Shown: positions 1 through 12,136 of the stretch, one piece after another
Layout of the letters: every line of letters starts with the position of its first letter
Numbering within the stretch: the stretch's first letter is position 1
From: a virus
Lineage: Duplodnaviria > Heunggongvirae > Uroviricota > Caudoviricetes
IMG/VR virus record: IMGVR_UViG_2711768053_000017
Span: 1 to 12,136 of that record
Reading direction: 5' to 3' (one strand)
DNA length: 12,136 bases
Notes under the pieces: generated by a model
Told to the model about the DNA's origin: nothing
The model's database searches: none
The model's input: the letters and a program-made list of their open reading frames with translations, nothing else
Program-made: the position numbers and the translations under genes

Positions 1-252
1 TTACCATATTTCGTCACCCGCAGGGGTGGATTTACCCCAGACATCCTGCTCGCTAAGTTCCGCGGCGTTCATGTCACACTGTGCCAGCAGTTCATCAAGC
101 GAGTAGCGCCTGGAGATGGGTGTCAGAATCAGTTGGTTGTTGCTCACCTGCGCTTCCACGCTCTGCCCCGGCTGTAAGTTAAGTTCTTTCATTACGATAT
201 TGGGAATGACCATACCTGCACTGTTCCCCCATCTTTTTATGGTAATACGCAT
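1..252 (-). CDS. chpS: MazE/ChpS-family antitoxin (AbrB/SpoVT-fold), 83 aa; toxin partner expected left of the window
   Basis: Translation MRITIKRWGNSAGMVIPNIVMKELNLQPGQ...YSLDELLAQCD...GDEIW matches my recollection of E. coli ChpS and carries the MazE-family KRWGNS motif. AAGGAGG Shine-Dalgarno lies about 6 nt upstream of the ATG at 252; the GTG at 258 in the ORF track sits directly on the SD and is unlikely to be the start. Stop codon is at 1-3. Confidence 0.7.
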   Translation of the reverse strand: MRITIKRWGNSAGMVIPNIVMKELNLQPGQSVEAQVSNNQLILTPISRRYSLDELLAQCDMNAAELSEQDVWGKSTPAGDEIW

Positions 253-266
253 CTGCACCTCCTTAA

Positions 267-283
267 GTTATACAAAGTATAAC
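267..283 (-). promoter_or_regulatory. Perfect 17-bp palindrome GTTATAC-AAA-GTATAAC overlapping a TATACT -10-like hexamer just upstream of the antitoxin RBS; candidate autoregulatory operator/promoter of the TA operon
   Basis: Inverted repeat with 7-bp arms seen directly in the sequence; on the minus strand it reads GTTATACTTTGTATAAC and is followed by TTAAGGAGG and the ATG. MazE-family antitoxins autoregulate through palindromes at their promoters. Confidence 0.35.
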
Positions 284-479
284 TCACGGTGCTACAGGAA
301 ACGTTTTACCCCTGCGCATTTGTGAACGCCAGCAGAGTTTTTTATGCGTTAACAGATATGGAAAGCGGCTCGGAGAGAAAAGCAAAGGGTGAGGGAATTA
401 CAAAACAGAATGCGAGTCGTCTCGCAAAAAACAACGCCACCCGAAGGTGACATGAAGGAGACCGAGCACACTGGCCTCC

Positions 480-542
480 CTTCGATATATCAATTAGTTA
501 CATTAATACACATAGTCTTAACTAGGCTTATTTAGTCCTATT
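480..542. other. Candidate attL / integration junction: AT-rich segment immediately downstream of the integrase stop codon
   Basis: In P2-type phages att lies directly beyond the 3' end of int. The segment is AT-rich, and 525-533 (GGCTTATTT) is the reverse complement of AAATAAGCC, which resembles part of the P2 att core as I remember it. That recollection is uncertain and no second copy (attR) is available in the window. Confidence 0.2.
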
Positions 543-1538
543 TTATGGGCAATATCTGGACAACTCAGCCACAGGATTAAAGCGCACAGCATCCTGCAGA
601 TAATCCGGTGCAAAATGGGCATAAGTCATCGTCTGCTGAATAGTGCTATGCCCAAGTATTCTCTGCAAAGTGATGATATTCCCGCCATTAATCATGAAGT
701 GAGTGGCAAAGGTATGCCGTAAAACATGTATCGACTGCCCTTCAGGAAGATCGGGCCTCACCTTTCTGATAGCCGTTCTGACAGCGGCATAACTCGGATA
801 AATTAAACGACCAGTAGCCTTAGTCTTAATCATGCACTCCAGTTCTGACGATATAGGTATAACGCGACGCTTCCCATTTTTTGTTTCCATAAAAATGACT
901 TTGCCGCTAATAACATGCTCCCCCTTGATATTTGCAACTTCACTCCATCTTCCACCTGTTGCCAGACACAACAAGACGGCTTTTAATTCATCACCAGATA
1001 ACAACTCCAGTAATCGTGGAATATCTTCATGATACAAATAAGCCATTTCAGGCTGTTTGATATTAAGTTTTTTCACATCATGAAACGGATTAACCCCAGA
1101 ATATTCCTCTGCGTCAATTAGTTTTGTGAAGAAACCACTCATCATTGCGCAATAACGATTAACCGTGGATTGTTTTATTCCGCGGTTAAGCAACAATAAC
1201 CGATAATTAATTATGTTCTTACGAGTAAGTTGGTCACTGCGTGTAACATTAATACTTTCAAGATCACTAATGACCGCAGAAATACGCACTCGCTCCATCG
1301 CACCGTAAGGATGGTTTTTCCCATGGTATAGCCACCAACAATCCAGCAACTCCCTCAGCGAGCGCCGTTCTGTTGGCTTATCAACCCAGTCTTTGTCGTG
1401 GTAATGCTGCAATACATGACGCTCATACAAAACAGCCTCACCACGAGTATCAAATCGCCGCCTGAATCTCTTTCCTTCTGATCCAGCAGGCCGCACGTCC
1501 ACACAAAATTTGCCATTAGCGAGCTTCTTAATCGACAT
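543..1538 (-). CDS. int: Tyrosine recombinase / phage integrase, P2-type, 331 aa
   Basis: Translation MSIKKLANGKFCVDVRPAGSEGKRFRRRF...LRHTFATHFMINGGNIITLQRILGHSTIQQTMTYAHFAPDYLQDA closely parallels P2 Int (arm-binding N-terminus, R...HxxR...Y catalytic signature). GGAGGG SD lies 7 nt upstream of the ATG at 1538; the longer ORF from 1574 lacks an SD. Confidence 0.9.
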   Translation of the reverse strand: MSIKKLANGKFCVDVRPAGSEGKRFRRRFDTRGEAVLYERHVLQHYHDKDWVDKPTERRSLRELLDCWWLYHGKNHPYGAMERVRISAVISDLESINVTRSDQLTRKNIINYRLLLLNRGIKQSTVNRYCAMMSGFFTKLIDAEEYSGVNPFHDVKKLNIKQPEMAYLYHEDIPRLLELLSGDELKAVLLCLATGGRWSEVANIKGEHVISGKVIFMETKNGKRRVIPISSELECMIKTKATGRLIYPSYAAVRTAIRKVRPDLPEGQSIHVLRHTFATHFMINGGNIITLQRILGHSTIQQTMTYAHFAPDYLQDAVRFNPVAELSRYCP

Positions 1539-1604
1539 AAGGAAGCCCTCCAATGAAAACATCATCTTGATCACAGCTCTGGGAAATAAATGCCTGGTGA
1601 ACCG

Positions 1605-1898
1605 TTAACCAGTTTTCTTGCCGGAGCGGGATGATTCCGCTTCGCCTTGCCCAATGTGTGCGAGAGCCGGTACAACCTGCCCGGCCTTGGGTTCAACTTC
1701 ATCAAACAGAAACCAGTCGCGGTATTTAGAAAATCTCGGGTGCTTGAAAAGCTTGATAGTGATCTCGAGGCCAGGAAGGTTACGACCATACTCATAACTG
1801 GTCAGAGCAGAATAAGAAATTCCAATCATATCAGCGAATTCCCGCTGAGTGAGATCTTCAGATTTGCGCATGACGCGAATTTTTTGAGGAATGTCCAT
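1605..1898 (-). CDS. C: Immunity repressor, P2 C-type (HTH), 97 aa
   Basis: Translation MDIPQKIRVMRKSEDLTQREFADMIGISYSALTSYEYGRN...PALAHIGQGEAESSRSGKKTG parallels P2 C (..LMRKSE..L....G..Y..LS.YE.GR...PALAHFGQNETTSPHSGQKTG). AGGAG SD lies 8 nt upstream of the ATG at 1898; it sits downstream of int on the same strand as in P2. The ORF-track start at 1970 is an unsupported N-terminal extension. Confidence 0.85.
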   Translation of the reverse strand: MDIPQKIRVMRKSEDLTQREFADMIGISYSALTSYEYGRNLPGLEITIKLFKHPRFSKYRDWFLFDEVEPKAGQVVPALAHIGQGEAESSRSGKKTG

Positions 1899-1940
1899 TT
1901 GACAAACTCCTACATATGTGTAGATTAACACCACATATGA
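1899..1940 (+). promoter_or_regulatory. Candidate early rightward promoter (Pe-like) with two direct-repeat operator half-sites flanking the -10
   Basis: Consensus -35 TTGACA (1899-1904), 16-nt spacer, -10 TAGATT (1921-1926). 8-bp direct repeats TACATATG (1911-1918) and CACATATG (1932-1939), 21 bp apart, flank the -10. That is the operator layout described for P2 C repressor, which binds two direct repeats flanking the Pe -10. Confidence 0.5.
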
Positions 1941-2012
1941 ACAGCAAACAAATGTTCTAAGTGGTTCCAACTAGTGCCAATTAGAAAGAGCACCAATGGC
2001 GGAGGATATCAG

Positions 2013-2438
2013 ATGCAAGAAAGCACTCAAAACGCGCCTGAGTCACTTTGCGGAACACGATGCGATCGCCTGTCAGAAATGCCAGAAGGGGAGCATCAAA
2101 AAACAGAACGCAAAGCACGTGAACGTGAAGAAATTCGACTTTCAGAAAATCCCTCGCATCTCCTGTCAAAAGAAGGATTTGCGCTGTATATCGGCAAAAC
2201 AGTTAGCGCCATTGTGAGCATGGCTAAAGCAGGGAAATTGCCAGCCGTGTATATGGCAGACCCTCTTAGGCCAGGAGGAAACGCTGAACTCTACATCAAC
2301 AGAAAAGCGTGGGATGAAGCATGTGATCGCTTGATCGAAAACGCTCCGCAGGAATGGCATGACTGGGAAAACCGCCTGTTTTTATTTAAGCCGACACATA
2401 GCGAACGAAGCAGAACTAAAAAAGCGAGGGCCGCATGA
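2013..2438 (+). CDS. cox: Cox-like excisionase / transcriptional switch protein, 141 aa (alternative start 2079 gives 119 aa)
   Basis: The stretch LLSKEGFALYIGKTVSAIVSMAKAGKLPAVYMADPLRPGGNAELYINRKAW parallels P2 Cox (..YQEFAKLIGKSTGAVRRMIDKGKLPVIDMTDP...GEYWVYLPAWN). GGAGG SD at 2001-2005 is 7 nt before the ATG at 2013. It is first in the rightward operon, divergent from C. Roughly 35-50 N-terminal residues exceed P2 Cox, so the true start is uncertain. Confidence 0.7.
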   Translation: MQESTQNAPESLCGTRCDRLSEMPEGEHQKTERKAREREEIRLSENPSHLLSKEGFALYIGKTVSAIVSMAKAGKLPAVYMADPLRPGGNAELYINRKAWDEACDRLIENAPQEWHDWENRLFLFKPTHSERSRTKKARAA

Positions 2439-2476
2439 TTGCTTTATTGTTAACACATTATTTTCGTCGCCGTTAT

Positions 2477-2506
2477 TTCAAACACGGGCAGTTAGTGGGC
2501 TATATC
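2477..2506 (+). promoter_or_regulatory. Weak candidate sigma70 promoter ahead of the AT-rich cassette
   Basis: TTCAAA (2477-2482), 18-nt spacer, TATATC (2501-2506), about 37 bp upstream of the ATG at 2543. Match to consensus is only moderate. Confidence 0.25.
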
Positions 2507-2542
2507 ACACTGCCTGAATGAGTTAAAAGAGGTAACAGTAGA

Positions 2543-3151
2543 ATGAATCACAAAAATAAAGCGCTACTGGAACGACTGGAAACCCTGAAAAACGAAAAAC
2601 CACACCAGAAGCTTTTGCTGGTTTTTCCGGGCAAACCACAGGTTGAAATCAGCATTGACTACCACGAATTACACAGAACGTTCGCTGACCTGATGGCATT
2701 TAAATCAAAGCTTCAGAATGGCGAAGATTTGAAAGATGCCACCCTGCATCCCGACGATGAATACGGCCATTTTTGTCGGGATAACGCAAAGGGAACGTTC
2801 GGATTGGTTTTAGAACCAGTATGCGGCGTCATGCTCAGGTTTCCTGCCGAAGAAGCATTTGAACTTTATCGACAGATTATGGATGACGAATCAATGCTCA
2901 TTAAAGAAACAGCAGACTGTACATGCGCTAACACTAAACCGTACATTTATGCTGGCTCATACACTGATGAAGAACTGATAAATTTTTTGGAAACCGTTGT
3001 AGCAGAATTGAAATGCCGCAACAGGTTACCACTAAGACAACAACAATTACGGCATGAGTTAGAGGCCTACCAGGCTGAAATAGATAGAAACAATGAGTTT
3101 CTTAATTCAGTCGTGTATCGGCAGGATAAAAATCCCAAGCAGAATCCTTAA
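2543..3151 (+). CDS. Hypothetical protein, 202 aa, in AT-rich accessory cassette
   Basis: Long ORF with AAAGAGGT SD about 9 nt upstream of the ATG; no family recognised by eye. Noticeably AT-richer than the flanking phage backbone. Confidence 0.6.
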   Translation: MNHKNKALLERLETLKNEKPHQKLLLVFPGKPQVEISIDYHELHRTFADLMAFKSKLQNGEDLKDATLHPDDEYGHFCRDNAKGTFGLVLEPVCGVMLRFPAEEAFELYRQIMDDESMLIKETADCTCANTKPYIYAGSYTDEELINFLETVVAELKCRNRLPLRQQQLRHELEAYQAEIDRNNEFLNSVVYRQDKNPKQNP

Positions 3152-3569
3152 AGTGCAACAGACTTTCATCTTCATAACTTAAATCAGGCATTGGAGATGA
3201 GAGCTCGTGCTTATAAAGAATCTGGATACGCTCGGATACATGCTCTGGTATTACATATGCATTAATATCATTCCAGAGAACAATAAGTATGTCATGGAGA
3301 CACATATTTTTGGCATCAGACAATGAAACACCCTTTTGGGTGAAAAGATAATGATAAAGCACATTTTTTCCGAAGAGGACTACACACTTGGAATCAATAT
3401 TTCTTCGATACTCGACAAGTAGCAAATCCAATTTAAGGAGAATTAATGCTCGAGTAGCAACAAATGCTGAGTTGGCTGTTTCTTTATCCAGCACATCACG
3501 ATAGGATTCAGCAACTCGCTCGCAGTGTTTTTCAAAAATTCGCAGACACACAAAAGCATCTAATTCCAT
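3102..3569 (-). CDS. Hypothetical protein, 155 aa, convergent with and overlapping the 3' end of the 2543-3151 gene by 50 bp
   Basis: AAGGAG SD 6 nt upstream of the ATG at 3569 (MELDAFVCLRIFEKHCERV...). The ORF-track extension to 3722 is a Cys-rich low-complexity stretch without an SD, so the shorter start is preferred. No recognisable motif. Confidence 0.6.
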   Translation of the reverse strand: MELDAFVCLRIFEKHCERVAESYRDVLDKETANSAFVATRALILLKLDLLLVEYRRNIDSKCVVLFGKNVLYHYLFTQKGVSLSDAKNMCLHDILIVLWNDINAYVIPEHVSERIQILYKHELSSPMPDLSYEDESLLHFKDSAWDFYPADTRLN

Positions 3570-3710
3570 AACAACTCCTTTGTGGTTGGTTAAACACGCG
3601 CCCTTTACAGCCCCTTCAAGACTGCGGGCGGTGGAAAAATACCACAAAACCATGCGCCGGGCATGGCTAAAACCCGGCACAAATTCGCAACAGCAGCAGG
3701 ATATTTTTGT

Positions 3711-4061
3711 ATGAAGCAACAACGAAATTCTTCACAGCAACGCTTCCGCAACGGGGCGGAACGCCACGCTAACCGTTTCGCCACCAGTGCATCACGCAGC
3801 AGCTCTCGCTACAGCCTGAGCGAAACACACGCCACACCTGATGGCCATCCCGTAAAACAAATTGGTGAACACACCTGGCTGATTGAGAAGGCTGGAATCG
3901 TGGTCCACAAATGCCCGCGCAATCCGTTCACCGGAAACCGCATTTTTGAACTGATCAGCGGCGACAATCACCTCGGGCAGGATTTCACATTGTACGAAGC
4001 ACTACGCACGGTTGATCGTCTGCTTCGCGGGCAAAATTTTATTAAACAGACTGATTTATAA
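3711..4061 (+). CDS. Hypothetical protein, about 116 aa (start uncertain; 3663 is the alternative)
   Basis: ORF with a plausible globular C-terminal half (…WLIEKAGIVVHKCPRNPFTGNRIFELISGDNHLGQDFTLYEALRTVDRLL…), but the N-terminal part is S/R-rich and neither candidate ATG has a convincing SD. Confidence 0.4.
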   Translation: MKQQRNSSQQRFRNGAERHANRFATSASRSSSRYSLSETHATPDGHPVKQIGEHTWLIEKAGIVVHKCPRNPFTGNRIFELISGDNHLGQDFTLYEALRTVDRLLRGQNFIKQTDL

Positions 4062-4071
4062 CAGGTGCTTT

Positions 4072-4350
4072 ATGACTAAAGACCATACTCAAGGTGTATT
4101 TATCCGCTTTATTGATTCTCGCGGTGAACTGTTATTGCGTGCATCAGCTATTAATGGTGTAGCCCAGACAAAAGACGCAACCACTCATATTTATTTGGAC
4201 AGCACCGCACAACTGATCGTGGAGCTTCCGTACCAGACTGTACGTGAAGTCATTAGCGAAGCTGAAAAGGCACGTCAGATTAATAGCGATGAACCATACA
4301 TCGAAATTATCTGCATGGATTCAAAAACAGAAATCCAGAAGACAGATTAA
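4072..4350 (+). CDS. Hypothetical small protein, 92 aa
   Basis: ATG at 4072 preceded by AGGTG with a short spacer; it starts 10 nt after the previous stop, consistent with an operon. No family recognised. Confidence 0.5.
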   Translation: MTKDHTQGVFIRFIDSRGELLLRASAINGVAQTKDATTHIYLDSTAQLIVELPYQTVREVISEAEKARQINSDEPYIEIICMDSKTEIQKTD

Positions 4351-4361
4351 AGGGCGTTGTG

Positions 4362-4604
4362 ATGGATAAAGAATATAAAACTCTCGTCAATAAAGCACTT
4401 GAGCGTTTTCATTTTCGCTTAAGCGCATCAGGCACTCATGCTGAGCTCGCAGCCCGAGAGTCATTGACCAGGGCCATCAAGAGTATATACGACACGGCTT
4501 TTTACATTGACGATCCGGACGCACTCGACGAGCTTTCCATACTCGTCTGCGCCGCAGAAAACGGGCATCACATTGAACCGTATAACCTGGGGAGTATCGC
4601 GTGA
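4362..4604 (+). CDS. Hypothetical small protein, 80 aa
   Basis: ATG at 4362 with AAGGG about 7 nt upstream; tightly spaced after the previous gene. No family recognised. Confidence 0.5.
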   Translation: MDKEYKTLVNKALERFHFRLSASGTHAELAARESLTRAIKSIYDTAFYIDDPDALDELSILVCAAENGHHIEPYNLGSIA

Positions 4605-4714
4605 GCATATTTATTTCATGGCTTGTTCTGATTATTTCGGTGGCCTGCGCCATTGGGATTATGCGAATTATTCATTCAGTAAAAAAGATTGAACGCTTTT
4701 TCACTGGTGAATAA
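4601..4714 (+). CDS. Small hydrophobic single-TM peptide, 37 aa, not in the ORF track (below its length cutoff)
   Basis: GTG start at 4601 overlaps the upstream stop (GTGA) and is preceded by GGGGAG 6 nt upstream. Translation (M)SIFISWLVLIISVACAIGIMRIIHSVKKIERFFTGE is one predicted transmembrane helix followed by a basic tail. Confidence 0.4.
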   Translation: MSIFISWLVLIISVACAIGIMRIIHSVKKIERFFTGE

Positions 4715-4807
4715 CAGCACAAATAAAACACCAGATTAAATAAGAAAACGTGAAAACCATCCGTATTAACGGAGGTATTCGCACACGCAAATAACGGAGA
4801 TACAAAA

Positions 4808-5218
4808 ATGCACGCAAAAGAAGAAGGTATCATCAGAGCACTGAAAGAAATTTCAAAGACAGAAAACGAAGTAGCGAAAAAAGCCATAGCAAATAATCAT
4901 ATGGACGTCGCAACCCACACACTGATAGTCGCAAGAGTTACGGCAGAAGCAGCCGAAATTATCGCAAAACAGGATGCTGAACTGGCGGTTCTCAGAACAC
5001 AACCAATCACCGGGCTGGATTTGTCTAACACCGGACGCCTTATTTACACAATTGGCTCGGAGCTACAGCGATACACCATTATCGCCGGATTACAGGATAA
5101 ATACCTGATCACTCCTCACCCCATAAGGGAATCAGAAATTCTGACAAATCTCCGCCTGATAGAGCGCTCTCAAGTCGCATTCATTGATGACGCACAGCGC
5201 ACCGCATTTAACGCATAG
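4808..5218 (+). CDS. Hypothetical protein, 136 aa
   Basis: ATG with ACGGAG SD about 8 nt upstream; clean ORF with ordinary composition; no family recognised. Confidence 0.55.
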   Translation: MHAKEEGIIRALKEISKTENEVAKKAIANNHMDVATHTLIVARVTAEAAEIIAKQDAELAVLRTQPITGLDLSNTGRLIYTIGSELQRYTIIAGLQDKYLITPHPIRESEILTNLRLIERSQVAFIDDAQRTAFNA

Positions 5219-5236
5219 GGTTACTGGACAAAAAAA

Positions 5237-5245
5237 GGGGGGGGG
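5237..5245. repeat. Homopolymeric G9 tract (preceded by A7) 2 nt upstream of the start codon of the 5248 operon
   Basis: Counted directly: A at 5230-5236, G at 5237-5245, then CA and the ATG at 5248. The tract doubles as the only purine-rich SD-like element for this start codon. Confidence 0.9.
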
Positions 5246-5247
5246 CA

Positions 5248-5451
5248 ATGGCAATTAAGCGTTTTTCCGTCATTCGTTTCGCATCCAGAGGGCGTGAATA
5301 CGAAGTTGACGAACGGCTGATTAAAACGCTCGACCGTCACCGTTCGCAACCTGACGCGCATCACATTTATCTCACTGACGACACTTACTTCTGCGCCACC
5401 AACGTGGTGCAGGTGAACCTTATCCGACACGTACAGGAGTCACGCAGATGA
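5248..5451 (+). CDS. Hypothetical small protein, 67 aa; first gene of a translationally coupled four-gene operon
   Basis: ATG directly after the G9 tract; its stop overlaps the next start (ATGA). No family recognised. Confidence 0.5.
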   Translation: MAIKRFSVIRFASRGREYEVDERLIKTLDRHRSQPDAHHIYLTDDTYFCATNVVQVNLIRHVQESRR

Positions 5452-5666
5452 ACAGAAGGAGAATTACACGCAGACATCGCCGTACACGCCTGAGCTCCCC
5501 GCCAACACTAAAGGGACTCATTCAAAGCGAGATCGGTGATTTCTTCGCTGGATTTGGATCACCTGGCGAACCAGAAACACCTGAAGCGATGCAGCGCGAA
5601 CTCATGATGCGCATCGATAACGTTTTTGACTTTTTCCTGAATAACAAAAGAGAGCAACCGACATGA
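5448..5666 (+). CDS. Hypothetical small protein, 72 aa, with a strongly basic N-terminus (MNRRRITRRHRRTR)
   Basis: ATGA overlap with both the upstream and the downstream gene supports real, coupled translation. Confidence 0.5.
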   Translation: MNRRRITRRHRRTRLSSPPTLKGLIQSEIGDFFAGFGSPGEPETPEAMQRELMMRIDNVFDFFLNNKREQPT

Positions 5667-5875
5667 ACGAAAAGACCTGGTTTCGCGCATACATGTGGGC
5701 GCTGGTATGCGTCCTCGTCTCTATCATTCTGTATGCAGGACTACTCCCCCGAATGATCTCATCAGACAGCTCCTTCCTGGTATTGCTGGGCATTTTTGTT
5801 GCCTTGCTGTACCCGGCGGGCGTTGTCCGCTTTTTCAGTAACTACATCAAAGCAATTATGGAAACCAAACAATGA
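5663..5875 (+). CDS. Small integral membrane protein, 70 aa, two predicted TM helices
   Basis: Hydrophobic segments AYMWALVCVLVSIILYAGLL and FLVLLGIFVALLYPAGVV; ATGA overlaps on both sides. It sits immediately upstream of the SPFH gene, like the NfeD-type membrane partners of SPFH proteins. Confidence 0.6.
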   Translation: MNEKTWFRAYMWALVCVLVSIILYAGLLPRMISSDSSFLVLLGIFVALLYPAGVVRFFSNYIKAIMETKQ

Positions 5876-6696
5876 AAAAACTATTACCACTCATCCCTCT
5901 CCTGATGACCACACTTCTGGTTGGCTGTGACCGCGTGGAGCCGGGCAATGTAGGCATCAAAGTCAACAAACTGGGCGACGATAAAGGCGTCGGTGAAGTG
6001 GTTGGCGTTGGTCGCTACTGGACAGGCTGGAATACCGAGGTTTACATCTTCCCGACCTTCAAACAAATGAAGACCTACGATGAGCCGTTCAGCTTTCAGA
6101 TGAGTGACGGCACAACCATCGGCTATCACATCGGTGTAGCCTACAAGGTTGATCCATCCAAAGTTACTACAGTGTTTCAGACCTACCGCAAAGGCGTGGA
6201 CGACATTACCGACACTGACCTGCGCCAGAAGATCGCCGATGCACTCAACCGACTGGCCAGCAAAATGACCACCGATAAGTTTATCGACGGTGGTAAGTCT
6301 GAACTGCTGGATTCAGCACTTAAAGACATTCAGGCAGAAATGACACCTATCGGCATTCAGGTAATGAGCCTCTCTTATGTCGGTAAACCGGAATACCCGC
6401 CAACCGTGATCGACAGCATTAATGCCAAAGTCACAGCGAACCAGAAAACCCTGCAACGCGAACAGGAAGTCAAGCAACGCGAAGCAGAAGCCAACATGCT
6501 GCGCGCAGAAGCTGCCGGACAGGCTGATGCCATTCGCACAAAAGCCCAGGCTGAAGCCGACGCCATTCGTTTACGCGGTGAAGCTCTGCGCCAGAATCCC
6601 GGCGTTATGGAGCTGGAAGCAATCAACAAATGGAACGGCACGCTGCCGCAATACATGACCAGCAATACCGCTGTTCCGTTTGTTCCGGTGAAGTAA
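5872..6696 (+). CDS. SPFH/band-7 (HflC/stomatin/prohibitin-like) lipoprotein, 274 aa, predicted inner-membrane anchored
   Basis: N-terminal signal peptide with lipobox LLVGC followed by Asp at +2 (inner-membrane retention signal). The C-terminal Ala/Glu-rich coiled-coil (LRAEAAGQADAIRTKAQAEADAIRLRGEALRQNP...LEAINKW) resembles the HflC/HflK C-terminal region. ATGA-coupled to the upstream membrane protein. Confidence 0.65.
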   Translation: MKKLLPLIPLLMTTLLVGCDRVEPGNVGIKVNKLGDDKGVGEVVGVGRYWTGWNTEVYIFPTFKQMKTYDEPFSFQMSDGTTIGYHIGVAYKVDPSKVTTVFQTYRKGVDDITDTDLRQKIADALNRLASKMTTDKFIDGGKSELLDSALKDIQAEMTPIGIQVMSLSYVGKPEYPPTVIDSINAKVTANQKTLQREQEVKQREAEANMLRAEAAGQADAIRTKAQAEADAIRLRGEALRQNPGVMELEAINKWNGTLPQYMTSNTAVPFVPVK

Positions 6697-6702
6697 TTAA
6701 AC

Positions 6703-6748
6703 CCGGCCAGCGAAAATCGCTGGCCGGAGCAGTATCAGGATTTTTTTT
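6703..6748 (+). terminator. Candidate rho-independent terminator after the SPFH operon
   Basis: Perfect 10-bp stem CCGGCCAGCG / CGCTGGCCGG with a 5-nt loop (6703-6727), starting 7 nt after the stop codon, followed by a T8 run at 6741-6748. The T-run is 13 nt from the stem, which is non-canonical. Confidence 0.4.
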
Positions 6749-6775
6749 AGTATGCCGTTCTCACAAAAAAACCGC

Positions 6776-6886
6776 TTGCCATGCCGCAATCAGTCAGGTT
6801 ACATTTCCGCTGCACCTCATAAAACGGGTGCCGGGATTTCCACCCCGCTGACAACCAAAGCGCACAACCGCGCCAGCGGTTTTTTT
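6776..6886 (+). promoter_or_regulatory. Candidate promoter plus hairpin/T7 element: possible short transcript (about 75 nt) or attenuator-type leader
   Basis: TTGCCA (6776-6781), 18-nt spacer, TACATT (6800-6805); downstream a stem CCGCTG (6845-6850) / CAGCGG (6874-6879) enclosing an inner GCGC-N6-GCGC hairpin, followed directly by T7 (6880-6886). Confidence 0.25.
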
Positions 6887-7065
6887 GTGCGTACCGTATC
6901 GCCACGTCTTTTTCGCACACGAATTATGGTGGGGCGTATGGGGCCGACTTCGGTCGGGCCGGGTTCTTTGGTTGCCGGTTGTGGAAACCCTGTACGTCTC
7001 ACCACCCCGAGTTTTCCACCTCTGGATGGTGAGTTTTCAAAACTTACAACCAAAGAGGCCACACC

Positions 7066-7296
7066 ATGGCAAACCGCAAACAGCACCGCGCTATCGCGGA
7101 GCGTCGTCACATCCAGACTGAAATCGACCGCAGACTCACCCGCGCTGCACACATCGCCTTTATCATGCAATCCAACACATTGCACAGACTCAACAGCACT
7201 ATTTCAGCCGACTACTGCGCCGCTGTATTCAGCTATCTGGCGGAAGACCTCCTGTCTCTTCAGGACCTTATCCAGCAGCAAAACAAACTCCATTAA
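7066..7296 (+). CDS. Hypothetical small protein, 76 aa, basic N-terminus (MANRKQHRAIAERRHIQTEIDRR)
   Basis: AAAGAGG SD 7 nt upstream of the ATG; the sequence reads as a genuine protein, unlike the overlapping 206-aa ORF at 6752-7372. Confidence 0.55.
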   Translation: MANRKQHRAIAERRHIQTEIDRRLTRAAHIAFIMQSNTLHRLNSTISADYCAAVFSYLAEDLLSLQDLIQQQNKLH

Positions 7297-7368
7297 TTCC
7301 TGTTCCGGGCCTTTCCTGCACCTTGCGGCGGGAGGCCTTCGCACATCTGTAACAAGAGGATTGCCGCA

Positions 7369-7734
7369 ATGATTCTCGCCAACGACTTTCTTGAATACCT
7401 GCTCAATACAGAGCGTGATCTTGCCGTTCGCGTGCGTGACCGTTATGACATGTACCTGAAATCCCTGCCTGTACCGCAGCTCGCTGACGGAAAGATTGTT
7501 ATTGATGGTCGCTACATGATCGACAGCCATGAGGGAAATTACAGGCTTTACCGCATTGAAGGTGGCACCCCGTCCGTTATTGGCATTTACCAGCGCCCAT
7601 CCTCTGCAATCGTCGATGTGATTGCCGACAGCATCCGCATCACACATCGCCATGCCGACACAGAAGACACCGTGCTGGAAATTCAGCGTCTGGCTGCCGT
7701 TTGCCGTGACACCCTGAACGGTATGACGAAGTAA
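7369..7734 (+). CDS. Hypothetical protein, 121 aa, immediately upstream of gene A
   Basis: AAGAGGA SD 8 nt upstream of the ATG; its stop is 6 nt before the gene A start. No family recognised. Confidence 0.6.
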   Translation: MILANDFLEYLLNTERDLAVRVRDRYDMYLKSLPVPQLADGKIVIDGRYMIDSHEGNYRLYRIEGGTPSVIGIYQRPSSAIVDVIADSIRITHRHADTEDTVLEIQRLAAVCRDTLNGMTK

Positions 7735-7740
7735 ATCAGT

Positions 7741-10563
7741 ATGACGACAGAGTACATCAGGGACTGGCAACAACCACGCCACGCAGTAGGGCGTGAAGGT
7801 ACGGGGATCCCCGCACCTGAATCCGCGCTTTCCTCCTGGCTGGATGCCTACCGGGTAGAGAACGAGCGCCGCCAGGAAATGGCTGATGCGGCGTTCTCCG
7901 CCACGCCGCTGGGCAACCTGATTAATAAAAGCCTGGACGCACAGGAAAAACAGGACAAAACCATCACACTGGCAGGAGACGCCAGAAAACAGGCACGCGG
8001 CGCGCTGGATGAAGCCATGGCCTCGCTGCGCCTGCTGCCGTCCTATCTGCGCGATCCGCTTATTCGCCACCTCTCCTTCCTGCGCAAAAAACAGGAAGCC
8101 GATCGCCGGAAAGGCAAAAAGAGCTGGCAGGCGGAACGCTATGCACGCGGAACCCTGCGCAAAATATTCGAACGTCTGGATCGCACTGACGGACGCTGGC
8201 TGACACCGGGTTATCGCTCCCTTGCCGGACGCGAACGCCTGGACGATTTGCTGTACCTGCCGCAGCTCAACAAACACCAGATACAGACACTGGCCACCAT
8301 GACGGCGGCAATGTTCAGCAGCACCTTCGAGACACTCTGCGATGGCTTTGGCGCGACCGATGGTGAGCTGACCATGGAAGTGGCGCTGAAGACGTATCAG
8401 ATGCTGGCCCGAATGGCGTTACACCTGCACGCCATTCCGCCACATTATGACGCACTGACAACAGATAAAGACCGGAGGAACGAACCGGACACGGAGCTGC
8501 TGCCGGGCGCAATCCTTCGCCTGACCTGTGCGGAATGGTGGAAACGCAAACTGTGGCTGTTACGTTGCGAGTGGAGAGAAGAACAACTCCGCGCCGCCTG
8601 TCTGGTTTCCAGAAAAACATCACCCTATCTGAGCCAGGACGCGTTAAGCGAGTTTCGCGCACAGCGCGAGAAAACACGCGATTTTCTGAAAAGTTTCATG
8701 CTGGAAAACGAAGACGGGTTCACGATTGATCTCGAGACAGTGTATTACGCGGGAGTAAGTAACCCGGTTCACCGTAAGGCAGAAATGATGGCCACCATGA
8801 AGGGGCTGGAACTTCTGGCCGAAGCCCGTGGCGACAAAGCGGTGTTTCTGACTGTCACTACCCCTTCGAAGTACCACGCAACAACGGAGAACGGTCATCC
8901 GAACCCCAAATGGAACGGGGCCACCATGCGCGATTCCAGCGATTACCTGGTTAACACGTTTTTTAAGGCGGTCCGCAAAAAACTGAACCGCGACGGCCTG
9001 CGCTGGTATGGCATTCGCACGGTGGAGCCTCACCATGACGGCACCGTGCACTGGCACATGATGGTCTTTGCACATCCTGAAGAAATCGACAGCATCGTGG
9101 ACATCACCCGTGATATTGCCATTCGCGAAGACCGCCACGAGCTGGGCGATGACATAACTCCGCGTTTTAAGGCAGAGTACGTCGACGGTTCGAAAGGTAC
9201 GCCGACCAGCTACATCGCCACCTACATCGGAAAGAACCTGGACAGCCGCGCCGTGGATGGCATTGACCCGAAAACAGGCAAACCGCGCATCGACGACGAA
9301 TCAGGAAAGACGATGGCAGAAAGCGTGGAACGCGCCATCGGCTGGGCGCGCCTTCACCGGGTCCGCCAGTTCCAGTTCTTTGGCATCCCCTCCCGTCAGG
9401 TGTGGCGTGAACTGCGCCGCCTTGCCTGTCAGATGGCACGTAACCCACAGGGACCGCAACGTCTGGAAAATGACGCAATGGATGCGGTTCTTGCTGCCGC
9501 TGATGCCGGATGTTTTGCCACCTACATAGAGAAACAGGGCGGCGTGCTTGTTCCACGCAAAGACTACCTGATTCGCACCGCCTACGACCTCGCAGATGAG
9601 CTGAACGATTACGGCGAACAGAGCGTACAGATTTACGGGATCTGGTCACCACTCATCGGGGAATCCTCCCGTGTGTGCACGCATCCGGATAACTGGAAGC
9701 TGGTAAGACGCAAACCGGAAGCGGAAGACAGCGCCCGCGAAAATGGTTTTGACCTTCAGGGCGGCCCTGCCGCCCCTTGGACTCGTGGCAATAACTGTCC
9801 CCGTGTACAGGAAACGGACAACAACGGGACAGAACAGCCGGAAGAACGGCCAGCACCGTGGCCGCAGCTTCCTGACGGCGTTGATGTGGATGAATGGATG
9901 CGCTCACTGAAACGGCACGAACGCCGGGCGCTGATGCGTTCGCTTCGTGACAAACAGGCAAAAAACATCAGTGATGAAATGCAGAACTGGACACAGAGCC
10001 GCAAACAGCCACAGCCTTTGCCTGATAACCACGAGTTACTCGCTAAAGAATGGCGGGAGTCTGCTGAATCTCTCGGCCTGCATATCGGTGAACAGCAGAT
10101 GCAGCACCTGTTACGGGGCGGCAGTCTGTACGTTGACGGCAGCATCATTGCACCGCAGGGATTTGAAATTGTACGCAAACCGGATACCCGCCCGGACAGC
10201 CGAATCACGCAGCTCTGGCAACGCCTGAGCCGTAACCACGGCGTAAGCAGCACGGAGATCCGCCATAACCCGGTCGCCAGCTATCTGGAACAACTAGGGG
10301 CATCAGACCCCGAAGCCGCCGCACGCCTGGCATCCACACTTCAGCAGGACCAGAACACCATGAAAACCCCCGTTACCGTGCTTTCTGACATGCTGCGCGC
10401 CATCCGCGACGCAGAGCACGCACAGAGAATCAGTGAAACCACTGAACGCGCCCACCGCAAAGCAGACCTGCTGCGGGGTAGCCTGACCAGTGGAAACAAA
10501 AAACAGACAGAAACGGGATTCACAAATCCCGTAAATGAGCAAAAAACGTGCCATAAAACATGA
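7741..10563 (+). CDS. A: Rolling-circle replication initiator, P2 gpA family (HUH endonuclease), 940 aa
   Basis: HUH motif VEPHHDGTVHWHMMVF (H-W-H at 9049-9057) and twin catalytic tyrosines YIATYIGKN (Y codons at 9211 and 9223), as in P2 gpA (VEPHHDGTPHWHMM, YIAKYISKN). The start at 7741 has a weak SD and may be coupled to the upstream gene. Confidence 0.9.
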   Translation: MTTEYIRDWQQPRHAVGREGTGIPAPESALSSWLDAYRVENERRQEMADAAFSATPLGNLINKSLDAQEKQDKTITLAGDARKQARGALDEAMASLRLLPSYLRDPLIRHLSFLRKKQEADRRKGKKSWQAERYARGTLRKIFERLDRTDGRWLTPGYRSLAGRERLDDLLYLPQLNKHQIQTLATMTAAMFSSTFETLCDGFGATDGELTMEVALKTYQMLARMALHLHAIPPHYDALTTDKDRRNEPDTELLPGAILRLTCAEWWKRKLWLLRCEWREEQLRAACLVSRKTSPYLSQDALSEFRAQREKTRDFLKSFMLENEDGFTIDLETVYYAGVSNPVHRKAEMMATMKGLELLAEARGDKAVFLTVTTPSKYHATTENGHPNPKWNGATMRDSSDYLVNTFFKAVRKKLNRDGLRWYGIRTVEPHHDGTVHWHMMVFAHPEEIDSIVDITRDIAIREDRHELGDDITPRFKAEYVDGSKGTPTSYIATYIGKNLDSRAVDGIDPKTGKPRIDDESGKTMAESVERAIGWARLHRVRQFQFFGIPSRQVWRELRRLACQMARNPQGPQRLENDAMDAVLAAADAGCFATYIEKQGGVLVPRKDYLIRTAYDLADELNDYGEQSVQIYGIWSPLIGESSRVCTHPDNWKLVRRKPEAEDSARENGFDLQGGPAAPWTRGNNCPRVQETDNNGTEQPEERPAPWPQLPDGVDVDEWMRSLKRHERRALMRSLRDKQAKNISDEMQNWTQSRKQPQPLPDNHELLAKEWRESAESLGLHIGEQQMQHLLRGGSLYVDGSIIAPQGFEIVRKPDTRPDSRITQLWQRLSRNHGVSSTEIRHNPVASYLEQLGASDPEAAARLASTLQQDQNTMKTPVTVLSDMLRAIRDAEHAQRISETTERAHRKADLLRGSLTSGNKKQTETGFTNPVNEQKTCHKT
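10513..10532. promoter_or_regulatory. 20-bp palindrome ACGGGATT-CACA-AATCCCGT, copy 1, inside the last codons of gene A
   Basis: Perfect 8-bp inverted arms seen directly in the sequence; an identical-arm second copy lies 73 bp downstream. Confidence 0.5.
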
Positions 10564-10585
10564 AGTGCGCGCAAAACAGGCAAAA

Positions 10586-10605
10586 ACGGGATTTCAGAAT
10601 CCCGT
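10586..10605. promoter_or_regulatory. 20-bp palindrome ACGGGATT-TCAG-AATCCCGT, copy 2, 35 bp upstream of the parM-like start; candidate ParR operator / centromere-like site
   Basis: Identical 8-bp arms to copy 1 and similar flanks (aaACGGGATT....AATCCCGTaaa). Spacing of 73 bp is about 7 helical turns. A TAATTA -10-like hexamer (10613-10618) follows. Confidence 0.5.
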
Positions 10606-10639
10606 AAACGATTAATTAATCAACATAAGGAAAAGCGAC

Positions 10640-11599
10640 ATGAAAATTTGTATCGACGACGGCTCCACCAACATAAAGCTGGCATGGACTGAGAACGGCA
10701 AACGCCGCAACGCCATCAGCCCGAACAGCTTCAAGTCGGAATGGTCTGCGCCGTTCGGTGGCACGCAGCCCGCGAACTACATGCTTGATGGCGTGCGCTA
10801 TGGTTTTGATCCGGTCAGCGATCGCTTTGTCCAGACGACCGACACGCAATACCAGTACAGCGATGTGAATGTCATTGCCATTCATCATGCGCTGGTCAAA
10901 TCAGGCATCACGCCACAGGAGGTGGATGTGGTTGTCACCCTGCCACTGAGCGAGTATTTCGACACAAACGCACAGCCGGACATGGCCAACATCAACCGCA
11001 AAAAAGCGAACGTTATGCGCCCGGTGGAGTACCAGAACGGCGAGGCATTCACTATCCGTAACGTGCGGGTTATGCCTGAATCCATTCCGGCTGGCTTTAA
11101 AGCACTGGCTGACATGAGTCCGTTTGAATCCCTGCTGATTGTGGATTTGGGCGGAACCACGCTGGATGTGGCAAAGGTTCAGGGGCAACTGGCAGGTATC
11201 AGCCAGGTGTTTTGCGATCCACACGTAGGCGTTTCTCTGATGGCTGATGCCGTGCTGTCGGTGATGGCCACTAACGGTATGCGTACCAGTCACCACATCG
11301 CCAATACCATTATTGAGCACCGTCACGATGAAGCCTGGCTACGCCAGCACATTCACAATGACGCGCATTACAACAGCCTGATGGCGGTTATTCGTGAAAA
11401 GGAGGAGACACTGAAACAACGCGTGATCCGCGCGCTGGCGGGTTTTTCGGGTTACGGGCGGGTGATGGTTGTAGGTGGAGGAGCGGAGATTGTGGCACCC
11501 GCTATCCGCGAAGCCTGCGGAGTTAATGCGACTTTCATCGCGGACGGGGTGCCACAGTTTGCTCTGGTTAATGGGCTGTACGCAATGGATAAGGAGTAA
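10640..11599 (+). CDS. parM: ParM/StbA-family actin-like ATPase, 319 aa
   Basis: N-terminus MKICIDDGSTNIKLAW matches the ParM signature (R1 ParM MLVFIDDGSTNIKLQW). Further shared blocks: SPNSFK, YSDVNV..HHAL, TLPLSEYFD, NRKKAN, VMPESIPAGF, LLIVDLGGTTLDV, GVSL, VGGGAE, LVNGLY. Length matches ParM (about 320 aa). AAGGAAAAG SD upstream. Confidence 0.85.
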   Translation: MKICIDDGSTNIKLAWTENGKRRNAISPNSFKSEWSAPFGGTQPANYMLDGVRYGFDPVSDRFVQTTDTQYQYSDVNVIAIHHALVKSGITPQEVDVVVTLPLSEYFDTNAQPDMANINRKKANVMRPVEYQNGEAFTIRNVRVMPESIPAGFKALADMSPFESLLIVDLGGTTLDVAKVQGQLAGISQVFCDPHVGVSLMADAVLSVMATNGMRTSHHIANTIIEHRHDEAWLRQHIHNDAHYNSLMAVIREKEETLKQRVIRALAGFSGYGRVMVVGGGAEIVAPAIREACGVNATFIADGVPQFALVNGLYAMDKE

Positions 11600-11603
11600 A
11601 TCA

Positions 11604-11918
11604 ATGACGACACCAACCAGACGAATAAGTTTCTATCTGAAGCCCGCCGTCGTCAAGAGCGAACGGGAGGCGTGCAGTTACCTCGACAGCCTGCCAGCCT
11701 CCGAACGCAGCCGCGCACAACGCGCGGCTTTTCTGGCTGGACTGGCTCTTATAAAACGCGCCCCCGCGTTGGCGTATTCGCTGGCAGAATGGTCAGAAGA
11801 CGAAATACGAATGCCACCGCCACCAGTACAGCCTGAAAAACCGGCGCAACCAGCAGCAGACAGCGCCCCCCATATGCAGCAGGTGAAAAAGAATATTCAG
11901 GCGTTTTTCCCGAAGTGA
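11604..11918 (+). CDS. parR: ParR/StbB-like small DNA-binding protein (likely ribbon-helix-helix), 104 aa
   Basis: RRISFYLKPAVVKSEREACSYLDSLPASERSRAQRAAFLAGLALIKRAP parallels the R1 ParR N-terminus as recalled (RRTIAFKLNPDVNQTDKIVCDTLDSIPQGERSRLNRAALTAGLALYRQDP). AAGGAG SD 7 nt upstream, 4 nt after the parM stop. The ORF-track extension from 11475 overlaps parM in another frame and is rejected. Confidence 0.65.
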   Translation: MTTPTRRISFYLKPAVVKSEREACSYLDSLPASERSRAQRAAFLAGLALIKRAPALAYSLAEWSEDEIRMPPPPVQPEKPAQPAADSAPHMQQVKKNIQAFFPK

Positions 11919-11932
11919 AAACAGGAGTAACT

Positions 11933-12136
11933 ATGTCCACCATTACCAAAGAATGGTTACAACGTAAAATCACAGAGTTTAAATCGTGGCGCGAAGACAT
12001 CCCGTTCGGTCTTGATGAAGACGATCACAATATGTTAATCGCACTGGAAATTGCACTTGCATCACTGGAAGCAGAGCCAGTGGCATGGATGCACGCAAAT
12101 AATCCTATTGGAATACCGGCGATAACAAGAAGTAAA
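11933..12136 (+). CDS. Hypothetical protein, 5' part only (68 codons, runs off the window)
   Basis: CAGGAG SD 5 nt upstream of the ATG at 11933; open reading frame MSTITKEWLQRKITEFKSWREDIPFGLDEDDHNMLIALEIALASLEAEPVAWMHANNPIG continues to the window end. No confident family assignment. Confidence 0.45.
   Translation, partial: MSTITKEWLQRKITEFKSWREDIPFGLDEDDHNMLIALEIALASLEAEPVAWMHANNPIGIPAITRSK

Follow-up and report, generated by a model that had tools for sequence, protein, structure and literature searches.

The tract of seven A and nine G residues preceding the start codon of a 67-aa early phage gene reads, by its position and its homology, as the ribosome-binding site of that gene, composed of an A-rich leader and an over-long Shine-Dalgarno (SD) element. 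With a probability of about 0.65, we regard the tract as a mutation-driven, slippage-prone ribosome-binding site in which changes of length have at most a modest graded effect on expression, or none. The window, which is the whole stretch of 12,136 nucleotides analysed here, covers the early region of an E. coli prophage, P2-like and of the P88 type (genus Xuanwuvirus). The tract and its surroundings consist of the following elements.

5219-5247, + strand: intergenic gap of 29 nt that holds the tract
5230-5236, + strand: A7 run, the 5' half of the tract, in the A-rich leader directly 5' of the SD element
5237-5245, + strand: G9 run, the putative expanded SD element, at the same site as GGAGG in L046, P88 and L015 and as GGGGG in most relatives
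5246-5250, + strand: CA spacer (5246-5247; CGCA or TGCA in relatives) and ATG start codon (5248-5250)

Read directly from the window, positions 5220-5259 are gttactggac AAAAAAA GGGGGGGGG ca ATG gca att aag, which confirms the original prediction in placing an A7-G9 run directly 5' of the start codon at 5248. The tract spans positions -18 to -3 relative to the ATG and is the sole purine-rich, SD-like element of the 29-nt gap, again as had been claimed for the first of the four ORFs that follow. The gap measures 23 nt in the common form of the locus and 27-33 nt in the relatives with long tracts.

The earlier statement that G runs of this length are uncommon was likewise upheld. For G9, the expectation is 0.04 runs per window, and 8 of 200 dinucleotide shuffles contained one, while A7 runs are unremarkable in the window (five found, 4.9 expected). 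All G/C runs of at least 8 in 251 kb of related loci and the window are found at the tract locus. The single G7 in this set is an interrupted allele (L034) of the same locus and the longest G/C run elsewhere is 6. Runs of 8 G:C base pairs are outliers in E. coli, where the indel rate depends on homopolymer length (PMC8510543), and G/C runs are depleted and mutate more readily than A/T runs (PMC1378130); it is on these two sources and our own 251-kb sample that the rarity of G runs of at least 9 in E. coli is based.

The relatives of the region were gathered from complete E. coli genomes, phage records, IMG/VR and metagenome contigs, and contigs encoding exactly the proteins of the window. They share the alignment frame GGAC-[tract]-ATGGCAATTAAG. 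The commonest form, GGAC-AAAGGGGG-CGCA-ATG (A3G5-CGCA), occurs in about 90% of the E. coli carriers. When the ranking of 426 E. coli genomes was sampled evenly from top to bottom, 49 of the 54 full-length matches were 255 nt long, which is the length of this form. A3G5-CGCA was also found in most IMG/VR and metagenome loci, and the homologues P0001, P0003 and P0009 have G5-type spacings only. A recognisable SD sequence occupies the homologous position in other relatives, where L046, which has the same upstream gene as the window, reads GGAC-AAAGGAGG-TGCA-ATG, and P88 and L015, which have a different upstream gene, read AAGGAGG-CGCA-ATG. The tract is best understood as an expanded SD site because the relatives carry AAAGGAGG or AAAGGGGG at the same place. 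Another relative (L054) has A3G5-TGCA. Outside the clade of the window, both short-run alleles (A3G4, A3G6 in several loci, A4G5 and A3G7) and long-run alleles (A3G11 in L017 and A3G13 in MINF_1A) were observed.

The clade of the window differs from these forms in having the spacer CA instead of CGCA and an A run of 6-8 residues, compared to A3 in most relatives. The following alleles were found with this spacer.

A7G7-CA: two Logan assemblies
A8G8-CA: strains 639 and 455
A6G9-CA: AH21B060
A7G9-CA: the window and its identical contig in GCA_001268445.1
A8G9-CA: 2022S01-140 and its derivative -18
A7G11-CA: GCA_017018715.1
A8G12-CA: HNSQ2209, and 2020N21-110 with its derivatives -15 and -24
A7-G-A-G7-CA (interrupted): ETEC1732, whose flanks are only 86% identical to the window

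About 3% of the carriers have long tracts, with intact ORFs in all of the long-tract alleles, and a pattern scan of GTDB genomes for the tract gave nothing but a chance match, in Legionella. Across different upstream contexts, the start codon is conserved together with the first 20 nt of the 67-aa ORF. For some genomes and for phage P88, homology to the window starts at 5239-5247, which places a mosaic boundary at the tract. In L015, P88 (L038) and H85-H90, the same CGCA-ATGGCAATTAAG start follows upstream genes that differ, and this suggests recombination at or beside the ribosome-binding site.

These forms trace, step by step, a route by which a normal ribosome-binding site can become a slippage-prone run, from GGAGG through G5 to G7 or longer. 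A canonical AAAGGAGG site probably became G5 by one A-to-G change, and in a few lineages G5 then grew to at least 7 G. A C-to-G change in G(n)CGCA would fuse the run with the next G and add two G at once. Past about 7 G, replication slippage would outpace the point mutations of the flanks, so that nearly each lineage would carry its own length. Slippage alone does not readily account for an A run that lengthened from 3 to 6-8 residues.

The genes of the window that bear on the tract are listed below. All of them lie on the + strand downstream of the early promoter region, with the exception of the integrase/repressor pair and one inserted ORF.

543-1574, - strand: integrase
after the integrase: repressor, Cox and DUF4761
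4359-4604, + strand: DUF4754
4808-5218, + strand: 136-aa early gene (phrog_9338), with its TAG stop (5216-5218) 5' of the tract
5248-5451, + strand: 67-aa gene, a full-length match to phrog_3459, with the tract as its probable ribosome-binding site
5448-5666, + strand: 72-aa ORF, matching the C-terminal two thirds of phrog_4144
5663-5875, + strand: 70-aa membrane protein (phrog_1130, 'moron' category)
5872-6696, + strand: 274-aa SPFH/Band-7 lipoprotein (PF01145, phrog_200)
after the SPFH gene: isrK-like and C4 RNAs, then a 121-aa gene
7741-10563, + strand: replication endonuclease gpA, then ParM

The four ORFs from 5248-5451 to 5872-6696 are connected by 4-nt overlaps with the preceding stop (ATGA), and the overlaps implied by the coupling that had been proposed for them were thus observed across 5248-6696. 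The description of these ORFs as an SPFH operon holds in part. The 67-aa ORF does head the four coupled ORFs, but these sit inside the P2-like early operon and the label is too narrow, as a simple consensus scan of the + strand from 4300 to 5250 gave no sigma-70-like site and the phrog_3459 gene is found without the SPFH gene in Citrobacter phage Shae_phiSM. In phage P88 and most of the E. coli carriers, the 67-aa gene is followed by a MarR gene.

The 67-aa protein belongs to a narrow family centred on Escherichia in which all members are annotated as hypothetical. It has no sequence match in Pfam, NCBIfam or the PDB. Its AlphaFold model, which is confident (pLDDT 88.7), is a small all-beta SH3-like barrel, for which a Foldseek search of the PDB gave nothing below E = 0.09; the resemblance of the model to Sac7d, Tudor and SH3-like folds is weak and serves only as a lead. 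The 72-aa ORF is annotated by PGAP as a partial pseudogene in the relatives. Against NCBIfam, the SPFH protein shows similarity to HflK/C only, at a sub-threshold level.

The position of the tract offers the anti-SD sequence a choice of pairing registers. The G run ends 2 nt 5' of the ATG, registers with a spacing of 2-6 nt are available, and CCUCC can pair with each stretch of five G in the run if one G·U pair is included; pairing of the tract with ACCUCCUUA has a computed duplex energy of about -11 kcal/mol. Throughout the clade of the window, a constant 2 nt separate the 3' end of the run from the ATG. The original prediction had held that a change in tract length would alter the SD-to-start spacing, and this part did not stand, since with the 3' edge fixed and the anti-SD sequence able to pair anywhere in the run, a length change would alter the set of pairing registers and not the position of a fixed SD.

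Initiation was modelled from the duplex energy with ACCUCCUUA, a published form of the spacing penalty and the unfolding of positions -35 to +35. The relative initiation with the CA spacer was 4.2 for G7, 6.9 for G8, 5.8 for G9, 3.1 for G10, 2.9 for G11 and 1.6 for G12, compared to 0.9 for A3G5CGCA, all values coming from our own simplified thermodynamic script, which is uncalibrated and ignores effects specific to poly-G. One nucleotide more or less around G9 therefore alters the modelled initiation less than 2-fold, and the span from G8 to G12 about 4-fold. When 150 nt of upstream sequence are folded along, positions -12 to -1 become gradually more paired, with a mean probability of 0.55 at G7 and of 0.83 at G12, and the longer runs are predicted to pair increasingly with C/U-rich segments inside the upstream ORF, i.e., in translated RNA. 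Length changes would thus have at most a graded, few-fold effect on translation of the 67-aa gene, passed on to the three genes behind it through the ATGA coupling. The toggling of the whole operon that had been suggested finds no counterpart in these modelled values, and an on/off switch is not expected from them. We infer a small effect on expression, with the tract as at best a weak expression dial for which slight tuning or none is more likely, in terms of the model, than on/off control.

RNA structure at the tract was also considered. The local fold of 5205-5290 is no more stable than that of shuffled sequence (z = -0.52), and no terminator-like site, inverted repeats or other repeats were found at the tract. 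An intrinsic terminator or structured leader was rejected on these grounds. Rfam gave no RNA family at the tract, and the only matches, isrK and C4, lie about 1.6 kb 3' of it. A homopolymer switch in a promoter spacer, of the Neisseria porA/opc type, was likewise rejected given the position of the tract at -18 to -3 and the lack, in the simple consensus scan, of a sigma-70-like site on the + strand from 4300 to 5250.

Among runs of at least 7 G, the lengths G7, G8, G9, G11, G12 and G13 were found, together with A runs of A6, A7 and A8. In an alignment of about 2 kb of flanking sequence, no substitutions separate 2022S01-140 (G9), strains 639 and 455 (both G8) and 2020N21-110 (G12), while HNSQ2209 (G12) differs by one SNP and AH21B060 (A6G9) by two, so that five alleles lie within at most two SNPs. 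The claim that the run is prone to length change is borne out by these differences, and the tract length is not uniform across related strains and prophages. The length of the tract thus appears to change faster than 2 kb of its flanks gains one point mutation. The short forms (G4-G6) vary little, whereas forms of at least G7 differ in almost every lineage. Such a threshold resembles that expected of replication slippage with an indel rate dependent on run length (PMC8510543), and we infer slippage as the cause of the length changes. Consensus assemblies of parent and derivative genomes have the same length; clonal laboratory derivatives keep their length, and switching is therefore too slow to show at the assembly level.

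Single-base deletions were also observed in two of the relatives. In L036 (E. coli BEC1-S17-ESBL-09) the 67-aa ORF has lost one base (AATTAAG to AATAAG) and in L033 (MINF_1A) the 72-aa ORF has lost one (GCGAAC to GCGAC). Either could be a real inactivating mutation or an assembly indel. The G13 count of MINF_1A is less certain because of this nearby deletion.

Long homopolymers are error-prone on nanopore and other sequencing platforms, and the polymorphism might accordingly reflect one true length that was miscalled to different extents, a reading to which the additional 1-nt indel near the tract in MINF_1A lends some weight. We give it little probability. The assemblies of clonal material agree internally (A8G12 in all three of 2020N21-110, -15 and -24, A8G9 in both 2022S01-140 and -18, A8G8 in both 639 and 455), yet these groups differ from each other by up to 4 nt in the tract despite identical 2-kb flanks. 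The three 2020N21-110 assemblies are independent builds, as their total lengths differ by 1-10 nt elsewhere, and random assembly noise does not account for the differences, given this agreement within clones. G7, G9 and G11 were also read from draft assemblies of other origin, and the 6-nt range of lengths exceeds the typical error of one nucleotide. The artefact that had been offered as an equal alternative is therefore unlikely for the polymorphism as a whole, although a given assembly may miscount the run by one. Over 6.2 kb, CXXT01000024.1 (GCA_001268445.1) matches the window at 100% identity and likewise has A7G9; as this contig is probably where the window comes from, the match does not count as an independent confirmation of the G9 length. 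A programmed ribosomal frameshift or transcriptional slippage site, fusing two frames across the tract, has hardly any chance of being correct. The sequence A AAA AAG G does resemble known slippery heptamers, runs of at least 8 A can cause RNA polymerase slippage, and an ATG at 5187 is in frame with the 67-aa ORF in one third of the tract lengths, for which extended products are sometimes called (P0008). The upstream ORF, however, stops at TAG 5216-5218, 5' of the tract, and TAA 5209-5211 lies in the frame of the 67-aa ORF; no frame is open across the tract from a translated gene, no SD-like sequence precedes the ATG at 5187, and the tract is only A3G5 in most relatives. Frameshifting or fusion was hence rejected on the two stops and on the location of the slippery run outside any translated ORF.

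Two readings in which tract length matters to the phage have to be set against mutation as the driving force. Selection for a strong ribosome-binding site would make the A-rich leader and long SD a means of higher translation, with the variability in length as a side effect. The model does predict about 6-fold more initiation for A7-8/G8-9-CA than for A3G5CGCA, mainly through less structure in the leader, and A/U-rich leaders enhance initiation via ribosomal protein S1. This support, however, comes from the same crude initiation model, which returns G11-G13 to the level of G5, and with only about 3% of the carriers having long tracts we hold selection of this kind to be unlikely. The alternative is an adaptive contingency locus, in which slipped-strand changes reversibly switch or strongly tune the first gene and the coupled SPFH membrane cassette and give heritable heterogeneity among lysogens or progeny. 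The tract has several of the expected attributes. Its length is above the usual mutability threshold for G/C runs of about 7-8 or more (G9 in the window, G7-G13 in the clade), near-identical prophages differ in length (G8, G9 and G12 with no SNPs in 2 kb), more than one tract type gave rise to long tracts, and the four ORFs are coupled by ATGA overlaps; that expansion recurred, in at least two tract types (CGCA and CA), could point to selection for long tracts. Precedents are the upstream G(n) tract of uspA1, with its graded control (PMC7302503), and the hypermutable polyG tracts reported from Campylobacter phages (Sorensen 2021, cited in PMC10877375). On the other side, with the 3' edge of the run fixed against the ATG and the anti-SD free to slide, only a few-fold change was modelled, clonal derivatives have the same tract length, and the stable G5 form is kept by about 90% of the carriers. 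The genes are part of a P2-type early operon with no promoter of their own detected and so may not be expressed in lysogens at all, and PADLOC found no defence-system signature in the cassette. A contingency locus is consequently improbable in our judgement, and selection for switching appears to be absent. Its most specific version, a phage-borne element in which A(n)G(m) slippage sets reversible levels of the SH3-like protein and the membrane/SPFH cassette and adds an 87-88-aa isoform from ATG 5187 in one third of the lengths, is quite unlikely. If correct, such an element would diversify the behaviour of lysogens or phage progeny and would count among the rare SSR-type switches of E. coli, and as the first inside the SD site of a temperate phage.

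The frame that begins at ATG 5187, inside the end of the 136-aa gene, runs through the tract for 23 codons in the window (5187-5258). It fuses with the 67-aa ORF when the tract totals 11, 14, 17, 20 or 23 nt, as in the alleles G11-CA, G13-CGCA and G4-CGCA, to give a product of about 85-89 aa that reads ...GQKKGGGA-MAIKRF. We regard this extension as an annotation hazard and not as biology, and inconsistent start calls in annotations are likely to result from the 5187 frame.

A literature search on the tract, on P88-like early genes and on SPFH proteins in P2-like phages gave nothing specific. The slippage-prone ribosome-binding site favoured here can nevertheless be compared to several known systems. 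It shares with canonical SD sites and coupling in phage early operons the position, the purine content, the anti-SD complementarity, the homology to GGAGG and the ATGA overlaps, and differs from them in its extension to 7-13 G, in the A6-8 before it and in its distance of only 2 nt from the ATG. In SSR contingency loci of Neisseria, Haemophilus, Campylobacter and Bordetella, as in the present locus, a G run of at least 8 lies at the 5' end of a gene and varies in length among near-identical strains in a manner that fits slipped-strand mispairing. The tracts of those loci, however, are found inside ORFs, where they switch frames, or in promoter spacers, and have been shown to switch at high rates and to produce ON/OFF phenotypes, whereas the present tract would be the SD itself, with a predicted effect that is graded and small and with no within-clone switching seen in the assemblies. 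E. coli is mismatch-repair proficient and generally avoids such repeats (PMC3315296).

The closest mechanistic analogue is the G(n) tract upstream of uspA1 in Moraxella catarrhalis, which changes the mRNA about 20-21-fold between G10 and G12 (PMC7302503), and large effects of G tracts in 5' leaders therefore do occur; the effect of the present tract may accordingly be larger than modelled. Both tracts are poly-G upstream of an ORF, with an effect that is graded in uspA1 and predicted to be graded here, and the G length that counts as 'high' in uspA1 depends on an adjacent A residue, similar to the A/G boundary of the present tract. The uspA1 tract, on the other hand, acts on the mRNA level and lies further upstream of the ATG, and its effect and its selection in biofilms were measured, while the present tract abuts the start codon and its effect is a modelled one. 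The closest phage analogue is found in the coding-region polyG tracts of Campylobacter phages. Those of Fletchervirus are likewise phage-borne, hypermutable and variable in length, but they are reported to lie within the coding sequence for receptor-binding proteins, in virulent phages, and to switch the host range (Sorensen et al. 2021, Cell Rep 35:109214, cited in PMC10877375). The tract described here lies outside coding sequence, as a ribosome-binding site among the early genes of a temperate P2-like phage.

Polymorphic intergenic mononucleotide repeats of E. coli have reportedly been used for strain typing (Gur-Arie 2000 and Diamant 2004) and are said to be mostly A/T runs of at most 9 nt. 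They resemble the tract as non-coding homopolymers with strain-to-strain differences in length without demonstrated function, and the G runs of 9-13 described here are longer and rarer. Repeat-based hypervariable loci are generally regarded as scarce in E. coli. In this setting, the G7-G13 tract is documented as a site that seems to mutate faster than the 2 kb around it, and it may serve as a marker of recent divergence among P88-like prophages. It also serves as a warning for annotation and assembly pipelines, as start and frame calls shift with tract length. Control of expression by the tract, if it occurred, would give a handle on the function of the widespread phage SPFH lipoprotein cassette.

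Several further observations concern the genes around the tract. The SPFH gene (5872-6696) has 87-92% nucleotide identity with genes of Stx2-converting phages, phiP27 and P1-like phage-plasmids, where it is labelled 'serine protease', 'lipoprotein' or 'SPFH', and this distribution marks it as a widely exchanged accessory gene. At 5448-5451, about 375 bp present in most relatives are missing from the lineage of the window, with the junction at the ATGA overlap. The relatives have at this place a MarR-family gene and a 40-aa ORF, or an intact Ead/Ea22-like gene (P88, i.e., L038 at 3331-3887, and L045-L054). Directly 3' of the SPFH stop, a strong 12-bp GC-rich hairpin (6702-6748) is followed 12 nt further by a T8 run on the + strand; the hairpin was scored as a terminator on the - strand and may mark the end of the accessory cassette.

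Beyond this hairpin, Rfam matches at the gathering level were found for the Hfq-binding sRNA isrK (6812-6886, 64 bits) and for the C4 antisense RNA (6922-7009, 80 bits). A sigma-70-like site at 6776-6805 precedes them, and genes annotated as 'ash family' or 'derepression protein' follow in the relatives. The region is a C4-antirepressor-type module in the style of P1/P7 within the P2-like early region, and the 206-aa ORF at 6752-7372 is probably a spurious read across the two RNAs. On the - strand, an ORF of 155-206 aa (3102-3722) is inserted in the + strand early operon between a 202-aa ORF (2543-3151) and DUF4761, and was also called by gene callers in the related contigs L040 and L041. Finally, gpA is followed by a ParM-like segregation ATPase and a small partition protein (10640-11599 and 3' of it), as in P88-like phages, and in L001 a DUF3800 gene comes next on the opposite strand.

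What the first reader, a model, noticed from the sequence alone, without database searches (positions are those of the whole stretch)
5248..6696. Four-gene, translationally coupled operon ending in an SPFH/band-7 inner-membrane lipoprotein inside a P2-like early region
Three consecutive ATGA start/stop overlaps (5448, 5663, 5872) link a 67-aa protein, a 72-aa Arg-rich protein, a 70-aa 2-TM membrane protein and a 274-aa lipoprotein. The lipoprotein has a lipobox LVGC with Asp at +2 and an HflC-like Ala/Glu-rich coiled-coil C-terminus. A small membrane protein next to an SPFH protein recalls NfeD-SPFH pairs, but here the unit sits as a moron between cox and gene A of a P2-type phage and is followed by its own hairpin/T-run. 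P2 itself has no such genes at this position as far as I recall. HflK/HflC-type SPFH proteins modulate FtsH, so a phage-borne copy could plausibly affect lysogeny decisions, superinfection exclusion or membrane-based abortive infection. I do not recognise this four-gene arrangement as a named system.
Basis: partly seen in the sequence, partly recalled or inferred. Interest (0 to 1): 0.75.

Follow-up and report, generated by a model that had tools for sequence, protein, structure and literature searches.

The report
Phage membrane-hairpin plus SPFH lipoprotein module
The four genes are real, but the conserved unit is only the last two: a tiny two-helix membrane protein plus a lipid-anchored SPFH (HflK/C-like) protein, a pair carried by hundreds of temperate and virulent phages and by about 13% of E. 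coli genomes, with no tested function.

Summary
ORFs lie at 5248-5451, 5448-5666, 5663-5875 and 5872-6696, joined by three ATGA overlaps. The 274-aa protein is a Band_7/SPFH protein (Pfam E 7.5e-31) with lipobox LVGC (Cys19) and Asp at +2.

The window is a P88-like (P2-family) prophage. Genes 1-2 are lineage backbone genes that occur without the SPFH gene in phage Chuche and E. coli 2013C-4538.

Genes 3-4 form a separable two-gene module. The same pairing, with a conserved turn motif Y-G-x-x-x-P-x-[LM]-[IV]-S-[SA]-x-[DS]-[ST], occurs in P1-like, Stx and 186-like temperate phages and in virulent N4-like, rV5-like, Aeromonas and Pseudomonas phages. In about 18% of the distant family representatives I could parse, the two proteins are fused into one polypeptide.

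The small partner is not NfeD. PADLOC finds no defence model. No promoter consensus precedes the genes, and they sit inside the early lytic operon. The predicted fold matches cage-forming SPFH proteins (erlin, prohibitin, HflK/C). dN/dS of the mature protein is 0.01-0.03.

The most likely reading is a periplasm-facing, inner-membrane SPFH cage with a hairpin partner, made early in lytic growth. Its client is unknown. The family is catalogued (PHROG 200/1130), and genome papers have already speculated about an HflK/C-type role.

The parts
5248..5451 (+). Gene 1: a 67-aa soluble protein of unknown function (phrog_3459). It is a backbone early gene of the P88/Chuche lineage, not part of the conserved module.
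   Evidence: ORF. PHROG hit E 3.8e-41. Present in P88 and Chuche with dN/dS 0.23-0.29. Found in 345 E. coli genomes, more than carry the module.
5448..5666 (+). Gene 2: a 72-aa protein with an Arg-rich N-terminus and a C-terminal region homologous to the C-terminus of the P88 'Ead/Ea22-like' protein (phrog_4144). It is a backbone or variable gene, not part of the module.
   Evidence: E 3.3e-27. One search shows the shared SPGEPETPEAMQ..RIDNVFDFF motif. The same 72-aa ORF is in Chuche. PGAP calls it a pseudogene fragment. P88 has a wHTH gene plus a full-length Ead-like gene here instead.
5663..5875 (+). Gene 3: a 70-aa two-TM hairpin inner-membrane protein (phrog_1130). TM1 is aa 10-28, the tight turn is P29-R-M-I-S-S-D-S-S37 (nt 5747-5773), and TM2 is aa 37-55. 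Both termini are basic, so they are predicted to be cytoplasmic. It is the conserved partner of the SPFH lipoprotein.
   Evidence: motif conserved across distant phages. Searches show natural fusions with the SPFH protein. No NfeD hit.
5872..6696 (+). Gene 4: a 274-aa SPFH/Band-7 lipoprotein precursor (phrog_200). The signal peptide and lipobox span nt 5872-5928 (Cys19, Asp20 at +2). The SPFH domain starts 2 residues after the lipidated Cys. A long helix spans 177-241, and the conserved C-terminal motif is AINKWNGTLP.
   Evidence: Pfam Band_7 E 7.5e-31. PHROG 200 E 3.9e-111. AlphaFold model with pLDDT 72. Foldseek hits to erlin, prohibitin and HflK/C at E about 1e-13. Lipobox plus Asp+2 in 100 of 106 enteric relatives. 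dN/dS 0.008-0.033.
6703..6727 (+). GC-rich 11-bp hairpin directly after the SPFH stop codon. A U-run follows only at 6740-6747. It may be a weak or atypical terminator or an mRNA 3' stabiliser that marks the end of the module.
   Evidence: -26.3 kcal/mol, z -5.0.

Best explanation
Window 5663-6696 is a two-gene accessory envelope module embedded in the early (cox-to-A) operon of a P88-like P2-family prophage. Window 5248-5666 holds two unrelated backbone early genes that are merely co-translated with it.

Shown or directly read from sequence: gene 4 encodes an SPFH/Band-7 protein with a lipoprotein signal peptide. Gene 3 encodes a 2-TM hairpin that accompanies this SPFH subfamily almost universally and is fused to it in many lineages.

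Inferred: the lipoprotein is retained in the inner membrane. This rests on Asp+2, on sister variants that carry a TM anchor instead of a lipobox, and on fusions whose topology puts the SPFH part outside. Its SPFH domain faces the periplasm, the same topology as HflK/C. It oligomerises through its long helix into a dome or cage, as all structurally solved full-length SPFH proteins do. The hairpin supplies the membrane-spanning element at a 1:1 ratio; translational coupling and the fusions both point that way.

The module sits in repressor-controlled early operons of temperate phages and among early or middle genes of virulent phages. I therefore infer that it acts during lytic development rather than in the lysogen.

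My committed guess for its job: it fences off a patch of inner membrane from the periplasmic side to control an inner-membrane client. The client would be FtsH-type quality control of phage membrane proteins or regulators (about 0.3), the DNA-entry route of superinfecting phages (about 0.25), or general membrane stabilisation (about 0.2).
For: Identity: Pfam Band_7 at 108 bits; PHROG 200 and 1130; full-length Foldseek matches to erlin1/2, prohibitin, HflK/C, stomatin, flotillin and QmcA for the model.

Lipoprotein and inner membrane: lipobox plus Asp+2 in the window and in 100 of 106 close relatives; Cys invariant across 26-61%-identical phage homologues; TM-anchored sister variants L112 and L116-L122.

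Partner: a hairpin ORF lies directly upstream in P88, a P1-like phage, N4-like S6, a Klebsiella 186-like prophage, rV5-like GAP31, Aeromonas Gekk3-15 and phiE125, with an unannotated copy in phiP27. It is present in 81 of 81 close loci, intact in 77 of them. It was auto-detected in 61 of 64 diverse IMG/VR loci, and all 8 exceptions I checked by hand also have it. It is also seen in Xenorhabdus, Morganella, Yersinia pMT1, Dyella, Pseudomonas, Caulobacterales and a spirochaete.

Fusions: 15-17 of 85 parsed full-length representatives at 50% identity have hairpin, basic linker, lipobox segment and SPFH in one polypeptide. The PHROG 200 profile has about 80 extra N-terminal positions.

Topology: the termini are net basic and the turn is neutral.

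Separability: Chuche and E. coli 2013C-4538 have genes 1-2 but no module. Gene 1 is in 345 genomes against 145 for this module variant.

Early-operon context: no promoter-like site in 4600-6775 on the + strand; ATGA coupling; the P1-like copy lies in the C1-controlled ban operon region; the Klebsiella copy lies downstream of cII.

Constraint: dN/dS 0.008-0.033 with dS up to 0.94.
Against: No experiment bears on location, oligomerisation or function. The +2 residue is not Asp in many non-enteric or virulent-phage homologues (E, Y, R, S, G, V), so some may go to the outer membrane. The Pasteurella prophage homologue-like protein PM0222 was reported in outer-membrane vesicles (PMC9872710). The model has only moderate confidence (pLDDT 72; C-terminal 28 residues below 50). 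Sequence similarity to HflK/C is weak (E 7e-4 against PDB; far below the TIGRFAM cut-offs), and nothing shows FtsH binding. Consensus promoter scans cannot exclude an internal promoter active in lysogens. Nearly identical mature SPFH proteins (95-97%) pair with hairpins only about 48% identical, so any specific contact must be limited to the short conserved motif. The representative library has no context, so I cannot say that the fusion proteins are phage-borne.
Confidence: 0.6

Rival explanations
1. Superinfection exclusion or anti-phage defence module. The hairpin and periplasmic SPFH lipoprotein block DNA entry or the envelope steps of incoming phages. They would act either from the prophage or early in lytic growth, as T4 Imm/Sp and T5 Llp do.
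For: The module shows accessory, mosaic presence/absence in variable regions of P2-like, P1-like, Stx and 186-like phages. It is located in the envelope. Established knowledge: exclusion proteins are typically small inner-membrane proteins or lipoproteins, are expressed early, and also occur in virulent phages.
Against: No PADLOC model matches any of the four proteins. No promoter was found that would express the module in the lysogen. No paper links SPFH to exclusion. The extreme purifying selection (dN/dS about 0.01) is unlike the rapid diversification usual for exclusion and defence proteins.
Confidence: 0.25
2. Phage-made HflK/C mimic that tunes FtsH and thereby the lysis-lysogeny decision (stability of CII-like regulators).
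For: The predicted topology matches HflK/C. The best PDB sequence hit is HflK. Foldseek hits HflK/C-FtsH complexes at E about 1e-13 to 1e-12. One copy sits downstream of a cII gene in a 186-like Klebsiella prophage. The idea is published as speculation (PMC8540360, PMC10269572).
Against: The pair is conserved in obligately virulent phages that make no lysogeny decision: N4-like S6, rV5-like GAP31 and Pseudomonas Clew-1. This caveat is already noted in PMC8540360. Scores fall far below the HflK/HflC equivalog cut-offs (24.8 against 134.4 bits). There is one SPFH gene, not a K/C pair. Erlin and prohibitin match as well as HflK/C does, so the fold does not single out FtsH.
Confidence: 0.15
3. All four genes form one functional system, as the finding's title implies.
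For: Three ATGA overlaps point to coupled translation. The order gene 1, Ead-like gene, hairpin, SPFH recurs in P88-like prophages.
Against: Genes 1-2 occur without 3-4. Genes 3-4 occur without 1-2 in at least eight unrelated phage groups. P88 has a wHTH gene inserted between gene 1 and the Ead-like gene. ATGA overlaps are common throughout P2-type early operons (established knowledge).
Confidence: 0.04
4. Lysogenic-conversion or virulence lipoprotein displayed to the animal host, as reported for the prophage HflK/C-like protein PM0222 of Pasteurella multocida (a TLR1/2 agonist released in vesicles).
For: PMC9872710. The gene is frequent in pathogenic E. coli, Stx phages and ETEC prophages.
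Against: The Asp+2 inner-membrane retention signal is nearly invariant in enteric copies. The module sits in the early lytic operon. It is present in virulent environmental phages of plant and water bacteria. TLR2 stimulation is a generic property of lipoproteins (established knowledge). I did not test homology of PM0222 to this subfamily.
Confidence: 0.05

Closest known systems
HflK/HflC (E. coli FtsH-modulating SPFH cage; PDB 7vhp/7vhq/7wi3/9cz2)
   Same: It has the SPFH1-SPFH2-long helix-C-terminal segment architecture. It is predicted to be anchored in the inner membrane with the SPFH domain in the periplasm. HflK is the best sequence-level PDB hit (E 7e-4).
   Different: It has a lipid anchor instead of an N-terminal TM helix. 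There is a single SPFH gene rather than a K/C heteropair. Identity is only about 16-18%, and scores are far below the HflK/HflC equivalog cut-offs. It has a dedicated 2-TM hairpin partner. It is phage-borne. FtsH interaction is untested.
SPFH-NfeD operons (QmcA-YbbJ of E. coli, PDB 8z5g; YuaF-FloT; PH1510-PH1511)
   Same: A small membrane-protein gene is translationally linked to an SPFH gene. Foldseek matches QmcA at E 1e-8. The logic of 'SPFH cage plus small membrane partner' is shared.
   Different: The partner has no NfeD/OB-fold domain (no Pfam hit at E<=0.1; only 70 aa). QmcA faces the cytoplasm, whereas this protein is exported. The partner's conserved element is a periplasmic turn of about 8 residues.
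PHROG 200 'lipoprotein' and PHROG 1130 'membrane protein' families; RefSeq 'SPFH domain-containing protein' (phage P88 gp11-gp12, phiP27 L05, phiCbK gp180 'band 7 lipoprotein', phiE125 gp43-gp44)
   Same: Direct membership: E 3.9e-111 and 1.9e-21, and 99.6% identity of the mature protein to P88 gp12. This is the same gene pair.
   Different: None in kind. These are catalogue entries without a described function, and the pairing and fusion of the two families is not, to my knowledge, described in the papers I could search.
Small early-expressed phage exclusion proteins (T4 Imm, a 2-TM inner-membrane protein; T5 Llp and TP-J34 Ltp lipoproteins). This comparison is from memory, not tested here.
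   Same: They are envelope-located, early-expressed and accessory, and they occur in both virulent and temperate phages.
   Different: There is no sequence or fold relationship, and none contains an SPFH domain. This is a functional analogy only.

Membership tests
SPFH / Band 7 superfamily (Pfam PF01145) | Band_7 domain scoring above the Pfam gathering threshold | tested here: met
   108 bits against a 23.6 cut-off, residues 21-207 covering profile positions 2-176 of 176.
SPFH / Band 7 superfamily (Pfam PF01145) | SPFH alpha/beta fold followed by a long oligomerisation helix | tested here: met
   The AlphaFold model has strands at 19-93 and 162-174, helices at 95-160, and a long helix at 177-241. 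Foldseek gives full-length hits to erlin, prohibitin, HflK/C, stomatin and flotillin at probability 1.00. Model confidence is moderate (pLDDT 72).
SPFH / Band 7 superfamily (Pfam PF01145) | Assembly into a large membrane-attached ring or cage | not testable with these tools
   No multimer prediction or experiment was available. This is inferred from the fold and from dN/dS of about 0.01.
HflK/HflC FtsH modulators (TIGR01933/TIGR01932) | Score above the equivalog cut-off | tested here: not met
   hflC 24.8 bits against 134.4, and hflK 22.7 bits against 159.4.
HflK/HflC FtsH modulators (TIGR01933/TIGR01932) | Two paralogous SPFH subunits encoded together | tested here: not met
   The window has only one Band_7 ORF. 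The neighbouring gene is a 70-aa hairpin.
HflK/HflC FtsH modulators (TIGR01933/TIGR01932) | Binding and regulation of FtsH | not testable with these tools
   This needs co-purification and substrate-stability assays.
NfeD-SPFH operon | The partner protein carries an NfeD C-terminal OB-fold domain (PF01957), with or without a ClpP-like protease domain | tested here: not met
   No NfeD hit at E<=0.1; the only hit is a sub-threshold RseC_MucC match at E 0.067. The 70 aa are filled by two TM helices.
NfeD-SPFH operon | A small membrane-protein gene adjacent to and co-transcribed with the SPFH gene | tested here: met
   ATGA overlap at 5872-5875. The adjacency is conserved across phages.
Bacterial lipoprotein retained in the inner membrane | Signal peptide ending in the lipobox [LVI][ASTVI][GAS]C | tested here: met
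   M1-KK, a hydrophobic core, then L16-V17-G18-C19. Cys is invariant in distant homologues. A lipobox is found in 106 of 120 close relatives.
Bacterial lipoprotein retained in the inner membrane | Asp at +2 (the Lol-avoidance signal of Enterobacteriaceae) | tested here: met
   Asp20 in the window, and D at +2 in 100 of 106 close relatives. It is not conserved outside enterics. Actual localisation was not tested.
Known anti-phage defence systems (PADLOC-DB v2) | Match of any component to a defence-system model | tested here: not met
   Zero hits at E<=0.1 for all four proteins.
Moron (autonomous accessory transcription unit in a prophage) | Presence/absence polymorphism relative to sibling phages | tested here: met
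   The module is absent in Chuche and E. coli 2013C-4538, which keep genes 1-2 and gene A.
Moron (autonomous accessory transcription unit in a prophage) | Own promoter and terminator, and deviant base composition | tested here: inconclusive
   There is no promoter-like site on the + strand before 6776. The hairpin is present but the U-run is offset by 12 nt. GC of 48-53% matches the flanks. Consensus scans are weak evidence.

The most novel reading that the evidence does not exclude
The hairpin plus lipid-anchored SPFH pair is an undescribed class of phage-encoded membrane device. It would be a periplasm-side SPFH cage that phages of both lifestyles build on the host inner membrane soon after infection, to trap or insulate a host inner-membrane machine such as FtsH or a DNA-entry or abortive-infection effector. 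That would make it a general phage counter-measure or exclusion system acting through membrane compartmentalisation. The recurrent fusions with a retained internal lipobox would further suggest a polyprotein that signal peptidase II cuts into the two partners.
Probability: 0.25. Interest if true: 0.7.

Novelty: new variant of a known kind. Interest (0 to 1): 0.4.

Why it matters
SPFH cages (HflK/C, prohibitin, erlin, stomatin, flotillin) are now known structurally, but their clients and purpose in bacteria are mostly unclear. A compact phage version could be a simple handle on what such cages do: one SPFH gene plus a 70-aa partner, under very strong purifying selection and dispensable for the host.

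For phage biology it is a frequent 'known unknown'. It appears in 576 of 50,697 phage records, in 713 of 5,426 complete E. coli genomes, in Stx phages and in P1-like and SSU5-like phage-plasmids. Genome papers guess repeatedly at an HflK/C-lysogeny role.

Showing that the unit is a two-gene, sometimes fused, early-lytic module present in virulent phages narrows the hypotheses and defines the construct to test (window 5663-6696). If it proves to be only a membrane-stabilising accessory factor, the finding is of routine interest.

Tried and rejected
- P1 upl/plp. From memory I suspected the pair corresponded to P1 upl/plp. The P1 reference shows plp (125 aa) and upl on the opposite strand with no SPFH, so I rejected this. 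In P1-like phage Ro157c2YLVW the module instead occupies that variable slot between the tRNA genes.
- NfeD identity of the 70-aa protein. Rejected, with no hit.
- Defence system. PADLOC gave nothing for the four proteins or their neighbours.
- Word-indexed homology search with the 70-aa protein. It found only 14 close E. coli relatives and added nothing. tblastn against phages and ORF inspection of fetched loci were the productive routes.
- NCBIfam. No family for genes 1-3, and only sub-threshold HflK/C/FloT hits for gene 4.
- Literature. Six full-text searches found no functional study of a phage SPFH protein, only annotation-level remarks. The P1 genome paper is not held.
- Promoter scans of the phiP27 and P1-like copies were uninformative.
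- More distant SPFH homologues in Sphingomonas and Bacteroidales (25-29% identity, TM-anchored) showed no detectable hairpin ORF with my simple scan. I treat them as outside the subfamily, not as counter-examples.
- I could not model a complex of hairpin and SPFH, because the structure tool takes single chains only.
Full report
**1. What is in the sequence**

The ORF list and the sequence confirm four consecutive + strand ORFs. They lie at 5248-5451 (67 aa), 5448-5666 (72 aa), 5663-5875 (70 aa) and 5872-6696 (274 aa), each pair joined by an ATGA stop/start overlap.
- The 70-aa product has two hydrophobic helices, aa 10-28 and 37-55.
- The 274-aa product begins MKKLLPLIPLLMTTLLVGC|D. That is a lipoprotein signal peptide with lipobox LVGC (Cys19) and Asp at +2.
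- It matches Pfam Band_7 from residue 21 (108 bits, E 7.5e-31).
- A strong hairpin follows the stop codon (6703-6727; -26 kcal/mol, z -5). The U-run starts 12 nt further on, so it is not a textbook terminator.

**2. Context**

The window is the left end of a P2-family prophage close to Escherichia phage P88 (Peduoviridae, Xuanwuvirus; about 92% DNA identity over the finding).
- 1-258 (-): a chromosomal MazE/ChpS-type antitoxin.
- 543-1574 (-): integrase.
- 1605-1970 (-): C-type repressor.
- 1974-2438: Cox.
- Then DUF4761, DUF4754 and other small early genes.
- 5248-6696: the four ORFs.
- 6812-6886: isrK, and 6922-7009: C4 antisense RNA.
- 7066-7296: a 76-aa 'derepression protein' ORF.
- 7369-7734: a 121-aa ORF.
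- 7741-10563: the gene A replication endonuclease.
- After gene A: ParM and a ParR-like partner.

The promoter scan finds no sigma-70-like site on the + strand between 4600 and 6775. GC content across the four genes (48-53%) matches the flanks. The four genes thus read as part of the long early operon that runs from cox to A, which the C repressor silences in a P2-type lysogen (established knowledge of P2/186).

**3. The four genes are not one unit**

Phage Chuche and the prophage of E. coli 2013C-4538 carry gene 1 and the same 72-aa gene 2, with the same ATGA overlap. These are followed directly by the gene that precedes gene A. There is no hairpin gene, no SPFH gene, and no isrK/C4 block.

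P88 has a wHTH gene and a full-length 'Ead/Ea22-like' gene between gene 1 and the hairpin gene. The window's gene 2 is homologous only to the C-terminal half of that Ead-like protein. PGAP even labels it a pseudogene fragment.

Gene 1 is found in 345 complete E. coli genomes, all at chromosomal sites. This variant of the hairpin+SPFH pair is complete in 145.

**4. The conserved unit is the pair of genes 3 and 4**

SPFH homologues occur in 576 phage records.
- Temperate: P88, P1-like phage-plasmids, Stx2 phages and phiP27, a 186-like Klebsiella prophage, Burkholderia phiE125.
- Virulent: N4-like Erwinia S6 and Klebsiella Pylas, rV5-like GAP31, Aeromonas Gekk3-15, Pseudomonas Clew-1/Pa222, Caulobacter phiCbK, and jumbo phages.

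In every one I inspected, a small ORF abuts or overlaps the start of the SPFH gene. In most it encodes a 2-TM hairpin with a shared turn motif, Y-G-x-x-x-P-x-[LM]-[IV]-S-[SA]-x-[DS]-[ST]. This includes an unannotated copy in phiP27. Clew-1 has a one-helix protein there and phiCbK a three-helix one.

The counts are:
- 81 of 81 close loci have the upstream ORF; 77 are intact, 3 are disrupted and 1 is cut by a contig end.
- 61 of 64 automatically parsed diverse IMG/VR loci have it, and so do all eight 'exceptions' I checked by hand.
- It is also present in Xenorhabdus, Morganella, Yersinia pMT1, Pantoea, Dyella, Pseudomonas, Caulobacterales and a spirochaete MAG.

The hairpin's termini are net basic and its turn is neutral. 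By the positive-inside rule both ends are in the cytoplasm, and only about 8 residues reach the periplasm.

**5. Fusions**

An exhaustive HMMER search of 1.84 billion representatives found 2,863 relatives, 214 of them at E<=1e-30. I could parse 85 full-length ones. Of these, 15-17 are single polypeptides made of the hairpin with its motif, a basic linker, a third hydrophobic segment that still ends in a lipobox, and the SPFH domain.

The PHROG 200 profile likewise has about 80 extra N-terminal positions.

These recurrent fusions are classic evidence that the two proteins work together. Their topology (in, out, in, then export) independently supports a periplasmic SPFH domain. So do sister variants in which a TM helix replaces the lipobox (L112, L116-L122).

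**6. The SPFH protein itself**

The AlphaFold model (34-sequence alignment, pLDDT 72) shows the SPFH sheet and helices followed by a 65-residue helix. Foldseek aligns it end-to-end with the subunits of solved SPFH cages: erlin1/2, prohibitin, HflK/C, stomatin, flotillin and QmcA-YbbJ (E 1e-13 to 1e-8).

At sequence level only HflK is detectable in the PDB (E 7e-4). The HflK/HflC equivalog models score far below their cut-offs. It is therefore an SPFH-family member but not an HflK or HflC.

The Cys of the lipobox and a C-terminal motif, (A)I(N/E)KW(N/D)G.LP, are conserved down to 26% identity. Asp at +2 holds in 100 of 106 close enteric relatives but not in many non-enteric homologues.

The mature protein is under extreme purifying selection. 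dN/dS is 0.008-0.033 against the P88, P1-like and phiP27 copies, with dS up to 0.94. The signal peptide and the hairpin diverge much faster: the hairpin is about 48% identical where the mature SPFH is 97% identical.

**7. How it most likely works**

Shown or directly read from sequence: an exported, lipobox-bearing SPFH protein and a co-translated 2-TM hairpin partner form a separable, widely mobile two-gene module.

Inferred:
- The lipoprotein stays on the periplasmic face of the inner membrane.
- It assembles through its long helix into a ring or cage, like every solved full-length SPFH protein.
- The hairpin provides the membrane-spanning element in 1:1 stoichiometry.

The module lies in repressor-controlled early operons: here; downstream of cII in a 186-like prophage; and in the ban-operon region of P1-like phages. 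It also lies among early or middle genes of virulent phages. I infer that it acts in lytic development.

The client is unknown. My ranking is:
- FtsH-type proteolysis of phage membrane proteins or regulators, about 0.3.
- Exclusion of superinfecting DNA, about 0.25.
- General membrane or proton-motive-force stabilisation, about 0.2.
- Something else, the remainder.

A role confined to the lysogeny decision or to prophage-borne defence fits poorly with conservation in obligately virulent phages and with the absence of PADLOC hits.

**8. Comparison with what is known, and novelty**

The family is already catalogued. It corresponds to PHROG 200 'lipoprotein', PHROG 1130 'membrane protein', and RefSeq 'SPFH domain-containing protein'. 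Older records mislabel it 'serine protease' or 'transposase'.

The SPFH gene is found in 713 of 5,426 complete E. coli genomes, about half of the copies on phage-plasmids. Genome papers have already floated the HflK/C-lysogeny idea and noted the virulent-phage caveat (PMC8540360, PMC10269572). A 2026 paper still calls the role unclear (PMC13239085). I found no experimental study. The only functional work on a prophage HflK/C-like lipoprotein is the Pasteurella PM0222 virulence study (PMC9872710), and I did not test its homology to this subfamily.

Relative to the known SPFH-NfeD and HflK/C systems this is a variant. It has a lipid anchor instead of a TM helix, a single SPFH gene, and a non-NfeD hairpin partner that is sometimes fused. 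As far as my searches reach, the obligate pairing, the turn motif and the fusions have not been described.

**9. Verdict**

The finding is real and correctly identified as an SPFH lipoprotein. It is over-interpreted as a four-gene system and as a lysogen-expressed moron. It is a common, catalogued but functionally untested two-gene phage envelope module. Interest is moderate (0.4): not surprising to a phage genomicist, but a well-defined and easily testable unknown.

Noticed in passing
window 2440-3730: A low-GC (38-40%) insertion of about 1.2 kb lies between cox and the DUF4761 gene. It is absent from P88, where cox is followed directly by DUF4761. It holds two convergent ORFs, 2543-3151 (+, 202 aa) and 3102-3722 (-, 206 aa). 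Neither has a Pfam, NCBIfam or PADLOC match, and there is only a weak phrog_5286 hit. By composition and position it looks more like a classical moron or defence cargo than the SPFH module does.
   Followed up: partly
window 6776-7296: There are Rfam hits to the isrK Hfq-binding RNA (6812-6886, 64 bits, preceded by a promoter-like site at 6776-6805 and ending in a terminator at 6866-6881) and to C4 antisense RNA (6922-7009, 80 bits). A 76-aa 'derepression protein' ORF follows (7066-7296; phrog_3688; Pfam Derepression below cut-off). This is a P1/P7-immI- or Gifsy-1-like antisense/antirepressor cassette inside a P2-type early region. PGAP annotates the RNA region as an 'ash family protein' pseudogene in a near-identical prophage.
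   Followed up: partly
window 5232-5247: A homopolymeric A7G9 tract sits immediately upstream of the gene 1 start codon, where P88 and Chuche have a normal AAGGAGG ribosome-binding site. It coincides with a recombination junction, since the upstream gene 4808-5218 differs from P88. It could be a slippage-prone tract or an assembly artefact.
   Followed up: no
window 5448-5666; L254 6282-6419; L253 3782-3919: RefSeq/PGAP treats the 72-aa gene 2 as a truncated pseudogene ('missing N-terminus'). Yet the whole ORF, including its Arg-rich N-terminus and its ATGA overlap with gene 1, is conserved in phage Chuche at about 83% DNA identity. It is probably a real short member of the Ead/Ea22-like C-terminal family.
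   Followed up: partly
L002 (phiP27) about 2745-2935; L010 (Clew-1) 1953-2045: Annotation errors in public records. phiP27 lacks the hairpin ORF upstream of L05. In Clew-1 the SPFH gene start is called too far downstream, which cuts off the signal peptide and lipobox (ITAGC). Several records name the SPFH protein 'serine protease', 'transposase' or 'mobile element protein'.
   Followed up: yes
window 10640-11918: ParM (StbA_N/ParM, E 4e-82) and a ParR/StbB-like 'plasmid stability' protein directly follow gene A, as in P88. That is an actin-type plasmid partition system in an integrating P2-family phage.
   Followed up: no
window 1-258 (-) and 543-1574 (-): The left edge encodes a MazE/ChpS-type antitoxin (Pfam MazE_antitoxin, E 1.4e-11), apparently the chromosomal flank next to the prophage integrase. 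A near-identical early region in strain HNSQ2209 is instead integrated beside pheA with a different int/C/cox set, which shows modular exchange of the immunity and integration end.
   Followed up: no
P0138, P0144, P0150-P0153, P0160, P0161, P0174, P0179, P0185, P0203, P0218, P0237 (representative library): The fused hairpin-SPFH proteins all keep a lipobox after the third hydrophobic segment. Signal peptidase II might therefore cut them internally into the two partners, like a membrane polyprotein. Their genomic origin is unknown, because the library has no context.
   Followed up: partly

Follow-up and report, generated by a model that had tools for sequence, protein, structure and literature searches.

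A likely P4/P1-type RNA immunity cassette in the early operon of a P88-like prophage

In phages P1 and P7, c4, from which the Rfam family C4 takes its name, is an antisense RNA processed from the leader of the operon that it controls, the output of which is an anti-repressor. Two segments of this RNA, a′ and b′, have targets both upstream (a1 and b1) and downstream (a2 and b2), with the downstream pair at the first gene's ribosome-binding site. RNAs of the C4 family are cut out of longer precursors by RNase P together with other nucleases and repress in trans. The immI locus is given with the order c4 antisense RNA, icd, and ant (Citron and Schuster, 1990, as cited in PMC8201110), and an anti-immunity operon, immA, is given for N15 (Ravin et al., 1999, as cited in PMC4488713). 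The immunity factor of P4 has also been described as an RNA (PMC3632133; PMC10111431). IsrK/C4 has been equated with seqA/CI of P4, with similar systems noted in P1, P7, and N15 (PMC3632133); the eta/kil mechanism of P4 has been described as well, together with the control of the downstream operon by the P4 counterpart of IsrK (PMC10111431). Satellite P4 uses epsilon to derepress P2.

The Gifsy-1 locus has the order isrK, orf45/STnc1160, and anrP (Hershko-Shalev et al., 2016; PMC4825925). The IsrK terminator of Gifsy-1 is partly read through, giving a long isoform, and Hfq binding was reported; neither property is known outside Gifsy-1. Excess IsrK in trans turns the downstream genes on, with translation raised more than 100-fold, and mutation of b1 in cis raised, rather than lowered, downstream translation; the compensatory mutations G28A/C162U and G31A/C159U were also tested (PMC4825925).

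The window analyzed here, that is, the whole stretch of 12,136 nt (positions 1 to 12,136 of the IMG/VR record IMGVR_UViG_2711768053_000017), comes from a P88-like prophage (Xuanwuvirus, P2-like), covering its early region, and contains, in order, an SPFH cassette, a promoter, isrK, C4, an epsilon-like gene at 7066, an ORF at 7369, and gene A at 7741. The two Rfam models matching this locus also match P4 CI/seqA, the N15 region, and Gifsy-1 IsrK/STnc1160, with the order of promoter, isrK, C4, and first gene constant throughout. In P4 (locus L007, minus strand), the C4 match lies at 8420–8507 and the isrK match at 8615–8692. P4 resembles the window in its promoter distance, in a/b-type complementarity before and after the antisense RNA, in a long ORF running from upstream of the internal promoter through the RNAs, and in an epsilon homologue followed by a replication gene, and its left operon shows a parallel order (promoter, seqA, CI, seqC, epsilon, small ORFs, and replication gene). 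The two loci differ, however, in the spacer between isrK and C4 (35 nt in the window and 107 nt in P4) and in the first gene: in P4, kil is the first translated gene after CI, in frame within eta and with epsilon approximately 250 nt further on, whereas the epsilon-like gene of the window directly follows C4 and is read in a frame other than that of the long ORF. Furthermore, the replication gene encodes a P2-type gpA nickase (Pfam PF05840, E = 2e-129) in the window but an alpha primase in P4, and the window element is a helper-type P2-like phage, whereas P4 is a satellite.

Gifsy-1 shares with the window the succession of IsrK, a C4 match, and an anti-repressor gene (a predicted one in the window), and its experimentally verified helix b-I is the same as the b1:b′ pairing of the window (PMC4825925). 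The AUGs of Gifsy-1 orf45, at C4 nucleotides 5–7 and 17–19, are both kept in the window. With 45 codons, orf45 ends in an ATGA on anrP and couples to the anti-repressor, whereas the frame in the window has 206 codons, passes the epsilon-like gene out of frame, and ends in an ATGA on the 7369 ORF, the one preceding gene A, to which it would couple. The anti-repressors belong to unrelated families (Rha/Bro-type AnrP in Gifsy-1 and P4 epsilon-type in the window), and AntQ and IsrJ of Gifsy-1 are absent from the window. In N15, the isrK and C4 matches are located directly upstream of the antA/icd/antB operon, as they are upstream of the epsilon-like gene here, but the downstream genes are different and the prophage is a linear plasmid. 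P1/P7 immI, compared by description only, shows the same a/b target layout and anti-repressor output. Unlike in the P1 type, the upstream targets of the window are embedded in an IsrK-type terminated small RNA, and there is no icd homologue; the P1-type c4-a1b1 model (RF03163), which does match Gifsy-1, gave no match in 6690–7120 even at E ≤ 1, and a1 and b1 inside the isrK match of the window are the functional equivalents of the c4-a1b1 targets. An IsrK–C4 switch is already of a known kind (P4, P1, N15, and Gifsy-1), and no new kind of mechanism is opened by the module here. Its P2-like setting appears to be undescribed, a literature search having found no description of the RNA module in P2-like phages. 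Searches of the P2 and 186 early regions showed the module to be absent in both.

The two RNAs and their promoter

The promoter of the RNA module was located at 6776–6805 on the plus strand (−35 TTGCCA, 18-nt spacer, −10 TACATT), with an A7 tract upstream of it (6765–6771). It matches the consensus at 9 of 12 positions, with 1.3 such matches expected by chance in the region. In 20 of 21 homologous loci, however, exactly 6 nt separate the best sigma-70-like pair from the first nucleotide of the isrK match, and the same 6-nt gap after the −10 hexamer occurs in the P4 and Gifsy-1 loci, where PLE and PisrK, respectively, are its positional counterparts. The promoter is thus credible because its position is fixed relative to isrK. 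No LexA-box-like site was found close to it, and SOS control of the module was therefore rejected; six CTGT-N8-ACAG-like sites are present in the window, all away from the promoter and at a count not above chance. The gene for a C-type HTH repressor adjoins int and cox in the window.

Downstream of this promoter, an IsrK/seqA-type small RNA occupies 6812–6886 on the plus strand, with a full-length match to Rfam RF01394 (64.3 bits against a cut-off of 50; model positions 1–77 of 77; E = 3.6e-12). Hairpin 1 (6812–6831) shows compensatory changes among loci, and hairpin 2 displays b1 in its loop, with a1 being single-stranded. The RNA ends with an intrinsic terminator called by the terminator scan (stem 6866–6881, T7 at 6880–6886), and the nested hairpin followed by T7 (6845–6886) is the minimum-free-energy fold of its 3′ half; the z-score of the isrK fold is −2.4. 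The C4/CI-type antisense RNA follows at 6922–7009 on the same strand, again with a full-length match (RF01695, clan CL00128; 80.5 bits against a cut-off of 45; model positions 1–87 of 87; E = 6.8e-15). This arrangement of isrK followed by C4 on the same strand was found in all 20 phage loci scanned together, as well as in an Escherichia albertii locus (L021).

The C4 fold consists of a 17-bp outer stem (6927–6943 with 6988–7004), hairpin 1 with a UUCG loop (6944–6957), and hairpin 2 carrying the a′ loop (6958–6979), and has an energy of −43.2 kcal/mol (z = −3.4), with the minimum-free-energy form being the same as the consensus. The RNAalifold consensus is in turn the Rfam structure: among 18 sequences, 13 of its 27 pairs show compensatory changes on both sides and none is broken, and C4 length differs by 2, 3, and 4 nt among families. 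The family-typical 3′ tail, ...CACCACCC, is present, as are in-frame AUGs (orf45-type starts) at 6926 and 6938. At 7027–7038, a segment consisting of UGGUGAG and then UUUUC is complementary to CUCACCA (6998–7004) on the 3′ side of the outer stem of C4. This pairing, seen in the fold of 6990–7075, allows a predicted alternative hairpin whose loop holds b2 and which is followed by a U-rich tail. The corresponding segment matches over 6–11 nt in 18 of 21 loci, co-varying in N15 (GGUGGUAGC) and P4 (GGCGAUAGC); in the three 569R5-type loci, it is perfect over 4 nt and lengthened by G-U pairs.

The initial annotation had listed four elements in this region, and folding, promoter and terminator scans, and Rfam matches located all of them, with the Rfam E-values and fold z-scores given above lying beyond chance. 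The promoter was as proposed, the nested hairpin with T7 is the 3′ half of isrK, and the C(UUCG)G hairpin is hairpin 1 of C4; the folding and covariation checks that it suggested also bore out structured RNAs. The region is not an anonymous leader, the elements belonging to RNAs of the known IsrK and C4 types: the initial annotation had seen the UUCG hairpin but missed the rest of the C4/CI-type RNA, and it had missed the three-way complementarity described below. As for its first element, a 10-bp hairpin plus T8, both parts are there (6703–6748, plus strand), but the GC-rich stem (6703–6727; −23.7 kcal/mol, z = −5.4) has 11 bp, and the terminator scan calls the hairpin on the minus strand only. 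Because T8 (6741–6748) begins 13 nt past the stem, this is not a canonical intrinsic terminator on the plus strand. The element marks the end of the SPFH cassette; it was rejected as part of the RNA module because of the distant T-run and because the sequence shared with other P88-type phages starts at approximately 6762, the SPFH gene and hairpin being shared with P88 only. An ARAGORN search of the window found no tRNA or tmRNA.

Complementary segments and their covariation

Within C4, a′ (UCUUUGGUUG, 6965–6974) lies in the loop of hairpin 2 and b′ (GUGGAAA, 6981–6987) in a single-stranded junction, and both are exactly complementary to two sets of segments on the same strand. Upstream, b1 (UUUCCAC, 6837–6843) and a1 (CAACCAAAG, 6852–6860) are located inside IsrK. 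Downstream, b2 (UUUCCAC, 7013–7019), the second target copy, starts 4 nt past the 3′ end of C4 and pairs with b′ over 7 nt, and a2 (CAACCAAAGA, 7047–7056 within a feature at 7047–7058) pairs with a′ over 10 nt, overlapping AAGAGG (7053–7058), the Shine-Dalgarno sequence of the epsilon-like gene. The a1 9-mer occurs three times in the window, against 0.18 expected, with all copies inside the RNA module.

Covariation of these segments was assessed in 21 diverse phage loci and in 13 P88-type loci. Among the former, b1 keeps a fixed position (isrK nucleotides 26–32) with seven of seven Watson-Crick pairs to b′ in 20 loci, b′ is complementary to b1 and b2 at all seven positions despite at least 10 different heptamers, and the match between a′ and a2 is 6–10 nt long. 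Complementary runs average 7.0–8.7 nt within a locus and 4.0–4.5 nt across loci. Duplex energies are −21 to −23 kcal/mol for own pairs and −9 to −20 kcal/mol for cross pairs. The 13 P88-type loci contain six a-types and five b-types in varied combinations, each with a perfect three-way match, and a2 sits exactly on the epsilon-like Shine-Dalgarno sequence in every one of them; between the window and P88, a1, a′, and a2 have all changed together. P88 departs from the window in its a-type alone, and Shae_phiSM in its b-type alone. The Gifsy-1 mutation pairs G28A/C162U and G31A/C159U map exactly onto b1:b′ pairs.

In the P88 lineage alone, the a/b specificities number at least 6 × 5, and some are common to N15 or lambdoid prophages; in the P88-type locus of strain 7784, for example, the b′ heptamer (UUGAGAA) is identical to that of N15.

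The epsilon-like gene and the frame that spans the RNAs

The gene at 7066–7296 (plus strand), predicted to be the first under control of the module, encodes a 76-aa homologue of P4 epsilon, to which BLASTP aligns it over 66 aa with 29% identity (E = 2e-8). The matches between PHROGs are reciprocal, with P4 epsilon matching phrog_3688, that of the window protein, at E = 7.6e-9, and the window protein matching phrog_10016, that of P4 epsilon, at E = 0.0018. Against the Pfam family PF25738 (Derepression protein), the window protein scores 22.1 bits, below the cut-off of 27, and its close relatives in the same position score 29.5–32.7 bits. All four substitutions relative to Shae_phiSM are synonymous in the epsilon-like frame. 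From this homology, the product is predicted to be an anti-repressor rather than a replication protein. The initial proposal that the region controls the 7066 and 7369 genes and gene A agrees with the present reading as to downstream control but not as to the nature of the first gene, which had been counted among the replication genes. The ORF at 7369–7734 (plus strand; 121 aa, phrog_3237), after which gene A starts, has no similarity to P4 orf151 or orf106, and none of the 76-, 121-, and 206-aa products has an NCBIfam match.

An ORF of 206 codons (6752–7372, plus strand) spans isrK, C4, and then, in another frame, the epsilon-like gene (7066 mod 3 = 1, against 6752 mod 3 = 2), and its TGA shares an ATGA with the start of the 7369 ORF. 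The 7297–7368 segment is covered by this ORF alone. Its own ATG precedes the −35 hexamer of the internal promoter by 24 nt and comes 55 nt and one strong hairpin after the SPFH stop; no recognizable Shine-Dalgarno sequence was found before it. Neither the window nor any of the 11 relatives checked has an interrupting stop in this frame, which also runs without a stop through 10 distinct epsilon variants, the probability of no stop being 0.007–0.09 for nine of them and 0.335 for the tenth (locus L027). Counted from AUG 6926, the frame has 148 codons in the window; in four loci, the frame stops after 14–45 codons. No codon-position bias was detected in 6764–7063, where substitutions were distributed as 12, 13, and 12 over the three codon positions and where 88% nucleotide identity corresponds to 21 of 100 residues changed. 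Residues 17–108 of the product, encoded by the RNA region, match Pfam PF10554 (Phage_ASH) at 28.8 bits against a cut-off of 26, and the P4 CDS matches this family as well. By analogy with P4, the ORF is probably an eta-like "ribosome transit" frame. The initial annotation had called this ORF non-coding in appearance, which agrees with the flat codon positions but not with a frame kept open and probably translated as in P4 eta; it had also called it the only six-frame ORF here, but ORFs at 6630–6851 (plus), 6747–6920 (minus), 6817–7185 (minus), and 6885–7121 (plus) also overlap the region.

The minus-strand ORF at 6817–7185, a hypothetical protein in P88, is antisense to both RNAs and has no family match; it was treated as spurious.

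Proposed regulation, alternatives, and distribution

Taken with the described systems, these features make the locus a likely RNA immunity cassette of the P4/P1 type within the early operon of a P88-like (P2-family) prophage. Such a cassette would prevent expression of the anti-repressor in the lysogen, the RNA module probably keeping the epsilon-like gene silent during lysogeny. Transcription from the 6776–6805 promoter would start near 6812, and most transcripts would end at the T7 terminator, giving an IsrK/seqA-type RNA of approximately 75 nt; the initial expectation of a short RNA from about 6810 to T7, of regulated read-through, or of both fits an IsrK-type small RNA (PMC4825925; PMC10111431). 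Read-through transcripts would carry the C4/CI-type RNA, to be excised as a stable antisense RNA, whose a′ and b′ would pair with a2 and b2 of the same mRNA and cover the epsilon-like ribosome-binding site, so that the anti-repressor would stay untranslated in the lysogen. Owing to polarity, little transcription from this promoter would reach the 7369 ORF and gene A. Since a1 and b1 offer a′ and b′ a further pairing site within IsrK, IsrK may compete for or modulate C4; the Gifsy-1 result with b1 in cis suggests that a decoy role alone would be too simple, and whether its effect here is positive or negative is uncertain. Immunity specificity would be set by the a and b sequences and would differ among related phages. 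Transcripts from the early promoter upstream (about 1899–1926) may allow translation of the 206-codon ORF from 6752. In the manner of P4 eta, ribosomes crossing the terminator and C4 would make such early transcripts insensitive to the RNA block, and would pass via the ATGA overlap to the 7369 ORF and on to gene A.

The closest alternative is control purely by termination, as summarized for P4 (PMC10111431), in which the C4/CI-like RNA acting at seqA- and seqC-like sites would cause premature (Rho-dependent) termination, turning off gene A and the 7369 ORF and conferring superinfection immunity, with the epsilon-like gene being incidental. The same Rfam models match P4 CI and seqA, the gene order parallels the P4 left operon, and C4 is followed by a conserved, co-varying hairpin that presents b2 in its loop ahead of a U-rich tail; this hairpin, however, has a long loop and a weak U-tail and is not called by the terminator scan, the early promoter can also reach gene A, and a2 lies exactly on the epsilon-like Shine-Dalgarno sequence in all P88-type loci, as translational control predicts. 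Termination of this kind does not exclude a translational block (as in P1) combined with polarity but overlaps with it, and as the whole explanation is considered unlikely. Activation of the Gifsy-1 type is less probable still: IsrK acting in trans would open an orf45-type start (AUG 6926 or 6938), from which translation would couple, via the 7369 ATGA, into the 121-aa ORF and then gene A, and the module would chiefly induce replication genes rather than silence an anti-repressor. Both AUGs are present in a frame that is kept open and ends in that ATGA, and trans activation by IsrK exceeds 100-fold in Gifsy-1 (PMC4825925), but AUG 6926 has no preceding Shine-Dalgarno sequence, both AUGs are buried in the 5′ strand of the 17-bp stem, reading would have to continue for 148 codons across the epsilon-like gene in another frame, and the cover of its Shine-Dalgarno sequence by a2 in all loci would be left unexplained.

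An ordinary protein-coding gene ("Ash family protein" or "transcriptional regulator") with incidental RNA matches would account for a score above the Phage_ASH cut-off, for matches to PHROGs named transcriptional regulator or repressor, for the CDS annotated by PGAP and in several phage records, and for the frame conserved as open. Yet codon-position substitutions in 6764–7063 are flat and variation obeys base-pairing instead, C4 length changes by 2, 3, and 4 nt with the frame stopping early in four loci, PGAP flags many such CDSs as incomplete pseudogenes, and the P4 immunity factor is reported as an RNA (PMC3632133; PMC10111431), which together make a protein gene highly improbable. At the far end, a simple cis-acting leader or attenuator, the alternative of the initial annotation, which would set how much transcription enters the replication genes from the SPFH operon, would require no trans-acting RNA and would make use of the intrinsic terminator (6866–6886) between the early promoter and gene A, but it fails on the conserved promoter distance, on the three-way co-varying complementarity, and on membership in families with experimentally trans-acting RNAs, and is hardly to be credited.

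If the immunity cassette is accepted, a textbook RNA immunity switch in helper-type P2-like prophages controls a homologue of epsilon, the protein with which P4 derepresses P2, and the P88-type loci offer a compact natural set of a/b variants for the study of paired-RNA immunity, induction, and helper–satellite cross-talk. A more speculative extension, regarded here as possible but doubtful, holds that the 206-codon frame is selected only for openness around two RNA genes and an out-of-frame anti-repressor gene (a three-layer code), and that the a/b segments form a heteroimmunity network among prophages and satellites. Under such a code, ribosomes arriving through the early operon could override termination at IsrK as well as the block by C4, and couple to translation of the replication genes, and under such a network, helper-type prophages, P4-like satellites, and lambdoid prophages would cross-talk in one cell.

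Such loci are usually annotated as a pseudogene-like "ash family protein," as a "transcriptional regulator," or not at all, and correct annotation would remove spurious protein families. A copy of the module (at least 80% covered) was found in 1,146 of 5,426 complete Escherichia coli genomes (about 21%), with carriers including O157:H7, O104:H4, and ST131 strains; the E. coli copies number 1,342 in all. A search of genome contigs with the 76-aa protein yielded only one extra locus, from E. albertii.

Two conserved RNAs and their probable promoter

An Rfam scan at curated thresholds, confirmed by a repeat scan with the same two matches, identified two full-length RNA genes on the plus strand of the 6697-7065 stretch, namely isrK (RF01394; 6812-6886, 64.3 bits) and the C4 antisense RNA (RF01695; 6922-7009, 80.5 bits). 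When 20 phage loci sharing the region were scanned together, isrK was followed by C4 on the same strand in all 20, with a gap of 21-35 nt (107 nt in P4). Gifsy-1, the original IsrK locus, and N15 (immA region) are among the loci with both matches, and in satellite phage P4 the C4 model matches the CI RNA region and the isrK model the seqA leader. Both RNAs are annotated in one GenBank phage record. RNA folding and covariation over homologues, both suggested in the initial annotation, bore out the structured character of the stretch: C4 (z −3.4) and isrK (z −2.4) are more stable than shuffled sequences, and the C4 consensus fold is the Rfam structure, a 17-bp closing stem with two hairpins, in which 13 of 27 pairs carry changes in both partners and all 27 stay intact in 18 sequences. 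Compensatory changes were also observed in isrK hairpin 1.

All of the structures listed in the initial annotation are present, with corrections to the first hairpin, the promoter strength, and the claim of a sole ORF. The proposed promoter followed by a terminator-like element is the IsrK gene, and the UUCG hairpin is one of the hairpins inside C4. The first hairpin has an 11-bp stem, not 10 bp, and its T8 run begins 13 nt past the stem; it is thus not a canonical plus-strand terminator. Within 6741-6771, this T8 run and an A7 run lie on either side of ATG 6752.

The promoter-like TTGCCA-18-TACATT matches at only 9 of 12 positions, and such sites are expected once by chance in the region. However, 20 of 21 loci have exactly 6 nt between the end of the best sigma-70-like hexamer pair and isrK nucleotide 1, and this fixed position makes the weak window promoter credible. 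The spacing holds in P4 (the PLE position) and in Gifsy-1, where the isrK promoter has been experimentally demonstrated (PMC4825925). The A7 tract is directly 5′ of the −35 hexamer and is kept in all relatives of the type of phage P88, suggesting that it may be UP-element-like. No LexA-type site was found near the window promoter. A separate Rfam match, to sRNA-Xcc1 (79.6 bits), lies in phage TL-2011c (L014 2523-2606), about 130 nt 3′ of a Rha-family gene.

Complementarity of the a and b elements

The C4 recognition elements, all on the plus strand with their complements, are a′ (UCUUUGGUUG, 6965-6974) in the loop of hairpin 2 and b′ (GUGGAAA, 6981-6987) at the junction after it. a′ is complementary to a1 inside IsrK (6852-6860) and to a2 (7047-7056), which overlaps the Shine-Dalgarno sequence AAGAGG of the 7066 ORF, and b′ is complementary to b1 in the loop of IsrK hairpin 2 (6837-6843) and to b2 downstream of C4 (7013-7019). 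The 9-mer CAACCAAAG has three copies in the 12-kb window, all in the module, against 0.18 expected.

In 21 loci, b′ is complementary to b1 and b2 at 7 of 7 positions, with at least 10 different heptamers, and b1 occupies isrK nt 26-32 in all but one; the a′:a2 match spans 6-10 nt. Mean complementary runs are 7.0-8.7 nt within a locus and 4.0-4.5 nt across loci. A set of 13 P88-type loci, six E. coli chromosomes and E. albertii among them, contains six a-types and five b-types in varied combinations, each a perfect three-way match, and the a2 end lies on the Shine-Dalgarno sequence in every one. Between the window and P88, a1, a′, and a2 differ jointly (CCAAAG vs CTACAG), and between the window and Shae_phiSM, b1, b′, and b2 do so. 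Duplexes between own partners are predicted at −21 to −23 kcal/mol and those with foreign partners at −9 to −20 kcal/mol. Judged from sequence, such a pattern is to be expected of the elements that set specificity in an antisense immunity system.

Counted from the Rfam start, the Gifsy-1 transcript reproduces all positions in Hershko-Shalev et al. (PMC4825925), with G28 and G31 falling in b1 and C162 and C159 in b′, so that the published "helix b-I" compensatory test is a direct test of b1:b′ pairing. In that phage, mutation of b′ derepressed the anti-repressor, and IsrK supplied in trans raised it more than 100-fold (PMC4825925). A b1 mutation in cis also increases expression (PMC4825925), indicating that IsrK is not a simple decoy. 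For the window, the direction of the IsrK effect is only inferred.

Complementarity to the 3′ strand of the C4 closing stem is seen just past b2, in UGGUGAG (7027-7033), which is followed by UUUUC (together 7027-7038). This segment has an equivalent in all 21 loci, co-varies with the stem strand in both N15 and P4, and would give an alternative hairpin whose loop holds b2; it may be part of the termination or processing logic.

The b′ of lambdoid phages Stx2a_1447 and ST64B (L008, L009) is UUUCCAC, the reverse complement of the window b′, and thus equals window b1 and b2. The P88-type copy of E. coli strain 7784 has the same b′ as N15, UUGAGAA. Cross-talk between co-resident elements is conceivable from these sequences.

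The long frame at 6752-7372

The plus-strand ORF 6752-7372 (206 codons) had been described as the sole ORF of the stretch and as non-coding. Other ORFs overlap the stretch too. For the RNA part, the non-coding reading seems right at the protein level: substitutions in 6764-7063 fall evenly on the three codon positions, with 21 of 100 residues changed at 88% nucleotide identity, C4 length differs by 2-4 nt between families, and variation follows base-pairing rules. Pfam PF10554 (Phage_ASH) and PHROGs 995, 6928, 821, and 3960, the latter named 'transcriptional regulator/repressor', match exactly the translated isrK/C4 genes (window 6800-7076, aa 17-108 of the ORF; P4, L007 8168-8584; a further locus, L005 1600-1890), and appear to be protein families built on translated conserved RNA. 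The old P4 "cI protein" CDS and N15 gene 32 look like the same kind of artefact. In RefSeq E. coli genomes, the region appears as an 'ash family protein' and is frequently marked an incomplete pseudogene. In the P88 GenBank record, a 'hypothetical protein' is annotated on the minus strand, opposite both RNAs (L001 5033-5221, window ~6817-7005); the matching window ORF (6817-7185, minus strand) gave no family match and is probably spurious.

The frame itself, however, seems to be kept. The window and all 11 relatives examined have it open; it begins at an ATG 21-24 nt 5′ of the −35 hexamer and ends in an ATGA that overlaps the next gene, and one 3-nt insertion among relatives preserves it. Across all 10 distinct epsilon variants it contains no stop, whereas the third frame has 1-5; the chance of this, computed from each epsilon protein and window codon usage, is 0.007 for the window variant, 0.05-0.09 for most others, and 0.335 for L027.

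P4 eta starts 5′ of the constitutive promoter, spans seqA and CI, and is translated only on upstream-promoter transcripts, which read through because its translation blocks termination (PMC10111431). By analogy, the window ORF fits this description, and its ATGA junction would let ribosomes move on to the 7369 ORF and gene A. A similar translational coupling into gene A is noted in the record of phage 186. Counting against eta-like translation are the failure to find a Shine-Dalgarno sequence 5′ of ATG 6752 and a strong hairpin between the SPFH stop and this ATG. In several lambdoid phages, the isrK/C4 frame is continuous with the anti-repressor gene (L008 1146-2297, L009 1147-2304, L017 1141-2289), and its start overlaps the preceding gene, the nested eta/kil-type arrangement of P4. 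Gifsy-1 orf45 has two AUGs, at C4 nt 5-7 and 17-19, and its stop overlaps the anrP start as ATGA.

Operon order and prophage setting

Over 66 residues, the 76-aa product of 7066-7296 shares 29% identity with P4 epsilon, the derepression protein (E 2e-8), and each of the two matches the PHROG family of the other. Same-position relatives exceed the Pfam cut-off for PF25738, the P4 epsilon family, and the window protein falls just below it (22.1 bits; cut-off 27). PGAP names many copies "derepression protein". In this frame, each of the four substitutions separating the gene from its closest relative is synonymous. The promoter is followed by a seqA-like RNA, then a CI-like RNA, the target site, epsilon, a small ORF, and the replication gene, an order that parallels that of the P4 left operon, although here the replication gene is a P2-type gpA and the carrier a helper-type phage; moreover, unlike in P4, the epsilon-like gene is directly 3′ of C4 and out of frame with the eta-like ORF. 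In contrast to Gifsy-1, the orf45-type frame bypasses the anti-repressor and would couple to the replication genes, and the P1-type a1b1 model has no match in the window. The module is absent from the early regions of P2 and 186, the latter relying instead on LexA-controlled Tum.

On sequence evidence, the window RNAs are members of two curated families, with the architecture of the P4, P1, N15, and Gifsy-1 RNA immunity systems. The module is not a new mechanism. A literature search found no paper on it in P2-like phages, and it occurs in 1,146 of 5,426 complete E. coli genomes; it deserves to be annotated correctly.

The window corresponds to the early region of a P2-family prophage, with an integrase (543-1574, minus strand), an HTH repressor gene, an early-promoter candidate rated good (1899-1926) ahead of cox (1974-2438), small accessory genes, the SPFH/Band-7 gene (5872-6696), the 76-aa ORF, a 121-aa ORF (7369-7734), and P2-type gene A (7741-10563). 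Its closest phage is Escherichia phage P88 (Xuanwuvirus, Peduoviridae; 92% identity across 6600-7400). In the remaining P88-type phages, similarity starts only at ~6762, placing the start of the conserved module just 5′ of the promoter-like site and setting the SPFH gene and hairpin apart as a separate cassette. These (5872-6748) are common to the window and P88 only; in other P88-type phages the position is taken by other small genes, Ead/Ea22-like or coding for a DNA-binding protein. From this distribution, the cassette looks like an exchangeable accessory insertion just 5′ of the eta-like ORF.

A perfect CTGT-N8-ACAG, a LexA-box-like core, lies within gene A (9795-9810), the window total of such sites being no greater than chance. 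The gene A product has 940 aa (P2 A, 761 aa), with a Phage_GPA domain only at residues 179-503 and ~440 C-terminal residues without family assignment. Directly 3′ of gene A is a complete ParM-like gene (10640-11599; StbA_N and ParM_N domains, E 4e-82 and 1e-68), annotated in P88 as 'recombinase'; an actin-like segregation protein of the ParM type is thus encoded here in an integrase-carrying P2-like prophage.

Follow-up and report, generated by a model that had tools for sequence, protein, structure and literature searches.

The analyzed stretch of DNA (12,136 nt, referred to as the window) covers the early region of a P88-like (Xuanwuvirus, P2-like) E. coli prophage, in which gene A, parM, and parR follow each other in this order (Table 1). 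The gene A product is 32% identical to P2 gpA, and the 3' end of the gene overlaps the first of two short palindromes. The parM product matched the R1 ParM structures (E = 9e-93). The parR product was recognized by a profile match to pB171 ParR (2JD3) with E = 0.0019 over residues 7-73, i.e., the N-terminal domain, and was 44.8% identical to R1 ParR over residues 6-63 in tblastn. Its N-terminal β-strand, RRISFYLKP, suggests a ribbon-helix-helix (RHH) fold; the AlphaFold2 monomer model of the protein was of low confidence (pLDDT 59). The C-terminal tip, KKNIQAFFPK, aligned with KKNAMKLIN of R1 ParR. By homology, the neighboring genes are true members of the R1 family of ParM and ParR in the canonical order. 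The locus holds an actin-like ParM, a ParR with the C-terminal tip directly downstream of it, and repeats immediately upstream of parM, at the usual place of parC in type II loci, i.e., the composition of a ParMRC system.

Table 1. Genes, repeats, and leader elements of the locus, in window positions.
Feature	Positions	Strand	Remark
Gene A, P2-type replication endonuclease, 940 aa	7741-10563	+	Pfam Phage_GPA 2e-129
Proposed parC-like leader of the par cassette	10498-10639	+	Left cassette boundary 10498
Direct-repeat unit 1	10500-10538	+	Palindrome 1, A-rich left flank, AAAYGA right flank
Palindrome copy 1, ACGGGATTCACAAATCCCGT	10513-10532	.	ACGGGATT-CACA-AATCCCGT, exact match
Direct-repeat unit 2	10573-10611	+	Palindrome 2
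Palindrome copy 2, ACGGGATTTCAGAATCCCGT	10586-10605	.	ACGGGATT-TCAG-AATCCCGT, exact match
ATTAAT(T/C)AATCAA element	10611-10624	+	Between palindrome 2 and the ribosome-binding site
parM, actin-like partition ATPase, 319 aa	10640-11599	+	Pfam StbA_N 4e-82, ParM C-terminal domain 1.4e-68
parR, adaptor, 104 aa	11604-11918	+	PF10784 Plasmid_stab_B 1.2e-24

The palindrome, ACGGGATT-N4-AATCCCGT, occurs exactly twice in the window, and no further match was found there even at three mismatches. The arms are complementary at 8/8 positions around a 4-nt spacer, and the two copies start 73 bp apart. The count expected by chance was 0.05, and at least two copies were seen in 0/200 dinucleotide shuffles. 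An earlier note on this DNA had described two 20-bp palindromes with identical arms at this spacing, one in the last codons of gene A and the other just before the parM ATG, and both proved exact and so placed. Copy 1 is in frame within the last codons of gene A, which reads ETGFTNPVNEQKTCHKT up to the stop codon, and copy 2 is intergenic, with 34 nt from its end to the ATG. Each copy is comprised of two inverted iteron-like half-sites. Matching flanks had also been noted, and these were found, yet the similarity is longer than described, i.e., a 39-nt direct repeat of 82% identity which carries the palindromes at the 73-bp spacing. Deletions of 73 bp occur naturally and leave one hybrid palindrome (loci L057 and L285); they are products of recombination between the two 39-nt units.

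The region before parM had been called a promoter region; no σ70 consensus promoter matched in 10300-10640, and relaxed criteria gave one weak 7/12 match. None was found in the Hafnia and Plesiomonas homologues either. Because no σ70 consensus promoter was found, an operator role gains no support from this search. A weak promoter lead is the TAAAAT that arises from a TAAA spacer variant. The ATTAAT(T/C)AATCAA element is invariant or nearly so among 61 E. coli-clade sequences, and it is also kept in the Hafnia and Plesiomonas prophages. Possibly it serves as a -10-like or leader element, although it did not pass the σ70 consensus scans.

In locus L049, gene A is only 34% identical, and the part homologous to the window at the nucleotide level spans 10498-11749. 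From 10498 onward the nucleotide identity is 94%, both palindromes included, and copy 1 is intergenic in L049. A second such junction was found at about the same point in L273. On these alignments, the palindromes travel with the parMR cassette and are independent of the gene A allele. Neither the gene preceding the cassette in Plesiomonas (a gpA C-terminus) nor that in Hafnia (a 167-aa ORF) is related to the C-terminus of the window gene A, and the sites persist there. No homologue of the gene A C-terminus without parMR was found in the phage collection; the domain was present only in P88-like phages with parM.

The prophage segment was found in 1304 of 5426 complete E. coli genomes (about a quarter), and a 36-nt unit in 878 of the 5426, at one to three places each. 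The palindromes number one to three per E. coli genome and occur only in genomes with a P88-like prophage. Nearly all copies belong to chromosomal prophages, i.e., 1441 chromosomal places versus two plasmid places. Phage P88 (35.8 kb) has these two copies only. Among viral contigs, 120 stretches carried the core motif; 80 of these belonged to P88-type parM loci, in full or as fragments at contig ends, and the remaining 40 were single scattered matches. The genome-wide search which the earlier note had proposed as a check thus found a prophage-linked motif that is not frequent throughout host genomes. A generic genomic repeat was rejected as a candidate, since the motif is confined to the P88-type locus in E. 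coli and viral contigs. One P88-like genome was deposited whole, as a circular replicon of 34.5 kb.

In 133 related loci (80 distinct upstream sequences), perfect palindromes were the commonest state. Arms of 8/8 were counted in 37/80 distinct sequences for copy 1 and in 36/80 for copy 2. The rest had mostly one or two arm mismatches, and P88 itself has two in copy 1; four of the copy-1 entries are register-shifted by 1-bp indels, and three are from loci without copy 1. Copy 2 has TCAG or TAAA as its spacer and arms that are for the most part kept; its right arm is AATCCTGT in about a quarter of the distinct E. coli-clade sequences. Within the E. coli clade, nucleotide diversity was 0.04-0.07 in the arms versus 0.02-0.075 in the flanks, so the arms were no lower. 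This check, made on 80 IMG/VR and 68 metagenome loci, is uninformative because the whole cassette is young and about 93-95% identical. ParM is 98-99% identical, a strong constraint. The ParR β-strand RRISFYLKP was invariant in 24/24 aligned homologues, down to 47% identity, which makes it impossible to follow covariation of ParR and site within the ParR family. A profile search of genome contigs with the ParR alignment gave three loci only.

More divergent cassettes were found in P2-like prophages of Hafnia and Plesiomonas, in which ParM is 62-63% identical and the upstream DNA only 49-54% identical. In the E. coli, Hafnia, and Plesiomonas prophages alike, GGG-N10-CCC occurs twice, 72-73 bp apart, at -125/-112 and -52/-39 from the parM ATG (±7 nt), with the GGG and CCC cores 13 bp apart within each palindrome. 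In this comparison of three clades only, 12/12 core positions were invariant versus 54/156 positions overall (hypergeometric P = 1.2e-6), together with 4/12 inner-arm and 0/8 spacer positions. The hairpin energy, about -10.5 kcal/mol in E. coli, is only -4 to -5 kcal/mol in the Hafnia and Plesiomonas prophages. The maintenance of the cores and the geometry while the hairpin weakens points to a protein site at the DNA level, not to an RNA hairpin or terminator. The ParR β-strand is TRR(I/V)SFYL(K/N)P in these three clades, whereas in a Serratia/Enterobacter prophage clade it is NRKISFYLKP and the site is built to another layout. As β-strand and layout differ together between clades, this was counted as a match between ParR and site design. 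In IMG/VR, the ParR proteins of Hafnia and Plesiomonas had no close relatives, and the metagenome scan gave E. coli-clade loci only.

The palindromes are best explained as ParR-binding sites of a prophage type II (ParMRC) cassette, i.e., a parC-like centromere and probably also an operator. The earlier note had proposed such a site, possibly for the adjacent ParR-like protein, and we put the probability of this reading at roughly 60%, on comparative support. Each 20-bp palindrome would present two inverted half-sites, AATCCCGT, with the core CCC. One RHH ParR dimer would insert its β-ribbon at each half-site, so that a dimer of dimers would sit on each palindrome; this is modelled on the Arc and Mnt operators (roughly 21 bp) and on the 20-bp repeats of pSK41 ParR. 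The distance of 73 bp is about seven helical turns and would place both palindromes on one face of the helix. The intervening A-tract-rich DNA could bend or loop, like the split parC of R1. The C-terminal tips of ParR would then be clustered and could capture the growing ends of ParM filaments. Because copy 2 ends shortly before parM, its occupancy would probably also damp parMR expression.

Four half-sites are visible, versus ten iterons in R1. With about 12 dimers per ParR helical turn in the literature, a complete ParR ring may not form on four. The natural variants with a single palindrome were also counted against a two-site centromere. A more specific version, in which integrating P2-like phages of Enterobacterales use a minimal palindromic two-site centromere and ParMR works on the circular phage genome after excision or during replication, is proposed only tentatively.

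It was also considered that ParR binds the sites as a transcriptional operator only, the cassette having lost segregation and ParMR having been repurposed. The literature describes ParMR systems encoded on chromosomes whose roles are different or not known, e.g., ParMR/CorMR, and this reading fits the four half-sites and the great excess of chromosomal over plasmid places. However, no promoter consensus overlapping the sites was found, the ParM-binding tip of ParR and the ParM sequence are conserved, and a P88-like genome is on deposit in circular form. We regard an operator alone as unlikely.

The palindromes could instead act as RNA hairpins, either intrinsic terminators of minus-strand (antisense) transcription that runs into gene A or plus-strand stem-loops that process or stabilize the gene A-parM transcript. 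The 8-bp hairpin potential pointed out by the earlier note is real on either strand, at -10 to -11 kcal/mol with z-scores of -2 to -4.8. The form of a Rho-independent terminator, i.e., a stem-loop and a U-run, is seen on the minus strand only, where in both copies the 8-bp stem is followed by TTTTTGCCTG or TTCTGTCTGT. On the plus strand, neither hairpin is followed by a U-run, and no downstream minus-strand gene lies within the window. The terminator-like sites were not maintained in the Hafnia and Plesiomonas homologues, where the stems are reduced to 3-4 G-C pairs with 10-nt loops and only the GGG/CCC cores are fixed. Compensatory double changes were seen in 0/80 distinct E. coli-clade sequences, the common single changes break pairing on either strand in no consistent direction, and Rfam gave no match at E up to 1. 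A hairpin function is rather improbable.

About as improbable is that the repeats are functionless, i.e., a young tandem-like duplication of the 39-nt unit that rides on a recently spread cassette. The equal diversity of arms and flanks in the E. coli clade, the commonness of degenerate arms, and the persistence of the one-copy deletion variants agree with it. The comparison among genera does not: at about 50% upstream identity there are still two copies set 72-73 bp apart, their cores are still separated by 13 bp, and the position relative to the ATG is kept, with all 12 core bases invariant. Such maintained geometry is not expected of a neutral duplication.

It is very improbable that the palindromes serve gene A and replication (as a rolling-circle origin, a secondary gpA site, or a lagging-strand hairpin) or bind C, Cox, or Ogr: copy 1 is inside gene A, as is the P2 origin, and hairpins are common at rolling-circle origins, but the homologue of the P2 nick site is placed about 740 bp upstream, where the protein alignment puts the corresponding residues, the same palindromes accompany the very different gpA of L049, and they are unlike the TGT-N12-ACA dyad of P2 late promoters. 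As a P2-type origin, the palindromes were rejected, having no similarity to P2 ori (GCGCCTCGG/AGTCCTGTCAA); the ori-like sequence is at about 9768-9797.

Should the palindromes be ParR sites, they would be a compact parC design of two blocks seven helical turns apart, which bears on the number of ParR dimers required for capping a ParM filament. An R1-family ParR would then work from four inverted half-sites, with no need of a ten-iteron array. The sites would also offer a direct way to ask what use an actin-like segregation machine is to an integrating P2-like phage. In the tentative version above, the segregated DNA would be the excised or replicating phage genome, which would give the phage either a stable episomal, phage-plasmid-like state or an actin-driven positioning of replicating DNA, comparable to AlpAC of prophage CGP3. 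The sites may moreover predict incompatibility among co-resident P88-like prophages, or with plasmids sharing the site. If the reading is wrong, they are an ordinary pair of hairpins. In the literature searched, no paper describing the partition cassette of P88-type prophages or its centromere was found; a survey states that P88 has partition genes and may exist both episomal and integrated (PMC7969092).

The closest known system is parC-ParR-ParM of plasmids R1/R100 (Dam & Gerdes 1994; Hoischen 2008, PMC2241845), with the same gene order and the cis site directly upstream. R1 and the window also share a cis site of two blocks and an A/C-rich upper strand with A-tracts, and CATAAGGA is common to the leaders at the ribosome-binding site. 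The half-site plus flank, AATCCCGTAAA, agrees with the R1 parC iteron, AAACCCATAAA, whose type has the core A-A-(A/C)-C-C-C-A, at 9/11 positions, a suggestive likeness in a very short motif. In R1, five 11-bp direct repeats stand on either side of a 39-bp promoter core, the two sets being about 94 bp apart, whereas the window has two 20-bp palindromes and no ten-iteron direct array. Between the palindromes lie the gene A stop codon and no consensus promoter, and the host replicon is an integrating P2-like phage instead of a plasmid. A design distinct from R1 parC, as the note had anticipated, was thus borne out, and the other PF10784 systems examined use two clusters of 11-bp direct iterons. 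Such direct arrays were found in R1-type loci and in an Enterobacter plasmid (L212), and in a different form in phage D6. In the window, AAAC/AAAT tracts are spaced roughly 10-11 bp apart; the spacing is irregular, and the phasing was not relied on.

Other systems are alike in geometry or in setting. The 20-bp unit of pSK41 parC is bound by two RHH ParR dimers, and in the account of Schumacher 2007 given by PMC5016525 the units are four contiguous direct repeats of 10-bp half-repeats and not two separated palindromes; pSK41 ParR has no detectable sequence similarity to the window ParR. Arc and Mnt of phage P22 bind palindromic operators of about 21 bp as RHH dimers of dimers, a likeness of binding geometry taken from the literature. 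The RHH dimer is pseudo-symmetric, and for this reason ω and ParG, of type Ib centromeres, accept both direct and inverted repeats (PMC5016525). However, Arc/Mnt and ParG/ω are other protein families, whose partners are ParA-type ATPases or none. The AlpA-AlpC-alpS system of Corynebacterium prophage CGP3 has a prophage-encoded actin-like filament, a DNA-binding adaptor, and specific sites, and is reported to help in transporting and replicating the viral DNA (PMC4446434, PMC5539076). CGP3 differs from the P88-like prophage in host phylum and phage type, and the likeness is one of general description.

The parMR cassettes of the Serratia/Enterobacter P2-like prophages (L217, L218, L220, and L222) occupy the same slot, i.e., after gene A and before the portal gene, and encode the same ParM and ParR families. 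They share the left half-site, AAAAACGGGAAC, and a 17-nt stretch, AACAGGCAAAAACGGGA, is the same as in the window. The two 20-bp palindromes are replaced there by a single large, imperfect inverted repeat, GGGAAC..ATAGAAAAAT-N26-28-ATTTTTCT, and an outer GTTCCC arm matching GGGAAC is present in the Enterobacter loci only.

The window covers the early genes of a prophage that is P88-like (Xuanwuvirus, Peduoviridae, P2-like), i.e., integrase, C, cox, several small ORFs, gene A, parM and parR. The gene A product matched the Phage_GPA replication endonuclease (2e-129). In the parM product both Pfam domains of ParM were found (4e-82 and 1.4e-68), and R1 ParM structures matched it at 9e-93. The parR product, of 104 aa, was assigned to PF10784, i.e., Plasmid_stab_B, the R1/pB171 ParR family (1.2e-24), and a profile of 24 ParR homologues matched the N-terminal domain of pB171 ParR (2JD3) at E = 0.0019. 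The SPFH-domain gene, which phage records label 'serine protease' or 'lipoprotein', is a mobile module inside the early region, with 90-92% nucleotide identity to Stx-converting phages and many ~90-kb E. coli plasmids.

Positions of the features in the window
Feature	Position	Strand	Remark
SPFH-domain gene	5872-6696		
Gene A	7741-10563	+	ends ...ETGFTNPVNEQKTCHKT*, with copy 1 in frame there
P2 nick-site homologue	~9768-9797		GCCGCCCCTTGGACTCGTGGCAATAACTGT; P2 ori, GCCGCGCCTCGG/AGTCCTGTCAATAACTGT
39-nt direct repeat, first unit	10500-10538		holds copy 1
Palindrome copy 1	10513-10532		ACGGGATT-N4-AATCCCGT
Last gene A codons	10549-10559		minority variant CGTGCCATAAAACA; majority, CGCGCCGCGATATA
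39-nt direct repeat, second unit	10573-10611		holds copy 2; 82% identity to first unit, 73 bp start to start
Palindrome copy 2	10586-10605		ACGGGATT-N4-AATCCCGT; intergenic, ends 34 nt upstream of parM ATG (10640)
parM	10640-11599	+	
parR	11604-11918	+	

The window scan confirmed what the earlier note had described, i.e., two palindromes with identical arms at a distance of 73 bp, one in the end of gene A and the other before parM. Both are perfect 8+8 inverted repeats with a 4-nt spacer. The expected count was 0.05, two or more copies occurred in 0/200 shuffles, and no further copy was found in the window even at up to three mismatches.

The palindromes are read here as a parC-like ParR site of a ParMRC cassette, with a probability of about 60%. 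Two ribbon-helix-helix (RHH) ParR dimers would occupy each palindrome, one on each half-site, as a dimer of dimers. Arc and Mnt operators are bound by an RHH dimer of dimers. ParR of pSK41 shows dimer-of-dimers binding on 20-bp repeats (PMC5016525). The distance between the palindromes, some seven helical turns, would put both on one face of the helix; they could be bridged by bending the A-tract-rich DNA that separates them, on the pattern of the U-shaped R1 ParR-parC complex. Clustered ParR tails would capture ParM filament ends, and the DNA acted on would be the phage genome, excised and circular; a complete P88-like genome is on record as a circular 34.5-kb 'plasmid'. P88 itself has been listed as a possible phage-plasmid (PMC7969092). 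In the searched literature, neither a centromere description nor a cassette study was found for P88-type parMR. The pair is a plausible candidate parC, with an unusual, palindromic design, in a prophage that is very common in E. coli.

The plasmid record (NZ_CP148288.1, 1-34461) belongs to a feline E. coli isolate and consists of a complete P88-like genome, entered as a circular 'plasmid' of 34,461 bp. Besides integrase and cox it has gene A, parMR and the structural genes, and it could be an episomal or excised phage form.

In ParR, the N-terminus (beta-strand RRISFYLKP) and the last nine residues are conserved, and a hypervariable linker (residues ~66-95) separates the DNA-binding domain from the C-terminal tip. 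The tip, KKNIQAFFPK, aligns with that of R1 ParR, KKNAMKLIN, the region to which ParM binding is attributed in the literature. ParM identity is 98-99% for most P88-like phages and 95% in a single record; ParR identity among them is 47-98%, with the divergence concentrated in the linker. The AlphaFold2 model of the ParR monomer had low confidence, which may be as expected if ParR folds only as a dimer, as other RHH proteins do.

The palindromes go with the par cassette and not with gene A. In L049, a related locus whose replication protein is 34% identical to the gene A product, nucleotide homology begins exactly at window position 10498, 2 bases ahead of the first repeat unit, and runs on at 94% identity over the two palindromes and parM into parR, of which it covers the 5' half. 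Copy 1 is intergenic there, and a second related locus, L273, has a similar junction. The palindromes might be a ParR operator only, with ParMR repurposed, which is considered unlikely. No sigma-70 consensus promoter was found in 10300-10640, nor in the regions homologous to it; therefore, the 'promoter region' label of the earlier note and the operator role stay assumptions. Transcription of parMR may simply be read-through of the early operon.

The most informative test of the sites is the comparison across genera. By way of ParM homologues with 54-63% identity, the comparison reached P2-like prophages in Plesiomonas (L214), Hafnia (L215), Serratia (L217 and L220) and Enterobacter (L218 and L222). 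In all six, parMR sits downstream of gene A and upstream of the portal gene. Because the slot is the same in four further genera, P2-like phages and ParMR form an old and widespread association. The cargo beside parMR varies among these loci, i.e., HicAB, KAP NTPase and methyltransferase.

The DNA upstream of parM in Hafnia and Plesiomonas is 49-54% identical to the window, and GGG-N10-CCC occurs twice in each, 73 bp apart in Hafnia (-128/-115 and -55/-42 from the parM ATG) and 72 bp apart in Plesiomonas (-131/-118 and -59/-46). These positions are at most 7 nt off those of the window (-125/-112 and -52/-39). In the three-way alignment, the outer GGG and CCC cores were invariant at 12/12 bases, against 54/156 positions overall (hypergeometric P = 1.2e-6), while the inner arms were invariant at 4/12 and the spacers at 0/8. 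The coding sequences overlapping the sites are mutually unrelated among the three clades.

An RNA hairpin or terminator is another reading, and both copies do resemble intrinsic terminators on the minus strand of the window. However, the hairpin energy falls from about -10.5 in the window to -4 to -5 kcal/mol in Hafnia and Plesiomonas, because the inner arms lost complementarity, and no terminator-like sites were detected in their homologous regions. This reading is rather improbable. With unrelated overlapping genes, fixed cores and weak hairpins, the conserved item is thus two inverted DNA cores at a set spacing, which is the mark of a symmetric DNA-binding protein and not of RNA structure. 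The ParR beta-strand TRR(I/V)SFYL(K/N)P is common to the E. coli, Hafnia and Plesiomonas clades. In the Serratia/Enterobacter clade the strand is NRKISFYLKP, and the loci have one long inverted repeat with a GGGAAC core instead of two palindromes; the matching GTTCCC arm was found only in the Enterobacter loci.

A non-functional duplication is similarly doubtful. Variation within the E. coli clade is nevertheless a weak side of the ParR-site reading. Among 133 E. coli-clade loci (80 distinct sequences), perfect palindromes were the commonest state. Arm diversity (0.04-0.07) was not below that of the flanks, as the entire cassette has diverged little in this clade, and no compensatory arm changes were found in the 80 sequences. 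About a quarter of them have AATCCTGT in copy 2, and copy 1 of P88 has two arm mismatches. Two loci, L057 (about 1960-2010) and L285 (upstream of parM), lost one copy via recombination between the 39-nt repeats; these natural 73-bp deletions leave one hybrid palindrome, and that of L057 also alters the gene A end. Degraded prophages have rearrangement junctions directly right (window 10605) or left (10579) of copy 2, i.e., L003 (NZ_CP085183.1, 5990-6040) and L063 (1940-1960), a hint that the borders of the repeats may be prone to recombination.

A replication function, or a site of another regulator, is very improbable, and the palindromes were rejected as the origin because the P2 nick-site homologue lies elsewhere, at the corresponding point of the gpA alignment. 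That stretch inside gene A is probably the P2-type origin, i.e., the gpA nick site.

In the R1-type loci compared, parC consists of direct iterons of 11 bp, e.g., AAACCCATAAA, in two sets that lie ~94 bp apart, whereas the window has four inverted half-sites in two palindromes. The contrast with R1 parC drawn in the earlier note thus held. The right arm and flank, AATCCCGTAAA, agrees with the R1 iteron at 9/11 positions of a short motif, and CATAAGGA at the ribosome-binding site is common to the window and R1 leaders. Two other PF10784 systems examined use clustered direct repeats, of 11 bp (iterons) in an Enterobacter plasmid and 16 nt in phage D6. The half-site therefore looks R1-like, but the architecture does not.

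The 261-nt stretch around the palindromes was present in 1304/5426 complete E. coli genomes, nearly always chromosomal. A 36-nt unit occurred in 878/5426, at 1-3 places each, so the palindrome is not the frequent, generic host repeat that the earlier note had considered. Scanning IMG/VR for CGGGATT-N4-AATCCCG gave at least 120 stretches; among the matches listed, 80 were parM loci of the P88 type, whole or as fragments at contig ends, and 40 were single, unrelated occurrences, plausibly chance for a 14-base pattern. P88 (35.8 kb) has no copies beyond the two palindromes. At 35080-35097 of P88, CGGGGGAGCAATCCCCCG lies directly downstream of a hok/gef-family gene and is probably its terminator hairpin, with no relation to the par sites.

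Follow-up and report, generated by a model that had tools for sequence, protein, structure and literature searches.

We propose that the two genes lying immediately behind the replication gene gpA in a P88-like (Xuanwuvirus) prophage of the P2 family belong to a functional type II (ParMRC) DNA-segregation cassette, which is vertically inherited with the replication module of these phages, and we assign this reading a probability of roughly 0.55. The window (i.e. the whole stretch of DNA analysed, 12,136 nucleotides long) covers gpA, two repeats that straddle its end, parM, parR and the first ORF of the neighbouring cargo (Table 1). The cassette as such is already known, as its genes are annotated by PGAP and have been noted in the literature: Rousset et al. 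(2022) noted a putative partition system in about a quarter of the P2-like phages and proposed that it serves plasmid maintenance. Beyond a one-sentence remark, we found no functional study of the P88-type parMR cassette in the literature.

Table 1. Features of the partition cassette and its flanks (positions within the window)
Feature	Coordinates	Strand	Details
gpA replication endonuclease (context gene)	7741..10563	+	940 aa; Phage_GPA Pfam 2.1e-129
repeat 1, candidate parC/operator	10500..10538	.	20-bp palindrome ACGGGATTCACAAATCCCGT at 10513-10532
repeat 2, candidate parC/operator	10573..10611	.	palindrome ACGGGATTTCAGAATCCCGT at 10586-10605, 34 bp upstream of parM ATG
parM, actin-like partition ATPase	10640..11599	+	319 aa; both Pfam ParM domains; R1 ParM structures
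parR, ribbon-helix-helix centromere-binding adaptor (predicted)	11604..11918	+	104 aa; Plasmid_stab_B
first ORF of variable gpA-gpQ cargo	11934..12136	+	cut by window end; outside partition cassette

The partition proteins and their candidate centromere

The preliminary description had recognised a ParM/ParR-type module from the letters alone, and homology searches bore out that the pair is a genuine one. ParM matched the Pfam profile StbA_N (4e-82, 274 bits, profile positions 1-157 of 158; curated cut-off 24.6 bits) and the ParM C-terminal domain (1.4e-68, 230 bits, positions 1-159 of 159; cut-off 27.4 bits), and a further match to ALP_N (1.4e-5) stayed under the cut-off of that family. The chains of the R1 ParM crystal structure (1mwk) aligned with it end to end (E = 9e-93, 46.7% identity over 315 residues), and the nearest plasmid ParMs are ~52% identical. 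Its nucleotide-binding motifs (DDGSTNIK, residues 6-13; PESIPAG, 146-152; DLGGTTLD, 169-176; GGGAE, 279-283), examined for the roles of phosphate 1, catalytic Glu region, phosphate 2 and adenosine, are all present, align with those of R1 ParM and are invariant in 8 phage and plasmid homologues. By homology and motifs, the protein is a full-length type II partition ParM, predicted to be an intact actin-fold ATPase. The gene is under strong purifying selection, with a dN/dS of 0.054 among 73 unique sequences (versus 0.22 for the adjoining 3' end of gpA) and an ORF that is intact in all but one of them, which contains a stop codon.

ParR matched Plasmid_stab_B (1.2e-24; 86 bits, cut-off 25), the Pfam family of the plasmid ParRs, and more weakly the pB171 StbB/ParR structure 2jd3 (E = 0.011, residues 6-61 aligned). 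Its start had previously been set at a GTG at 11475, which is too early, being an ORF-listing artefact located within parM; the ATG that we adopt follows the parM stop by 4 bp, is preceded by a Shine-Dalgarno sequence (AAGGAG) inside the end of parM, and yields a 104-aa product whose length agrees with the RefSeq annotation of near-identical prophages. In ParR, a hypervariable linker separates the N-terminal DNA-binding domain from a conserved tail (KKNIQAFFPK) at the C-terminus. The tail carries an N-x-x-x-L/F-F-P motif common to the prophage, plasmid and other phage ParRs (as N-x-x-x-L-F-P it is shared with the ParR of pETEC_35), and the form N-(I/A)-x-x-(L/F)-(F/L)-P is kept in all phage ParR alleles, despite the hypervariable linker, and in one plasmid ParR. 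We consider ParR to be, as predicted from its sequence, an intact ribbon-helix-helix adaptor that is kept, like ParM, by purifying selection.

The pair lies directly 3' of gpA, with a gap of 76 bp between the gpA stop and the parM start, and the last ~20 codons of gpA are encoded by the first of the two repeats. The two are copies of one 39-nt sequence in direct orientation (82% identity, with their starts 73 bp apart), and their palindromes lie on either side of the gpA stop codon. Whereas 0.03 occurrences of CGGGAT-N6-ATCCCG would be expected in the window, two are found, and both are the palindromes. Among the 73 unique relatives their outer GGGA/TCCC bases are almost invariant, and the inner ones vary as much as synonymous sites. 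Prophages of Hafnia and Plesiomonas show the same two-site layout (GGG-N10-CCC, with a spacing of 72-73 bp) ahead of parM, and the sites co-vary with the ParR beta-strand, which reads TRR(I/V)SFYL in E. coli, Hafnia and Plesiomonas, and NRKISFYL in Serratia and Enterobacter. We regard the palindromes as probable binding sites and as a candidate parC, although their centromere function is uncertain since there are just two 20-bp sites, set 73 bp apart, where R1 parC has as many as 10 iterons of 11 bp flanking a promoter.

Other assignments of the palindromes were rejected. That they are a gpA origin or other gpA-associated sites was ruled out, as they travel with parM, lie more than 1 kb from gpA (adjoining parM) in Enterobacter, and have disappeared along with parMR from 7 loci. 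When the gpA-parM junction was folded as RNA from either strand, the strong z-scores obtained merely reflected the palindromes pairing together and are uninformative, and an RNA element was dismissed because, although a few variants are plus-strand G-U-compatible, compensatory changes are absent.

In its order (cis sites, parM, parR) the cassette resembles ParMRC of R1 (the parA/stb locus) and of related IncF plasmids; unlike that of R1, it belongs to a tailed phage that integrates, and it follows immediately upon the gene of a rolling-circle initiator.

Occurrence, inheritance and lifestyle

The cassette was present in 1303 of the 5426 complete E. coli genomes (~24%). It is not a universal component of the P2 family: 384 phage records contain a gpA homologue, and the cassette was found in all 14 of those whose gpA is of the P88 type, and in none of the ~370 others. 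Among 74 loci picked by P88-type gpA alone, regardless of the cassette, 67 carried it (65 with full-length parM and 2 as partial copies). As it was wholly absent from the remaining 7 prophages, the cassette is not essential for prophage carriage. In such relatives the homology stops at 10447-10516 and gpA has a different and shorter C-terminus; the repeats come and go with parM and parR, as a single block.

The order gpA, parM-parR, cargo and portal recurs in prophages of Hafnia, Plesiomonas, Serratia and Enterobacter (contexts drawn from a protein search and contig look-ups), with ParM identities of 54-63%. A scan of species-representative genomes with ParM recovered only three near-identical loci. 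In the tree, the phage-borne ParMs fell into two subclades, each with a bootstrap of 200/200; since the union of both reached merely 93/200, neither the monophyly of all phage-borne ParMs nor a single ancient acquisition is established.

A complete plasmid-type partition system suggests, at first sight, a dual lifestyle in which P88-like phages persist as low-copy circular episomes besides or instead of integrating, and the preliminary description had listed such phage-plasmid behaviour among its possibilities, in line with the proposal of Rousset et al. (2022). We consider it unlikely, and poorly supported as the usual lifestyle, given that 1441 of the 1443 copies in the complete E. coli genomes are chromosomal, and that the copy in the window sits in an element integrated beside chpS with its integrase intact. 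One parallel in its favour is D6, a P1-like plasmid prophage whose StbA/StbB pair comes from the same families (ParM 47.5% identical); D6, however, is a 91-kb extrachromosomal prophage that needs partition, whereas the P88-like phage integrates via a tyrosine recombinase and is >99% chromosomal. The similarity to P88 StbA was remarked upon by the annotators of D6 themselves.

The other argument for episomal persistence is a PLSDB record, NZ_CP148288.1 (34,461 bp, circular), in which an entire P88-like genome was deposited as a plasmid; it is the sole phage-sized circular record known. This record is cut ~18 nt from the att core, as an assembler would give from an excised or bubble-resolved prophage, and no contiguous attP junction of its type was found in any complete E. 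coli genome record (in a search that is not exhaustive, as junctions across the record start would be split). The other five PLSDB records are all large (replicons of 228 kb to 1.4 Mb); we examined one of them, an IncC plasmid, where the copy is a rearranged prophage with IS26 on its flanks. Furthermore, neither a plasmid-type replicon nor copy-number control was seen in the window or in P88, where gpA is the sole replication protein found and probably lies in a repressor-controlled early operon.

It is highly improbable that the block is an acquired passenger whose present function is slight or nil, and that the palindromes are mere leftward transcription terminators. The 7 prophages that do without it would agree with such a view, as would the broken parM or parR seen in phage record 503458 and at a few loci, and both palindromes do score as minus-strand intrinsic terminators. 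Against this stand the low dN/dS of parM and its intact ORFs, the synteny kept across genera in spite of the diverged proteins, and the conservation of all nucleotide-binding motifs and of the ParR tail. The Plesiomonas sites, moreover, keep GGG-N10-CCC but are unable to fold into a stable hairpin, which speaks for protein binding and against termination.

Proposed role on extrachromosomal circles

Within the reading of a functional segregation cassette, the most likely role is to move extrachromosomal circles of the phage for as long as the early operon is active. ParR dimers would bind both palindromes, the conserved C-terminal tail of ParR would capture growing ParM-ATP filaments, and these filaments would drive the circular genome copies of the phage away from each other. 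Since no separate promoter or plus-strand terminator was found between gpA and parM, parMR is probably co-transcribed with the early (Pe) operon. The scan behind this statement, which covered 10300-10640, looked for sigma-70-like promoters and plus-strand terminators with a crude consensus that may miss a ParR-regulated promoter, and it is in the same sense that the cassette, unlike R1, has no detected promoter of its own. Because of this probable transcription with the Pe operon, the action would be limited to extrachromosomal phage DNA, either once a cell has been infected or following excision, at the time when gpA produces monomeric circles, and a repressed prophage in the chromosome would not express parMR.

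The timing of the action and the fitness benefit are what we purely infer. The probable benefit is that the circles become spread or positioned so that both daughters of a dividing cell receive a copy before integration; alternatively, the cassette may provide for the spatial organisation of replication and packaging, by analogy with AlpAC of the prophage CGP3. Phage-encoded cytoskeletons are known from jumbo phages (PhuZ) and from CGP3 (AlpAC), and we raise, tentatively, the possibility that an integrating, tailed rolling-circle phage of E. coli has a viral cytoskeleton in the form of a bona fide ParMRC spindle, separating new monomeric circles as long as they are extrachromosomal. If so, both daughters of an infected cell could become lysogens, or replication and packaging could be spatially organised, and a segregation machine with a minimal two-site centromere would be serving a virus and not a plasmid. 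Should the cassette act on replicating or pre-integration circles, phage-encoded cytoskeletons would extend to a small and tractable E. coli phage, one that would also offer a naturally minimal ParR-parC complex. The P88-like host phages are a genetically tractable family present in about a quarter of the E. coli genomes.

The best functional analogy is AlpAC of the Corynebacterium glutamicum CGP3 prophage, which is needed for efficient replication of the circular phage DNA (PMC4446434). There, in the AlpA/AlpC/alpS system of an integrated prophage, an actin-like filament former and a co-transcribed DNA-binding adaptor are expressed early upon induction, and the adaptor binds to sites upstream of the operon (PMC4446434). 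The likeness is one of function: unlike AlpA/AlpC, the prophage pair is a true ParM/ParR with no sequence relationship to them, and host phylum, phage type and gene order differ.

The left border of the variable region

The pair shares its location with tin/old of P2 and with other cargo, namely the interval between the replication gene A (gpA) and the portal gene Q (gpQ), which is a documented hotspot in which P2-like phages concentrate defence systems (PMC9122126; PMC13586616). The preliminary description placed it there correctly, directly after gene A, at a position that it described as a variable defence hotspot. That the pair is itself variable cargo does not agree with the comparison of loci, in which the cassette is nearly fixed with one gpA lineage and the turnover starts only after it. 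In contrast to the gpA-gpQ cargo (highly variable and often defensive), parMR is constant in its lineage; it is the left flank of the hotspot and not its cargo, and the variable part begins after parR or in the 3' half of parR.

The least probable of all readings is that the actin-like pair was co-opted for defence or exclusion against incoming phages or plasmids (e.g., through partition incompatibility or by mislocalising foreign DNA), for although it lies within this interval, and although the N-domain of ParR occurs as two alleles, its linker is hypervariable and the dN/dS of parR (0.30) exceeds that of parM, neither protein matched a PADLOC defence family at E <= 0.01, parM evolves under purifying rather than diversifying selection (unlike typical arms-race genes), the cassette stays constant in close relatives in which the neighbouring true cargo turns over, and the DNA-contacting strand and tail of ParR are invariant among the E. 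coli alleles, so that variation confined to the linker would leave its specificity unchanged.

For genome annotation, the defence hotspot of the P88-type lineage should be delimited from parR rather than from gpA, and chromosomal 'plasmid segregation protein' calls of this type mark P88-like prophages and not integrated plasmids. The module had also been thought to continue, possibly, up to the right edge of the window. Its conserved part ends with parR, at 11918, and nucleotide homology to most relatives already breaks within that gene, at 11756. The cargo beyond it (11934..12136), for which PADLOC gave no match, belongs to PHROG families of unknown function. Downstream of parR we counted 25 arrangements in 75 loci, and the sequence from 11934 onwards is a minority-shared one, common to merely ~10 of the ~85 related loci.

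Prophage context and gene identity

The ORF listing and Pfam scans show that the window covers the left arm of a prophage of the P2 family, set in a chromosome of Escherichia type, where it abuts (window 1-543) a gene that we take to be chpS-like (chpBI antitoxin). The region shares 92-96% nucleotide identity (megablast) with P88-like phages (genus Xuanwuvirus, Peduoviridae), and in P88 gpA is followed by parM, parR and a few small genes, after which come portal and terminase, encoded on the opposite strand. The E. coli strain whose parMR region is closest to the window's, K_EC180, carries it beside pheA/pheL and has an integrase region different from the window's; coverage of window 1-7740 reaches 80% or more in a single complete E. 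coli genome (approx. 94% identity).

Features of the prophage left arm and its partition cassette
Feature	Position	Strand	Remarks
chpS-like antitoxin gene (presumed)	1-258	minus	left window edge
Tyrosine integrase	543-1574	minus	ORF listing, Pfam scan
C-type repressor	1605-1970	minus	ORF listing, Pfam scan
cox	1974-2438		followed by small early genes
SPFH lipoprotein	5872-6696		ORF listing, Pfam scan
isrK Hfq-binding RNA	6812-6886	plus	Rfam, 64 bits
C4 antisense RNA	6922-7009	plus	Rfam, 80 bits; directly after isrK
76-aa ORF	7066-7296
gpA replication endonuclease	7741-10563	plus	940 aa; Phage_GPA 2e-129; parM and parR come next
Repeat 1	10500-10538		39-nt unit within the last gpA codons
Repeat 2	10573-10611		39-nt unit in the 76-bp gpA-parM gap; 73 bp from repeat 1
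parM	10640-11599	plus	319 aa; both Pfam ParM domains full length, 4e-82 and 1.4e-68
parR	11604-11918	plus	104 aa; ATG four bases past the parM stop, AAGGAG ahead; Plasmid_stab_B 1.2e-24

The preliminary description had placed a full-length ParM homologue after gpA, and this was borne out: besides the Pfam matches, the crystal structure of R1 plasmid ParM aligned end to end with the product (E = 9e-93, 46.7% identity, 315 residues), and the phosphate-1 (DDGSTNIK), PESIPAG, phosphate-2 (DLGGTTLD) and adenosine (GGGAE) motifs were present and did not vary when seven homologues, the most distant 52% identical, were aligned with it. The second gene had rightly been assigned to the ParR/StbB family (its N-terminal part aligns weakly to the solved pB171 StbB), but the GTG at 11475 taken as its start was rejected in favour of the ATG behind AAGGAG. 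Both genes thus belong genuinely to the families ParM and ParR.

Aligned with the ParRs of other phages, phage D6 and plasmid pETEC_35, ParR displayed the family architecture: an N-domain of ribbon-helix-helix type (TRRISFYLKP ... QRAAFLAGLAL), then a linker that varies, then a conserved C-terminal tail (N-I/A-x-x-L/F-F-P); in R1, ParM is bound by the C-terminal peptide of ParR. Two N-domain alleles and several unrelated linkers were recovered, with no change in the strand that contacts DNA or in the C-terminal tail. Across the compared loci L012-L091 the linker was Pro/Gln-rich and hypervariable (at least eight unrelated versions), with the beta-strand and last ~10 residues constant.

Two minor observations concern the region before parM. 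The isrK and C4 RNAs (C4 being the immunity RNA family of P1/P7) lie just upstream of the 76-aa ORF, at the position of an annotated derepression protein in P88, which suggests a putative RNA-controlled antirepressor module in a P2-type phage. The C-terminal third of gpA (window 9700-10563) looks lineage-specific, since tblastn alignments of other P2-family gpA homologues extend only to about residue 690-860 of 940; its Hafnia counterpart is a separate 167-aa ORF between gpA and parM.

RefSeq already annotates the pair ('plasmid segregation protein ParM', 'plasmid partitioning/stability family protein'), the phiSM paper mentions the ParR-type gene solely under fitness factors (PMC6456863), and both the initial observation and its main hypothesis are already published (Rousset et al.). 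What the present analysis adds is where parR starts, a candidate parC of two sites, how far the indel unit extends, how tightly the block is linked to a single gpA lineage, how strongly parM is selected, that parR is a mosaic, where the hotspot border lies, and that episomal copies are nearly absent. Although no surprise to specialists, parMR poses a question that is easy to test, in a prophage very common in E. coli.

Candidate parC or operator repeats

Each 39-nt unit contains a 20-bp palindrome (ACGGGATT-N4-AATCCCGT), a pattern limited within the window to these two repeats (0.03 matches expected by chance); no further good copy was found elsewhere in the P88 genome. The outer GGGA/TCCC bases were near-invariant across 73 unique relatives, and the inner and loop bases varied approximately like synonymous sites. 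Hafnia and Plesiomonas prophages (ParM 62-63% identical) carry two GGG-N10-CCC sites, 72-73 bp apart, upstream of parM, while those of Serratia and Enterobacter (ParM 54-58%) differ in carrying another, large inverted repeat and the ParR beta-strand NRKISFYL instead of TRR(I/V)SFYL.

Because the Enterobacter sites adjoin parM at more than 1 kb from gpA, and because in seven prophages with P88-type gpA (that of P88-like phages) and no parMR the homology to the window ends within 10447-10516, no further than the first palindrome (the gpA tail of these prophages differs), we assign the repeats to the partition block and not to gpA. Judged by sequence they are the best candidates for parC or an operator, although there are only two sites and both palindromes also fit a minus-strand terminator pattern.

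Distribution and the hotspot border

Of 5426 complete E. coli genomes, 1303 carry the block, frequently in two or three copies per chromosome, and it occupies 1441 chromosomal places and 2 on plasmids. Within 50,697 phage records a gpA homologue was detected in 384, and ParM was limited to 14 gpA-bearing ones (gpA at least 80% identical to the window's) and to phage D6, a P1-like plasmid prophage (ParM 47.5% identical). When IMG/VR loci were sampled by gpA sequence alone, parM was full-length in 65, partial in 2 and absent in 7 of the 74 with enough downstream sequence. L111, L113, L116, L135, L138, L147 and L172 have P88-type gpA and lack the whole repeat-parM-parR block, constituting natural deletion variants in which minus-strand cargo directly follows gpA (in L172 a 454-aa ORF, in L111 a set of three genes).

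In most relatives the nucleotide match with the window ends at 11756, within parR, which is about where the cargo hotspot has its recombination breakpoint; the stretch 11756-11918, parR's 3' half, is therefore swapped together with the cargo. Given this break and the 25 unrelated arrangements registered among 75 loci in the 1.2 kb past parR, the variable hotspot of this lineage appears to begin at the parR 3' half, with parMR as its constant left border.

Phage-borne ParMs cluster in a neighbour-joining tree, complete bootstrap support being restricted to two subclades (E. coli, Hafnia and Plesiomonas; Serratia and Enterobacter), whose union received 93/200. Two ParMs outside this group (~50% identity) reside in an integrated plasmid and a conjugative element, and the nearest plasmid ParMs are ~52% identical. 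An E. coli-type prophage region (ParM 97% identical) was also encountered on a 226-kb contig labelled Vagococcus sp. WN89Y (L007, NZ_JBQPOM010000071.1), a nominally Firmicute assembly that is probably contaminated or mislabelled.

Proposed function and its alternatives

We reason that palindrome-bound ParR would link phage DNA to ParM filaments. Since a simple scan of the gpA-parM interval shows no promoter and no plus-strand terminator, parMR is probably transcribed with gpA from the early promoter; it would act only on the extrachromosomal circle (post-infection or post-excision) and be off in the repressed prophage, a silence in lysogens that two or three copies per chromosome would fit. 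P2-type replication yields monomeric circles, plasmid-like substrates on which a ParMRC spindle could act. Functionally the closest precedent comes from an integrated prophage, CGP3, whose AlpAC pair (an actin-like protein and an adaptor, induced early, with bound sites upstream of the operon) is required for circular phage DNA to replicate efficiently (PMC4446434). We give this explanation as a whole (ParMR segregating extrachromosomal phage circles, with the timing outlined) a probability of roughly 55%; what the cassette is can be stated with far more certainty than when it acts or what it brings the phage.

The phage-plasmid persistence envisaged earlier finds little support, and regular lysogeny in a plasmid state seems unlikely. 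Window-type ParM occurs in six PLSDB records, five of which are large replicons of between 228 kb and 1.4 Mb; an IncC plasmid, examined from among these five, has a rearranged prophage copy flanked by IS26. Speaking for a plasmid state, NZ_CP148288.1 (from an E. coli isolate of a cat) is a 34,461-bp circle comprising a whole P88-like genome closed at the att site, be it an excised form that was captured or an episome of a rare kind. As it is cut ~18 nt from the att core, and as the complete E. coli genomes show no contiguous attP junction of this type, it is more simply read as a prophage that was excised or resolved by the assembler; neither the window nor P88 showed a replicon of plasmid type.

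That parMR is a largely functionless passenger is quite improbable. Pairwise dN/dS (73 unique sequences) was 0.054 for parM, 0.22 for the gpA 3' end and 0.30 for the N-half of parR, one of the 73 sequences had a stop codon inside parM, and the pair is intact, under selection and accompanied by linked repeats. About as improbable is the co-opted defence or exclusion role also suggested earlier, as ParM and ParR match no PADLOC model; PHROGs labels both as partition proteins.
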